Of a DNA stretch of 64,000 bases, positions 1 to 64,000 are shown one piece after another. The number at the start of each line of letters is the position of its first letter. Within the stretch, counting starts at the first letter, position 1. The DNA comes from Geosiphon pyriformis uo1. Its lineage: Eukaryota; Fungi; Glomeromycota. The notes under the pieces are model-generated. The model had not been told where the DNA came from. It did not search any database and saw only the letters and a list, made by a program, of their open reading frames with translations. The stretch spans positions 744,001 to 808,000 of the forward strand of contig JAAOMT010000295.1 in assembly GCA_016748015.1 (NCBI GenBank), written 5' to 3'. A program made the position numbers and the translations under genes.

Positions 1-1
1 T

Positions 2-235
2 GAATGCTTAGCAGTAGTCTGGAGTTGTGTTCACTTTGACACATATTTACAGTACTAACCCTTTGAGATTATGACAGATCATAGAGGTCTGGTCTGGTTA
101 AATAACAAGAAAGTGCTAAAAGGAAAATATGCCAGATGGTCACAAACGTTAGCACCATACGATTATATTATCAAATACAAAAAAGGTACCAAAAATGCTA
201 ATGCCGACTGTTTGTCAAGAATGAAACACACATAA
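2..235 (+). pseudogene. pol: Gypsy A pol C-terminus (RNase H)
   Basis: Frame 2 reads ECLAVVWSCVHF...TDHRGLVWL...RWSQTL...NANADCLSRMKHT*, with one internal TAA. Confidence 0.88.
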
Positions 236-264
236 AAATCACCAACCCACCCACCACAACAACA

Positions 265-1644
265 ATGAACAACTACCTTTACAAAAACCTCAACTAATAC
301 TTGGAAACACTACAAATAGACAAAAAAATGCCAGTAAAAGAGCTAATTAAGCTCCAAAAATTAGCAAAACACTATTTCATCTAAAATCACATACTTTATT
401 ACCGGAATCGACAAAATCCAGATAATTCATTAAGAGTTATAACCACGGATGAAAAAGAAACTATCTTATTTAACATGCACTCAGATATTCATTTAGGCCA
501 CTTTGGAAAAACAGCAACCATCCAACGTGCAACTAGCCGTTACTATTGGCCAAAAATGAGTTCAGACATAATCCAATACATAAAAAATTGTGACCCATGC
601 CAATGAAGAGAAGGAGCAAAAACAATGGAATTATTAAGACCAATAAAAGTTGGACAGCCATTTGACAGAATCGGAATTGATTTAGTTGGACTCTTACCAA
701 TAACAACAAAAAACAACTGTTATATTGCAGTAGTCATAGACTATCTCACCAAATGGCCAGAAGCTAGAGCTATTAAAACAGCTGATGCTATTTCCATAGC
801 TCAATTTGTACATGAAGACTTAATTTGCTGACATGGATGTCCACAAGAATTGCTATCAGATCAAGGCACACACTTCGTAAACAGCACCTTAAAAGAACTT
901 AGCCAAAAATTTGGAATCAAGCGACCACTATCATCACCATACCACCCTCAAACAAATGGATTAGTTGAAAGATTTAATCGCACATTATGCGAATTACTGG
1001 CGAAAATTAGTAACGAACATGAAAAAGAATGGGATTTGTTCATACCAGCAGTACTACTAGCATATAGAACAGTAAAACAAGATACTACACAATTCACACC
1101 ATTTGAACTAGTTTATGGAAGAAAAGCCACATTATCCATTGAACTTACTATCCCAACTTATCCAAGTGACACTATCATAGAAACAACATTTCAGGAAACA
1201 CTACTTAGAAGAACATACAAATTAATGGGAACTTTAGAAAACAAAAGAAGAAAAGCAGCACAAAATATTGAACAATCACAAGAACAACAAAAAGTGAGAC
1301 ATGATAACCAGTTACCAGATAATATAATTAGCTACAAAATTGGAGATAAAGTATTGTTGTATTGTACAAAAATGGAAAAACAGTGGAGTGGAAAATTTGA
1401 TCACAAGTGGGATGAACCATTTTATATTCATGAAATACTTGGAAATAGAGCATACAAGCTAAGACTAGATGATAAAATATTAAGAAAAGCAGCACATGGT
1501 AACCGGCTGAAATTCTATTACAGTAAACCAGTAATAATAACAAAAACACCCAGAATTGGAACACAATTACCTTTAATTCTACCAGAACAAATTCCACGAG
1601 ATTTAGAACCAATAGTTTTAATTGAACATTATTCGAAAAGATAA
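265..1644 (+). pseudogene. Gypsy A integrase (HHCC, DDE core, GPY/F-like tail, no chromodomain) with its own ATG
   Basis: MNNYLY...MHSDIHLGHFG...CDPCQ; ORFs 625-831 and 850-1644 (IGIDLVG, SDQGTHF, YHPQTNGLVERFN, KWDEPFYI); several stops consistent with CAA>TAA or CGA>TGA. Confidence 0.93.
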
Positions 1645-1728
1645 TTAATCTTAGATCACAGCAAAAATGATTTAACAACCATAAAAACGCATGCAAAAGA
1701 TTCCAAAATAACAGTCAAAATTAAAACA

Positions 1729-2398
1729 ATGATACTTATTCCAGAAAACATCAACAATATAACTCAACAATTCGTTGAAAGCTTACAACAATTAAAATTC
1801 CGATCTAGAAATCACAGTTAATAGCTCCAAAATAACATACATAAAAAGAACAATAGAAAATCCAAAAACAAGAAAAGAACATAATTTTGAACCATATAAT
1901 ATTGCCAAATATAACAACAAATTTATTAGCAAAGTTATTGAAAAATTAGAGATAGCATTGGGCAATACATTAATAATGGAAGAAATAGAAATAAGTGAAT
2001 TAACACCAGACACATTTAGCAACTTGAAAACGAAATTTCCAATTAATTACTGTTATTATCAACTAGGAAAGCACTTGAACATACAAACATTATACTCAAA
2101 AGACTCAACTAGAGTGTTTGACAAAACAACTATCCAACTATTAGAACCTTTCATTGGAAAAACCAACACTACATTCCATTCAAAAACAGTTTACAGAATT
2201 TTCAAAGCATTTGAAAACTGTCAAAAATTATTGTTGGACCCAACCATGAACATAATAACAACCAACAGTATTGGATGACTTACCAACTCGCAATTTCAAG
2301 AATTACAACAACAAATTAATAACACAGTATTGAACCACTATAGTAACTTAGAATTTAATAAAGAAATTAACTTCGATTTCGACGGAGCTCAATCTTGA
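1729..2398 (+). pseudogene. Gypsy A ORF3 (~220 aa, unknown function, env position)
   Basis: MILIPENINNITQQF..., one frameshift near 1800, ORF 1958-2278, ending ...FDGAQS*. Homologous by eye to ORF3 of B, C and D. Confidence 0.75.
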
Positions 2399-2408
2399 AA
2401 GGAGGGGA
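2397..2408 (+). promoter_or_regulatory. Polypurine tract of Gypsy A
   Basis: GAAAGGAGGGGA lies 3 nt before the LTR start TGTTAC. Confidence 0.85.
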
Positions 2409-2411
2409 TAA

Positions 2412-3277
2412 TGTTACGGTTTAAGAATTTAGCAAAAAGAATCATAAAAATAATACAAACTATTCAATCATAATATAGCACAGTAATAATCTTAGAAAGG
2501 TAATGATTAACATAGTAGCAAACATCATCTCGCGATAGTGGCAAGCACCAGTTCACAATAGCAGCCAACACCAACTGGTGATAGCAGCAAACACCAGGTT
2601 GAAATATCAAAAAGAAAGTATTTTCTCATAGAACTACAAACATGTATATATACAGTAGTTTTAATATTGAGAAATAAAAAATCAAGTAATAAAAATCATA
2701 ACTTATCAAGCAACAGATCCAATTTTATCCAACAAACTCCACTTTAAATCATACTTTCAAATTAAATATCCCAAGAAACCTTTAAAATCAAAAAGAAATG
2801 AAAAAGAATATTTAAAACGGAACTATCACAACCCAAAGTATTAAGAAACTTACTTGTATTATTTATTGAATGAAACTATCATTCATTAACTGAATCCCTT
2901 GGAAGAATAATCCTTGATCAAGATTATTCACGTTGTTACTAATTGATAAGAGCTTTATTGTGAGAATTAGAAAAGCGCTAAAGACCATTAACATTTTGTG
3001 TTTCTAGATTAGAGAAACACATCAGGCAATTGCAAGGATAGCCTCAGAGAAGACCCCAGACAGTGGGTAGATTTCAGTTCAGCCTCTGAGAAGGAGTACA
3101 TAAACACACACAACAATCAAGAATTAAAGAATAACTTATATCGCAACAGTAAAAAGAAAGCCTTCAGTGTAACAGTGACATTATCACACAAATAGAATTG
3201 AGGAACTCACGAAAGACTGATTGCAATTAAAGCGGGATATCAGCAATTAAATATAACAAGAAAACCATCCTGTAACA
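2412..3277 (+). repeat. 3' LTR of Gypsy A
   Basis: Starts TGTTAC after the PPT and ends GTAACA exactly where LINE ORF1 homology begins. Contains ~23-bp repeats at 2534-2605 and a TATA-like TATATATA at ~2645. Confidence 0.8.
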
Positions 3278-4710
3278 GCATATAGCCTGGCCAACTGAAA
3301 GCGACTCACAACAAAAACTGTTCTTTTAAAAGTTTTTAAAGATGAAAAGACCAAAACATTAGAAGCATCACATTTCAAAGCTAAGTAACTGAACCTCCCA
3401 TACTTCTTACACCAAACCAAATCCAATCTAGCCCAAGAGAATCTGATATTACCAAAAATTGACTTAGTACAAAACACAGATTCAAGCTCATTATCAGATT
3501 CAAAACCAATAATAGCACAGTAAGTTTGATTGCCAAATTTCAGTAAATAATTAATTATGCAAGTTTTTTCATCTGTCTTATTTAAAAGAGTGTCAAGATC
3601 ATGTGCAGTAGTTTCTATAGACAAAGTAAACAAAAGTATCCTAAAATAATTCCTAGACATTCAAGTATTCCAATCTCCCACAGCCATAGTTACACATACT
3701 GAATCTTTTTTGATAAGAAATGACCATCTAAATGCCAGTTGCACAGCCTGATCTAAATTGGCAAACTCCACTACAATCTTCTGTCACAGCCCAATAAGTT
3801 GTAATTAGATCAATATCACTTGACCAAATTCAGAAAAAACTATGACAATCATTTCTTTTGATATATCTATAAGAATTTTTTTGACAACCACTGTCTGATC
3901 TGAATGAACTCTCAGTTTTTTCACATTATTGTTTACAATAATCCTCTTATTTTTAGCCAATAATGCAGTTTTTTTCAAACTCTCTTCTGAAGTAAATGTA
4001 GATCAAATGATCTTTTCAAATTTTGAGAGAGTAGTGGCCCCCCAAAACCATTGACTACTGAAAACAATTTTCTAATTATCTGAGTTTTTGCCATTGTCAA
4101 TTTGTTTTCTACTACCAAAAGATTGATGTCCAAAGCAAATAACTTCTTAACAACAACATCTATCTGAGTTTTAATAATTTTTGGGTCAATTCATTTTCTA
4201 TCCAAAGATATTAGAAAGTGAAGAGGAAAAGAGACTTCTTTATTATCATCTATAATAAAATTGAGAGAACTAAGTAGAAAGCCAAAAACAGCATTAGTGT
4301 TGACTTGCTTTGCTTTGAGAATGTTAGCAGCTAAGTCTAACAGAGAGTTATTACTAATACCAGCCATGCTAACACTCTTATCATCCCCAAACAAACTATT
4401 AGCATCAGAATACATATTGTCACCAGATCTAGATTTGCTTAGAGAAATATCACTTTCATCACCAGAGTGTTTAATCTTTTCAAGCACAACTTTTTTTTTC
4501 TGTAAAAAAAAACCACCAGCAGGATCATAAAAAACACTCTTGGACACCTTCTTCTTAGACATGCTGCCACTTCAAGCAGCTTTCAAACCCATGACAAAAG
4601 AGTTGTTAAATAAAAAAATGTTGATATAGGCTAATAAAAAAAAAACAAAAAACTTTTTTTTTAGAAAAGCACTCTTTTGGGATTTTTTGGAAGTAAGAAA
4701 GAAAGAAGTT
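3278..4710 (-). mobile_element. LINE0: 5' UTR and degenerate ORF1 (ATG ~4592), interrupted by Gypsy A
   Basis: ORFs 4191-4562 and 3247-3660 align with LINE1 ORF1 (LFTLSIETTAHDL, CAIIGFES, decayed Zn knuckle WCKKYGRFSYLALKC). The 5' end is approximate. Confidence 0.8.
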
Positions 4711-5708
4711 TTTATTTAAAATATAAAAAACAACTTTATATAATATGTATTTAAATTTTTTTTATATATTTTAAAAAAAACAATATAATTTAAAAAACAA
4801 CAAATATTATTTTTGGGTTTATATACAAAAAAATATTTAATAATATGTTAAAACTTATAATAATTAGGAAAAAAAAAGAAAAATTTATCTTAAATTCAAT
4901 TAAAATTATATGGTTTTTTAATAAAATTATTAACTTAATTAAATTATTATATATTACAACTAAAAAAAATTAATATATTATAATAATTGTAAATTATATT
5001 ATAAAATAGCTTAAAAAAAACTATTTAAAAAACAAATATAAAATTAGTAGTAAATATTATTTATAAAAATATTATTTGCAAACATAAATACTTAATTAAA
5101 TTTTTATTTAATTAAAAAAACTTATTTTGTAAATAATTTAATACAAAAAATTTAAAAATAATTTAATATTAAAAAAAAAATTTTTTATTATATTATCTTC
5201 AAATAAATAAATATTTTAACAAAATATTTTGTAAATTATTAATCAAAATCTTAATTAATTTTAAATAAAAATAAGATTATTAAAATGAAATACAATAAAA
5301 TATATATTATTTAATTTAACTTATAAAAAAACAACAATATTACTAATTAGTTTTTTAATAAAAACATATCTAATTTAATTACAAAAAAAACTTTCGAAAA
5401 ACTTTTCAATAAAAATCTATATTTTTCTTAATATTTTTAAAAAAAAACAAATTCAAGTTTAATAAAAAAATAACATAATAACAAATTGTTATTTGTTATT
5501 AATAAATTTAAAATTGAAAATAAAGTTTATTTATACAAAATAACAATAAAGTGAAAAATTCAATTATAAATAAGACAAACTATTTTACATATATTAAGTT
5601 TTAAATAATAAATTATATAAGTTAAAACTTAATAATAAAATTTTAAAAAAGTTATACATAATAATAAACTAAAACATTATTATTTAAGAACTAATTTTAA
5701 ATCTTTAA
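4710..5708. other. Extremely AT-rich low-complexity spacer, probably a fully decayed TE relic
   Basis: Almost no G or C, A/T runs, no ORF. Confidence 0.6.
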
Positions 5709-5835
5709 TTTTTTTTTGCTTAACAAGTGAGATCCAAATACTACTTAGTATTATATACCAAAGAAATGATTTAAACTAAGCATAAATTATGCACTTTCTA
5801 TATATGACCAGCCACTTGGACCAATCAGAACAACA

Positions 5836-8800
5836 CTATGCAGCTATATAAACTGAAACCTAATCACTTATATCTGAAAAAAACAAACAAGATTTGCAAA
5901 AGCCAAACCGAATACCAAAAGCTTCAGTGACACCAAGCAATTTGACAATTCTAGCAGAAAACCTCAAAGCCAAACCAAAAACTGAGATGAGACCCAAACC
6001 ATCAAGTAGAATCAACCTGTTTTTTTCTATATAAGCTCAATGTTTAGCACAAATTGACCAAACATCTTCCCTAAAAGCCAGACCAAGAAAGTGTACAAAT
6101 TTAACAATCTTTAAAACAGTGACCTTGAGATTGTGGAAGATAGAAACAGCCTCATAAAACCACCCACTAAAAACAAAATCCTTACAAAGAGCTACAAATA
6201 CAGAGAGATTAGATATACAAGACAACAGCAGTTGCAATACATCTGAAAAAGAATGAGAGAAACTGGAGACTGCTTTCTAGAAATCCACATGAGATTCCAA
6301 CAACTGACATCGAACAGATTTATTGATCCTACAAGAAAACACATGATCCGACATCTCAATATTACCACAATATAAGCACAATACACTAGAATAAAGTTTA
6401 TTATAAAGGTGTTTCTGCACGGCAACAGGCAGTTAATAGTGCAAAGCTTTCATAAAATAGATGTGTGCATTAGCCAAGAGTCTGTTGGTAAAGCTGGTGG
6501 CTATGTGCAAGTCAGAATGCCACACCAAAAATGAACAAAGCCAATTAACCTCAGAAATCAAATTTCCTGCCAAAAATTTAGAACCAAAACTAATCTTCCA
6601 GTGAGCATGACAAACTAAACAATAAATATCACAGACAAAATGTCTGGAATTTCCAGAAACAACACTATTATTAGCCATTACAAAGTGTTCACTTAAGTGG
6701 AGAGAAAGATACCAACCAGAGAGAGAAGTAGCACCAGTAATTGCATTAGTGCACTCATTTCCCAAAATACCAGAGTGACTCCTTATCTTATGCCAGCTAA
6801 CTCCCAAATCCTTACTGCAAATAATATTGACAATATGACAATGTTTGACCCAACACTGATTATAAAAGTCGGGACACACCAGACCTAATTCCGATTTACA
6901 AGCATTCAAAGCAGATTGACTATCTGAAAACAATTGAACAGAGTTTGACAGGGGAACACACTTCAGAGCCAGTGCAATAGCTTACAACTCTGCCAAAGTA
7001 GATGACATTAAGCCTGACACACCAATGCCTAAACTCAAATCAACATTTTCAAAAAAAATGGCAGCTCCAGCCTTACAGCTGGTTATGCCCAAATTACTAA
7101 GAGACTTATCCATATACACCAACAAACTGCTGATACCAACCTGTGAGAGATGATCACAAACAGACACAAAATCATTAGATTCAAGAATGTTCAAAGAACC
7201 AACATCACCCGGAACCAAAGAATAAACAAAAGAGAAACTCACACCACCAAGAAACTCAACAGAAAGCTTGAACCACTCAGAAACAGAGCTGCAGGGGTCC
7301 AATCTTTTCCAACACTTGAAGGTGTACTAATCAAAAATAGCATCATGACAATCATGAAGTTGATCCACAAAGACAATATCATGCTGCTGAAGAGAGGGAA
7401 GAAATCTATAAAATCTTGACTTGTCCAAAACAGCAGACATTGAAACCCTACTGTGAAACTAAAAGAAATTGGCCAAAAAGCCACCCAGAGACAAATTGCA
7501 ATCAAAAAAAACATTAATCATGCCCACCAGAAAGTTATCAGAAGCACTAACACAAATACAAACAGGAAAGCTCAATGGATGAACAGAGTACCAACACAAA
7601 ATTTGCAAATTATGAGATCTGTGAGAAAACAAGCAACCCAAGACACCACCAGAGTTTGCAAAACTAACAAGAGAAGCAATCTTACTCTCAGACTGAACTT
7701 GAAAGAAAGATTTCAAATCATAAAAGGATAGATGATGAATTGTATCACCAGGAAAATCATGTGGTAGACCAGATTTAAGCTTCAAGCTCTTACAAATCAG
7801 AACATCTCACTTGTTATACACACCAACAAAAATAAAGCTAAACTGCATTCTATAGCTAACTATAGAATGGAGAACTGTCAATACCAAATACAAAAGCTGC
7901 TTATCTGAGACAGTCTTCTTCAAAACCAAATTGGTGAAAAAACAAATGTCCAAATTTGTCTTAGCCAAACTAGGCTTTAAGAAACTCTTTGTTGAAAGAA
8001 AAATACTCAAATACCAATGAGATTCACTCTTTTTGGCAATAGAGATAGGTGAGCCACTAATAGAAAAAGAAAAATTGCTGACCCTACTATTGATGGGAAT
8101 AGCCACCATCTTGTCATTATTGATAGAAATGTCATTTATCCAAAAAAATTCACTAGCAACATTAAGAATATGTTGAGTAGCAGTCTGACTACTACCAACC
8201 CAAATTGTATTGTCAACAAAAACATCAGTAACAAAAAAGAAGAAAGTCCAATCCAAGATTTAGTGTAACTACACTTGGAAATAAAATGAGAATTCAACCT
8301 ATACCCATACATACATTCCTGATGCTTGACTTCACACAGTAAAGAATCATAAAATATGTACTACAGGAGGGGAGAAAATACCTCTTCTTAGTTCAGATTA
8401 TTGTGCACATAATAACTATCTGTCAAACCAAAATCTGTCATAACTCTGTTGGTGTGATCTCTATAAATATTACCAAAAAATCAAATGAACCTGCTGCACA
8501 TTTTGATCCTGACCAAACTCTTCTCAAGATGCTTCCAACTAACTAAATCATATGCTTTTCGCATGTCCTGCAAAACTAGCCAGAGCTTTTGCTTCTTTTC
8601 CAAAGCATCCTCAATAACTGAACCAATAGTAAAAATGGGAGACTAAGTTGATGTACCCTTCAAAACCAAAAAATTGTCTCCACGAAGAACATCAAAAGTG
8701 CTGCAAGCCAAAAAAATCTTGTTAGAGAGAATCTTGGAAAGAATCTTATAAGCCATTTCAATCAAAGCAATAGGATGGGTATTTGTTAAAACACCTTTCC

Positions 8801-10169
8801 ACTCATATGGTTTAGAAATCATTGAAACCCAAGCCTCTTTCCAAGAGCTGGGTACTAATTCACCAGACAAACAGGAATTCAAAAGCACCAAAAGCATATC
8901 CAAGACTGTCTTATTACAATGCTTCTAAAGCTTATTCAACACATCTAAGAGACCAGCAGCTTTGCCATTAGACAAATTAGAAACCATTCCAACCAACTTA
9001 TCAAATTCAATCAAATGCATGACATCAGAAAAAGCCTTATCAAAAACATACTCCAATAGTCAATATTGGTAATGTTAGTCACCAGAGATACCATCTACTG
9101 CTTTGCGCTTTCTAGTTCAACCTTTTATGATCACATCTACCTTAGACTTAACCAAATCAGATTCCAGAATCAGTTCATCATTAACTACCAGATGATTAAG
9201 TGCCACTTTGCGAAAGAGACATTCTAGTATACTCTTGATCATATAATCCTTATCAATCTTAAAGCTTTCTATTCTCTTATCAATAGCTGACTTGATGTTT
9301 GCCTTCTTAGCCCTTAGAGATTCAGTGAGCTTGGCAGTGCAATAAGATCTTTTAGAACCAGAAAGAACAGAACAGATATAATCAAAGTTAGCATCAGAGT
9401 CCATAATATTCTGAATGACTAAAGTCTTAACATTGTCCAAAGAGACTCAACATCTTACAAGAGAATCAAAATTCACAATACTCTCCTCATGTGAGACCCT
9501 GACAATCCTAGAAACCAAGAGCTCTAACTTGTGAAATCTTGAAGATTTCTTGGTAAAGATATCATCAAAGCCCTTGAACCACTTCTTCTTAAACACCTCA
9601 TTAGCCGAGAGAACCATTATTTTGCAAACAGCATCCCACATTGCATCCAAATCTGAGAACCTTGTGAAGATAGCAAACTCATTTGAGAACATCACAGTAT
9701 TGGCCAATATGGCACTCTTAAAAACATTTTATTTAGTCTTATCAGCATCCTTGAACTCAAACTTCCATCTATCTCTATTTGCTTGCTTACAAAGAGAATT
9801 TAACCACACATCTAAAAGTCCACCCAAACCAACAAACACAGAAACAGTCTAATGATCAGTATCAAAAAATTCCTCAACATTAAACACTTCTTGATTCACC
9901 ACAACATTGACTAAGTTCGAAGAAATGAACAAGAAATTAATAGTCTTAGCCACATCCTAAGAGTTTGCCCATGTGAGCATTTTGACATAAGAACTTTCAC
10001 TCAAGGAATTGACCAAACTAAGATCTAGACACTTTTTGAAACTAACACACTTTCAGGAGCCATTCTCATTGAAGTTACCACCCAAAACAACAAACAAGGA
10101 CTCATTGACTGCCTTTGCAATTATGAAATTAATATCATTAGCCTAAAAGAAACAAACAGCCAGGGACAC
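5836..10169 (-). pseudogene. LINE1 ORF2, 3' part: APE C-terminus, RT (FVDNTIWV from FVDD), RNase H, C-terminal Zn finger
   Basis: ORFs 8643-8903 (WKEAWVSMISKP..THPIALIE), 7807-8256, 6982-7302 (VYMDKS..STLAEL) and 6433-6933 (SDSQSAL..HSGILGNE). Confidence 0.9.
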
Positions 10170-11155
10170 TGTTACTGGAGGTTTTTGGTCTCTTTTCTGT
10201 AATGTTGTTGATGTCTGTTTGCTGTGAATTCACGTTTTTTGGATGTGGTTGAATCTCCAGTAACTGAATTTATCTTCAAATTATCTCTTATAATTTGAAC
10301 TGCTGGGCTTATAAGTGGAATGGCCAATTCTTTGCCAGTTACTTTATGTAGTTACATTGTAGTAAACGTCAACTCTTTCCCAAGAATTGCTCATCTGGAA
10401 GCTCACTAAAAATGTGTAGTTACTTTGCTGTGAAAGTCAACTCTTCTACAAGAATCTTGTCTATAGGCTACCTTGATGATTGTAATAAGAAAAGAAAAGA
10501 AAAATAAAAGAAGTGTAAAAAGAAAAAAAAAATGTTTTATGGAAGTTGTTTCAGATTCAGGCCTGGAAGCATTTTAACAGTTTACTGAAATTGGTAGCTA
10601 GTCAATTTCAAACTGTTTAGTAGAAATTGGTTAATTTCAAGAGAAATAATTAAGAATTTGATTTTTCGAATTATTTGATATTTATTTTGTTTCTGTGTGT
10701 AAAGGATGATTCTAATTGATAATCTCAGGTAAGATAAGATATATTTTTTCGAAAAGAGAAGCTCTTCTTTTATATAATTTGTTGTAACATTATTCTATGA
10801 ACTTGAACTTTGCTATTTTCTACAATTTTGCTGAACTAAAGATACATTTTGGCAAATTACAAGTTATTTCTGCGAACTATTAGATATTTCGGTAAACTAT
10901 CAATTATTTCGGCAAATTTTTACAAATTTCGGTGAACTTTTTGAATGTTACATAGTTCAGGGTATTGCATGATTAATCATTGCAATTAGGTTATATTTGT
11001 GTTATGTACAAATTAGGTTATTAATTAAATGATAATTTCAGATATTTTGCTAATATAATAAGTGATAATTTGAAACAATAATATATGCTAATTAATGATA
11101 GAAATTATAAAGATAATTTCATGCTAAATAATATCTCTAATTTTGTCTGGTAATA
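10170..11155 (-). repeat. 3' LTR of Gypsy B
   Basis: Direct repeat of 19064-20049 with TGTTAC/GTAATA termini. PPT GAGAAGGAGG is adjacent at ~11159-11168. Confidence 0.95.
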
Positions 11156-11843
11156 TAACCTCCTTCTCAAGACTGAGCTCTGTCGAAGTCCAAGTACTGT
11201 CTGTAATTTCCAGATAATAATCCAAAATTATTGAAGAAATTTGGTCTGAAAATTGTTGAAATTTCAGTTCTGTGAGTTTTCCAATGTATTGAATCTTCAA
11301 AGGTTGTAAAATTGGGTTTTGTAGAATGTTTTCACAGGTATAGAATAGGTCATAAAGTCTAAAAGCAGCTCTTAGTTTATAGTGACTGTTTGTAAGTCCA
11401 GCTGTTGTCTTGAATTCATTGTGAATTTGTTTCTGAATAGCTTTTTTTGTGAGGTTTGCTGCTGTAAGTTCCTATTTTCATTCATGAAGTGTTTTTCCAA
11501 TGTAAAAATATCTATATATTGGAGTATAGTCATGGTTTTTTTCATTAAGACACAGTTGAAGTTTTTGTTGAATAGTAGCATTTGGTGGAATACTAATAGG
11601 GATGAGCAATAAGTTTTCTCTTAAAGCAAGCTTTAAAAGTTCTGGTAGATGAATTCCAGAATAACTTCTTGTGTTCTTTTTATAGGGGTGATACTTTCGT
11701 GAATTTGGGGCTAGATTTGTGACTATTTCTGTTTGGGTATAATTAATATGTTTTCCAGTAATAGTAATGGATAATTTAGGCATTGTTTTTAAAGCTAACA
11801 TTAATTTTTGAGATAACTGTTGAATATTTTGAGGGATAGTCAT
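11124..11843 (-). pseudogene. Gypsy B ORF3 (~240 aa), reads through the PPT into the LTR
   Basis: MTIPQNIQQLSQKL...PIYRYFYIGKTL...AAFRLYDLF...IGKLTELKFQQF; two internal stops. Confidence 0.75.
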
Positions 11844-11979
11844 TATAATGAAATTAAAAATAAATTGAAATTATTTTTGGTATGTGGGTTTTTATGTTAT
11901 TTTTGTTTTTTAGCATGCTTTGTTTTGTTTTTGTTGTGAAATTGTTTCTAAATTATAAGGGAATAACTATAGTAAAATT

Positions 11980-13369
11980 GAAATTAAGTGTTCAAGTTGG
12001 GGAGTTGTTTAATGACAACTATTGGTTCTAAGTTTCAGAAAATATCTTTGGGATTGATTAAAAGAGAATGTGTACCAATTTGTGGAATTAATGGTTCAGG
12101 ATTGTTTCTGAAATTATAGTGTTTCAAACAATCTCTATGTGCAACTTTTGCTAAGATTTTGTTATCAAGTCTTAGCTTGTATGATCTGTTGCTTAGAACT
12201 TCATGGATAAAGAATGGTTCATCCCATTTATTTTCAAATTTTCCACTCCATTGTTTTTCAGCTTTAATTCTGTGTAAGAAAACTTTGTTTTCAACTTTAA
12301 ATTCATTGGTGACTGGAGGCAATTTGTTGTTATGCCATTTTTTTTGTTGAGCTTGAAAGTGTTCAATATGGGTGGCTGTTATTCATTGTTTTTCTTTCAA
12401 CGTGCTAAGCAGAGTGTAGGCTCTTTGCTGAAGCATTTCCTGGAAATTGTCTTCATTGATTGGTTGTACTGGGTATGTTTCCACTGTGAAACTAATTGGT
12501 AATGTTGCTGTCCTTCCGTAAGTTAAATCAAATAGTGTGTGTTTTGTGGTATCTTGTTTTAGTGTCCTATATGCTAGTAACACTGATGAAATAAAGATAT
12601 CACATTCTTGCTCAAAATCGGTTGAGATTTTGGTTAATGATTCACACAATGTCCTATTGAAATGTTTTACAAGCCCATTTGTTTGTGGATGATAGGGCAA
12701 AGATAATGGTTTTTTGACATTAAATCATTTACAAATTTCCTGAATTAAATTGTTCATGAAATGTGTTCCTTGATCAGATAAAAGTTCTATTGGGCACCCA
12801 TGTCTACAAATAATGTTTTTGTAAATGAAATTTGCTACTGATTTCACATCTGCTCATTGAATGGTTCTGGCTTCGGGTCATTTGGTGAAATAGTCTACAG
12901 CTACTGCAATATAATGGTTTCCTTGGTTTGTGATAGGTAGTGGTCCGACTAAATCAATACCAACTCGGTCAAAAGGCTGTCCAACTTTGATTGGGTTTAA
13001 TGGTTCTGTAGGGTGAGTTTCTCCTCTTCTTTGACAACTATTACACAACTTAATGTATTCATGGATGTTTTTTCTCATTCAAGGCCAAAAGTAATATTCT
13101 AGTGTTCTCTGGGTGGTGCTGTCTTTTCTTAGGTGTGCTAATGAAGAGTCTGAATGCATGTTATATAAAATGGTTTTTTTTTTATGTTCTTGTATTAATC
13201 TGAGTGGATTGTCTGAGTTTCTGAAGTTTCAATAATAAATTATGTTGTTGTATAAGAAGTATTGTTTGGCTTGTTGTTGTAATCAATGTTTTTTATCTGG
13301 GGACTAATCTGTTGGGATTGTTAATGTCTTCAAATATTGTTTAAGATTGTTGTAGTTTTTGGGGTTTAT
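11980..13369 (-). pseudogene. Gypsy B integrase (separate ORF)
   Basis: ORFs 12878-13078, 12383-12700 and 12035-12322; starts (ATA)NPKNYNNLKQYL. Confidence 0.9.
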
Positions 13370-13418
13370 TGTTTGTTGTTTTGTTGCTGTTAATTTAAAT
13401 AAGTGTTGGTTCTGTTTT

Positions 13419-16400
13419 CTAATCTTGCTTCATTCTTGAGAGACAATCAACGTTGGTGTGGAGTTTTCCTGGTTTGTGGTATACAATGTATTGGTAGTTG
13501 GCTAAAAATTCTGTCCATCAGATTTGTTTTGCGTTCAGTTGGGTGTTTTTGTTCTGAAGCCATTTAAGTCCAATATTATCAGTAATAATATCGAATTCTT
13601 TAAGCCTGAAATAAAGGTTGAAGTAGTGTAGGGCCCAAATTACAGCTGCTGTTTCTAGTTCTGTGGCAGGGTAGTTTTTCTTGGCTGGTTTTAATGTTCT
13701 ACTAGCATAAGCAATTACTCGCTTATTTCTGTTGTCATCTAATTGTAATAAGATAACACCAAAGGCAGTATACAAAGCATCTGTAGCTAGTCAAAATCTG
13801 TTGCTAAAGTCTGAATAAGCAAGAATTGGAGCTGTTGTTAGCTTTTCCTTGAGAATTTCAAAAGCTTTTTGGTGTTTAGTAGTCTATTTGTATTCAATGT
13901 TTTTGGTGGTAAGTTGGTTGAGAGGTTTTGCAATTTTCGAAAATCCTTTGATAAACTTTTGATAGTAGGATGCTAATCCAATGAATTCACTTAATTCTGT
14001 GGTATTTTGAGGAGTTTTGAAATTTTTGACAGTGCTTATTTTTCCTGGATCAGGTTTAATTCTATCTTTGCTAACAATGTGACCAAGAAAGGCCAAACTC
14101 GTTTTTTCGAAGTAGCATTTTTTGATGTTCAGTTTTAATCCTGCTTTTCATAATCATTGAAAAACTTCTCACAGATGTTTTAAGTGTAATTCAAAAGATA
14201 GTGAATAAACATCAGTATCATTAAGATAAACAACTACTGATTTCTAAAGGAGACCTTTGTAAACAACATCCATAAGTCTTTGGAATGTTGCTGGTGCATT
14301 GCATAATCTGAAAGGCATTACGTTAAACTTGTAATTTCCTTCTTAAGTGATAAATGCTGTTTTGGGGCGATCTTTGGGATCCATGGCAACTTGTCAGTAT
14401 TCACTTTTTAGATTTAGTGTTGAAAAGTATTTAGATTTTCCAAGAGCATCTAACATGTCATCAATTTAGGGAAAAGGATAGGCATCTCCAATGATAACAC
14501 TGTTGAGTTGTCAATAATCAACACAAAATTGTATCTTTCCATTTTTCTTTTTAACTAAGACTACAGGTAAGGCCCATGGACTTATTGATGGTTGAATAAG
14601 CCCATTGTTAAGCATCCATTGTACTTCTTCTTGGATAAATTGGTGACTTTCTGGAGCAACTTGGTAGGCTTGTTGTCACCTTGGTTTGGCATTTTCTATA
14701 TAGATTTGGTGTTAAACCAAATCAGTTCTTCCTAAGTCATTGTTGTTTTTGGCAAAAATATTAGCAAATTCTGCAATTAGCTCTTTGAGCTGGTTCTGTT
14801 GTTGTGGTTTAAGTTGTTCTATGTTGATTTGAGATAGTTTTTCTATGACAACATGGTAGTTTTCAGAACTGAAATTTGGGTTGATTTTTGGTAGTGAATG
14901 TTCAATGATTTCCAAGAAATTGGGAACTGTCTGAAGTAATTCTTGTTGAAAGATGTTACTGTGAATAACTCCAATTTCTATGTTATTTAATAAAACTATG
15001 GAGTAACTGTTGGGATTGTAAAAAGTAACTCAAACTTTCTTTGTTCCTTCTGGAATGTAAATATTTGGGATCAAGATATTATGTTCCAAGCAAATTTGTT
15101 TGTTAGACTCAAAAATTTGTTGTGCGGTCATTGGCTTTGGACAGGTGTAGATTTCTGGATGTTCTCCAAAGGGTGAAATAGTAATTGGTTGTGGAAGTCA
15201 TAGAATCTGGTGAGATTCATTTTGTTTGTTAAGAGCTATGTTTACTGGAACTGTGAATCATCCAGTTAAACCAAAACTTTGGGTTCCTCTATCACTTTTT
15301 CTTAATTGTTTTCTTTGATTGACTAATTGCAAACCTGAAATGTTAATTAGGGGTAGGTAAATAGCTTGGGCAATTTTTTCAGCATGTTTGATCTTGAAAA
15401 GTTTATTGGTTTCATTTTGGAGTATTACTGTTATGTCACCAGTATATTCAGCATCGATTATTTTTTTTCTGACATTGATTTCTTTGCTTGCCAGAGAGAA
15501 CCAGAAGGTGATTTGAATCATTGCTCCTGGCAGAATTTTGAGGGCAATTTTGAGATTGATTTTTGTGAGAGATTTGGGTTTAAGAACAAGAGTATTCTTG
15601 CCTGGATATCTTAGGTCATATCCAGCATCAATTTTGTGTGCTTTTTCAGGTTTTATTCCTTGTCTGTTGTTGTTGAAGTATTTGAGTTGTAAGGCAGACT
15701 GGTTTTCAATGAGATAGATGGGTGTTGCTTTAATTTCTTCTGTTGCTTCAGGTTCTTCAAATTCAATTTTGTTTTCATCATTTTCACTGAACAGGGGAAT
15801 GCTAAGAGCATAGCAATTAGGACACCACTGTTCATCACAAGGCATAATGCATTCTTCACATAGCCTAATGTTCATTTGCTCTAATTGTTGAATTTGAGCT
15901 TCTTGGGTTAAGTAAGTGTGATTTACAATTTGGTGGTAGACTTCTACTTCATTTTTGTAATTGAATCCAGCTAATTCCATGGTGTATTCAATGTATTCTG
16001 CTTCCTTCATTTGATAGACATCTTTTTTGGTAGCTTTATTAACTAATGTCATTGCTAGGTCAAAAATCATTTCAGTATCATGAGGGTAGTGATAAAGTTT
16101 GTTGAGAGCACTATTGTATGCCGCATCAAAGAGTGTTCCTCTTTTTACTTTTTCTGAAATTGATAAAGCATATTAACAGGTCTGATCGCAGACTCCTCCT
16201 CTCATTGCTACATCAATCCAATTGCATTCTTCTGGTAGCATATCTCCACAAGTCAAACAAGGGGTGTTGTCACATTTTCTACTTTTTTTTATTAGGTGGC
16301 CCTATTGTTCTCTGTGGCAAGCCTTGTAGTAATAACAAATATGATTTTCATATTCTTCTTCAGGTGAAATGCAGGCTCCTATTGATGAGAATTTCTTGTG

Positions 16401-17300
16401 GCAATCTTTGCATTTGAGTGAAATGTAAGGGCATTGTTTTTATGGTTTTGGTTTTGAATAGGAGACATTCCATCCAGTTGTCACTGGTTCTTTTGTTTCA
16501 AGAGAATCATTTGTTGAAAAATACTGTTGTTCAGTTTCATCAGCCCAATTAGAAGTTGATCCAAGTGCCATAAAGATTTTAATGATGGGCTTTTCTTCTT
16601 CTGGTTCAAATTCAAAAGCCAGGGCTTTTTTGGAGTATTTGTTGAATGTACCACAAGTGGCAGGTACTCGGGCGTGTTGTTCTTGGTAGGAGATTGTTAA
16701 CTCTTGTGTCTTCCAATTCAGATTAGCATTGGCTTTTTGAAGCCAATCATTTCCGATGAGAGCTTGATATTGGGAAGCATCTATGACCAGAACTTTGACT
16801 GGAATAGTGATTCCGTTAATTGTAAATGGGAAGTTGTCAATTTTTCCTACTGGAGTCTTTTTTATGCCATCAGCAGTGACAATGATTGTCTGAGCTGGTC
16901 AGTCAACGTTTCTCTTTAGCTGCTGCATCAATTGATATGTAATGATGCTTCTGGCAGATTCACTGTCTAAGATCAAGCAAATTGGCTTTTCTTTTACTTC
17001 AGTTTCTGTGTACATTGCAGTGATGGCTTTTTGCTCATTAGCTGCTGCATTGCTAAGCAAGAATGGTGATTTATTTGCTTCAAATTCGAAAGGGAATATA
17101 TTTGAAAGGTTGGCATTTTCAGCAATTCTGGCTGGTGGGATTGTGGTAGGAGTATAGGAAGGGTTTTGTTGTTGTGCTGCAGCTCTACCTTCTGAGAGTG
17201 CAGTATGGTAAAAATCTTGTTCTTCTGGTATTGTAAGATAACTAGGTTGAGTATAATAGTGGTTGGGTCTTGGTTGAGCTGAATTTTGGGGGACCAATTG
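13419..17300 (-). pseudogene. pol: Gypsy B pol: protease (ILDSES from LDSGS), Cys-rich domain, dUTPase, RT, RNase H
   Basis: ORFs 16899-17297, 15258-16070, 14712-14915, 13884-14096 and 13518-13775; ends DCLSRMKQD*. Confidence 0.9.
15258..15660 (-). pseudogene. dut: dUTPase domain within Gypsy B pol
   Basis: Trimeric dUTPase motifs I-V in order: DAGYDL, (SR)SLAS, IIDAEYTG, KIAQ, RGTQSFGLTG. Confidence 0.9.
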
Positions 17301-19062
17301 GTTGTTCGAATTGATTCTATTGTTGTTTACTTGGTATTGGTTTTGTGGTGTGAATTGATTTTGTGGAATTAATCTTCAAACAGACACTTGATAATATTGT
17401 GTGGGTGGTTGTTGGTATTGCTGTTGAATTGGCTGTAGGGCAGGCTAATAATAGTTACTTTGATATTGGGGTCTTAGTGGATAGTAAGCTAGTGGTAGTG
17501 GTTGATAATAAGATTGCTGTGGTAAAGGGTAATGTTGATTACTCCTATTTTGTTGGTCTCATTGTAGCTTTCTGCAATCTCTTTTCCAGTGGCCAGAGAT
17601 TCCACAGTAATGGCAATTTTGAGACTGGTTATTAGAAAGTGGTGCAAAGTTATTTTGATTTCGTTTTTAGGGTGGTTGATATCTTTGGAGTTGCTGTTGT
17701 TGTTAGTTGGTGAAATAGTTTTCAACCTTCTTTGTGAGTTGGTCAATTTTCTCCTCAGCTGCTGAGCTGGTTTCTCCAATTGTCAAATTTACAAGTTTTG
17801 TGCAATTGGCCTCTTCCATGGCTATTTTATATCTTTTTGCATGCTGTATGGCAGAGTTTAAATCTTTTGAGACATGTGGGCAAACCTTTTTAATCAGTTT
17901 ATTCTTTAGACCAGCAATAAATTAATCCAAAATTTGAGTGTTCAAGTAATAATCATTGGTTTCTAGTTGACAAATTCTTCTGAGAAGTTTGTTAAACTTC
18001 TTAAGATAAGTTATAACAGATTTGGAGGATTCTTGTTTGATATTGCAAAACCAATTTCGAAGGGTGATAGAAGTATTATTGTTGGTGAACTGTTCAAGAA
18101 AGGCTGCTTTGAAAGTGTCCCAATCATTAAATGGAGTGGCCAAGTTTTCAAACCATTCTTCTGCTGTTCCTTTGAGAAAGTAAGGGATAGTTCTTAACAT
18201 TCTGACAGCATTTCAACCATTCACGTCTCCTGCTTTAGTGACTTGATCAAGCCATTCTTAAAGACTGGTTTCGATGTCCTCTCCTGAAAAGTCAGGAATT
18301 TTTGCAATATAAGTGGAAACCATTTCTTCTTCATTTTCCGAGTCTTCTGTTTCTTGTTCTGATTTGGTCTTTTCACTTTGATTTTCTGCTAAGTAGTCAA
18401 TAAGGTTTGTGCTGGTTAATATTGATTCTTGTTGTTGAATAGGGCTTTTGGGTGACTGAAAATCTTCTATTCTTGAAAATCAAATAAGAGGAGAATTTGG
18501 TATTTGTGGTTGAGCAAGTGAAATTGGAAATGGTGTAATAGAAAGTGGTAATTTGACACTGGTTCCTTGTTCAGGTGTTTGCAAGTGTTTGGCAGTTGTT
18601 TTTGTTAGTATTGAAGTGGTTTTTGAGTGTTGTTTTGTTTTTTGTTTGCCTTTGTTGCTTGTTGCTTGTTTCTGTTTCTGATTCAGAGTTAAAAGAGTAT
18701 TTGGACTGCACTGGATATTTTTCTTCACAATACTTGATAATGTTATAATTGAGTTCTTGAAAGTAGGTGGCAAGTGTTTTACTGTTAAGATCTTCAGTTT
18801 CTAATCGTGAATAGTGCACTAAATTATTGTAGAGATTGCTTCTAACTTCTGAAATGTTGTAATTTTCAAGAAGATAATTGTTGATACAGTTTTCAATATA
18901 TAGGTAAAGTGTTCTCTTGACAATTTCAGTTCCGTCTGAAATGTTAAATTTTTGCTTGCAATGGGTGTAAATTGACTGGTAGTACTCTAGAGTTGCTGTG
19001 TTTGGTGTGGTTGCCACTTTGAATTTTGTTGTTGCTGTGTTATTTCTGTGAGAGAGCACCAA
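17300..19062 (-). pseudogene. gag: Gypsy B gag (retrotransposon gag capsid plus CCHC) with ~240-aa N-terminal extension
   Basis: KIPDFSGED..EWL, YFLKGTAEEWF (17922-18200), CHYCGISGHWKRDC at ~17575-17615, and upstream ORFs 18480-18773 and 18571-19062. Confidence 0.85.
19047..19061 (-). promoter_or_regulatory. Primer-binding site of Gypsy B
   Basis: TGGTGCTCTCTCACA starts 2 nt inside the 5' LTR end. Confidence 0.75.
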
Positions 19063-19063
19063 A

Positions 19064-20049
19064 TATTACCAGAGGTTTTTGGTCTCTTTTCTGTAATGTT
19101 GTTGATGCCTGTTTGCTGTGAATTCACTTTTTCTGGATGTGGTTAAATCTCCAGTAACTGAATTTATCTTCAAATTATCTCCTATAATTTGAACTGCTGG
19201 GCTTATAAGTGGAATGACCAATTCTTTGCCAGTTACTTTATGTAGTTACGTTGTAGTAAATGTCAACTTTTTCCCAGGAATTGCTCATCTGGAAGCTCAC
19301 TAAAAATGTGTAGTTACTTTGCTGTGAAAGTCAACTCTTTTACAAGAATCTTGTCTATAGACTACCCTGATGATTGTAATAAGAAAAGAAAAGAAAAATA
19401 AAAGAAGTGTAAAAAGAAAAAAAAAATGTTTTATGGAAGTCATTTTGGATTCAAACCTAAAAGCATTTTAACAGTTTACTGAAATTGGTAGCTAGTCAAT
19501 TTCAAACTGTTTAGTAGGAATTGGTTAATTTCAAGGGAAATAATTAAGAATTTGATTTTTCGAATTATTTGATATTTATTTTGTTTCTGTGTGTAAAGGA
19601 TGATTCTAATTGATAAATTTCAGGTAAGATAAGATATATTTTTTCGAAAAGAGAAGCTCTTCTTTTATACAATTTGTTGTAATACTATTCTATGAACTTG
19701 AATTTTGCTATTTTTTACAATTTTGCTGAACTAAAGATACATTTGGTGAACTACAAGTTATTTCTGTGAACTATTAAATATTTCGGTAAACTATCAATTA
19801 TTTTGGCGAATTTCTACAAATTTCGGCAAACTTTTTGAATGTTATATAGTTCAGGATATTGCATAATTGATCATTACAATTAGGTTACATTTGTGTTATG
19901 TACAAATTGGATTATTAATTAAATGATAATTTCAGACATTTTGCTAATGTAATAAGTGATAATTTGAAATGATAATATATGTTAATTAATGATAGAAATT
20001 ATAAAGATAATTTCATGCTAAATAATATCTCTAATTTTGTCTGGTAACA
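19064..20049 (-). repeat. 5' LTR of Gypsy B
   Basis: Direct repeat of 10170-11155. Confidence 0.95.
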
Positions 20050-20407
20050 ATGCTTCAGCATAAAGCCCCAAAATTAATACAGAAAGTTTACTCTTGAATA
20101 GCAACTTGATTGAAAGGAACTGACCAGGCACTTCAAAAACCTTACAAACATAATGCATTAAAGAAGTATTCATAATAATTGTAATCTCAGCACCAAGAAA
20201 CCTTTTGTTCAACCCAGATAAAAAGACTCTAATTTCATTAAACTTATTCCTAATCCATGGCCTATTGCTAGACCTCAGCTTTGTCTCTGTAATTATCAAA
20301 ACCAAATTTCCAGAATCTTTATGCCAACAAATAATGTCCTCTTGCTTGGCAGAGACATTGATACCATGAACATTACACATTGCAAATTTCTACACAAAGT
20401 TACTCAT
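20050..20407 (-). pseudogene. LINE1 ORF2 N-terminus (APE endonuclease); its ATG overlaps the ORF1 stop (ATGA)
   Basis: MSNFV*KFAMCNVHGIN...IITETKL...ILGLYAEA. Confidence 0.88.
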
Positions 20408-22345
20408 TGAAAAGTAAAAATAGTTAACAAACCTAAGCCAGAGCACATACAATTCAATCTTTCTAAAACAGATTTAACCAACACCTCCAAAGCCATTATC
20501 TTGGATTTCAATCCACTCACTTTAGTGGTTAAAACCTTAAAATTACTTGAACTAAAGTTAGCAATCAGGTCTACAACAACTGAAAAAAGAGCAGTAAGAA
20601 ACATGGTCATATCATTCAAAGCCATATCTAAGTCCAAATTAGATGTAACAGATGCAAGGACAACTAAAAGAGAGACATGAGGTTTAAATGCCAGAGACAC
20701 TAATTTCATAAAGCTTAATTTCTTCATAACAACTGAAACCTGATCCATTAGAAGCTCTAAAGAGCATTCCAGAGACACCAATCAATTAACCAAACAGAAA
20801 TCACCAAGAGAATTAGAAACTAACGAGACAAGGTGTACACCTGAAGATAAACCAGTACCAAAAGGACCTGAAAAAACCACATAAGAGAAAGAACCACCAG
20901 CAACTTGGGCCCAAGTTTTCTTACCAAAAAAAACTGGGCAAACAATTGGTGTTTGCTTTTTCTTATATATGTTGGCCAAACAAACCTGATCCTAAGGAGT
21001 TACCACCTACTTACCATAAGCACCAGAATTCTCACCCAATGAACATCTTGTAGAGATATGACCAAACTGTTTGCAATAAGCACAATGGGCCAAAAAAAGA
21101 CCAGCCCAGTGCAAATTCACACCCTTAAACACTGGAGTAGAACCAATAGCAGCCAATTTGGATGCTTCATCAATAAAACACACAATTACACATCTATTAT
21201 GCACATATAAGTTAGAATTACAGCCAATAAAACAAGTTTTTTTATCATATAATTCCACTAAACCCAACAAATAATAAGCAGTAGTGCCAACTGGAAATGT
21301 GTACAACAAAGTCCAATGTTGATCTCTGGAAACTCATGTTTGTTTATCATTAATGGCTTTTGCCACACAAATAGAATTTTTTCCCATAAAGACAGACCAT
21401 TTAGCTGTGACCAAATTAGCTATCTCAGATGATTCATATTCAACCAATGCTTTCTGTCACAGACCAATTAATTGTATCTTGATTGATACAATCTTGCCAA
21501 ATTTGAAAAAAACAGATTCTACAGCCAATTTAAGAAGATCAACTGAAATCTTCTTGACAACAATTTTCCAATCCGAATGACTGCTTGGCTTTCTAACATC
21601 ATTGTTTACCAAAAATCTTTTACAGATTGCTATTTCCTTAGCCTTATTTAAGCTTAATTCTAAAGTAAATGATGATCTGATAATCTCAGGGAATTTTGAA
21701 GAAACAGAGACTCCCCCAAAACCATCAACCTGATAAAAATTTTTTTAATTGAAATTAATTTGTCATTAATAGTTTTTCTAGGAATAGCCAAAAGCTCAAT
21801 ATCTAATGCAAATAATTTTCAAAGCACCTCTTTTTTAGAACACGTGACTTGATACTCAGCAGTTGATTGGAACTTTTAAACTTAGAAAAAAAAAGCTTCA
21901 GAATATCATCGACATTACTCATATTATTGAAGAAAAATTTCTTTAGTGGATATCCTAACACATACATCTTTGTCTATGTCTTTCTCGAAGTTGTATCATC
22001 TGCCATATTATTAGCCTTGGAATCCACATAACTTATTTCCTCTGCCATCATGTTGTTCATGTTTTCCAAGTCAGATACTCTACTAACATTAGCATTCTTG
22101 CTTTTTACTTCACTACCCCAAGACACCTTATGTTTTAGATTGTTAGTTTGCAAAATGCCACCAGGAATAGAACCAGCTGATAAATCCACCACACTACCAG
22201 GAATTCCAGGATTTTTAGACTTCTTGTACAAAGGGCTATAAGAGTATATGCTTTTAATGCATGCCTTCTTTTTATTATTAGACTGAATCCCCAACCCAGC
22301 TGAAACGGAACTAAAACCACTAGCAGAGAAGCCCACCAGTTCTAT
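20404..22345 (-). pseudogene. LINE1 ORF1 (RRM-like segments plus CCHC zinc knuckle)
   Basis: ORFs 21974-22336, 21007-21309 (CAYCKQFGHISTRC), 20782-20979 and 20404-20781. Confidence 0.85.
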
Positions 22346-22743
22346 TGCAATAAAAGGAAGAAAGTTGGAAGAAATAATTAGAAAGAAAACAAGAGAAAAA
22401 AGAAAAAAACTAATTAAACTTTAACAAAATTTTGCTCTCATTATGATTAAAAGATTGACAAGAGAAAAAAAAGTTTTTTTTAATTTTAATTTTATAAATT
22501 AGCATACAATTTTTTTTAATTAATTTAAAAGATCTTAAAATCAATAGTTATTATTAAATTATACTTAAATTTAAACACTTAATTTTTTTTTAATTATTTT
22601 ATTTTATATTTATATTAGTTATTTATTCATAAAATAATAAAAATATTAAACAAAAAATTAATTATTACAAAAAATTTTTAGCAAAATATAAAATTTACAT
22701 ATATTAAAAATAATTTTTTTTTAAATTTTTATAATAATAATTA

Positions 22744-25020
22744 TTTTTTTTTATTAAAGTTTAATGAGCAAAGCCCAACTACTATTTAATATAATATAAT
22801 TATATAAGGTCTTAAATTAAATGTGACTTACATATTTTCTATATGTAATCAGCTATTTAAGCCAATTTAGGCTATATTACATTGATGCATCCAAAGAAAA
22901 CTTACTTAAAAATGATATCTTTTGAATAACAAAAAACAAAGTAGCATTGCAAGAAACCAATTCAACCAGTCATTTGGCTGTCTTTAAAACATCAGTTTTA
23001 ATATCAATAGATTCATGTTCCTAAAGAGACATCAAGTTAGAAAACACTTTATTATCCAAACCAACTGAGTGCTCTAAATCACCAAACATATTAATATCTT
23101 CTATGCAGCACTCTTTTTTTAAAAAAAGCACTTCTCTTCCTAATTTACCAACAACTTTACTAAAGGAACTCATATGCATCATAATCTTATTGACTTTAAG
23201 ACCAAGTTTACTACTTGAGACCAAATTTTTATTAATAAATTGTTCAAACAATTTGACCAAAAAACCAACTGGCTTAACAATAGACTCAACCAAAGCAAAA
23301 AGCTTGACCAAATCAGACTCCAAAAAAGCCAACCAAGAAAACACCAAGGAATTACTAATGACTATAAAAAAAAAAATAGAAACTGCCAAGAGAAGAAATT
23401 CAGAAGAATTCAGAAAAGCAGAAATCTTAGCATACAAAACACCACTAACAAAATGTGTTTTAAATATCTTAAGAATCTTAAGAAAGGAAGATAAAAAGAC
23501 TTTACAGTCTACAGCCAAATGACCTATTTCTTAATACTTAAAGCAGCACCAACAACCAAAAGTTTCCCACCAAATGCAGCACTTTCTTAAGATATTAGTT
23601 TTAACAACCACAGAATTCAAATCAACTTGGGAACCAAACATAATTAGAGCAAACTGAGAACAACATCCAGAATTAGGCAAATGAGGAATGAAACAAGTCT
23701 GGCCATCAACTTGGGAGATCATATTACTAATTTCAAAGACAGTACAGCCAGAAAAAAAATTGATCAACTTGGCCTTAAACCAATCATGAAACAAAATTGT
23801 CTTATTTTGATTGACAAAGGAAAGAATTCAAACATTATTTTTGCTTACCAAAATTAATCAGTGAGTAAGAACAAATGCAGCAGTATTCAATCCTTTAAAG
23901 TAAACAATTACATATTGCCAAACACCAGCAGACTTTAGCACAACACAAAAAACTTCACCAAAAATACCAAGAGCTGACTTAATATCAACAACAAACATAC
24001 CCAAAGACACATTATGCAGTACAACAGCAGCAGAAGAAAAACCAGATTTAGAAACCACCAAAAACTTGGCAATTTTGAGAGTGGCAAAGCAAACAGAGCT
24101 TGTAAGCTCAATTAAAAATACAGCATTCAAAAAACTTTGGAAAGCAAACTCAACACAAAAGAGTTTCACATTGTTCTTAAAAACAGATTTTGCATTCAAG
24201 AAACCATTTATAGACTAAAAAACAGTCTTAATATGAGCCAATTTGATCTTAAAAGTAGCATTAAACACCAGAGTGGAGGCCACTCATCCAGCAAACTTTT
24301 GACAACTAATAATGATTTTCCAAGCATTATCAGTGGCAGCACCAAAAACCAAAGAAAATGATTCAGCTTCTATTTGATCAGTCCAGTTCTTAAAAACAGA
24401 TAACATCATAGAAGATGATTGTTTTGCTTCTAAAACTGATAATAATCTACCACATTTGACAATGCAGTCAGTGGTTGATTTTGGCTCATCTTGAATAATG
24501 TGCTAGATGATGTTATAGAGATTTCACCCAAAATTTTATTAGAAACCACAAAGAAGTTTAGTATAATAATAGCAGAGGCAAGTGACTGCTCTTACTTTTC
24601 TGAACTTTTGGTCTTTTTGACTATTTTTTTTAAAGAGATGGTGCCAGTAGTACCAGGTATTAAAGCTATAGAAGAAAAAACCAGCTTGTTTACTGGTCTA
24701 TTATTAAAAACTTTTAGGCTCTTAATTAGAGTAAAAGCAACACTAAAACTAACCCAAGTATGTCTTTTTAAGAGAACTTTGACTGGTGAAAGACCAGCCA
24801 AAAATGAAAAAGTTGTTTTAGTAGCTACTAAAGACAGTTTTTTATGATTACTGAATAAAAAAAGGCTTCTAAAACGTTCTGCTTAGTTGCTTCTACAACA
24901 GAGAAAGCTCTTCTGGTTGAAATTTTATTAGATATCTCAAAAAAGATATTAGATACAGCTTTTTTACTCTTTGCTCTGATTGTGGTCATAAAATTAAGAA
25001 GATAAAGAGTATATAACTAT
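22744..25020 (-). mobile_element. ORF1-only (HAL1-like) non-autonomous retroposon, copy 2, with a LINE1-type 3' tail
   Basis: Degenerate ORF 24989>22877 is homologous along its length to 58644-60899. No ORF2. The 3' UTR matches LINE1 5718-5838. Poly-T at 22744-22752. No TSD is readable. Confidence 0.8.
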
Positions 25021-25553
25021 TATTTTCTTATAATTATTTCTTAAAATATTTAACAAATATTTTAAAAATTAATAATATTAAAAATAATTTCTAATTTGTT
25101 TATAATAATTATTAAAATTAAATTATTTATATTTAAAAAAAACTATAACTTTAGTAATTAATACATAAAATTATTATTTTATAAAAAAATGCAAAAAATT
25201 ATTTTGGAATTTACTTGAAGCTTTTAAAATAAGCTTTAAAAGAAAACATTATATTTATTTTTATTAATATTTTTCTAAATATTACAATTTAATAAATATT
25301 TTAACAGTATTTTAATAAATAAAACAATGAATATACTTTTATTTATAAATATTTTTATATTAAAAAAACACTTCATAAAAAAAAATAAAACTTAAATTAA
25401 CAAATATTTTTTTTAAAACTATTAATAAACAGATTTGCAATAATTTAATACTTATTACAAAATTAAAACAATTTTTAAATTTTATAATTTATTTAATATT
25501 TGTAAAAATATCTTACAAAATCTAATACTATAATTATTAAAGATTTAATATAT

Positions 25554-27623
25554 TATTACAGATTAAAGTAACAAGCTAACAGATAGCAAAAGAGAACATA
25601 ATTATATAATAATAGAATTAATCAAAGAGAATTCAACTTTAAGCAGTGAATTGAATAAGTATGAATTCAATATGCAAGATTGGTTTCATAAAATATTTTA
25701 ATTACTATTCTTTTCAAAAGATAACTGGAGAATTTGAAGATAGAGATATAGTCTGTACTGTTAACAAATAATAACACACTGATATAATTCTATGTCTTAT
25801 GTTAACATTCTTAGAATTTAATATTAGATATTAGATATATTCTTTAGTCATATTTTATTCAATAATCTTTAAATATTATAATTATTCAAGTCAGAAAAAG
25901 GGTAAGTAAATGCCAACAAATAATCTTTTATTTCAAAATGTTTAGATACTTAAAGATAAAGAAAAAGAAATTAGCAAAAAGAAAAAGATTGAAATGAAGT
26001 TGTTATTTTATTTCTTTGCTTTTGTTGATTTGTATATTTTTTTCTATAGCTAAAAGATCTATTAATTATATAGTTATTAAAAATAGTCAATAATCAAATC
26101 AGCAATTAAGTCAATAATTAAGTTAATAATCAAATTAATAATCAGATTATTGATCAAATCAATAATCAAGTTAATAATCAGATTAACAGTTAAATTATTA
26201 ATTAGATCAATGATTATTATCTAAAAATATAATGGCTAATTATATAATATCAATGACTAATACATGTAATAACTAATAAAAAATATGAATTTCAACTATA
26301 ATATTATTCTTTTCAAAAAGATTAAGCTCTGACAAAATCAAATTATTTATGGGATATTTTATCTAAAGAGTTTTATATAACTTAAAGCTAACTAGTTTGT
26401 CAAAGTTTTTTGTGAATAAGGTATATAATACCTAAGGCAAAATAAGTTTTGTATTTAAAAGACCAAATTTTTGTATAAAAGTTTTGGCTCTTTTAGCAAT
26501 GATTAAAACTTTTAAGATATCTAATTATATAATGTTCAAAATTTTCACTTGTATTTTTGAAGTTGTTTTCTTTAAAAGCTTTATATCTTTTATGATTTCA
26601 CTAAAATTATTATAAAGTTTTAGTTGTCTTTCATATAACAAGTTTTTGTCTATGAACAAGATTTTTTTAATTGTTTTTCCAATTGTAATGAAAAGTAAAA
26701 ATATTACTGCTGTTATACTTTTTAGTAGATATTTATTTATTTTGTTACCAATTTTTTTTCTTCTAATAATGGTTTTTTTTGGTCTAATAACAATATACTA
26801 TTATCAGTTATAATGGTTTGTTTTCTAATAATTAAAGTAACATTTGGATAGTTTTTGATCCAAAATTCATGAAAAGTATAAAAAGCATTTTGAATGTTTG
26901 ATCCAAGAAATAATTATTCATGTTAATTGAAAATACTTCTGTTTTAAAAATAGTGTATTTATTTATATCTAATTTTTGCTGATCATTTGGGTCAGTATTA
27001 TTACAACAAGTAACCAATCAGATTATTTGTAATATTTCTTGAATCATATATTATAAACAGAATGATTATTAAAGATTGTTCTATATTGATCTTGTAGAAT
27101 ATAAGAATCATTTTTCAAAACTTTGTTGACTAAAAAAGATCTTTTCTACTGATTAGAAAACTTATTATTATAGACATTGTTTCTGTTTAAGTATTATTTC
27201 AAAACTAAGTTACTAATACTTAAAGAAAGTGTTTTATAAGTTTTTTTTTTCTTAAGCTTTTCTTGGAACTGTTTTATTTTTTCAAAGAAAATTATTCATG
27301 TTTTTACTAAGAAGTCAAGAATAATATCAAGTCTTCTTTGCAAAATGTCTTTGTAATTTCCTATTGTGATTTTTTCAAAGAGTATTGTCTTAATATTAGT
27401 TTTTTTTGATAGAATTGCCATTTATCTATAAAGCAAATAAAAAAGTTTATAACTAGTTATGTCATAATTTACAGTTTTATAAACAAACAAGACTAAAGGC
27501 AGTACTTTGTCTTATAAGTTTGTTTCTTTACTGGTTTTGGCCAATGTTTTACATAGTGTTCTGTTAAAATGTTCTACTAGACTATTTGTTTGAAAGTGAT
27601 AAAAAGAAGAGAATTTATAATAT
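25554..27623 (-). mobile_element. Gypsy family D copy D-3: 3' LTR (25554-26303), ORF3 and integrase C-terminus, heavily decayed
   Basis: Colinear with 31053-32214 and with 52840-54813. Confidence 0.85.
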
Positions 27624-27930
27624 TGTTATAGATTGAAGTAACAAGCTAACAGATAACTAAAAAAAACAAAATTGTAAAATAATGGAAATAATCAAAGAAA
27701 AAATTACAATAAAAAAGTGAATTGAATGAGTAAAAATTCAAATGTGCATGATTAGTCTTATAAAAATCATAGTCACAACTTTTTTTTAGAAATCTAAAGG
27801 TAAAAAAATAGTTTGTAATTGTTAACAAGATAATACTACTGCTATTATTCTATGTCTTAACTTGGTAATTCTTAGAATCAATAACAGATATTATTGTGAT
27901 TTTCAATTATTTCTTTATTCAATAAATCAC
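27624..27930 (-). repeat. Partial D-related LTR inserted into D-3 integrase
   Basis: TGTTATAGATTGAAGTAACAAGCTAA.. matches the D LTR terminus, then diverges. The right end is unclear. Confidence 0.65.
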
Positions 27931-28190
27931 AAGAGCAAGCAATCATTTCTTAGGCTAATTTTAACAAATACAAATCAAAAAAAAGAAAAGATAAAATATG
28001 TGAATATGATGCAAACCATTTATAATCATCAAAAATGTAGATCAGTCCGAAATTTTAAATGATGATCTTCACGTGTTTTTATTTATATAATTAAATTTTA
28101 TTGGTTAATATACATGTGTTTTTAATATATTATTTATAATAAAAAATAAAATTTTATTAAATTTTATATAATATAAAACCAAATACAGTA

Positions 28191-28542
28191 TTACAAAGTT
28201 TGAATATTATATAATTTGTCTAATTCTTCAAAAATATTATCTGGAATTCTTCTATGAGATTTATACTTTTTTATAGCATATTCTACTAATTTTCCACTAA
28301 GACCTTTTCTATAAAGATTCATATAACACCAACATTTTCTTGAAAATCGTCTAATAGTTATTAAAGATACTGATTCAAGACTTTCAGGCACTGTTTTTTG
28401 TAATCCTTTCCATGAATAATCGCATTTGTTACGTGCATATCTTTTAGCAGCTCCCCAATATCTTTCAATAAAATTTAATTCGCAATGAAATTTTGGAAAA
28501 AAAATGCCACTTATGTCCCATACTTTCGATTAATTCTTCAAT
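28191..28542 (-). pseudogene. C-terminal fragment of an IS630/Tc1-mariner-like (DDE_3-type) transposase
   Basis: [40 protein letters not shown]...[10 protein letters not shown]; cut off at the mosaic-end sequence. Confidence 0.8.
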
Positions 28543-28561
28543 CTGTCTCTTATACACATCT
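28543..28561 (+). other. Tn5 mosaic end / Nextera adapter (probable assembly artefact)
   Basis: Exact CTGTCTCTTATACACATCT (19/19). Confidence 0.95.
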
Positions 28562-28774
28562 AAAAGTGGCTAATTTTAAACTTTAATAACTATAAAATAT
28601 ATTATAATTCAAAAAATTAAACCGTAAATGTGAAAGAGAAGAACTTAATCTATCATATTTACAGTTTAGTTTTTTAATATTATTAAAATTGGAAGACTAG
28701 ATACAATTTAAAATTATATAAATTGTTTGATGACTATAAATAATTTGCATCATATTCATAGGATAAACTAATTA

Positions 28775-31052
28775 AAGAATCTTGTTTAACTCAAAGCTAA
28801 CTAGTTTATTAAAGTCTTTGGTGAATAAGGTATATAATATTTGAGGTGAATGAGTTTTGTATCCAAAAGATCAAATCTTTGTATAAGAGTTTTGGCTTTT
28901 CTAGCAATAGTTAAAACTCTTGGAATATTTAACCATATAATATCCAAAATTTTTGCTTGTATCTCTGAAGTTGTTTTTTTTATGAATTTTATATCTTCTA
29001 TGATTTTACCAAGGTAACCATAGAGTTTTAATTGTTTTCCATATACCAAGTTTTTGTCTATAGATAAGATTTCTTGAAGTGTTTTTCCAATTGTGTTGGA
29101 AGATAAAAATATAGCTACTGTTATACTTTTCAACAAATATTTATTCATTTTGCTACCAATTTTTTCTCTTTTGGTAGTGGTTTTCTTGGATCTAATAACA
29201 ATATGTATTCTATTGTTATCAGTTATGGTGGTTTGTTTTCTAATAGTCAAAATAACATTTGGATAGTTTTTAATCTAATATTTATAAAGAGTATAAAAGA
29301 CATTTTAAATGTTTTGATCCAAGAAATAATTGTTCATGTTAATTGAAAATACTTCTGTTTTAAAAATAGTACATTTATATATATATAATTTTTGCTGATT
29401 ATTTGGGTTAGTATTATTATAACAAGTAACCAATCAGATTATTTGTAATATTTCTTGAGTTGTGTATCATAAACAGAACAATCATTGAAGATTGTTCTGG
29501 ATTGATCTTGAAGAATATAAGAATTATTGTTCAAAACTTTATTGACTAAAAAAGGTTCTTTTTACCAGCTAAAGAATTTATTACCATAGATATTGTCTCT
29601 GTTTGAATGATATTTCAATACTAAATTTTCAACACTTAAGAAAAGTGTTTTATAAGTTTTCTTTTTTTTAAGCTTTTTTTGGAACTGTTTTATCTTTTTA
29701 AAGGCAATTATTCATGCTTCTACCAATAAGTCAAGAATAGTACCAAGTTTTTTTTGCAAAATGTCTTTATAATTCCCTATTGTGATTTCTTTAAAAGATA
29801 TAGTTTTAATATTAATTTCTATTAGTAGTATTGTTATATATCTATAGAGTAAATAAAAAAATTTATAACTTATTATGTTATAATTCACAGTTTTATAAGC
29901 AAACAAAGCTGAAGACAATATTTTGTTTTATAAATTTGTTTTTTTACTGGTTTTGGCTAAGATTTTACATAGTGTTCTATTGAAATGTTTCACTAGGTTA
30001 TTTGTTTAAGGGTGGTAAAAAAAGGAAAGTTTATGATATATTCATATTTTTTACAAAGTTTTTTAACCAGTGTACTGAAAAAAGCTTTTTCTCTATCAGA
30101 TAAAAGTTCTTTGAGACAGTCATAATAGCAGATGATATTTTTATAAATGAAATTGGCTATTAAGACTGCTGTTTAGTCTAAAGTGGCTCTTGCTTCTATC
30201 CACTTTATAAGATAGCTGGTAGCTGTAATAATGTATTTATTGCTCTTAAGAGTTATTGTTAAAGATTTAACAACATCTATACCAATTTTGTCAAATGGTT
30301 AACCAACAAAAATTGGATGGATATTTTTTTTTGATTGGATTTGTCTTTTTTTTAACAAGTATTACAGGTTTTAATGTATTTAGCAATGTTTTTTCCCAAA
30401 GTAGGCCAATAATAGCAAGCTAAAGTTTTTTAAATTGTTTTTGTTTTTCCAAAATGTCCAACTAATAGATCAGTGTATATGTTGTATATTACAATTTCTC
30501 TTTCTTTAAATCTAATGATTCTTTGGGAGCAGTCAAAATTTTTTTTATTTTTTTTGTAAAGTTGGTTCTGACAGATCAAATAGAAATTTGATTGTTTGGG
30601 TAAATGTTTTTTTTGCTGTTAAGTGTATTCTGGTGGGTATTGTTTTTTATTCAAAAATTTTATTAAGACAGAATAGTTGTCTAAGTCTATTATTGTGTTT
30701 GTTTATGAAGGAGTTACTAATAATTAAGTTGATTTGGTTAAGAGATTGTACTATCACTGAATGGTAAGTCTGAAAAGAATATTAGCATTTTGATAATTAG
30801 CTCTTTTACAATGTTGAATATTATAGTCAAATTTATCCAGATAAAGTATTTAGTGATTTATTTGTTTATGTTTCAGCTTCTTTTTGTTGTGCAGCCAAAC
30901 CAAGACTTGATGATCTGTTACTATTAAAAATTTCACACCAAGAAGATATTAATTCTAATAACTAGTAGTCCAAACTACTGCTAAGTATTTTTGTTTAGTA
31001 ACTGAATAGTTTTTTTCTGCTGGTATAAGAGTTCTACTAACATATATTATAG
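28775..31052 (-). mobile_element. Gypsy D copy D-2: RNase H end, integrase and ORF3; no 3' LTR; interrupted by copy D-
   Basis: Colinear with 51805-54075; ORFs 28801-29250 and 29712-29918. Confidence 0.85.
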
Positions 31053-31719
31053 TGTTATGGGTTGGAATAACAAGCTAATGGATAGCAAGAGAGAACAGGA
31101 TTGTAGGATGATGAAAGGAATCAAAAAAAATTCAACTTCAAAGAGCAAATTGAATAAGTATGGATTCAATGTGTGAGATCAGTCTCATAAAATATCTCAG
31201 TCACTATACTTTTCAAAGATAACTGAAGAATCTGAAAGTAGAAGAATAGTCTGTACTGTCAACAAATAATCACACACTGATATAATTCTATGTCTTATGT
31301 TGGTGCTCTTAGAATTCAATATCAGATATCAGATATACTCTTCAGTCATGTTTTATTTAATAATCTTTAAATGCTGCAATTACATGTTTCAGGAAAAGGG
31401 TAAGAAATAACCAACAAATAATCTTTTATCCCAAGATGTTTGGATACTTGAAGGTAGGGAAAAAGAAATTAGCAATAAAAGAATGATTAAGATGAAAGTT
31501 GTTATTTTATTTATTTTATTTTTTTGATTTCTACATGCTTTTCTACAGCTAAAAGATTTATCATTTATATAGCTATCAAAAGTGGTCAATAATCAGGTCA
31601 ACAGTTAGGTTATTGATCAGATCAATGATCACTTTCTAAAAATAGAGTGGCTAATTTATATGACATTAGTGGCTAATACATGTAATATTTAATAAGAAGT
31701 ATAAGTTTTAACCATAACA
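31053..31719 (-). repeat. 3' LTR of copy D-
   Basis: TGTTATGG...CCATAACA, with PPT (TGGAGAGGATGA) at 31720-31731. Confidence 0.93.
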
Positions 31720-32214
31720 TCATCCTCTCCAAAGAGATTAAGCTTTGGCAAAATTAAGCTATTTATGGTGTAATCTATTTGAAGAGTTTTATCGAACTCA
31801 AAGCTAATTAGTTTGTTGAAGTCTTTTGTGGATAGAGTATATAACACTTGAGGTGAAATAAGTTTTATATCCAAGAGACCAAATCTTTGTATTAGTGTTT
31901 TGGCTTTTCTAGCAATAGTTAAAACTCTTGAAATATCTAGCCATATAATGCCCAAAATTTCTGTCTGTATCTCTAAAGTTGTTTTCTTTATGAGTTTTAT
32001 ATTTTCTATGATTTTTCTAAGGTGATCATAGAGTTTTAATTGCCTTCCATATGACAAACTTTTGTCTATGGGCAAGATTTCTTGAATTGTTTTTCCAATT
32101 GTGCTAGAAAGTGAGAGTATAGCTGTTGTTATACTTTCTAACAGATATTTATCCATTTTGCTACCAATTTTTTTTCTTCTGGTAGTGGTTTTTTTAGATT
32201 TAATAACAGTATAT

Positions 32215-33082
32215 TGTTACAAGTGATTATTTGGGATTTTAAATCAAATAACAAACCTGTAACTTGGTGCTCAAAAGCTGTTTGTGTTCGATGGTAATCT
32301 AAAGATTTTGTAATCTAAAGGTTTGGTTGGAGTTCTTTGTATAATAGACAGAGATTCAATAGTTGTTTTATTTGTAGCTTCCCAGAATTACAATTCTGTC
32401 AATTTTTCTTTTGGCATAGTGGCCGGCAATCTTCTGATAAGTATTCCATATCTACTGTACGTGTCCTACCCACTTGTAGAAGTCTTTTACCAGGCAATCC
32501 TTGACATCAGTAATTCAGCGCTTTAATCCTTAATCAGTTAGTATTCCACAAGAAAAATCAATAAAGAAAAAAAATAAAAGAAAATAAGAAAATAAAGAAA
32601 TAAGAAAATAAGAAAATAAGAAAATAAGAAAATAAGAAAATAAGCCAAGGCAATATGCAAGTTAGTATTTGTCAATAGCCATGATCAAGAGCTATTGTTC
32701 CAGTGTGATTAAGTATCAATTGCTATCAACATGAAGTGTTGATAGTGAAGAGTGAATTTGAATAGTAGATAATTTATTTATTTAATATTGGTGGATGGGA
32801 GATTTCTAACTAAAAGATTCTGTTCTTTTTACTTCTAATGCTATCACTATATATACATAATTAATGTTCTATAAAATCGCTTACATTTCCAAGCAATGTG
32901 CTATGATTTCTTGAACAATGCTCACATTGCTGAGCAATGTGCCATGTTTTCTGACATTGCTCCACATTGCTAAGCAATATGCCATAATTTCTAACATTGC
33001 TCCACATTGCTGAGCAATACTCATGTGCTAAATACTATTCTCTTATTGGTCTGCTATATCTGTTTTCTTTTTATGAGTAATA
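32215..33082 (-). repeat. 3' LTR of Gypsy C, containing a (GAAAATAA)n tract and ~40-bp U3 repeats
   Basis: Direct repeat of 41537-42329. PPT AAAAGAAGGAGATAA at 33083-33097. Confidence 0.93.
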
Positions 33083-33099
33083 TTATCTCCTTCTTTTAA

Positions 33100-33745
33100 T
33101 ATTAAGCTCTGTCGAAATCTTTATTTTAAATTAATTCTAATACTTTTTTTTCAAGTATTGTTTGTTCGACTCTGTTCTTCATGTCTTTTACTTGTGTATT
33201 GTTTATTCTTTCCTATTGGTTAATAGTTATGGTTTTCATGTCAGAGTATAACAGTATTTCTGGATAGTTTTGAAATATGTTGTGCAGTCAATAAATTGTT
33301 CTCACATGTAGTGTTGAATTTGTTTTCTTTCCGATAAATTCTTCAATTTGTTGTATTATGTCTTGGTTGAATATTCTCTTGAATTTGTCAATATACAACT
33401 CCTGAATATTCAACTTTTGACCTAATTGGTAGTAGCAATATGATATTGGAAGTTGTTCTGTTTATTGCTTCCAATTTTCTTTTGTAAGTTCTTCTGTTAA
33501 TGCCATTATAGGTATTTTCCCAAAAGTGTTCTTTACTTTTTCTATTATGTTGTCTGACCAGTTTTTATCATTCTTTGGTACTCACTGATATGGTGTATTC
33601 TTTGTCTTTCTTTTGGTGTTTTGATAGCAAATTGTTTGGTTGTTAACAATAACTTTCATGTTTAAAAATTGTTGACTTAAGACCTGGAATAATTGTTGAG
33701 CTATAGTGTGAATATAATCTGGTATTTCTATTTTTCTTAGTTGCT
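33100..33745 (-). pseudogene. Gypsy C ORF3
   Basis: IPDYIHTIAQQLFQVL...LPISYCYYQLGQKLNIQELY...IEEFIGK; a close homolog of A ORF3 (PINYCYYQLGKHLNIQTLY...LEPFIGK). Confidence 0.75.
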
Positions 33746-33779
33746 TTGTTGCATATACTGTGTCTTTATATACTCTTCG

Positions 33780-35170
33780 GTTTGTTCAATTTGACGTGTT
33801 TGGTTCAATAACTATGATTGGTTCCAGATCTTGTAGAATCTCATTTGGTTGAACTAGTATTCATTGTACTCCCAACTGTGGAATGGTATTAGTAGATGAT
33901 AATGCTATTTGGTGATATGGTTTTAGTCGATCATCATGTGCTGCTTTGGCTAAAATTTTGTTGTCCCATCTTAATTTATAAGCTCCATTTCCTAGAATTT
34001 TTTCTATGTGAAATGGTCCATTCCATTTGAGGTCAAATTTTCTACTCCATTGTTTTTCCGCTTTGGTATGATGTAGAAGTACTTTGTCTCTAATTTTGAA
34101 TTCAACTGGTTTATCTGATAATTGGTTATCGTGTTGTGCTTTTTGCTTTTCTTGAGATTTTTGAATGTTATCAGCTGCTTTTTGTTATCTGTTTTCTAGT
34201 GTTTCCATTAGGTCATATGTTCTTCTCAACAATATTTCTTGAAAATTAGCTTCTATTATTGGTTTTGTTGAATATGTGCTGACCTCTCTCTCAACTGGTA
34301 ATGTTGCTGTCTTACCATATATTAATTCAAATAATGTTGCTTGTGTAGTATCTTGTCTCATTGTTCAATAAGCAAATAATACTGATGGTATAAACAAATC
34401 CCATTTGTTCTGGTTTTTTTGGCTGAGTTTGGCGATTGCTTCACACAATATTCTATTAAATCTTTTAACTAAACCATTTGTTTGTGGATAATATGGTGAT
34501 GATAGTGGTCTTTTAATTCCGAATTTTTGGCTCAATTCTGCTAGTGTTCTGTTCACAAAGTGAGTTCTTTGGTCTGATAATAATTTTTTTAAACATCCAT
34601 GTTGACAAATCAAGTCTTGATGAATGAATTTGGCAACAAATTCTGCATCCACTTTTTGAATTGCTTTTGCTTCTGGCCATTTAGTGAGATAGTCCATAGC
34701 TACTGCAATATATCTATTTCCTCTGCTGGTAATTGTTAATGGTCTGACTAAATCAATTCCAATGTGATCAAATAGTTGTCCTACTTTGATTGGTTTTAAT
34801 GGTTCACTGCGTTTTGTTCTTTCTCTTCTTTGACAAGCATCACAATTTTGGACATATTAGATAATGTTTGGATACATTGATGGCCAATAATATTTTTTTC
34901 TGGTTCTTTTCATGATTGTTTCTTTGTGCAAATGTCCTGCTGTTGGATCTGAGTGCATGTTGAACAGTATTGTTTCTTTCTGTGGTTCTGTAACTACTCT
35001 GGTTGGTTGGTCTGGTTTTGTCTATTTTTCTGGTAAAGTATATTTTGATGATTGATAAAATATTTTGATTGTTGCTTAATGCTATTTCGTTCATTTTAAG
35101 ATAATTTCTTCTTGAACTGTTGGGTAATTATATAATATTAAAGCTGTTGGTATTTTTGTGTGTTTATCTT
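33780..35170 (-). pseudogene. Gypsy C integrase (separate ORF)
   Basis: ORF 34365-34697 (DYLTKWPEA, SDQRTHF, PQTNGLV) and a WNGPFHI tail. Confidence 0.9.
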
Positions 35171-35228
35171 TTGTTATATTTTCATTGGGTTTGGTTTGGT
35201 TTTGTTATATTTTTGGGTTGAAATGTTT

Positions 35229-38200
35229 TTAGATTTGTCTCATTCATGACAAACCATCAGCATTTCCGTTGTCTTTTCTTTTTTTATAATGTATAGTATA
35301 AGTATATGATAATAGTGCCATTTTCCATCTTAATTGTCTTCCATTTCCAAATTCTTGTTTATGAAGTGCTGTTAATCCCTTGTGATCTGTGTATACATCA
35401 AACTTCTGGCTCAAATATTCACTCTATTTGATGACTGCCCAATAAATTGCTAAATATTCTAATTCTGGTGTTCCATAATTTCTTTCAGCTGGAGTTAAAC
35501 CTCAGCTGGCATATGTGACTGAATGTTCTCTTCCATTCGGTCCTCTCTGTGATAGTACTGCTTCCAATGCTTGGCCTAATGTATCGGTGGTAATAATAAA
35601 TGGTTTATTGTGATCTGGATAAATTAGTACTGAAGCTTGTATAAGCTTTTTTCTTAGAATATTAAAAGCTTTTTGTTGTGTTTCTGTCCATTCATATTTC
35701 ACATTCTTGGTTTGGAAATAATTGAGTGGTTGGGCTATCTTGGAAAAGTTTTTGATGAAGTGTCGATAATAGCCTGCAAATCCCAAGAATGACTTTAACT
35801 CTGTCATATTGGTTGATACTAGAAAGTTTTTGACTATCTCTATTTTTTCTGGATCCGTTTTGATGCTGTCTTTGCTTACTATGTGCCCTAAAAAATTTAA
35901 TTCTGTCTCGTCAAAGAAGCATTTATTGGCATTTAACTTTAGTCCTGCCTATCATAGTCTTTCAAACACTTGTTGTAAATGATGCAAATAATCATTGAAT
36001 GTTTTGGAGAACACATTGGTGTTATCTAAATAAACGACTACTGATTTCCACAATAAGCCAGTATATACTATTTCTATTAGCCACTGGAATGTGGCTGGAG
36101 CATTTGTTAAGCCGAATAGCATTACTTTAAATTCAAAATTTCTCTTTCATGTTGTGAATGCGGTTTTTTCTTTGTTCACTGGATCCATGGTTACTTGCCA
36201 GTAACCATTATCTAAATCCAATGTTGAGAACTATTTGTTTCTCCCAAAAGCATTGAATAATTCTTAAATTCATAGAGTTGGATAGTTGTTTCCATGTGTG
36301 ACTCCATTAAGCTTCCTGTAGTCCACACAAAAGTGGATTTTCCCATTCTTTTTTCAGACAACTACTGGTAATGACCATGGGCTCATTGATAGCTGAATTA
36401 ACCTGTTGTCAAGTATTCAGTTGATTTCTTGATGAATAATTTCATGGCTGGCTGGTGGTACTCTGTATGCTTGTTGTTTTATTGGCATAGCATCTCCAGT
36501 TTTGATTTAGTGTTGGATGATGTCAGTTCTGCCAAATTCATTTTCACTAATGAAGATGTTATTGAAATTGTTGAGCAACATCTTCAGCTGCATGCATTGA
36601 AGTGGGTCTAGATTTCCCATGTTCATTTGTTCCAATTGTTCTGGTTGGAGCAAATAATATTTATTTCGTCTATATATTGTTTGTGATGTAATGTCAATAT
36701 ATTCACAAAGCTGTGGAAAATCTGGAATAATGCTTGGTGGTTGATTTTCTAATTCAGTGCTCATGTATCCAATGATAGTTTTTTCTGGTATTGTGATGGC
36801 ATCTCTTATTGTGTTGTAAATAGAAATTTTGATATGGTTGTGTCTTTTGGCTGGTATGTGGAGATTAATAAGTTCAATCTTTCCTGATTTACAAAGACTT
36901 GTTTCTGCTTCAAAAATCTGATCCTTATCTTTTACTTTTCTTTCTATAACTACCATATACTGGTTATATGGTGGAATAGAAATTACTTGACCAGTTGAGA
37001 TAATTTCTCCTTGGCCAATAATTTCTTCTTCTGCCATATTGACTGGTATGTCTATTCTACCTGTGGATCTGAATCCCTGTATTCCTCTAACAGTTATCCT
37101 TAATTCTTTCTTTTTTCTCACTGATATTAACTGAGCTACTCTAACCAGAGGCAGGAATATTGTCTGTGCTATCTTTTCATTTGGTTCAATAATATAGGTC
37201 TTTTCTGAATTATTTTGTAGTATTGCCATAATATTTCTCACATATCTGGTGTTGATTATTCCTCTTTTTATAGTAATCTTTTTTTTTGCTAAATTACTTC
37301 TGGAAGCTAGTTGAACCATGGTTGTTGCTGGTATTTTCAATGCTATTTTCAGATCAATACAGGTGTGCAAATGTGGCTCTAATTTGATGGGATTTTTTCT
37401 TGGATACCTCAAATCAAACCCAGCATTAGTATTGTGCACACATTCTGGCATGATTCCTTCCTCATTATTACTGAACCATTTCAGAGTTTGCTCCTTGGTG
37501 AGATCAGGGAGTGCGATATATATTTCTGGGTTTGAATCAGAGTCCCAATTGCTGATGTTTTCATTGCCATTTTGAATAGAGCTGGAACCAGTGTTTTCAT
37601 TGTCATCATTGTCAGAGTTTAAATTGGGATCAAAAACTGATTCTGATTCTGATGTGCAGTTGTTGATTGATTCTTCTTCTTTTGAAATCGTGTAAATCAT
37701 ACATGGTGGTGGATTGTAAATGAGGTCACAATCATCACAGAATTGAAAGTCACATGGAATTAAACAGTGGTCACATAATTGGGTATTGATTTCTTCCAAA
37801 CATTGCTCTTGCTTTTTTCTTATGGGTGCTAGATTCTGATAGTGTTTATAGAATTCTTCTGGGCTGTTTTCTAAGTCAAGAAAAGTGTCCAGGTTGAGAA
37901 CCAAAACAATGTCCATTGGTTCTGGAGGGTTGTTCTTGATCTCCAAAATTTCACTGAGTGAAGCACCTTCTACTTTGGCATTGGCCATTTGCCAGATCTC
38001 ATCCTCATCGTGTGGATAACTTTTTAAGCAAGAGATTGTTCGGTGCCAGACTGTTGTGATGGGTGTTCCATGACTCATCCAGTCACTAATGAGGATCATG
38101 TACTGGCACGAAGCATCACATGTTCCTCCTCGACTAGGAATGTTATTCCATATCCCTTCGTCAAGTAGCTGTTTACCACAAGTGAGACATGGTTTGTTGT

Positions 38201-39350
38201 TCCACTTGTCTTGGCATTTTGGATATCCATAGCATTCACGGTGGTATGGTTTGTAATAGTAATAAGTGCATGTCCAGTAGTCTTTGTCTGGCACAATCCA
38301 AGCTTCTATTGAGAACAACTTCTTGTTGCAGTCTTTACACTTGAGAGGAATATGCAGTGGCTCTGGTGGTTTCATTGGTTTCAAGTCAGTTTTCTTTCTT
38401 TTCTTTCTTTTTTTCTTGATTGCTTTCTTTCCACCCTCAGGTTGATGGGTCTTCTTGATTGTTGTTGATTTTCCAGACTCGGTTAGTGTTCCAGATAAGT
38501 TCTTCTTTTCCTTTTTCTTTTTCTTGGTCATTGTCATCCCAGGCAAGTATTGGCGGCAGTTTGTTGTAGTTGACATCAGCTCACGACACTTGGTATGCTT
38601 TCCAAGTGGGTTTTGGCTTCTCTTCCTCCAAGTCAATTAGTGGGGCTGGCATGTGACTGGGTTTGAAATGGCCACATGTTGCTGGTACTTGTGTATGTCA
38701 GCCATTTTGGCTAAGTTGCAACTCTTGAGTGGTCCAATCGAGGATAGTATTTGTTTTGGTGAACCAGTTATTACCAACTAGCACTTGGTACTAAGTGGCT
38801 TCCATAACTAGTACTTTAATTAGGATAATTATGCCATTGACTTCTATAGAGAAGTTATCAATTTTACTAATAGGGGTTTTGGTTGCTCCATTGGCAGTGA
38901 TGATTCTTGTGCTGGCAGTTCGATCAACTCAGTGACCTAATTGATCTATGAGTTGTCTTGTGATAATGTTGCCAGCTAATCCACTATCTAAGATTAGTTT
39001 GATGGGGTGGTCATTGACTTTTACATCAGTATACATTGTCATGATGAATTTTTCTTCTAGGGCGGCTCTACTGAATAGTAATACTGTTGTGGTTTTTTCG
39101 AGTTTGAAAGGGAATATAGCAGCCAATGTTTCGTTATTGGTGATGGTGGCTGGAGATATGTTGTTGGTAAGTGCTGGTTGTCGATTGGCTTCTGAGTTGT
39201 GGGAGGTGGCATCTTCTGGAGTAACCAGGAGACTTAAATAGTGTTGGGAATTCTGATTTTGGGTGAAATTGGTGCCCAAATTCTGTTGATGAGATTCAGA
39301 TTGTTGTGTTGATGAACTGGGGATCAGTTGGTAAACTATCATTGCCAATC
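35229..39350 (-). pseudogene. pol: Gypsy C pol: PR, Cys-rich domain, dUTPase, RT, RNase H
   Basis: ORFs 38929-39348 (LILDSG), 36507-38636 (709 aa) and 35502-35807; RT motif YLDN (from YLDD) at ~36020-36031. Confidence 0.9.
37058..37450 (-). pseudogene. dut: dUTPase domain within Gypsy C pol
   Basis: NAGFDL, ASRSNL, GIINTRY, KIAQ, RGIQGFRSTG. Confidence 0.9.
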
Positions 39351-41500
39351 TTCAGTTTTGTTGTGTCATTCTCAGCCTTTGGGTTCCGTTTTGAGGTAAG
39401 TTTTGTGGTGGTGTTTGAATTTGGGGTGTTTGATAGATTAACTGGGACTGCAGCTGATAAATTGTTTGGGGTGGCAGTTAATAAATTGCTGGTGGCTGTG
39501 GTTGGTAGATGGCCTGTGGTTGATATATTGGAGTTTGATATACCAGTGGTTGATAGATTGGCTGTTACATTATGGACTGGTAAGTAGATTGATCTTGATT
39601 TTGATAGTTATTCGGGGGTTTAGAACCAGCAATCAGAGTTTCGATATCGATTTCTCAATCATGAGTTGCTATAAGTATGGCAATTGACTCGGATATGGCC
39701 TTACTTACCACAGTTGTGGCAGACACGCATTTCTTGCTGCCACGACTGATTTGGTACTACTGATGATAATAGACGTAACTGATTTTGAAAACAGTTTGTG
39801 TTTCTTGAATTATGGCATCGTTAGGGTGGTTGATAAATTGCATAATTGTCAGCTAAGTATCCCTCTAATTTCTGATTAATTAAATCACTAAATTGTTTCA
39901 ATTTGGAATCCAGTTCAGATGATCCATTCATTACTAAGTTTACGGCTTGAGTATGATTGGCCTTTAACTCTGCTGACTTGAAATCTCTGGCATGTGTAAC
40001 TGCATCTTAAAGGGTGTTAAGATGCAACATATATATATATTGCAAGATGCTACTGTGCAAACCACAAATAAACTGGTTGAGGATTTGTGGCACTGTAAAA
40101 TAGTCAGCATCAATTGCTTGAATCTGTTACAGATTTCTATGGAAGCATCCCAGGTAAGTGGTAACTGCTTCTGTTTCTCTTTGTTTGATAGTAGTAAAAG
40201 TGTTGGCCAAGCAATTAATACTATTATTATTACTAAATTATCTCAAGAACTCCAGTTTGAATTCCTGGAAGTTTTGTGGTCTGGCTGCTAAACTTTGATA
40301 CCAGGAATCAGTAGTATCCTAGAGAAAGTATGGAATTGCCTAGAGGGCTCTTTGGTTGTTCCAATTATTTGCCATGATTGTTTTGGTGATGTCATTGATC
40401 CATGCCTAGACATTATCCTTTCCGCCAGTGAACTTCTCAAGTTTTGCGATTGGTGCAAATGTCATGAGTTGTTGTTGTTGCTGTAGAGGTGGTACTGGTG
40501 GCTGTTGAATTGGCTGTTGTGGGTGTTGAATCAGTTGTTGGAGTGGCTGCTGTTGAATTGGTTCAATAATCAGTTCAATTGGTGGCTGATTGATGATAAT
40601 TTCTGGAGGTAAGTTTTGCTGATTGATTGTTTTGGAGTTTCAATTATCCTGAGTTGATGGTGTCTGAATATTCAGAATTTTAATTTCTGGGTTTTCTGGC
40701 TTTAGATTTGGCTGGATATGAGGATTCAGGGTTCCAAATTCTGAGTTTTCAGTGATCAGGTTTTGGTAAATGAATTCTTAATCCTCGGATTCTTCTTTTT
40801 CTTCCTCTTTTTGTTCTCCTTCCAATTCAGTAATTTCCTATAGACTTATTGTTCTGAAATTTAGTTGAGGTGACAGAGATCAAAATCCTAATGGCATTGG
40901 TAATTGAGATTTAAATTCTTCAAAATATTTACCGTATAGTCCTAATAGATCCTCTTTCCTTTGTTTACTTTGAAATAGAAATTTTTCAAATGCTGATGTC
41001 ATGGTTGCTGTGGACGTACCTGTTGATGTTATATTGATGATGCTTCCAGGTGTATTATAATATGATGAGTTGGTTGGTGATTCAACCCTTGTTTTCTTCT
41101 AAGTAGGTGGTTGTATCCTTTGAGGTGTTCCTGTTGGTGTTTGTAGTTTTCCTTTACCTTTACTTGCATAAGTAATTGGGTATTTTTGCTGTGTGTAATG
41201 TTTGATTTCTTTGTTGATCTCAGTGATGATGAATGTGAAATTATGATTTGTTGGTAGGCTGGTGTTTTGAATTAATTCATTGTAAAAAGTTTCTCTTGCT
41301 GATTCAATATTTACTGATATACCCAACAAATATGCAATTCTCTCATTGACATAGAAATTGAAGACTAATTCTGCTAATATGTAATTATAGTTTAACTCTA
41401 GGTATTGGCAATAATGTTGAAATAAGAATTTCACAAATCCTAGATGGTTTGCTCCTATGCTTTCTGATTCTGCCACTTTTGGATGAGTTGTTGGTGCTAG
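39350..41500 (-). pseudogene. gag: Gypsy C gag with N-terminal extension
   Basis: Capsid region ~39950-40470; knuckle CHNCGK*GHIRVNC at ~39680-39722; ORF 41099-41476 is homologous to B 18571-19062. Confidence 0.8.
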
Positions 41501-41517
41501 TTCTCTGTAGAATTATA

Positions 41518-41534
41518 CCTCACAAGGAGCACCA
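41518..41534 (-). promoter_or_regulatory. Primer-binding site of Gypsy C
   Basis: TGGTGCTCCTTGTGAGG next to the 5' LTR. Confidence 0.8.
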
Positions 41535-41536
41535 AA

Positions 41537-42329
41537 TGTTACAAGTGATTATTTGGGATCTCAAATCAAATAACAAACCTGTAACTTGGTGCTCAAAAGC
41601 TGTTTGCATTCAATAGTAATTTGAAGATTTTGTAGTCTGAAGGTTTGGTTGGAGTCTTTTGTATAATAGACAGAGATTCAATAGTTGTTTTATTCGTAGC
41701 TTCTCAGAATTGCAATTCTGTCAATTTTTCTCTTGGCATGGTGGCCAGCAATCTTCTGGTAAGTATTCCATATCTACTGTATGTGTTCTACCCACTTACA
41801 GGGGTCTTTTACCAGGCAATCCTTGACATTAATAATTCAGTGCTTTAATTTTTAATCAGTTAATATTCCATAAGGAAAATCAATAAAAAATAAAAATAAA
41901 AAAAAATAAGAAAATAAAGAAATAAAAAAATAAAAAAATAAGAAAATAAGCCAAGGCAATATACAAGTTAGTATTCGTTAATAGCCATAATCAAGAGCTA
42001 TTGTTTCAGTATAATTAAATATCAATTGCTATTAACATGAAGTGTTAATAGTGGGGTGTGGATTTGAATAGTAGATAATTTATTTATTTAATATTGGTGG
42101 ATGGGAGATTTCTAACTAAAGGATTCTGCTCTTTCTACTTCTAACATTATCACTATATATACATAATAGATGTTCTATAAGATTACTCACATTTCCAAGC
42201 AATGTGTTATGATTTTTTGAGCAATGTGCCATGTTTTCTGATATTGCTCCACATTGCTGAGCAATGCTTACGTGCTAAATACTATTCTCTTATTGGTCTG
42301 CTATATCTGTTTTCTTTTTATGAGTAACA
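41537..42329 (-). repeat. 5' LTR of Gypsy C
   Basis: TGTTAC...GTAACA; repeat of 32215-33082 with fewer U3 units. Confidence 0.95.
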
Positions 42330-45300
42330 ATGTATTCTACTGTTATTAGTTATGGTCATTTGTTTTTCAATGATTAGAGTAGCATTTGAATAGTTTTTGA
42401 TCTAATACTCATAGAAAATATAGAAAGTGTTTTGAATGTTTTGATCCAGAAAATAATTGTTTATATTGATTAAAGATATTCTATTTTGGGAATAATGCAT
42501 TTATTTATATTTGATTTTTACTAATTATTTGGGTCAGTATTATTACAATAGACAACCAATTAAGTTGTTTATGATATTTCTTGAGTTATATACTATAAAC
42601 AGAACAATCATTAAAGATTGTTTTGAATTGATTTTGAAGAATATAAGAACTATTGTTCAAAACTTTGTTGACAATAAAGGGTTCTTTTTACCAGCTAGAG
42701 GTTTATTACCATAAACATTGTCTCTGTCTGAACAGTATTCCAATACCAAGTTACTAATACTTAAAGAAAGTGTTTTATAGGGTTTTTTTTTTAAGCTTTT
42801 CTTGAAACTGTTTTATCTTTTTAAAAGCAATTATTCGTGCTTCTACCAAAGAGTCAAGAATAATATCAAGTCTTCTTTGTAAAATGTTTTTGTAATTTCC
42901 TATTGTGATTTCTTCAAAGAGTATTGTCTTAATGTTAGTTTCTATTGGTAGTGTTGCTATGTATTCATAGAGCAGATAAAAAAGTTCATAACTTGTTATG
43001 TCATGATTCACAGTTCTATAAACAAACAAAGCTGAAAACAGTACTTTGTCCCATAAGTCTGTTTCTTTACTGGTTTTGGCTAGGGTTTCATATAGTATTC
43101 TATTAAAACGTTCTACTAGACCATTTGTTTAGGAGTGATAAGAGGAAAAAAGTTTATAACATATTCCCATTTTTCTACAAAGTTCTTCAACCAGTGTACT
43201 GAGAAAAGCTCTTCTTCTATCAGATAAAAGTTCTTTGGAGCAGCCATAATAACAAATGATATCTTTATAAATGAAATTGGCTATTGAGACTGCTGTTTGG
43301 TCAGGAGTGGCTCTTGTTTCTACCTACTTTGTAAAATAGCCAGTAGCTGTGATAATATATCTGTTGTTATTAAGAGTTATTGTTAAAGATCTAACAACAT
43401 CTATACCAATTCTGTTAAATAGTTAACCAATAAAGATTGGATGAATATCTTCTTTGTGATTGGATTTGCCTCTTCTTTGACAAATGTCACAGGTTTTAAT
43501 GTATTCAGCAATGTCTTTTTCCAAGGTAGGCCAATAATAATAAGCTAAAGTTTTCTGAATTGTTTTTGTTTTTTCAAAGTGTCTAGCTAATGGGTCAGTG
43601 TATATGTTATATATTATAATTTCTTTTTTTTTAAATCTGATAATTTTTTAAGAGTGGTCAGGATTTTTTCTGTTTCTTTTATATAATTGGTTCTGGCAGA
43701 TCAAATAGAAATTTGATTGTTTGTGCAAATGTTTTCTTTGCTGTTGAGTGTATTCTGGTGGGTATTGTCTTTTACCCAAAAATTTCATTAAGGCAGAATA
43801 GTTGTCCAAGTTCATTATTGTGTTTGTTTGTAAAAGAGTTACTAATAATTAAGTTGGTTTGGTTTGAAAGGTTGTACTGTCATTGGATGATAAGTTTAGA
43901 GAGAGCATCTGCATTTTAATGATTTGCTCTTTTGTGGTATTGAATATTATAGTCGAATTCATCTAAGTGGAGTATTCAGCAAGTTATTCATTTGTGTTCT
44001 TTTCTGCTGGTGTGAGGGATCTACTGGCATATGCTATAACATGTTTTTTGCCATTTTCATTTTTTTGTGAGAGGACAGCACCAAGTTTATAACCAGATAC
44101 ATCAGTGTGAAAGATAAAAGGTTGGTCCAGATTAAGAATTGGTTTATTAATAAGTTTTTCCTTCTGAATTTCAAAAGTTTTTTGTTGATAAGTGCCTCAG
44201 TAGTAATTGACATTTTTTCTGAGTAATTGATTGAGAAAAAAGGCAATTTTGGAGAAATTCTTGATAAATTTGCAATAGTAAGAAGCCAAACCAAAGAAAA
44301 AGCATAGTTCAGAAACATTCATTGGTTGTCTAATGTTCTGGACTTTTTTAATCTTAGCTAGATTAGGAAAGATTCTATCTTTTGTAATAAAATAACCAAG
44401 AAACTAGGTGTATTGATGTTCAAAGAAAGATTTGAATTTATCTTAAGGCCAGCATTTCTGAACAGGTCAAAAACTTTTTGCAAGTGTTCAAGATGTTCAT
44501 CCCAGGTTTTTGAATATACTATTATGTCATTTAAGTAGACCAGAACAAAGTTTTTTTTTACTGATTCAAATACTTTGTTCATTAGGTGTTGAAAGGTAGA
44601 AGGGGCATTGGTGAGACTAAAAAGCATGACTGTGAATTTGTAAGTGCCATACTTAATAATAAAAACAGTTTTTTTTCTGCTTTTTGAATTCATCTCTACT
44701 TGTCAGAATTTAGCAGTTAGGTCAATAGTTGAGAAGAAAACAGCACTATTGAATTTATCTAGCATTGCATCAATTTTGGAAAGTGAATACATGTTTCTTA
44801 TAGTAATGGTATTTAATTGGTAGTAATTAACACAGAAACATAGGATTCTACCTTTTTTGAATACAACTACAACTGGGAAAGTCCATTCACTTTTGGTTTT
44901 TTGTATGAATCCAAGATCTTTTATCTGGTTTATTTTTTTCTTAATGAACTTATTATTGTGTTAATTGGATTGATAAGACTTCAAATAGATGAAACAAGTT
45001 TTTTTTGTGGTGATAATGTGTTGTATTACATAAGTTCATCCAGGGGTATCACCTTCTTTTGAGATAACTGGGCTATTTCTAGCCAACGGATTTTTAATGT
45101 CTACTTTTTTTTCTTTAGAGAAAGGTTTTCTTTGTTTTACAACTAGTGATTGGATTTCAGGTGGTTTATTTTCAAAGGACTTCTGTACTTTTTTTAGTTC
45201 TTCTCTGGATATCAAACTAATTGGCTTTCAATTTTTGTAATAGATCAAGCAGAACTTGCATTCATCACTAGGATAATACAAAAGTTTATTATACCAGCAC

Positions 45301-47190
45301 TTGGCACAAGGGCCATGTCACCAATAACTGTATTTTGCTTTCTTGCCAGATTTTCTATCAAAGGTTCTTCTGAAGATATTATAGTAGGGCCAGCAGATTA
45401 GCTTGCCATTTACCATGATTCCTTCTTTGTTAGCTTTAATATTGTTTAGTGGCTTGTTGTTGCTGGTAAAGATAGTATAAGCAAATTCAGCAGTTTTTTC
45501 TTGTTCTTTTTGATCTTTTTCTTCATTGCTCTCATCATCATCTAATTTATCTGATTGTTCTTTTTCTTGGTTTTGCTTGAATACTGAAGGAGTTGTCCAA
45601 TAATAGCACTTAACCACAATGGGCTTTTCACCACATCTGATGATTAACTCACAAAGTTCATAGTCAAGTAATGTTTTGGCTTTCTTGAACCACTCATTGC
45701 CAACAATTATGGTGTATTCTTTTGCTTCAAATACTTCTATGTCAGTTTTAATGCTGATGCCATTGATGCAAACAAGAACAGCTTTGGCTATGCCCAAGTC
45801 TTTTTTCTTGTTACCATGTACATTGGTCATAAGCCAAATTGAAAGTTCATTAATTTTTTTACCAATGGCTTCTAGGAAATATTTGGCAATTACACTAACA
45901 GATAATCTACTGTCTAGAATTAAATCAATAAAATAACCAGCCACTTGGGCTTTGCAAATCAGAAGAATGACATTATTGTTATCAGCAAGTCCAGTTTGGT
46001 GAGAGCATTTATTGGTTTTTGGTGTCTTCTTTTTTAAAATCAATGATTTGTAAAGATCTTTTCTGAACTGTGGATGAGTCATTAATTGGCCAAATGTAAT
46101 GTGTGCTGGAGTTTCAATGAGATCTTTAACAACAGAATAGGAACCAGATTTTTGTACTATCTTTAGGGGTTCCAATTTTGGAAAATTTTTAAAAACTTTA
46201 GTCTTTGGTGGCTCATTGTTATCAGCAGTTGATGTGAATGCTTTGTTTAGGTTCAGAACAAAATCAACCTTGGCTTTTTTCTTTTTTTTTGTTGATTCAG
46301 AAGTGTTGATTGCTAGTTCATTCATGTCATGGTCAATATCAGGTAAGTTAAAAGCATAAAAGAGGTTTTTTTCTAATTGGCTTGTACTTTTACCCTTTAA
46401 AGATGTGCCTACCAGTTTAAAGGCTGATAAACAGTGGCTTCAATTAAGGAATCCTCTCCAAAGAAATTGATGTTAACATAATTGAGTTTTTGATTGGAGA
46501 TATTGTTGTTAATGGTTCTGTTGTTTTAATTATCATTGTTTCTGAGAGCTGGAGAAAGCAAAGAAGGATTGTTGCAATCTCTTGAGAAATGTTTAGTTAA
46601 TCCACAGTGGTAGCACACAGGTGGGTTACGATTTTGCTGTCTTTAGTAAGAAGACTGCTAAGGCTAATTGAAATGTGGTTCAAATCTTGGTCTTTGTGGT
46701 TGCTGGTTATCTCTGACTGCTTGGGCTAATGGTTCTAATAGCTGAGCAAGATTTGCTGTAAGTCTATCTATCAACTGTTTATTGGGGTCTTGAGTTTGGA
46801 TGGCAAAAGAGATAGCAGCCATTGGTGAAGCAAAAGCCATAACAGGAGCAGAAACAAAAACTAGAAGAATAGATCCCAGATACATTCTTTGGTTATCTTC
46901 TATTTTCTGAACAAGTTCAATAGTCATATCTATTGTGGAATTATTTTTTAAGGCCAGAAGGGGCCAAAAAACATATGACAGATTTGTTCTTAATCCTTTT
47001 GTAAAAGAATGAATTTTTTGCTTTTCTGTTCAGTTTCTTTTTTTTTTTTTGTTAACATGTAGCCACACTGGTTTTTTATTAGTTTAGCCACACTCAAAAA
47101 GCATGACTTTTTTATAAAGCCAACTCACCCAATAATCTAAATTACAAGATGTGACTAACTACTAAGTAGTTATGCCCAACTACATACTAG

Positions 47191-47833
47191 TGTTATGGTT
47201 GAAACTTATACTTTTTATTAATTATCACATGTATTAGCCACTGATGTCACATAAATTAGCCACTTTATTTTTAGTAAGTAATCATTGACCTGATTATTGA
47301 CCACTTTTGACAGCTATATAAGTGATGAATCTTTTAGCTATAGAAAAGCATGAAGAAATCAAGGAAATCAAAATAATAAAATAACAACTTTTATCTTAAT
47401 TTTTCTCTTATCACTAATTTTCTTTTCTCTACTTTCAAGTATCTGAACATTTTAAAGATAAAAAATTACTTGTTGGTTATTTCTTACCCTTTTCTTGAAA
47501 TGTGTAATTGTAGCATTTGAAGATTATTAAATAAAACATGACTGAAGAGTATATCTGATACCTGATATTGAATTCTAAGAGCACTGACATGAGGCATAGA
47601 ATTATACCAGACGTGATCATTTGTTGACAGTATAGCCTATCTCTCTACCTTCAGATTTTCCAGTTACTTTTGAAAAGTATAGCGACTGAGATATTTTATG
47701 AGACTGATTTCACACATTGAATCCATACTTATTCAATTCACTCATTGAAGTTGAAATCCCTTTGATTATTTTCATCACCCTACAATTCTGTTCTCCTTTG
47801 CTATCCATTAGTTTGTTATTTCAATTCATAACA
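47191..47833 (+). repeat. 5' LTR of D+
   Basis: TGTTATGG...CATAACA. Confidence 0.95.
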
Positions 47834-47839
47834 TAAAAG

Positions 47840-47856
47840 TGGTGCTTCCTGTGAGG
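47840..47856 (+). promoter_or_regulatory. Primer-binding site of D+
   Basis: TGGTGCTTCCTGTGAGG, nearly identical to the PBS of C. Confidence 0.8.
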
Positions 47857-47885
47857 TTGTCAAAATCTACTTTGTTTCCTATTGT

Positions 47886-49426
47886 ATGAGTGATTATTCA
47901 TACCTGCCACAACAATCAGAAGAACACTTTGAAGCACATAACAAAAATAATCTAGACTTTATTGAACTTAATTCTTTGTTCTCCTGCTTGATTTGCTTTC
48001 CTATTAAAAAACAATTCAGCAAACAATTCTAAAACTTTTAGAACTGGTTCCTGAACAAGTATTTAGCTGAAACCTATACAGCTTATACAACCTATTACTT
48101 TGACCAAGCTTATTTTGAAGACAACTTTGAAGAAAAAAACAACAGCATTAATCAACTTTTATACTCAACAACCTTTGAACAACAGCCTCCTGATTTTGAA
48201 TATCTGAATCATCAAATCCACATTTGGATTGCTGCTCATCAATCAACTGAAACTCCTCTTGAAACAGAAGAAGAAAGCTATTAAACCACTCCTGTTTTTG
48301 ATCTCTTTTCAAGTGAATCAGAACACTCTACACAAACAGTTATACCTAAACCAATGGCTCAAGACTCTCTGCAACAAAACATTCTGATTGCCCTTCAAGG
48401 TATACAGACTGCTTTAGACCAAAGAAACAACACTCCATTATCATTATTCAGAAGTGATGTCTAAGATCTAATTAAATGGCTAGATGATTTTGAGAGAGCT
48501 GCCACAGCAAACCAATATGATAATAAATACAAGTTCCAAATCGTTGGTGGCTACCTCCAAGGCTTTCTTGCTACTTGGTTCTCACAAAAAACTAATGTCA
48601 ATGTTCAACAAAAAATTATTAGATGGGCATCAGCAAATGCTGAAGAAAACAACACCTCTTTTACTACCTAGTTTGAAACAAAATTCAGAATCCCAATATT
48701 AATATCCAAATGGCACATGGAACTGAAAAGAAAAACCCAAGGCTCTGGAAAAGTAATGACTAAATATGCCAAAGCTATCAGAAAACTAATCAAATGTGTA
48801 GATTCTGGAAGAAACTGGACAGAAGAGCAAAAGATCCATTCCTTTACAAAAGAATTAAAAACTGATCTATCATATGCTCTTTGGCCTCTCTTGGCTTTAA
48901 AAGACAACCCAACAATGGACATGGCTATTAAATTTGCCCAACAAATTGAAGACAACCAAAAGATGCACTTGGGATCCACACTTCCAGTTTTTGCTCTTGC
49001 TCCTATTATGACTCCTGCTCCACAAATGGCTGCTACCTCTTTTGCTGCCCAAATGAAAATTTAATAGATAAACTCACAGCAAATTTTGCTTAGCTATTAG
49101 AATTTTTGGCCCAAGCAGTTAGAGAAAATCAACAACTCCAAAGACCCAGATTTGAACTCTGCTCTAATTAGTCTCAACAACCACCATATTAAAGACAGCA
49201 AAATCATGGCCCACCTGTGTGCTATTGTTGTGGACTAACTGGATACTTCTCAAGAGACTGCAACAATCTTCTATTGCCCTCTCCAGCTCCTAGAAACAAT
49301 GACAATTAAAACAATAGAACCACCAACAATAATGTTCTCAACCAAAAACCAAATAATGCCAACATCAATTTCTTTGGAGAAGATCCCCTAATTGAAGCCA
49401 CTGTTTATTAGCCTTTAAACTAGTAG
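47886..49426 (+). pseudogene. gag: D+ gag (N-terminal H/CxxC domain, capsid, CCHC knuckle)
   Basis: MSDYSYL..SCLICFP..KWLDDFERAATAN..; ORF 48717-49064; knuckle CYCCGLTGYFSRDC. Confidence 0.85.
49414..49420 (+). promoter_or_regulatory. Putative -1 ribosomal frameshift slippery site U_UUA_AAC (gag to pol)
   Basis: Correct phase in the gag frame, a gag stop follows, and the -1 frame is the PR ORF. Conserved in D- at 46415-46421. Confidence 0.75.
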
Positions 49427-52104
49427 ACACACCTCCAAAGGATGAGAGTACAAGCCAACCAGAAAAAAACCCCTTTTTCACTTTTAATTTAACTGATAAT
49501 AATCATAATATGGATAAATTAGCAATCAACACCTCTAAATTAATCAGAAAGAAGAAAAAAACTAAGATTGATTTTGTCTTGGACCCAAACAAAGCATCCA
49601 AATCAACTGCTAATAACAATAAGCTACCAAAAACTAAAGTTTTTAAAAATCCTCCAAAGTTGGAACCTCCAGAAATTGTACAAAAATCTGGCCCTTATTC
49701 TGTTGTTAAAGATCTCATGGAAATCCCAGCATACATTATATTTGGCCAACTAATGACCCATCCACAGTTCAGAAAAGATCTTCACAAATCATTGATACCA
49801 AAAAAAAAGACACCAAAGATCAACAAATGCTCTTGCCAAGCTGAACTTGCTAATAACAGCAATGTTACCCCTTTGATTTGTAAAGCCCAAGTGGCTGGTT
49901 ACTTTATTGATTTGATTCTAGACAGTGGGTTATCTGTTAGTGTAATTGCCAAACATTTTTTTGAAACAATTGGCAGAAAAATTGATGAGCCTTCCACAAG
50001 ACCAATAACCAATGTACATGGTAACAAGAAGAAAGGCCTGGACATAGCCAAAGCTATTCCTGTCCACATTAATGATATCAGCATTGAAACTAATATGGAA
50101 GTATCTGAAGCAAAAGAGTACACTATCATTGTTGGTAATGAATGGTTTAAGAAAACCAAAGCACTATTTGACTATGAACTTTGCAAGCTAACCATCAGAT
50201 GTAGTAAAAAACCCATTGTGATTAAATGCTGTCATTGGACAACTTCTCTAGCAACCAAACAGAACCAAGAAAAAAAACAATCAGATGAATCAAATAATGA
50301 TGAAAGCAATAATGAAGATCAAGAAGAACCAGAAAAAACTGCTGAACTTGCTTATACTATCTTTACCAACAATGGCAAGCCATTGGATAATGTTAAAGCT
50401 GACAAAAAAAAAATCATGGTAAATGGCAAGCTAATCTGCTGGCCCTACTATGATATCCTCAGAAGAACCTTTGACAGAAAACCTAGCAAGAAAGCAAAAT
50501 ACAGTTATTGGTGGCATGGCCCTTGTGCATGATGCTAGTGTAATAAACTTTTGTATTCACCAAGTGATGAATGCAAATCCTGCCTAATCTATTACAAAGA
50601 TTGGAAACCAATTAGCTTGATACCTCGAAAAGAACTTAAAGAAGTACAAAAGTCTTTTAAGAATAAACCATCTGAAATCCAATTACTAGTTGTAGAACAA
50701 AAAAAACCTTCCCTTGAAGAAAGAAAAATAGACATTGAAAATCTGTTGGCTAGAAATAGCCCAGTTATTTCAAAAGAAGGTAACATCCCTGGACAAATCC
50801 ATGTAATACAACATACCATTATCACAAAAGAAACTTGCCCCATCTATTTAAAGTTTTATCAATCCAATTGACACAATGATGAGTTTATCAAGAAAAAGAT
50901 AAACCAGATAAAAGATCTTGGATTCATACAAGAAACCAAAAGTAAATGAGCTTTTCCAGTTGTAGTGGTATCCAAGAAAGGTGGAACTCTACACTTCTGT
51001 ATTGACTACTGCCAACTAAATGCCATCACTATAAGAAACATGTACCTACTCCCCAAAATTGATGCAATGCTAAATAAATTTAATGGTGCTGCTTTCTTCT
51101 CAACTATTGATTTAACTGCTGGATTTTGGCAAGTAAAAATGGATCCAGAAAGCAGAAAAAAAACTGTCTTCATTACTAAGTATGGTATCTATGAATTCAC
51201 AGTCATGCCTTTTGGTCTTACCAATGCTCCTTTCATCTTTTAACGCCTAATAGATAAAGTGTTTAAATCAGTAAAAGAAAACTTTGTTTTGGTTTATTTG
51301 GACGACATAATGGTATATTCAAAAACCTGGGATGAACACCTTGAACATTTACAGAAGGTTTTTGACCTGCTCAGAAATGCTGGCCTTAATATCAATCCAA
51401 TCAAATTTTTCTTTGGACATCAATCCATCCAGTTTCTTAGTCATCTTATTACAAAAGATTGAATCTTCTCTGACCCAGCTAAAGTTGAAAAAGTCCAAAA
51501 CATTAGACAACCAATAAATGTTCTTGAACTACACTCTTTTTTTGGTTTGGCCTCTTACTATTGTAAATTTATCAAAGATTTCTCCAAAATTGCCTTTCTT
51601 TTCAACCAGCAACTCAGAAAAAATGTTAATTATCATTAGGGCACTCATCAACAAAAAGCTTTTGAATTTCTAAAGGAAAAACTTGTTACTGAACCAATTC
51701 TCAAACAACCTAATCTGGACCAATCTTTTATCCTCCACACTGATGCATCTGGCTATGGACTTGGTGCTGTCTTTTCACAGAAAGATGAAAATAGCAGAGA
51801 ACATGCCATAGCATATGCCAGTAGATCCCTCACACCAGCAGAAAAGAACTATTCAGTTACTGAACAGAAATGTTTAGCAGTAGTTTGGATTATTAGCTAC
51901 TGGGATCAATATCTTCTTGGTGCAAAATTCTTAGTGGTAACAGATCATCAAGCCTTGGTTTGGCTGTGCAAGAAAAAGAAGCTGAAACACAAATGAATAA
52001 CTTGCTGGATACTCCACTTAGATGAATTTGACTATGATATTCAATACTGCAAAGAAGCAAATCATCAAAATGCCAACACTCTATCTAGACTTACCATCCA
52101 GTGA
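49414..52104 (+). pseudogene. pol: D+ pol: PR (LILDSG), RT (YLDD), RNase H; no dUTPase
   Basis: ORFs 49510-50532, 50551-50871, 50965-51243 and 51259-51462; ends SRLTIQ*. Confidence 0.93.
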
Positions 52105-52168
52105 CAATACAACCTCTCAAACCAAACCAACTTAATTATTAGTAACTCCTTTACAAACAAACACGATA

Positions 52169-53429
52169 ATGAACTTGAACAACTACTCTGTTTTAATGAA
52201 ATTTTTGGGTAAAGGACAATACCCACCTGAATACACTCAACAGCAAAGAGAACATTTGTGCAAACAATCAAATTTTTATTTGATCCACCAGAACCAATTA
52301 TACAAAAGAAACAGAAAAGATCCTGACCATCTCCAGAGAGTCATCAGATTTGAAAAAAAAGAAATTGTAATATACAACATGCACACTGACTCATTAGCTG
52401 GACACTTTGGAAAAACAAAAACAATTCAGAAAACTTTAGCTTATTATTATTGGCCTATTTTGGGAAAAGACATTGCTGAATACATTAAAATCTGTAACAT
52501 CTGCCAAAGAAGAGGCAAACCCAATTGCAAAAAAGATATCTATCCAATCTCTGTTGGTCAATCCTTTGACAAAATTGGTATAGATGTTGTTGGACTTTTA
52601 ACAATCACTCTTGATGGCAACAGATATATTATTACAGCTACCAACTATCTTACAAAGTAGGTAAAAGCAAGAGCTATCCCAGACCAAATAGCAGTCTTAA
52701 TAGCCAATTTCATTTATGAAGATATTATTTGCCATCATGGCTGCCCCAAAGAACTTTTATTTGATAGAGGAAGAGCTTTTCTCAGTACACTGGTTGAAAA
52801 ACTTTGTAGAAAATGGGAATACATCATAAACTTTCCTCCTCTTATCACCCCCAAACAAATGGCCTAGTGGAATGTTTTAATAGAACATTATGTGAAACCC
52901 TAGCCAAAACCAGTGAAGAAACAAACTTATGAGACAAAGTACTGTTTTCAGCTTTGTTTACTTATAGAACTGTAAATCATGACATAACAAATTATGAACC
53001 TTTTTTCCTGCTCTATGGATGCATGGCAACACTACCAATAGAAATTGACATTGAAACAATACCCTTTGAAGAGATCACAATAGAAAATTACAAAGCCATT
53101 TTGCAAAGAAGACTTGGTACCATTTTTGACTCCTTAGTAGAAGCATGAATAATTGCTTTTGAAAAGATAAAACAGTTTCAAGAAAAGCTTAAGAAAAAAA
53201 AACCTATAAAACACTTTCTTTAAGTGTTGATAACTTGGTACTAGAATACTGTTCTGACAGAAACAATGTTTATGGTGATAAATTTTCTAACTGGTGGAAA
53301 GGACTCTTTATAGTCAACAAAGTCTTGAACAATGGTTTTTATATTCTTCAAGATCAATCCGAAACAATCTTCAATGATTGTCCTGTTCATGGTGCACAAC
53401 TCAAAAAATATCATAAACGACCTGATTAG
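52169..53429 (+). pseudogene. D+ integrase (separate ORF with its own ATG)
   Basis: ORFs 52169-52660, 52954-53148 and 53235-53429. Confidence 0.92.
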
Positions 53430-53521
53430 CTGTCTGTTGTAGTAATACTGACTCAAATGATTAGCAAAAATCAAGTATAAATAAATGCACCATACCTAAA
53501 ACAGAGATATCTTCAATCAAC

Positions 53522-54177
53522 ATGAACAATTATTTTCTGAATCAAAACATTCAAAATGCTTTTTATACTTTTCATGAGTATTGGATCAAAAACTATCCAA
53601 ATACTACTCTGACCATTGAAAAACAAACCACCATAACTGATAACAGTAGAACACATACTGTTATTAGACAAAGAAAACTACTACCAGAAGAGAAAAAATT
53701 GGTAGTAAAATGGATAAATATCTGTTGGAAAGTATAACAGCAGCTATACTTCCACTTTCCAGCACAATTGGAAAAACACTTTAAGAAATCTTACCCATAG
53801 ACAAAAACTTGTCATATGAAAGGCAATTAGAACTCTATGGTTATCTTGGTAAAATCATAGAGGATATGAAACTCATAAAGAAAACAACTTCAGAGATACA
53901 AACAGAAATTTTGGGCATTATATGATTAAATGTTCCAAGAGTTTTAACAATTGCTAGAAGAACCAAAACTCTAATATAAAGATTTGGTCTCTTGGATACA
54001 AAACTCATTTTGCTTCAAGTGTTATATATCTTATCCACAAAAGACTTCAACAAACTAGTTAGCTTTGAGTTAGATAAAACCCTTCCAATAAATTACACCA
54101 TAAATAGTTTAATTTTGCTGGAGCTCAATCTCTTTGGAGAGGATGATGTTATGGTTGAAACTTATACTTCTTATTAA
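53522..54177 (+). pseudogene. D+ ORF3 (~218 aa), ends inside the 3' LTR
   Basis: MNNYFLNQNIQNAF...LYGYLGKII...ARRTKTLI...LSTKDFNKL...VETYTSY*; present in all four D copies. Confidence 0.78.
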
Positions 54178-54813
54178 TTATCACATGTATTAGCCATTGA
54201 TGTCACATAAATTAGCCACTCTATTTTTAGTAAGTGATCATTGACCTGATCATTGACCTAGTCATTGAGCTGATTATTGACCACTTTTGACAGCTATATA
54301 AGTGATAAATCTCTTAGCTATAGAAAAGCATGAAGAAATCAAGGAAATCAAAATAATAAAATAACAACTTTCATTTCAATCTCTCTCTTATCACTAATTT
54401 CCCTTTCCTTACTTTCAAGTATCTGAACATCTTAAAAATAAAAGATTACTTGTTGGTTATTTCCTATTCTTTTCCTGAAATATGTAATTGCAGCATTTGA
54501 AGATTATTGAATAAAACGTGACTGAAGAGTACATCTAATACCTAATATTGAATTCTAAGAGTGCCAACATGAGGCATAGAATTATTATAGACATAATTAT
54601 TTGTTGACAATATGGACTATCTTTCTACCTTCAGATTTCCCAGATACTTTTAAAAAGTATAGCAACTGAAATATTTTATGAGACTGATCTCACACATTGA
54701 ATCCATACTTATTCAATTCACTCATTGAAGTTGAAATCCCTTTGATTATTTTCATCACCCTACAATCCTGTTTTCTCTTGCTATCCATTAGCTTGTTACT
54801 CTAACTCATAACA
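54147..54813 (+). repeat. 3' LTR of D+
   Basis: Repeat of 47191-47833 plus two extra 12-bp units. Confidence 0.95.
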
Positions 54814-55246
54814 CTAGTATAACCAGAAAATTTATAAGGTATCCCACTATTACATAAAGTAACTCTACCACAAAAAACATCAACCAATATCTCATTACAC
54901 TGCATGAATCTATCACCCATCTTAACTTTGGATATGCTGTCATTATTACTACTATTTTCTAATAATATATGTATGTTGGACCCATTCAATGGGCTTCTCT
55001 TACCTCTATTATCAATATCCACTGATTTTTCCCACTCAGTCTGTGCTTTGCAACATTCTTCTCATAACTTATTTCTTGCTTGAGTTACAGCCCATTTACA
55101 CATTTTAATCAGTATATTATTGTTAGTCTTTTGATTGATGTTAGCAAAGGTATTGATTCTTCTAAATTGCTTATCAATCAATCCTTTGCATAGCAGATCT
55201 ATGTTGGGTGTCAACATAATGTACTCTTAGTTTATGGTTTTATGTT

Positions 55247-55274
55247 CCCCTCCCCCCCCCCCCCCCCCCCCCCC
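55247..55274. repeat. Poly-C tract (CCCCT followed by C23)
   Basis: Read directly from the sequence. Confidence 0.9.
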
Positions 55275-58200
55275 AGTCTTTGATAAGCACTGCATCCACT
55301 CATTTCTTATCTCATCTATTAGTGTTTTGCCTTTTTGAGTATTCAAAAAGCATTCCCAAAAGTGCTGGTTGGTCTCTACTTCCATGTAACATATTTTGCA
55401 AAGATTGTTTAGATACACCAGAAGACATCTGTTGTACAGCACTTCTGCCATTGGCAGCATGTTGTGAAATGATTTTATAATAAATGTATGTATTGCTGAG
55501 GAACCAGCTGAGATGAAGCCTGAAGACATTTTACCATCCCAGTTTTAAATCTTGGTTGTGCCCTTCCAGTCTATTTCTTGGTCTAAAGGCCCTAATGTCC
55601 TCTGGACTTTGTTATTGCTTATCCAATCCAAAGCAACTTGAAGCCCAGTTTGTTGGCTTAGGAAGTGTCTAATATTTAAATCCAACTCAATTTTTCTGCA
55701 AAAGGAAACATAACTAACATCTTTGGCATTGTAGGCCCACTCCACTGTGTTGAAAGCAGTAGCTTCTTTGGCTAGTTTATTAGCCTTCTCATTTTCAGAT
55801 ACTTCAGTATGTACAGCCACTTTGTTTATGGTAAGATCAATCTTTTTTTTACCTATTACTGCTTTGATTGCATTTTATGTACACCAGTTAGAAGTTTTGA
55901 ATAGACAAAAGGGAATTTTTAGACAACTATTTTCGAGCTGTTAATACAACTGCTTGACTATCTGTGTTTAATATCAGTTTGCATTTGTATGGTACTGTCT
56001 CCAAAGCCAGTAATACAGTCTTAGCCTCAGTTTTTGTTGATAACAATGTTCCATCTACTGCTATACCATAACTAGCTTTTATTTCATGTATTACAAAAAC
56101 AGCTGCTCTTCTAGCTTCCACAGAACCAGCTTTTACCAATAAGCCATTTGTTGATATTTCTATTTCTTTTCTGAGCCTCAACTTCTCTCATACCCTCTTC
56201 CATTGTGGCAATAAGCTGTCAGGAATATAGATGTAAATAGAGTCTTTTTGCAATGTTTCCAAATCATCTGGTATTTGGGTATCTAATTTGTGTATTCCCA
56301 GTGCTTCACATTGGGCTATATCAATGTTCCTGTATTCATCCATAATGATCATAGATTCTAGTACCTTAAACCATCTGGGTATTCTACCACTGTCACTCTG
56401 TCTGTACCTCTTTGTGAAGTCCATCCATGTCATTAGCAATCCATCCATGTTCTGTACCTAATGCAAATACAAAATGTTCTCCTTTCTCAGTAAGCCTCTA
56501 ACTTTAGTATAGGTTGCACTTGAAGCTATAATAGTCTCAATTAAGTGTTCATGTAGTTTTGAAGATTCAGATACTCCATGTGTGTTACCAGAGCTTTTAA
56601 ATGAGATGCCCCTTTCTTCCATTATCTGCATGATATTTGCTATAAGATTAATCCCTGGCTTAGATTATTCTTTAGTAGGATATTCAAGTATACTATGAGC
56701 TGACCATCTTTGTGCTTGCAAGTTGGCTAATCTGATTTTTGTAGCCATTTCAGCAATATCATTACCATTCAATTTAACCAACAAATCTGTGATCTTGTTT
56801 TTTGCTTGTATATCATCAATTTTGAACAAGTTGTACAAAGATAAGTGATGCATGACACTGGCTGGACCTTTTTCTTTACAATGGCTAAGATTTTTGAGGT
56901 TTATTTTCTGGCCCAGCTATTTGGAATATGGGTCAATTGAGATCTAAATTCTATTACAGGACTGAGTACACTGTTGAAAATGTAAATTACCTGTTTTTTA
57001 GTAATGTGTTTCTTCCTAATAACGCCATACACTGCTTCAATATCAGATCTTATCATTTTCAGCACTATTTTATTCTTTCCATCTGCTCTAATCCACACTC
57101 CCAAATATTGGGTATATATAGATGGATCTAACAATTTTAAGGATTGTTTATTTGGCCCAAATTTCAGTGGCTCAACCAACAAAAATTTTCTTTTGAAGGG
57201 TTTGACCACTATTGTTTCAGTCTTATCTAAGTTGATCTCAATATCCACTATTCTAAAGAAAAAACTGGCTGTGTTCAAAATACTCTGCATCCCTTGTTTT
57301 GAGTTAGCTATCCACATTGTGTCATCAACAAAAGCTAAGTGGTTTACTGATACTGCCAAAGATTGTGTGTTAGGTTGATTGTTCTATTTTTTCCATTCAG
57401 CTGTTAATTTGTATTTTTGACTATAATTGGTTTTTTTACTTCACACAGTAAGAGGTCATAGAAAATCTTCCACATAATGGGTGAGCTTGTTTCCTTCTGA
57501 TCCAGTCTATCTTGTACTTGATATTCATCACTTAATCCAAACTCAGTTATGATCCTATTGCTTCTATTGTTGTGCATCAAGCCAAATAACTCAGTAAACC
57601 TATTGTTTATCTTGATCTTTCTTAGTGCAGCTTTCATGGGTTTCCATCTGACTGAGTTGTATGTCTTTTTCATGTTCTGAAATGTAAACCAAGCTTCATT
57701 ACCAAATTCTCTTACATGTTTAGCAACAGCATTAATTACATAAATTGGCACTGCTGTGGAGGTATTCTTTAGAACTGAGGTGTTGTAACCTTTTAGGACA
57801 TTGTGAAGCTCACATGCTTTTGATATTCTTGCAATTAGAATCTTTGTTAAGATCTTTCTAGTACTCTCAATTAGTGTGATTGGTTAATATTGCCACCCTA
57901 TTCTTTTGGCTTTGGAATCAGTATGACTTGTGCTATTCTCTACTCTTTAGGCATGTTTGCTGTATCTATGTAAGCATTAAGCAATGTTCTCAGTTTGGAC
58001 TTAGTATTAGGCCCAGCTTTCCTCCAGAGTTCAGCTTGAATGTCTGATGGGCCAGGGGCTTTGTTATAAGGTGTGTGGCTCAATATGTGTTCAAATTTTT
58101 CATTTGTTATTTCAATTATCACACCATCAAAGGCATGGTCTGGGATGCTCTCAATTGGCTTAAATCTGTGTTCCCAATTCTTCCACAGTTTAGATTCAAG

Positions 58201-58635
58201 AATTCTTGTCCTAGTCCAACCTTGAGCTTTTTTGTTTACTAGCTTCTTGATCTTATTAGGATCATCATGAAATTTGCCTTCTTCAATGACATGGTCCAGT
58301 ATAATTCTTTGTTTTTTTCTGTTCAGAATGCTTTTGATCATAGCTCTTTTGTTTAGTTCTAAGTTTTGTTGTCTTTTGATGATATTGTTCACTATTTGTC
58401 TCTGCTGTTGTAGTCTGATTCTGGCATGCAGTGTTGATCTGTATTTTTTCTGGATGCTAAGTAATTCTAAGATAAGCTTATCTTTTGGAAGAGTCATCAG
58501 ATATGTAATTACTGTTTCAGGATTCAGCTGTTTCCATTTAGCCAACAGCTACATAACATTGTTATCATGCATATCTGCATTGTTTACTCTTATTTGTTTG
58601 ATTATATCAGCAACAATCCTTACAAGCTTGTGATC

Positions 58636-61036
58636 AAAATTTCATGACCACAAATAGAGCTAAAAATAAAAAAGTTGCAAATATTACTTTTCCTATAGTA
58701 ACTAATAAAGTTTCAACATGAAAGGGTCTCTCTGTTATTGAAGCAGCTAGACAAAACGTTCTGGCTACATTTCTTTTAAAAAATATTAGTGAAAAGCTGC
58801 CTTTAGTAGCTTCTGGTTCATTTTCTTTACCTTTGGCTGGTAGTTCTTCTCCAGTCAAAGTTCCTTCCAAAAGACACACTTGGATTAATCCCAGTGTTGT
58901 CTCTACTACTTCTAAAAGCCCAAAGATTTTTAATAACAGACCAGTCAACAAGTTGGTCTTTCCTGCTCTTACTACTCCCACTACTACTTCTACTACTACT
59001 ACTTCACAAATGGCCGTGAAAGCAAAAAATTCCAAAAAACAGCAGCAGACAGTCACAACTGCTATGGTCACACCAAACCTTTTTGTGGTTTCAGATGAAA
59101 TCTTTGGTAAGATCTCCACAGCAGCAGCTAGCCCTCTTCTTAATATGGATGGCAACAGCAGCAGCACATCTCCCAAGATGGGCCAAGATTAACCACTGGC
59201 TGTGTTGCCTGATGTGGTACTCTCCAGCAGATCATCACCAATCCCAGTAGCAAAACAGTCCATCAACCCAAATGATCTCAAAGATTGGGCTGATCAGATG
59301 GAAATGGAATCAACTGTCACTCTCCCAGTTTCTGGCACTGCTGATGGTGGTGCTTGGGAAAATGTGTATGGTTGTCAGAGATTCTCTGGTTGGGTGGCCT
59401 CCAATCTAGTATCTGGTGCCACATTTAAGATCAAGATGACCCTTCTTTGTTCCTTGTTTCAGCTGCTGCCTGGTTGTATTGGGCTTAAGTCAGTTTCACA
59501 AGATGCTGTTAAGTTGTTCTGTGTGGAATTTGCATCTCAGGAGAGTCTAACTGGTGCCACCAAAGTGGCCATTGGTAATAAAATTTTTTTGACCACTCTT
59601 AAGATTGCATGGTCTTCTGGTGTGACCTCTGCTTCTTCTCTTTTTCTGTCAGTTGCACTGCACAACATACCTTTGGGTACCTCTTCTGATGACATCAAAA
59701 CTGCTCTTGGCATTTTTGGTGTTGTCACTTCTGTTAAGTTAAAGCCTGCAATATGCTGTGGTTTATTTTAAGGACACTTCTTCTACTGCTACTGCTCTCT
59801 CTCACTGGTCTGTTTTGGTCAGAAAAGACAGTGTTAGGATTCTTCCCATTACCAACCAAAAGGAGATTATCTCCTCAAAAGATATCTTCAAAGCTAAGCT
59901 GGTCAATCTTTCCTTTGGCTGTACTGCATTTGAAATAAGTGATTTGGTCTCCCAAGTTGGTGGCCGTACATGTTTTATTTCCTGCTCCTCTGATTTCTAT
60001 TGACGTCAACAGTTTGCTGTGGTTATCTTTGATTCCTTGGAATCTTTGAACATTGCTGTTTCTAAAACTAGTATCTTATGTGGTTGCTGTATCTGGTGGG
60101 AAACTCCTGGATGTCGCTGCTACTATAGGTGTCAAGGTCTGGACCATTTGGCTTTAGAGTGTAAGGTGTCCCTACCTCTCTCTCCCAAAGTCCCTTCCAA
60201 CTTCTCTGGTGGCCCCAAAGTTTTCAAATCCTCATTTGCTGGATCCAAATCTTATGCCAAAGCTGCTGCTATTGTGGTTCCTCCTGTTGCTGCTGCTGTT
60301 GATATGAACTTGGATCATGGTGGTTCTCTTCCAACTATTACATTCATGTTGCCTGTTGCTTCTTTTGCTATCAATAATGCTGTCAAAGCTAGGTTGGCTT
60401 CTCTGGAATCCCATTTTAGTAAACTGTCTTTGCTAATAAAATCCTTGGTTGAGCCTGTTGGTGCTCTGGTTGTTTTAGTTACCAAATTGTTGTCTACTCC
60501 ACCTGCTGTGGATGTGTCTATTAAGGAAAGTGTAGCTGGGTTGGCTGGGCAGAATAAAGACTTGGCTGCCATTACTATTGTGACGCAGAAAAGATTGACA
60601 TGTCTAGAAAAAAGTGTGAATGGGCCTGCTTAGAAGATGTGTCAGATAATGATGACATGAATGACAATGATGATGATGATATCAAAGATAAAGATTTCTC
60701 TGTCTATGATAACACATTTGATGTTATGATGCATTTATGGGAAGATCAGCCATCCAGTATCAAATCCAGTCCTGATCTAACTGCTAAGTAAATAAGTGGT
60801 ATAGTTAAGAATAGTCATGAGCTTGTTAGCATCATGGGTAAGATGAATGAATTAGATATGTTTAATACACTTGGTAGCATAGGTAGTACTAGCATGTAGT
60901 TAGAGCTTTCCACCTATGGTTAGCTGCATCTTGTAATTTTTGTATTATTGGATGAGCTGGCTTTATGAAACCATCACATTACTGTTGACTTAACTAATAA
61001 ATGATCAGCATGGCTACATGTTAACAAAAAAAAAAA
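58636..61036 (+). mobile_element. ORF1-only (HAL1-like) non-autonomous retroposon, copy 1; 14-bp TSD, poly(A), LINE3-type 3' tail
   Basis: TSD ACAAGCTTGTGATC at 58622-58635 and 61037-61050; poly(A) at 61026-61036; a single degenerate ORF. Confidence 0.92.
58644..60899 (+). pseudogene. LINE ORF1-like protein (~750 aa: S/T-rich N-terminus, RRM-like segments, CCHC knuckle, coiled-coil/acidic tail)
   Basis: MTTNRAK...; ORFs 58833-59192, 59202-59771, 59758-60003, 60019-60633 (YYRCQGLDHLALEC) and 60600-60791; ends GSTSM*. Confidence 0.85.
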
Positions 61037-62058
61037 ACAAGCTTGTGATCCAAGCATTTTTTCTTTGTGTGTGCAGATTGGGCTCCCACTTTTCTTTTTG
61101 GTAAGCAGTCAACAGTTTGTAACACAGTCTCCTTAATTATAAGCCACATCTGGTTTAAATCATCATTGCTGTTATCTATTGATTTTCTTTGTGCTTTATC
61201 TGTTAGTCAATTAATTTCTCTTGCATAGATCTCCCATTGAACTCCAGATGCTTCTCTAACATCAACCATGGTTGTGCTACTCTTCTTTCTTTCTGATCTA
61301 GATTTTTTAATGCCTGCCAATATTCTGTTAGATTGAATAATTGTTACTACTGCTTTGTGATCAGTGCTAAATAATTCATTAACATCAATCACCCCAATGT
61401 TTGTGACCAGTAAGGCTGTAACTGCATCAGTAAACACATAGTCTAATCTTCTTTGTACTCCATTTGATGCTCATGTCTTTTCTGGATTGTTTGTTGCATA
61501 TACTTCATGTGTATCCACTAAATTCATATGTTGTAGTGTTGTAGCAGTAGGACATGCTTTGACCCTGTTTGTAACAAATGTTTCTTCAAGTGATTTGGAT
61601 GTTAGATCTTCAATCAAATTGCTTGCTACTATGATTATCTCTTTGTTTTGCTTTCCATAGGTGATTTGGAAGCAGACATGTACAGCCCAACTATATGCAC
61701 ACTAATTTTACTTCTAAATTTCAATGCCAAATATAACAGCCTTCTATGGTATCTCCTGATTGTTTCCACATGATGCATCCAACCTTTTTTGACCAATATA
61801 CCAACTCCAGTTCCCATTTGTTTCTCATCACTTGACTCCCAAAAGGCATGATATTCATCAGAGCCAAAAAATACACCCTTTTCTTTGGATGAAGTCAGTT
61901 TAGTTTCCATAATAATCACAAAGTCAAATTGTTCTTCAATACACCATTGTAGCACCTCTTCAGCTTTGCCAGGATTATTAAGTCTTCTAACATTAATAGT
62001 ACCAATTTTCCAAGTATTGTTATTGGAGTGGTTCTGTTCTGTGTTGGAATTAAATGTG

Positions 62059-63854
62059 CTACACATCATCTGTTTCCATAGATTTAATTTCTTCAGCAGT
62101 AGAACTGCTTTAACTACTCTGTTTTTTCACTTGCTTCAGTAATTTCAGAATGAGTTTCAATAATTTTTTAATTTCCTTGATTTCCCTTTCTGGGTTGTAT
62201 GCCTTATTTTTCTCTGCCAAGTTAGACTTAATTAGAGTATTCTGGTTTGGTACCCTACTTTTTACCTTTCTTTTTCTCTCTGTATTGTGATTTTGCTGTT
62301 GAGCGACCATCATGTCTTTTTCCTTCTCTACTGTTACTTTAAGTTTGGCAGCTACTGTGCTCAGCAGTTTGGCTATTTTATCAACCTGTAGTCTCAACTC
62401 ATTAATTTAAGCCTTCTATGGTTGGTTGACTCCTCCTTTTTTTGGTTGGTTTTCTTTATTGTTTACTTGTGGACCAGGTTTTTGGAATTTGTTTGAATTT
62501 GAGCCATTCAGATTATAAGGCAGTCTGAGTGCAACCATTTTGGCATATGATTTTCCACCAAAAGCCTTGATATTTTCCTCTGGAACATTCTTCCTAACAT
62601 ACAGTTTTGCCAATCTAATATTGTTGGTAACTTTCTTGGTATCCCCTTCTTTTTTCCTTTGTAGAGTTGAACATTTGGAAACCAAATGCCCTATCTGGTA
62701 ACAAAAGTGGCACTCTTTGGCATCAGTAGGCACCCAGTGAACCAGTATGTTTCCAATTACCAATGGCTTTTTGGTAGCATTGTTGCAACTAGCTTCACTG
62801 TCAAATCCTATGTAAGCACAGCCCATCCTTGTATAGTTCTTACTAGTTCTTGAGATGAAGCAAGATCAGGCTTTAATCTGATCCAGAGTGGTGCTCAAGT
62901 AGTGAGCAGTACAGTTTTATAACAAACCTACTAGTTTGGCTTCCCAGGTTTTCCTTTGCTCAATAATCTTCTGGGTCTTAACCATTAAGTAAATTCTGAC
63001 TGTCTTTCCTAACCATGGTTGACCATTGGTTTACAGCTCTGGTTGCTGTATTCAACCACTGCAGATTGCCATTTTCCAGCTACTTTGATTTGAACTTTTT
63101 TAATCTTGTCAAATTTTTTTATAGCAGCTCCCACTTCTCTGTCTGAAATACCTAAAAAGATATCTCTTACCAGGACTTTTCTTTGACCAGCCATCTGATT
63201 GGTAATGCCATCAGTAGCCATTAGAAATGATTCAATCTTTTTATTTGCTAGTATTTCTCTGGCCTGGTCCCTTCCAGCCACTTGGGAGAAATCCACTCAG
63301 ATTTCTTGGTTTCTTGCCATCACAGCTCTCAAGAAATAACTGACATCTCCCAAAAGATTGTAAATCCACCTCACTTTCTTCTCCATAATTTTTTTTGGTA
63401 TATCTATTACTTGCACAAAAAGCACATGTCTTTTGGTTCCATAAACCACAGTTTTCTATCCTTTCTTATGGTTTGGTTCCATAAACATGGGTTTTTTGCC
63501 AAGTGATTTACTACTATATTGTCCTGAACTTGGACTTTCTATTCTGCTAGATAGGCCTGATTCAGAGTCTTCCATGTCTTCTATAGTGTTATCTGAATTA
63601 GCTTTATCTTTGTTTGCATCAAATAGATTGTTCATTTGCTTCTCAATTTCTACCACAGAATTTCTACTGTTAATCCTGTCCAAAATATCAGGGTTGCATT
63701 TTCTTAGAGCTGCTTCTATCTGCGCAGCTCTTTCACTATTTCTATTAGGTACTTTTGAAGGTTTATCCAATTTTTTTAGGGACTTTGAGGCCCCTTTTTC
63801 ACTAGTTCAAGCTTCTATTTGGAATTTGTTGCTATTTTTTCCTTTGTTAAACAT
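62059..63854 (-). pseudogene. LINE3 ORF1
   Basis: MFNKGKN..; ORFs 63456-63770, 63009-63296 (WQSAVVEY), 62416-62826 (CCHC) and 62110-62397. Confidence 0.85.
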
Positions 63855-64000
63855 TGGTTGCAAAACAAAGTTGTTGGTTTGACCAGTTGTGTTTTTGAAT
63901 AAATTTTTTTTAATAACTTGGTTGAATCTTTTGGTTAGATCTTTTACACTTATTCTTCCAATATGTCTGTATTTTTTATTAGTTTTTTCCTCTAGTCTGT

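What the first reader, a model, noticed from the sequence alone, without database searches (positions are those of the whole stretch)
1729..2398. Conserved ~220-aa non-env ORF3 between integrase and PPT in all four Gypsy families
Seen: A 1729-2398, B 11124-11843, C ~33100-33745 and D 53522-54177 (plus three more D copies) each have an extra sense ORF in the env position. A, B and C align by eye: IPxxI..I/LxQ, then P(I)xYxYyxL/IGxxL, then R(I/L)xxxFxxC, then IGxLTxxxFQ in A and B. D shows the same pattern distantly (YGYLGKII..ARRTKTL..LSTKDFNKL). No signal peptide, transmembrane segment or furin site is visible, so it is not a classical env. Inference: retention across families whose LTRs are unalignable suggests an ancient accessory protein, possibly nucleic-acid binding, anti-silencing, or involved in movement in a coenocyte. 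The function is unknown.
Basis: partly seen in the sequence, partly recalled or inferred. Interest (0 to 1): 0.8.

Follow-up and report, generated by a model that had tools for sequence, protein, structure and literature searches.

The report
Third gene of fungal Gypsy retrotransposons
Three of four jumping-gene families in this fungal DNA carry decayed copies of the same unnamed extra gene, predicted to encode a soluble helical protein that likely binds the element's own terminal repeat to keep it switched on; the fourth family has an extra gene in the same place whose kinship could not be shown.

The parts
1729..2398 (+). ORF3 of family A (pseudogene: frameshift near 1797-1799, TGA at 2276-2278)
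   Evidence: residues 1-199 open in Geosiphon protein P0003
277..1644 (+). Integrase of element A (decayed; separate from RT-RNase H)
1680..1687 (+). TATA-like box 49 nt before the ORF3 ATG (candidate internal promoter)
2385..2411 (+). Conserved pre-PPT DNA motif and polypurine tract of A
2412..3174 (+). 3' LTR of A; three 23-bp motif repeats at about 2543-2605, upstream of a TATA box
11124..11843 (-). ORF3 of family B (2 internal stops); ends about 30 nt inside the 3' LTR
11889..11896 (-). TATA-like box 53 nt before the B ORF3 ATG
10170..20049 (-). Element B, LTRs 94% identical; 20-bp repeat array in the LTR at 10865-10932 and 19741-19803
33102..33731 (-). ORF3 of family C (ATA at the start, 5 internal stops)
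33765..33772 (-). TATA box 41 nt before the C ORF3 start
32215..42329 (-). Element C, LTRs 83% identical, dUTPase-bearing pol; 40-bp repeat array in the LTR at 32883-33018
53522..54177 (+). ORF in the same slot in family D (frameshift, 3 internal stops); homology to A-C not shown
53476..53483 (+). TATA box 46 nt before the D ORF ATG
47191..54813 (+). Element D, LTRs 88% identical; 12-bp repeat array at 54235-54282
31692..32213 (-). 3' part (174 open codons) of a D ORF copy split by element C; its 5' part lies at 42330-42490
28800..29337 (-). D ORF copy
26260..26960 (-). D ORF copy, eroded
25020..25560 (+).

Best explanation
ORF3 of families A, B and C is a conserved accessory gene of a clade of Geosiphon-type Ty3/Gypsy retrotransposons, predicted to encode a soluble helical protein that likely binds a family-specific motif array in its own LTR and so likely activates, or protects from methylation silencing, the element that encodes it. 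SHOWN: homology across A, B, C, further Geosiphon lineages and metagenome proteins; the position between integrase and 3' LTR; no env features; a TATA-like box before the start; motif arrays in each LTR; strong CpG depletion. PREDICTED: an N-terminal helix plus beta-hairpin, a basic flexible linker and a seven-helix core. INFERRED, in falling order of strength: (1) ORF3 has its own short mRNA from an internal promoter; (2) the core is a distant ParB/KorB-like helix-turn-helix unit, with helices 126-141 and 146-160 around the conserved G-[KP]-[TN]-N turn; (3) the variable start of helix 146-160 reads each family's own motif; (4) binding raises transcription or blocks silencing.
Confidence: 0.4

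Rival explanations
1. ORF3 is an RNA-binding accessory factor that coats, exports or packages the element's genomic RNA, as CERV does for Cer1.
Against: Those matches cover only the first half of the core. Atlas recognition scores (2035, 2184) are below the tool's 2300 mark. No zinc knuckle or RRM was found.
Confidence: 0.2
2. ORF3 acts by protein-protein contact, inhibiting a host silencing component or bridging the stand-alone integrase to chromatin, and binds no specific nucleic acid.
For: Acidic pI of the intact metagenome copies; all-helical core without a catalytic motif; ORF3 changes faster than integrase (20-40% against 53-63% identity). Accessory TE proteins have many predicted host contacts (PMC13547354, passages).
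Against: No partner was identified. The conserved residues cluster in the helix-turn-helix-like segment.
Confidence: 0.25
3. The D ORF is a very distant member of the same family, so the first reader's four-family claim is right.
For: Same slot, same TATA spacing and same pre-PPT motif. By eye, the order of elements looks collinear with the model. The D integrase is the outgroup (44-45% identity), so more divergence is expected. The D frame stays open for 175 codons in one copy.
Against: All statistical tests are at chance level. The D profile has only 4 decayed copies, so power is low.
Confidence: 0.45
4. ORF3 is an env-like fusion or movement protein.
For: Position only.
Against: No hydrophobic segment or furin site in 12 of 12 proteins; globular helical model; no env family hit in Pfam for 58 members.
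Confidence: 0.02
5. ORF3 is a passively carried, functionless capture or a chance frame.
For: All window copies of A-C are broken; among D copies the synonymous excess is weak (p 0.02-0.55).
Against: Frame-specific protein homology at 20-40% identity across lineages, an intact copy in L001 and a confident fold. Gag-pol of these copies is equally broken.
Confidence: 0.04

Closest known systems
Additional ORFs of Ty3/Gypsy elements: fungal 'add. ORF' (PMC2864245, passages) and plant sense aORFs (PMC7264820, first third of the text)
   Same: Extra ORF of unknown function between pol and the 3' LTR, kept in most copies of a family.
   Different: This protein family has no Pfam match and no transmembrane segment, follows a stand-alone integrase gene and has a candidate promoter of its own. 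Whether it is among the add. ORFs of PMC2864245 was not checked (supplement not read).
Foamy-virus Tas/Bel1 (PMC4929722, passages)
   Same: About 250-aa accessory protein encoded before the 3' LTR, made from an internal promoter, binding the LTR. A functional analogy only.
   Different: Homology was not tested. Tas also binds its internal promoter, whereas the LTR motifs here do not recur there. No binding or activation is shown here.
VANC anti-silencing proteins of VANDAL DNA transposons (PMC5735166, abstract; PMC13547354, passages)
   Same: TE-encoded protein with family-specific tandem motif arrays as targets in a methylating host. An analogy.
   Different: VANC resembles the plant MAIN protein and is encoded by DNA transposons; no such match appeared here.
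ParB/Spo0J/KorB helical DNA-binding domain; Pfam DUF1016_N (YhcG N-terminal domain, PMC1189080, passages) and DUF3102
   Different: Below every significance mark; no nuclease or CTPase domain attached; eukaryotic retroelement context.
CERV of C. elegans Cer1 (PMC10309623, abstract)
   Same: Non-env accessory protein of a Gypsy-type element.
   Different: CERV comes from a spliced mRNA and exports RNA; no homology was tested.

Membership tests
Ty3/Gypsy LTR retrotransposon (host element) | LTRs with TG...CA ends, PBS, PPT, domain order PR-RT-RH-INT, target-site duplication | tested here: met
   for B, C and D; A is cut by the window start
Additional ORF (ORF3) of Gypsy elements | Conserved sense ORF between integrase and 3' LTR, shared by many copies and lineages | tested here: met
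   for A, B and C
This ORF3 family, for element D | Significant sequence or profile similarity to A-C | tested here: inconclusive
   chance-level scores with a shallow D profile; D was not folded
Retroviral or errantiviral env | Transmembrane anchor and furin cleavage site | tested here: not met
   (12 of 12 proteins); model
Retroviral or errantiviral env | Signal peptide | tested here: not met
   no hydrophobic N-terminal stretch by hydropathy; no dedicated predictor was run
ParB/KorB-like helix-turn-helix domain | Shared fold at significant Z | tested here: inconclusive
ParB/KorB-like helix-turn-helix domain | Profile similarity to HTH_ParB members | tested here: inconclusive
   chance level, but the bacterial families score as weakly against each other in this set-up (E 0.03-0.6)
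DUF1016_N (PF17761) | Pfam gathering score 32.8 bits | tested here: not met
   best 14.6 bits
DUF3102 (PF11300) | Pfam or profile match | tested here: inconclusive
   not among the 25 of 60 Pfam families shown; profile score at chance; BFVD rank 13, E 1.8
Tas-like or VANC-like regulator (works like) | Own internal promoter and transcript | tested here: inconclusive
   TATA-like box in A, B, C and D but not at that distance in L001; no transcript data
Tas-like or VANC-like regulator (works like) | Sequence-specific binding to its own LTR motif, and activation or demethylation | not testable with these tools
   candidate arrays exist; binding needs experiments

The most novel reading that the evidence does not exclude
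A clade of fungal Gypsy retrotransposons, including family D, carries a ParB/KorB-type DNA-binding domain of bacterial or phage kind as a self-promoted third gene. Its recognition helix co-evolves with motif arrays in each family's LTR, giving a family-specific transactivation or anti-silencing system in an LTR retrotransposon that converges on foamy-virus Tas and plant VANC.
Probability: 0.2. Interest if true: 0.8.

Novelty: new variant of a known kind. Interest (0 to 1): 0.5.

Why it matters
LTR elements expanded strikingly in Geosiphonaceae (PMC11952901, passages), yet this window shows heavy CpG loss. An element-encoded, family-specific regulator would explain how they escape silencing, and it gives a direct test: several ORF3 variants, each beside its own LTR motif array, including an intact protein and LTR from one locus. 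If the regulator reading fails, the result is still an unnamed protein family with a confident fold model, behind more than 200 'hypothetical' Geosiphon gene models that are really transposon genes.

Tried and rejected
No genome is held for this window, so copy-level dN/dS across the genome was not possible. Pfam: no family for A, B or C and one chance-level hit for D; PHROGs: only weak hits, best E 0.0012 to a family of unknown function. PDB sequence searches: 0 hits and 4 at E about 0.9. Foldseek against PDB and BFVD: none at E<=1e-3; the VIA second look added nothing. Closterovirus coat protein, the Atlas lead, was not among the fold rows shown; this is inconclusive. Phage records: no match. 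Viral contigs: no motif match and no relative of P0165 or of D. RNA: no RNA holder was listed for window 11000-13300. Between-family dN/dS of 0.19-0.58 was rejected as evidence, because chance alignments with D gave equally low values by the same method. The permutation test has low power on dead copies: the D integrase control showed no synonymous excess (p 0.81 and 0.84). The shared ending seen in A and C is explained by a DNA motif before the PPT that is read in different frames in B, D and L001, so it is a cis signal and not a protein motif. The stretch 4739-5143 matches the eroded B-like copy by blastn but is too AT-eroded to call. Oligomeric state was not tested and D was not folded. Literature: no paper held 4 of the 5 terms LTR retrotransposon, ParB, helix-turn-helix, ORF3, gypsy; searches listed no description of this family. 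The library lacks most subscription papers, and no supplements were read.

Full report
SETTING. The window is an AT-rich stack of nested, decayed LTR and LINE elements. No genome is held. All 6 homologues of A and all 120 listed of 207 homologues of B are named Geosiphon pyriformis hypothetical proteins, so the host is that fungus or a close relative (inference). Elements B (10170-20049, minus), C (32215-42329, minus) and D (47191-54813, plus) have paired LTRs, PBS, PPT and 4-bp target duplications; A is cut by the window start.

OBSERVATION. An extra sense frame lies after the integrase in all four families at the stated coordinates, but the copies are decayed. A has a frameshift and one stop, B two stops, C an ATA start and five stops, D a frameshift and three stops. 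A and C stop at the PPT; B and D run about 30 nt into the LTR. A, B and C are homologous: tblastn A-C 1.8e-21 and A-B 1.7e-7, in the ORF frame only; a B-family HMM built from 75 proteins finds A at 2e-13 and an unlisted eroded B-like copy at 25020-25560, but not C or D. D fails every test: at most 1.8 bits against a 25-sequence HMM, hhalign probability 0.1-0.4%, pairwise scores inside the shuffle range. By eye D looks collinear and it shares the cis signals, so I leave its membership at about 0.45.

FAMILY. A profile of A, B and C found 78 representatives at E<=1e-3 among 1.84 billion proteins. Sources are known for 25 of the 78: 22 Geosiphon and 3 unnamed metagenome proteins; 53 were not looked up. 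They add two more Geosiphon lineages, and 36 of 78 carry an integrase piece or the peptide encoded by the pre-PPT motif, which places them in the same slot. A search with the three metagenome proteins gave 8 hits among 2811 candidates, all unnamed. A scan of JGI metagenomes for the pre-PPT DNA motif gave one locus, L001: RT-RNase H, a stop, a separate integrase frame with one TGA, a gap of about 300 nt, an intact 230-aa ORF3 (P0165) running into the LTR. Its organism is unknown. ORF3 identities are 20-40% and integrase identities 53-63%, A and C are closest in both, and the D integrase is the outgroup at 44-45%. The Atlas's first hit for P0165 is an unnamed 98-member Mucoromycota cluster (0.94, a lead only).

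SELECTION. A context-preserving permutation test gives 45 synonymous of 154 changes against 33.8 expected for B versus its eroded relative (p=0.0025; other frames 0.69 and 0.96). Six D comparisons give p=0.02-0.55, and the D integrase control shows no excess, so the test is weak on dead copies. Between-family dN/dS is biased by protein-guided alignment and is not used.

CIS ANATOMY. A TATA-like box lies 41-53 nt before the ORF3 start in A, B, C and D (5-11% of shuffles each; background 2%). The pattern was chosen after viewing, the strict form holds in C and D only, and L001 lacks it at that distance. Each LTR has an array of its own short motif just upstream of its TATA box; the motifs do not recur before ORF3. 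CpG observed/expected is 0.12 in the window, and the target duplications of B and C differ at positions consistent with CpG decay.

MECHANISM. The most economical reading is a self-promoted gene for a nuclear, sequence-specific DNA-binding protein that acts on its own LTR array, as Tas does (internal promoter, LTR binding; PMC4929722, passages seen) or as VANC does (family-specific tandem targets; PMC5735166, abstract seen). I give this 0.4. Rivals are a protein-contact inhibitor or integrase tether (0.25), an RNA export or packaging factor like CERV (0.2; PMC10309623, abstract seen), a functionless passenger (0.04) and env (0.02). Binding, expression and localisation are untested.

COMPARISON AND NOVELTY. 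Extra ORFs in this slot are known in fungi (PMC2864245, passages) and plants (PMC7264820, first third read). YhcG's N-terminal domain was described as helical and unassigned (PMC1189080, passages). AM-fungal TE surveys note the LTR expansion in Geosiphonaceae; the passages seen do not mention this gene (PMC11952901). Searches listed no description of the family; supplements of PMC2864245 and PMC11952901 were not read and may bear on this. The scan's earlier notes describe unnamed fungal Gypsy ORF3s in other genomes, but sequence look-ups with P0014 and P0165 found no look-alikes.

VERDICT. A real, unnamed accessory gene family shared by three of the four families and by elements elsewhere; D unproven; function inferred only. 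New variant of a known kind, interest 0.5; 0.8 if the LTR-binding regulator reading holds.

Noticed in passing
window 32215-42329 inside 31692-42490: Element C inserted into the ORF of a D copy, splitting it; its 4-bp target duplication reads ACAT/ATAT, B's GCAT/GTGT and D's CTAG, consistent with CpG-centred sites that later decayed.
   Followed up: partly
window about 225-277 and L001 2921-2942: Integrase is a separate frame behind a stop after RNase H in A and in the near-intact L001 element.
   Followed up: partly
window 15258-16172 and 36507-38636 (minus): Elements B and C carry a dUTPase domain in pol.
   Followed up: no
window 2385-2398, 11169-11180, 33098-33109, 54121-54132; L001 609-622: A DNA motif just before the PPT is shared by all families and read in different frames, so it is probably a cis signal for plus-strand priming or transcription.
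   Followed up: partly
window about 3014-3190 (A LTR): All six Geosiphon gene models of family A join ORF3 to the same downstream piece of the LTR; this is either a real spliced form or a gene-prediction artefact.
   Followed up: no
window 4700-5800 and 25000-25560: Extremely AT-eroded remnants, one clearly a B-like ORF3, show much stronger decay than neighbouring copies.
   Followed up: partly
window 43996-47039 and 48809-51849: Two D elements lie back to back in opposite orientation, giving long inverted repeats.
   Followed up: no
window 56900-62900 (minus): A decayed LINE-like element: RT, endonuclease and zinc-knuckle fragments.
   Followed up: no

Follow-up and report, generated by a model that had tools for sequence, protein, structure and literature searches.

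An ORF1-only retroposon of Geosiphon pyriformis with a LINE3-type 3' tail, probably acquired by exchange within an old non-autonomous lineage

Introduction

How does a retroposon that encodes no enzyme for its own copying come to end in the 3' tail of a LINE with a very different ORF1? The question is raised by a 2.4-kb element in a 64,000-nt stretch of the Geosiphon pyriformis genome (the window, meaning the whole stretch analysed), which codes only for an ORF1-like protein and ends like LINE3, one of the LINEs of the same window. The initial annotation proposed that it belongs to an independent ORF1-only lineage that changes helper by acquiring LINE 3' tails, a second element nearby (22744-25020) carrying the tail of another LINE, LINE1. 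The analysis below supports that proposal, as the junctions are multi-copy and the ORF1-only proteins form a single clade, and the best reading is that the lineage has swapped its 3' recognition tail, as SINEs do.

Results

The window element and its surroundings

The features of the window used in the text are listed by coordinates and strand.

58622-58635, plus strand: left target-site duplication (TSD) ACAAGCTTGTGATC, read directly, identical to 61037-61050
58636-61037, plus strand: family A ORF1-only retroposon, decayed and 5'-truncated by about 20 nt; at least 35 full-length copies at 80-92% identity
58644-60899, plus strand: broken ORF1-like frame of about 751 codons; 83% and 67% identity in tblastn with the frame of relative L029
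60882-61025, plus strand: LINE3-type 3' tail, covering the 3' UTR in full as well as the stop and the five codons before it (GSTSM), with a sharp onset of homology
61026-61037, plus strand: poly(A), read directly
61037-61050, plus strand: right TSD ACAAGCTTGTGATC, read directly
54814-64000, minus strand: host LINE3 copy (ORF1, EN, RT, RNase H) that contains the family A insertion and runs past the window end; 61-86% identity in tblastn with LINE3 pieces of locus L061
47191-54813, no strand assigned: LTR retrotransposon in the last codons of LINE3; LTRs at 47191-47833 and 54147-54813, 87.7% identical (self-blast), TSD CTAG
47039-47190, minus strand: 3' tail and poly(A) of the host LINE3, separated from its body by the LTR element (junction reading)
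22744-25020, minus strand: family B ORF1-only retroposon, heavily decayed; ATG near 24989, stop 22879-22877, tail 22876-22753, poly(A) 22752-22744
5712-5866, minus strand: LINE1 3' UTR, the sole non-B match of the B-tail profile (nhmmer match 5826-5712, E 4.4e-13)

The 2.4-kb element is flanked by a 14-bp TSD and ends in poly(A), as initially annotated. Its sole coding content is a frame running from an ATG at 58644 to a TAG at 60897-60899, now disrupted by four stops and by frameshifts, with 11 gapped codons. From N- to C-terminus, the ORF1-like frame encodes a Ser/Thr-rich part, RRM-like domains, a CCHC knuckle, long helices and an acidic end. The annotated lack of an endonuclease and reverse transcriptase agrees with the Pfam and tblastn results, and tblastn with LINE3 pieces as queries detected no EN, RT or RNase H within 58636-61037. 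Other copies show that the true 5' end of family A is a run of A residues followed by CTCTTTCTCTCCTAAATTTCATG; the 20 or so nucleotides missing from the window copy belong to this end. Both ORF1-only copies of the window are dead.

The family A copy is nested within a LINE3 copy, and the last codons of that LINE3 are themselves split by the LTR retrotransposon. The junction reads GGT TAT ACT AG / LTR element (7.6 kb) / T ATG TAG, so that the previously annotated correspondence between the LINE3 C-terminus, GYTSM*, and that of the element, GSTSM*, holds for the window LINE3 only after the LTR element is removed.

Family A copies and their protein

Family A comprises at least 60 copies in G. pyriformis, at least 35 of them full length with the same tail. 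The full-length copies are of uniform length and 80-92% identical, and TSD matches of 11-17 bp were found in 13 of 29. Copies sit inside other repeats and on many contigs. A SINE identity was rejected, since the element is 2.4 kb long and nearly all one reading frame, as was a HeT-A-like telomeric Gag-only identity, given the TSDs and the dispersed, nested positions.

A near-intact relative, L029, has a frame of 706 aa. Its Pfam matches are limited to RRM_1 (3e-10) and zf-CCHC, the latter scoring 19.6 bits, slightly below the 20.8 cut-off, with the motif CYRCQSLDHLAVDC readable; the order of an RRM followed by a C-x2-C-x4-H-x4-C knuckle is that of LINE ORF1 proteins. The predicted structure has a mean pLDDT of 39.8 and reaches moderate confidence solely in the RRM (336-396) and the helices at 580-674, the best-predicted part being an RRM-like beta-alpha-beta unit at residues 336-396. 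Matches to solved structures were to the Lin28 zinc knuckle and were weak (E 0.08-0.33).

Among family A copies, the pairwise median dN/dS is 0.51, and values for L029 against copies of other subfamilies are 0.37-0.54; the signal of selection is modest, because NG86 overstates dS when transitions are favoured. Of the more than 60 copies scored, all but one have a stop within the first 706 codons, and the family looks extinct. In a sister family, identified with P0121, the matches of many copies are free of internal stops, which points to recent activity. At least 266 public hypothetical proteins of Geosiphon match the family A protein.

The LINE3-type tail

In blastn, 60888-61037 aligns to 47191-47039 (minus strand) with 75% identity over 156 nt (E 4.5e-20), the sole such match in the window, and the sequence blocks quoted earlier as shared with LINE3 are present. 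Identity between the majority sequences of the A and LINE3 tails is 82% over 145 nt (77% pairwise), and drops to 33-35% (170 columns) just upstream. Homology begins about 15 nt before the A stop codon and runs to the poly(A). The genome holds at least 40 LINE3 tails at 89-97% identity to 47039-47190, and among the LINE3 copies compared the tail is 91% identical, against 72% for the adjoining upstream end of ORF2. Of 29 LINE3 copies besides that of the window, 26 end in GYTS(M/V/I)* and three in variants (GYISM or DYISM).

The predicted fold of the tail pairs the stop-codon region with the bases directly before the poly(A). Its terminal stem, TGTAGTTA pairing with TGGCTACA, is retained in all 22 aligned tails, and such a pairing would explain why the breakpoint lies at the last codons. 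Better-kept copies give fold z scores of -2.0 to -4.2, while one A tail (z -0.03) folds no better than shuffled sequence, and double (compensatory) changes occur in only 2 of 26 predicted pairs. The combination of CATG/TGTG near the stop with CATG/CACA near the poly(A) was rejected as covariation, because both sites resemble decayed CG; some tail copies still have CGTG and CACG there.

Family B and its LINE1-type tail

The second element of the window proved to be homologous, as annotated, and represents family B, of which at least 35 full-length copies were counted (75-82% identity). The B element of the window is 64% identical to the A element in nucleotides over 1.5 kb and 41-55% in amino acids, and the two families have the same 5' end. 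An HMM built from 13 B tails was run against the window plus about 450 kb of loci; outside B its sole match is the LINE1 3' end, which supports a LINE1-type tail. The resemblance is weaker than that of A to LINE3 and concerns one LINE1 copy, with roughly 60% identity by eye and 66% over 92 nt in blastn. At least 40 LINE1 3' ends at 81-87% identity to the 3' UTR in the window are present in the genome. The last codons are common to each family and its LINE, both for A with LINE3 and for B with LINE1.

ORF1 phylogeny and alternative origins

In an unrooted ORF1 tree of 26 rows, all ORF1-only proteins form one clade (100/99) that includes both tail types. The LINE1-type ORF1s form a separate clade (100/100) and the LINE3 ORF1 lies far off, giving three deep branches: ORF1-only, LINE1-type, and LINE3 together with metagenomic sequences. 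The ORF1-only clade joins the LINE1-type clade with weak support (76/34), and its protein may accordingly be placed, on a weakly supported node, nearer to LINE1-type ORF1s than to that of LINE3. An AU test rejects a grouping of A with LINE3 (p 5.5e-6), and the tree agrees with the earlier impression that the A and B ORF1s resemble each other more than those of the tail donors. Identity between the A and LINE3 ORF1s is 24-27%, and between A and any autonomous LINE ORF1 examined at most about 31%.

Could A and B be plain internal deletions, each from an autonomous LINE with the same ORF1 and tail, and no exchange at all? Deletion derivatives of LINEs are common, and A has its first 19 or so nucleotides and its last 150 or so in common with LINE3. 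The 5' motif, however, is also found in LINE1 and in B and is not specific to the A-LINE3 pair, for which reason it was rejected as a sign that A derives from LINE3. The LINE3 ORF1 itself is too distant, by identity, position in the tree and the AU test, to show the closeness to a helper's ORF1 that an internal deletion of the HAL1 type would leave. LINE3 ORF2 precedes the tail in all 29 LINE3 tail loci examined besides the truncated fragment of the window. No autonomous LINE with an A- or B-type ORF1 was found among the annotated proteins and the best 40-63 candidates of each genome search, a scope within which a rare one could be missed, and the long gene models that join such an ORF1 to an RT or RNase H are, in five of five cases, fusions spanning two neighbouring or nested elements. 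Nor is either junction single-copy, given the 35 or more full-length copies of each family. We consider an origin by internal deletion unlikely.

A second alternative dispenses with switching: the common ancestor of LINE1 and LINE3 would have had an ancestral ORF1-only element as its partner, and the daughters of that element would each have tracked the tail of their own LINE. The last codons that A and B have in common with their respective LINEs would be expected if one original deletion ended there, and the three deep ORF1 branches are only weakly joined. Against this, the A-B path in the ORF1 tree is about 1.0 change per site and that between LINE1 and LINE3 about 4.1 (branch lengths summed by hand), a ratio of about one quarter, and the RTs of the two LINEs are 41% identical. 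Co-divergence would require the protein of the parasite to have changed at a several-fold lower rate than those of its hosts, a poor fit with a dN/dS of about 0.5, and is very unlikely. An exchange in reverse, with an A-type element as the donor of the LINE3 3' end, has similarly little probability. Similarity is directionless and the tree is unrooted, but the tail is present at 89-97% identity in both of two diverged LINE3 subgroups, between which the ORF2 ends agree at only 72%, and this suggests that it is old in LINE3. As B bears a LINE1-type tail, it is the LINE3-type tail that stands apart when the A and B tails of the ORF1-only clade are compared.

Discussion

A proposed history of family A

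Family A is probably a non-autonomous, protein-coding non-LTR retroposon of an old ORF1-only lineage, into which the tail of LINE3 was swapped. Besides A and B, the lineage would include at least two other families. The element would be transcribed as a 2.4-kb polyadenylated RNA starting at the 5'-terminal motif that is also carried by the LINEs of the genome, and the one product of that RNA would be an RNA-binding protein of the ORF1 type, which combines RRM domains and a CCHC knuckle with long helices, whatever part that protein may play in mobilisation. With no endonuclease or reverse transcriptase of its own, A would have to be copied in trans by a LINE ORF2 protein, and target-primed reverse transcription by that protein would leave the poly(A) and TSDs of about 10-17 bp.

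In the line leading to A, everything from the fifth-last codon to the poly(A) would have given way to the corresponding stretch of LINE3, likely by template switching or recombination, and the new tail probably lets the LINE3 RT recognise the A RNA. Transfer from LINE3 to A is the more probable direction, although the join between the ORF1-only and LINE1-type clades is weak and the tree is unrooted. It seems that this LINE parasite has changed helper at least once.

Comparison with known systems

The HAL1s of mammals are deletion derivatives that take their ORF1 and their ends from their own L1 helper, and the L1 RT is not known to require a specific tail. Like HAL1, family A is related to LINEs, non-autonomous and poly(A)-tailed, codes for ORF1p only and occurs in many copies. 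It differs in that the ORF1 of A and B is a deep clade of its own, and in that these sister families bear the tails of two LINEs with RTs of 41% identity. HAL1s are described as having arisen several times in a source that cites Bao and Jurka 2010 for this (PMC5753468).

A second likeness is to the partnership of SINEs and LINEs, as the 3' ends of A and B are homologous to the 3' UTRs of their partner LINEs and related families carry different LINE tails. Exchange of tails is known in CORE-SINEs. Unlike SINEs, A is 2.4 kb long and protein-coding, is without a small-RNA-derived head or pol III promoter, and has its swap boundary inside a reading frame. The tails of SINEs are stated to come from the 3' regions of LINEs and to function in recognition (PMC5786205).

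The dispersed, TSD-flanked copies of A are also unlike HeT-A, which transposes to chromosome ends only. Like A, HeT-A is non-LTR, codes for no protein other than one of Gag/ORF1 type and depends on the RT of another element. It is a telomere element of Drosophila (PMC2173066).

Among fungi, LINE ORF1 sequences vastly outnumber complete elements in Blumeria graminis (Kryze and Satine, of the EKA family), where an RT-RH lies downstream in 1 of 34 full-length matches to ORF1-bearing consensus sequences; they were interpreted as truncated copies of two-ORF LINEs, some of them co-opted as effectors (PMC4641428). In that account, unlike A and B of Geosiphon, the ORF1 sequences of Blumeria do not figure as an ORF1-only retroposon lineage of their own with defined termini, and there is no report of tail exchange.

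Significance

Half-LINEs are known in mammals and tail exchange in SINEs; a coding ORF1-only clade that changes tails combines both. Geosiphon may harbour a long-lived and diversified lineage of coding LINE parasites that keeps its own ORF1 under selection, comprises four or more ORF1-only families (one or more of them with frames still open) and has moved between unrelated helpers by capturing a structured 3' module starting in the last codons. For the annotation of this genome, such elements swell the number of 'hypothetical proteins', as do the gene models that fuse them to adjoining LINE fragments. If the proposed history is true, non-LTR elements are modular, with an ORF1 and an RT-recognition tail that can be separated and exchanged. 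Such a history suggests that a parasite of certain LINE groups can supply its own ORF1p and borrow only ORF2p. It also suggests that about 150 nt of 3' sequence, closed off by a stem spanning the stop codon, may suffice to redirect an RNA to another RT, which is a testable statement on template choice by stringent LINE RTs.

A nest of retroelements

The window (C664:744001-808000) is a nest of retroelements, and its best 120 protein matches are all annotated as 'hypothetical protein G9A89_...' of Geosiphon pyriformis (Glomeromycotina).

Retroelement features of the window (positions, strand, description)
58636-61037, plus: family A element, with a TSD on both sides and a 3' poly(A)
58622-58635 and 61037-61050: TSD of the family A element, ACAAGCTTGTGATC
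58644 (ATG) to 60897-60899 (TAG), plus: single frame of the family A element
64000 down to 54814, minus: LINE3
47191-54813: LTR retrotransposon, 7.6 kb (LTRs 47191-47833 and 54147-54813, 87.7% identical; TSD CTAG)
47190-47039, minus: LINE3 last codons, 3' UTR and poly(A), beyond the LTR element
22744-25020, minus: family B element
22480 to 20048 and 10171 to 5712, minus: LINE1, split by an LTR element
10172-20047: LTR element splitting the LINE1 EN region (982-bp LTRs 10172-11153 and 19066-20047, 94.3% identical)

The window LINE3 was traced by tblastn with the ORF1, EN, RT and RNase H pieces of a LINE3 copy at another locus (L061), and the family A element is inserted between its EN and RT regions. 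The same LINE3 pieces detected no EN, RT or RNase H similarity within the family A element itself. The 7.6 kb LTR retrotransposon lies in the last codons of LINE3 ORF2 and cuts the body from the tail; the LINE3 that hosts the family A element and the LINE3 proposed as its tail donor are one copy. The initial annotation had LINE3 ORF2 ending in GYTSM*, and this is indeed how it reads once the LTR insertion is removed. Among 29 other oriented LINE3 3' ends, 26 read GYTS(M/V/I)* and three GYISM or DYISM, and the RNase H region lies about 320 codons upstream of the stop. At LINE3 5' ends (L035:2148-2230, L019 and L022), a short frame, MPQIWKNKFLQRNL*, directly follows the 5' motif and precedes the long ORF1. 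A further ORF1-like frame of the window (3280-3774, minus) has a degenerate CCHC-like motif, is 23% identical to LINE3 ORF1 and belongs to yet another element.

Family A copies and their protein

The poly(A) closing the window copy is 12 nt long, and its frame is broken by four stops and several frameshifts. Relative to the other copies, which begin with an A run followed by CTCTTTCTCTCCTAAATTTCATG, the window copy starts about 20 nt late and therefore has a slight 5' truncation. A genome search (128-Mb assembly) found at least 35 copies covering element positions 2-2402 at 80-92% identity, and more than 60 were scored in a protein search. TSD matches of 11-17 bp were present in 13 of 29 full-length copies, the median match being 11 for a copy's own flanks versus 7 when the flanks are mismatched.

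Copy L029, the best preserved, has an open frame of 706 codons. Its Pfam matches are RRM_1 (3e-10) and zf-CCHC, the latter at 19.6 bits against a cut-off of 20.8, and Pfam gave no domain beyond these two. The AlphaFold model is poor (mean pLDDT 39.8), with confident parts confined to an RRM-like unit (336-396) and long helices (580-674). Pairwise dN/dS among 29 copies has a median of 0.51, and L029 against copies of other subfamilies gives 0.37-0.54; since the method tends to understate the ratio where transitions dominate, these values lend modest support to a frame maintained while the family diversified. Nearly all copies now hold 1-10 stops, mostly TGA, and the family is probably extinct. 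At the same sites (columns 6-7 and 137-138 of the alignment of family A and LINE3 tails), some copies have CG where others have TG or CA, which, with TGA as the commonest stop, fits methylated-CpG decay in the repeats of this genome. On contig C665, two mirror-image blocks (403821-408672 and 434947-439827) each contain a full family A copy, a second, oppositely oriented copy that breaks off near position 2084, and short inverted pieces from near the tail, and look like a duplicated, rearranged cluster.

A 3' module shared with LINE3

By blastn, window positions 60888-61037 match 47191-47039 at 75% identity (E 4.5e-20). When the last 330 nt of 28 family A and 29 LINE3 copies were aligned, the two were only 33-35% identical upstream of the tail, the level of unrelated AT-rich sequence. 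Similarity sets in no more than about 15 nt from the stop codon and continues to the poly(A), with a mean pairwise identity of 77%, or 82% over 145 nt between majority sequences, which were used solely for this measurement. LINE3 copies are 91% identical to one another in the tail versus 72% in the coding sequence just upstream, a pattern indicative of constraint on the tail.

RNAalifold predicted a single shared fold for 11 family A and 11 LINE3 tails, with a stem, kept in all 22, between the stop-codon region, TGTAGTTA, and TGGCTACA immediately 5' of the poly(A). Fold z ranges from -2.0 to -4.2 in the better-preserved tails and is -0.03 in one decayed family A tail. With hardly any covariation, the fold is plausible, not proven. 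The variants CATG/TGTG and CATG/CACA were considered as paired variation, but decay of two CG sites is the better reading.

Family B and its LINE1-type tail

The family B element is 64% identical to family A over 1.5 kb (protein, 41-55%), and at least 35 full-length copies of 2.27 kb were found. At the related 5' end of twelve fetched copies an A-rich run precedes CTCTTTGTCTCCTTAATTTTATG; these copies have a poly(A) and, in some cases, clear TSDs. Their tail is unrelated to that of family A. A profile of 13 family B tails, run against the window and about 450 kb of fetched loci (including about 60 family A and LINE3 tails), had one other match, the last 115 nt of LINE1 (5826-5712, E 4.4e-13). 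This match is much weaker than that between family A and LINE3 (about 60% by eye; 66% over 92 nt by blastn, with one LINE1 copy compared), and a LINE1-type partner nearer to family B than the window LINE1 may exist. The RTs of LINE1 and LINE3 are 41% identical.

LINE1 (near 22480), family B (near 25000), LINE3 (L022:139, L019, L008) and family A (loci L002-L029) share one kind of 5' end, an A run then CT(C/T)TTT...CTCT(C/T). It may be a common start-site or promoter motif of the non-LTR elements of this genome.

ORF1 phylogeny

For the shared ORF1 core (26 rows, 384 columns), a careful maximum-likelihood tree was built without full-length consensus sequences. The LINE3 row is a natural copy, L022, whose two halves, separated by a family A insertion, were rejoined by a local script, and stops in the window LINE1 row were read as X.

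Groups in the ORF1 tree (bootstrap/SH-aLRT)
All ORF1-only proteins, one group: 100/99
Family A: 97/96
Family B with a further ORF1-only type, D: 100/98
Autonomous LINE1-type ORF1s, including the window LINE1: 100/100
LINE3 ORF1 with metagenomic sequences: 98/96

A quick 57-row tree agrees. A tree constrained to group family A with LINE3 is worse by 44.7 log-likelihood units (p-AU 5.5e-6), and the protein tree is discordant with the tails. Hand-summed on the 26-row tree, the path between families A and B is about 1.0 change per site versus about 4.1 between LINE1 and LINE3, which argues against simple co-divergence.

Further ORF1-only families and gene models

At least 266 Geosiphon 'hypothetical proteins' match the family A protein. 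Annotated proteins of about 600-720 aa starting MTT(N/T)RAKSKK have at least three types of C-terminus: ...GSTSM (family A), ...SSGAST (family B) and an abundant third, ...PTFDSA. A fourth ORF1-only family was found via the public protein P0121, matching its first 640 residues; many copies are stop-free in two matched stretches (C632:369448-371568, C773:1166635-1168758, C710:884734-886857 and about 30 more), and it may have been active recently. Five long public gene models (P0001, P0020, P0026, P0121 and P0149) that could be taken for proteins joining a family A- or B-type ORF1 to RT or RNase H each span two elements, either neighbouring or nested. In P0149 an ORF1-only piece precedes a complete LINE carrying an ORF1 of its own, and in P0026 a family A frame comes after a LINE3 RT/RNase H piece. 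Searching 1.84 billion cluster representatives gave 777 matches, and those examined were Geosiphon proteins or unnamed metagenomic proteins (27-32% identity).

Relation to known systems

The closest known systems include mammalian HAL1 (PMC5753468), SINE tails derived from LINEs (PMC5786205), Drosophila HeT-A, and the ORF1-rich Kryze/Satine sequences of Blumeria (PMC4641428), from all of which the Geosiphon element differs. The element's anatomy, its copy numbers, the abrupt tail boundary and the conflict between protein tree and tails are demonstrated. We infer that the 3' module of LINE3 was acquired by the family A branch, rather than the reverse. This module would be the part recognised by the LINE3 RT, and the ORF1 protein would act on its own RNA.
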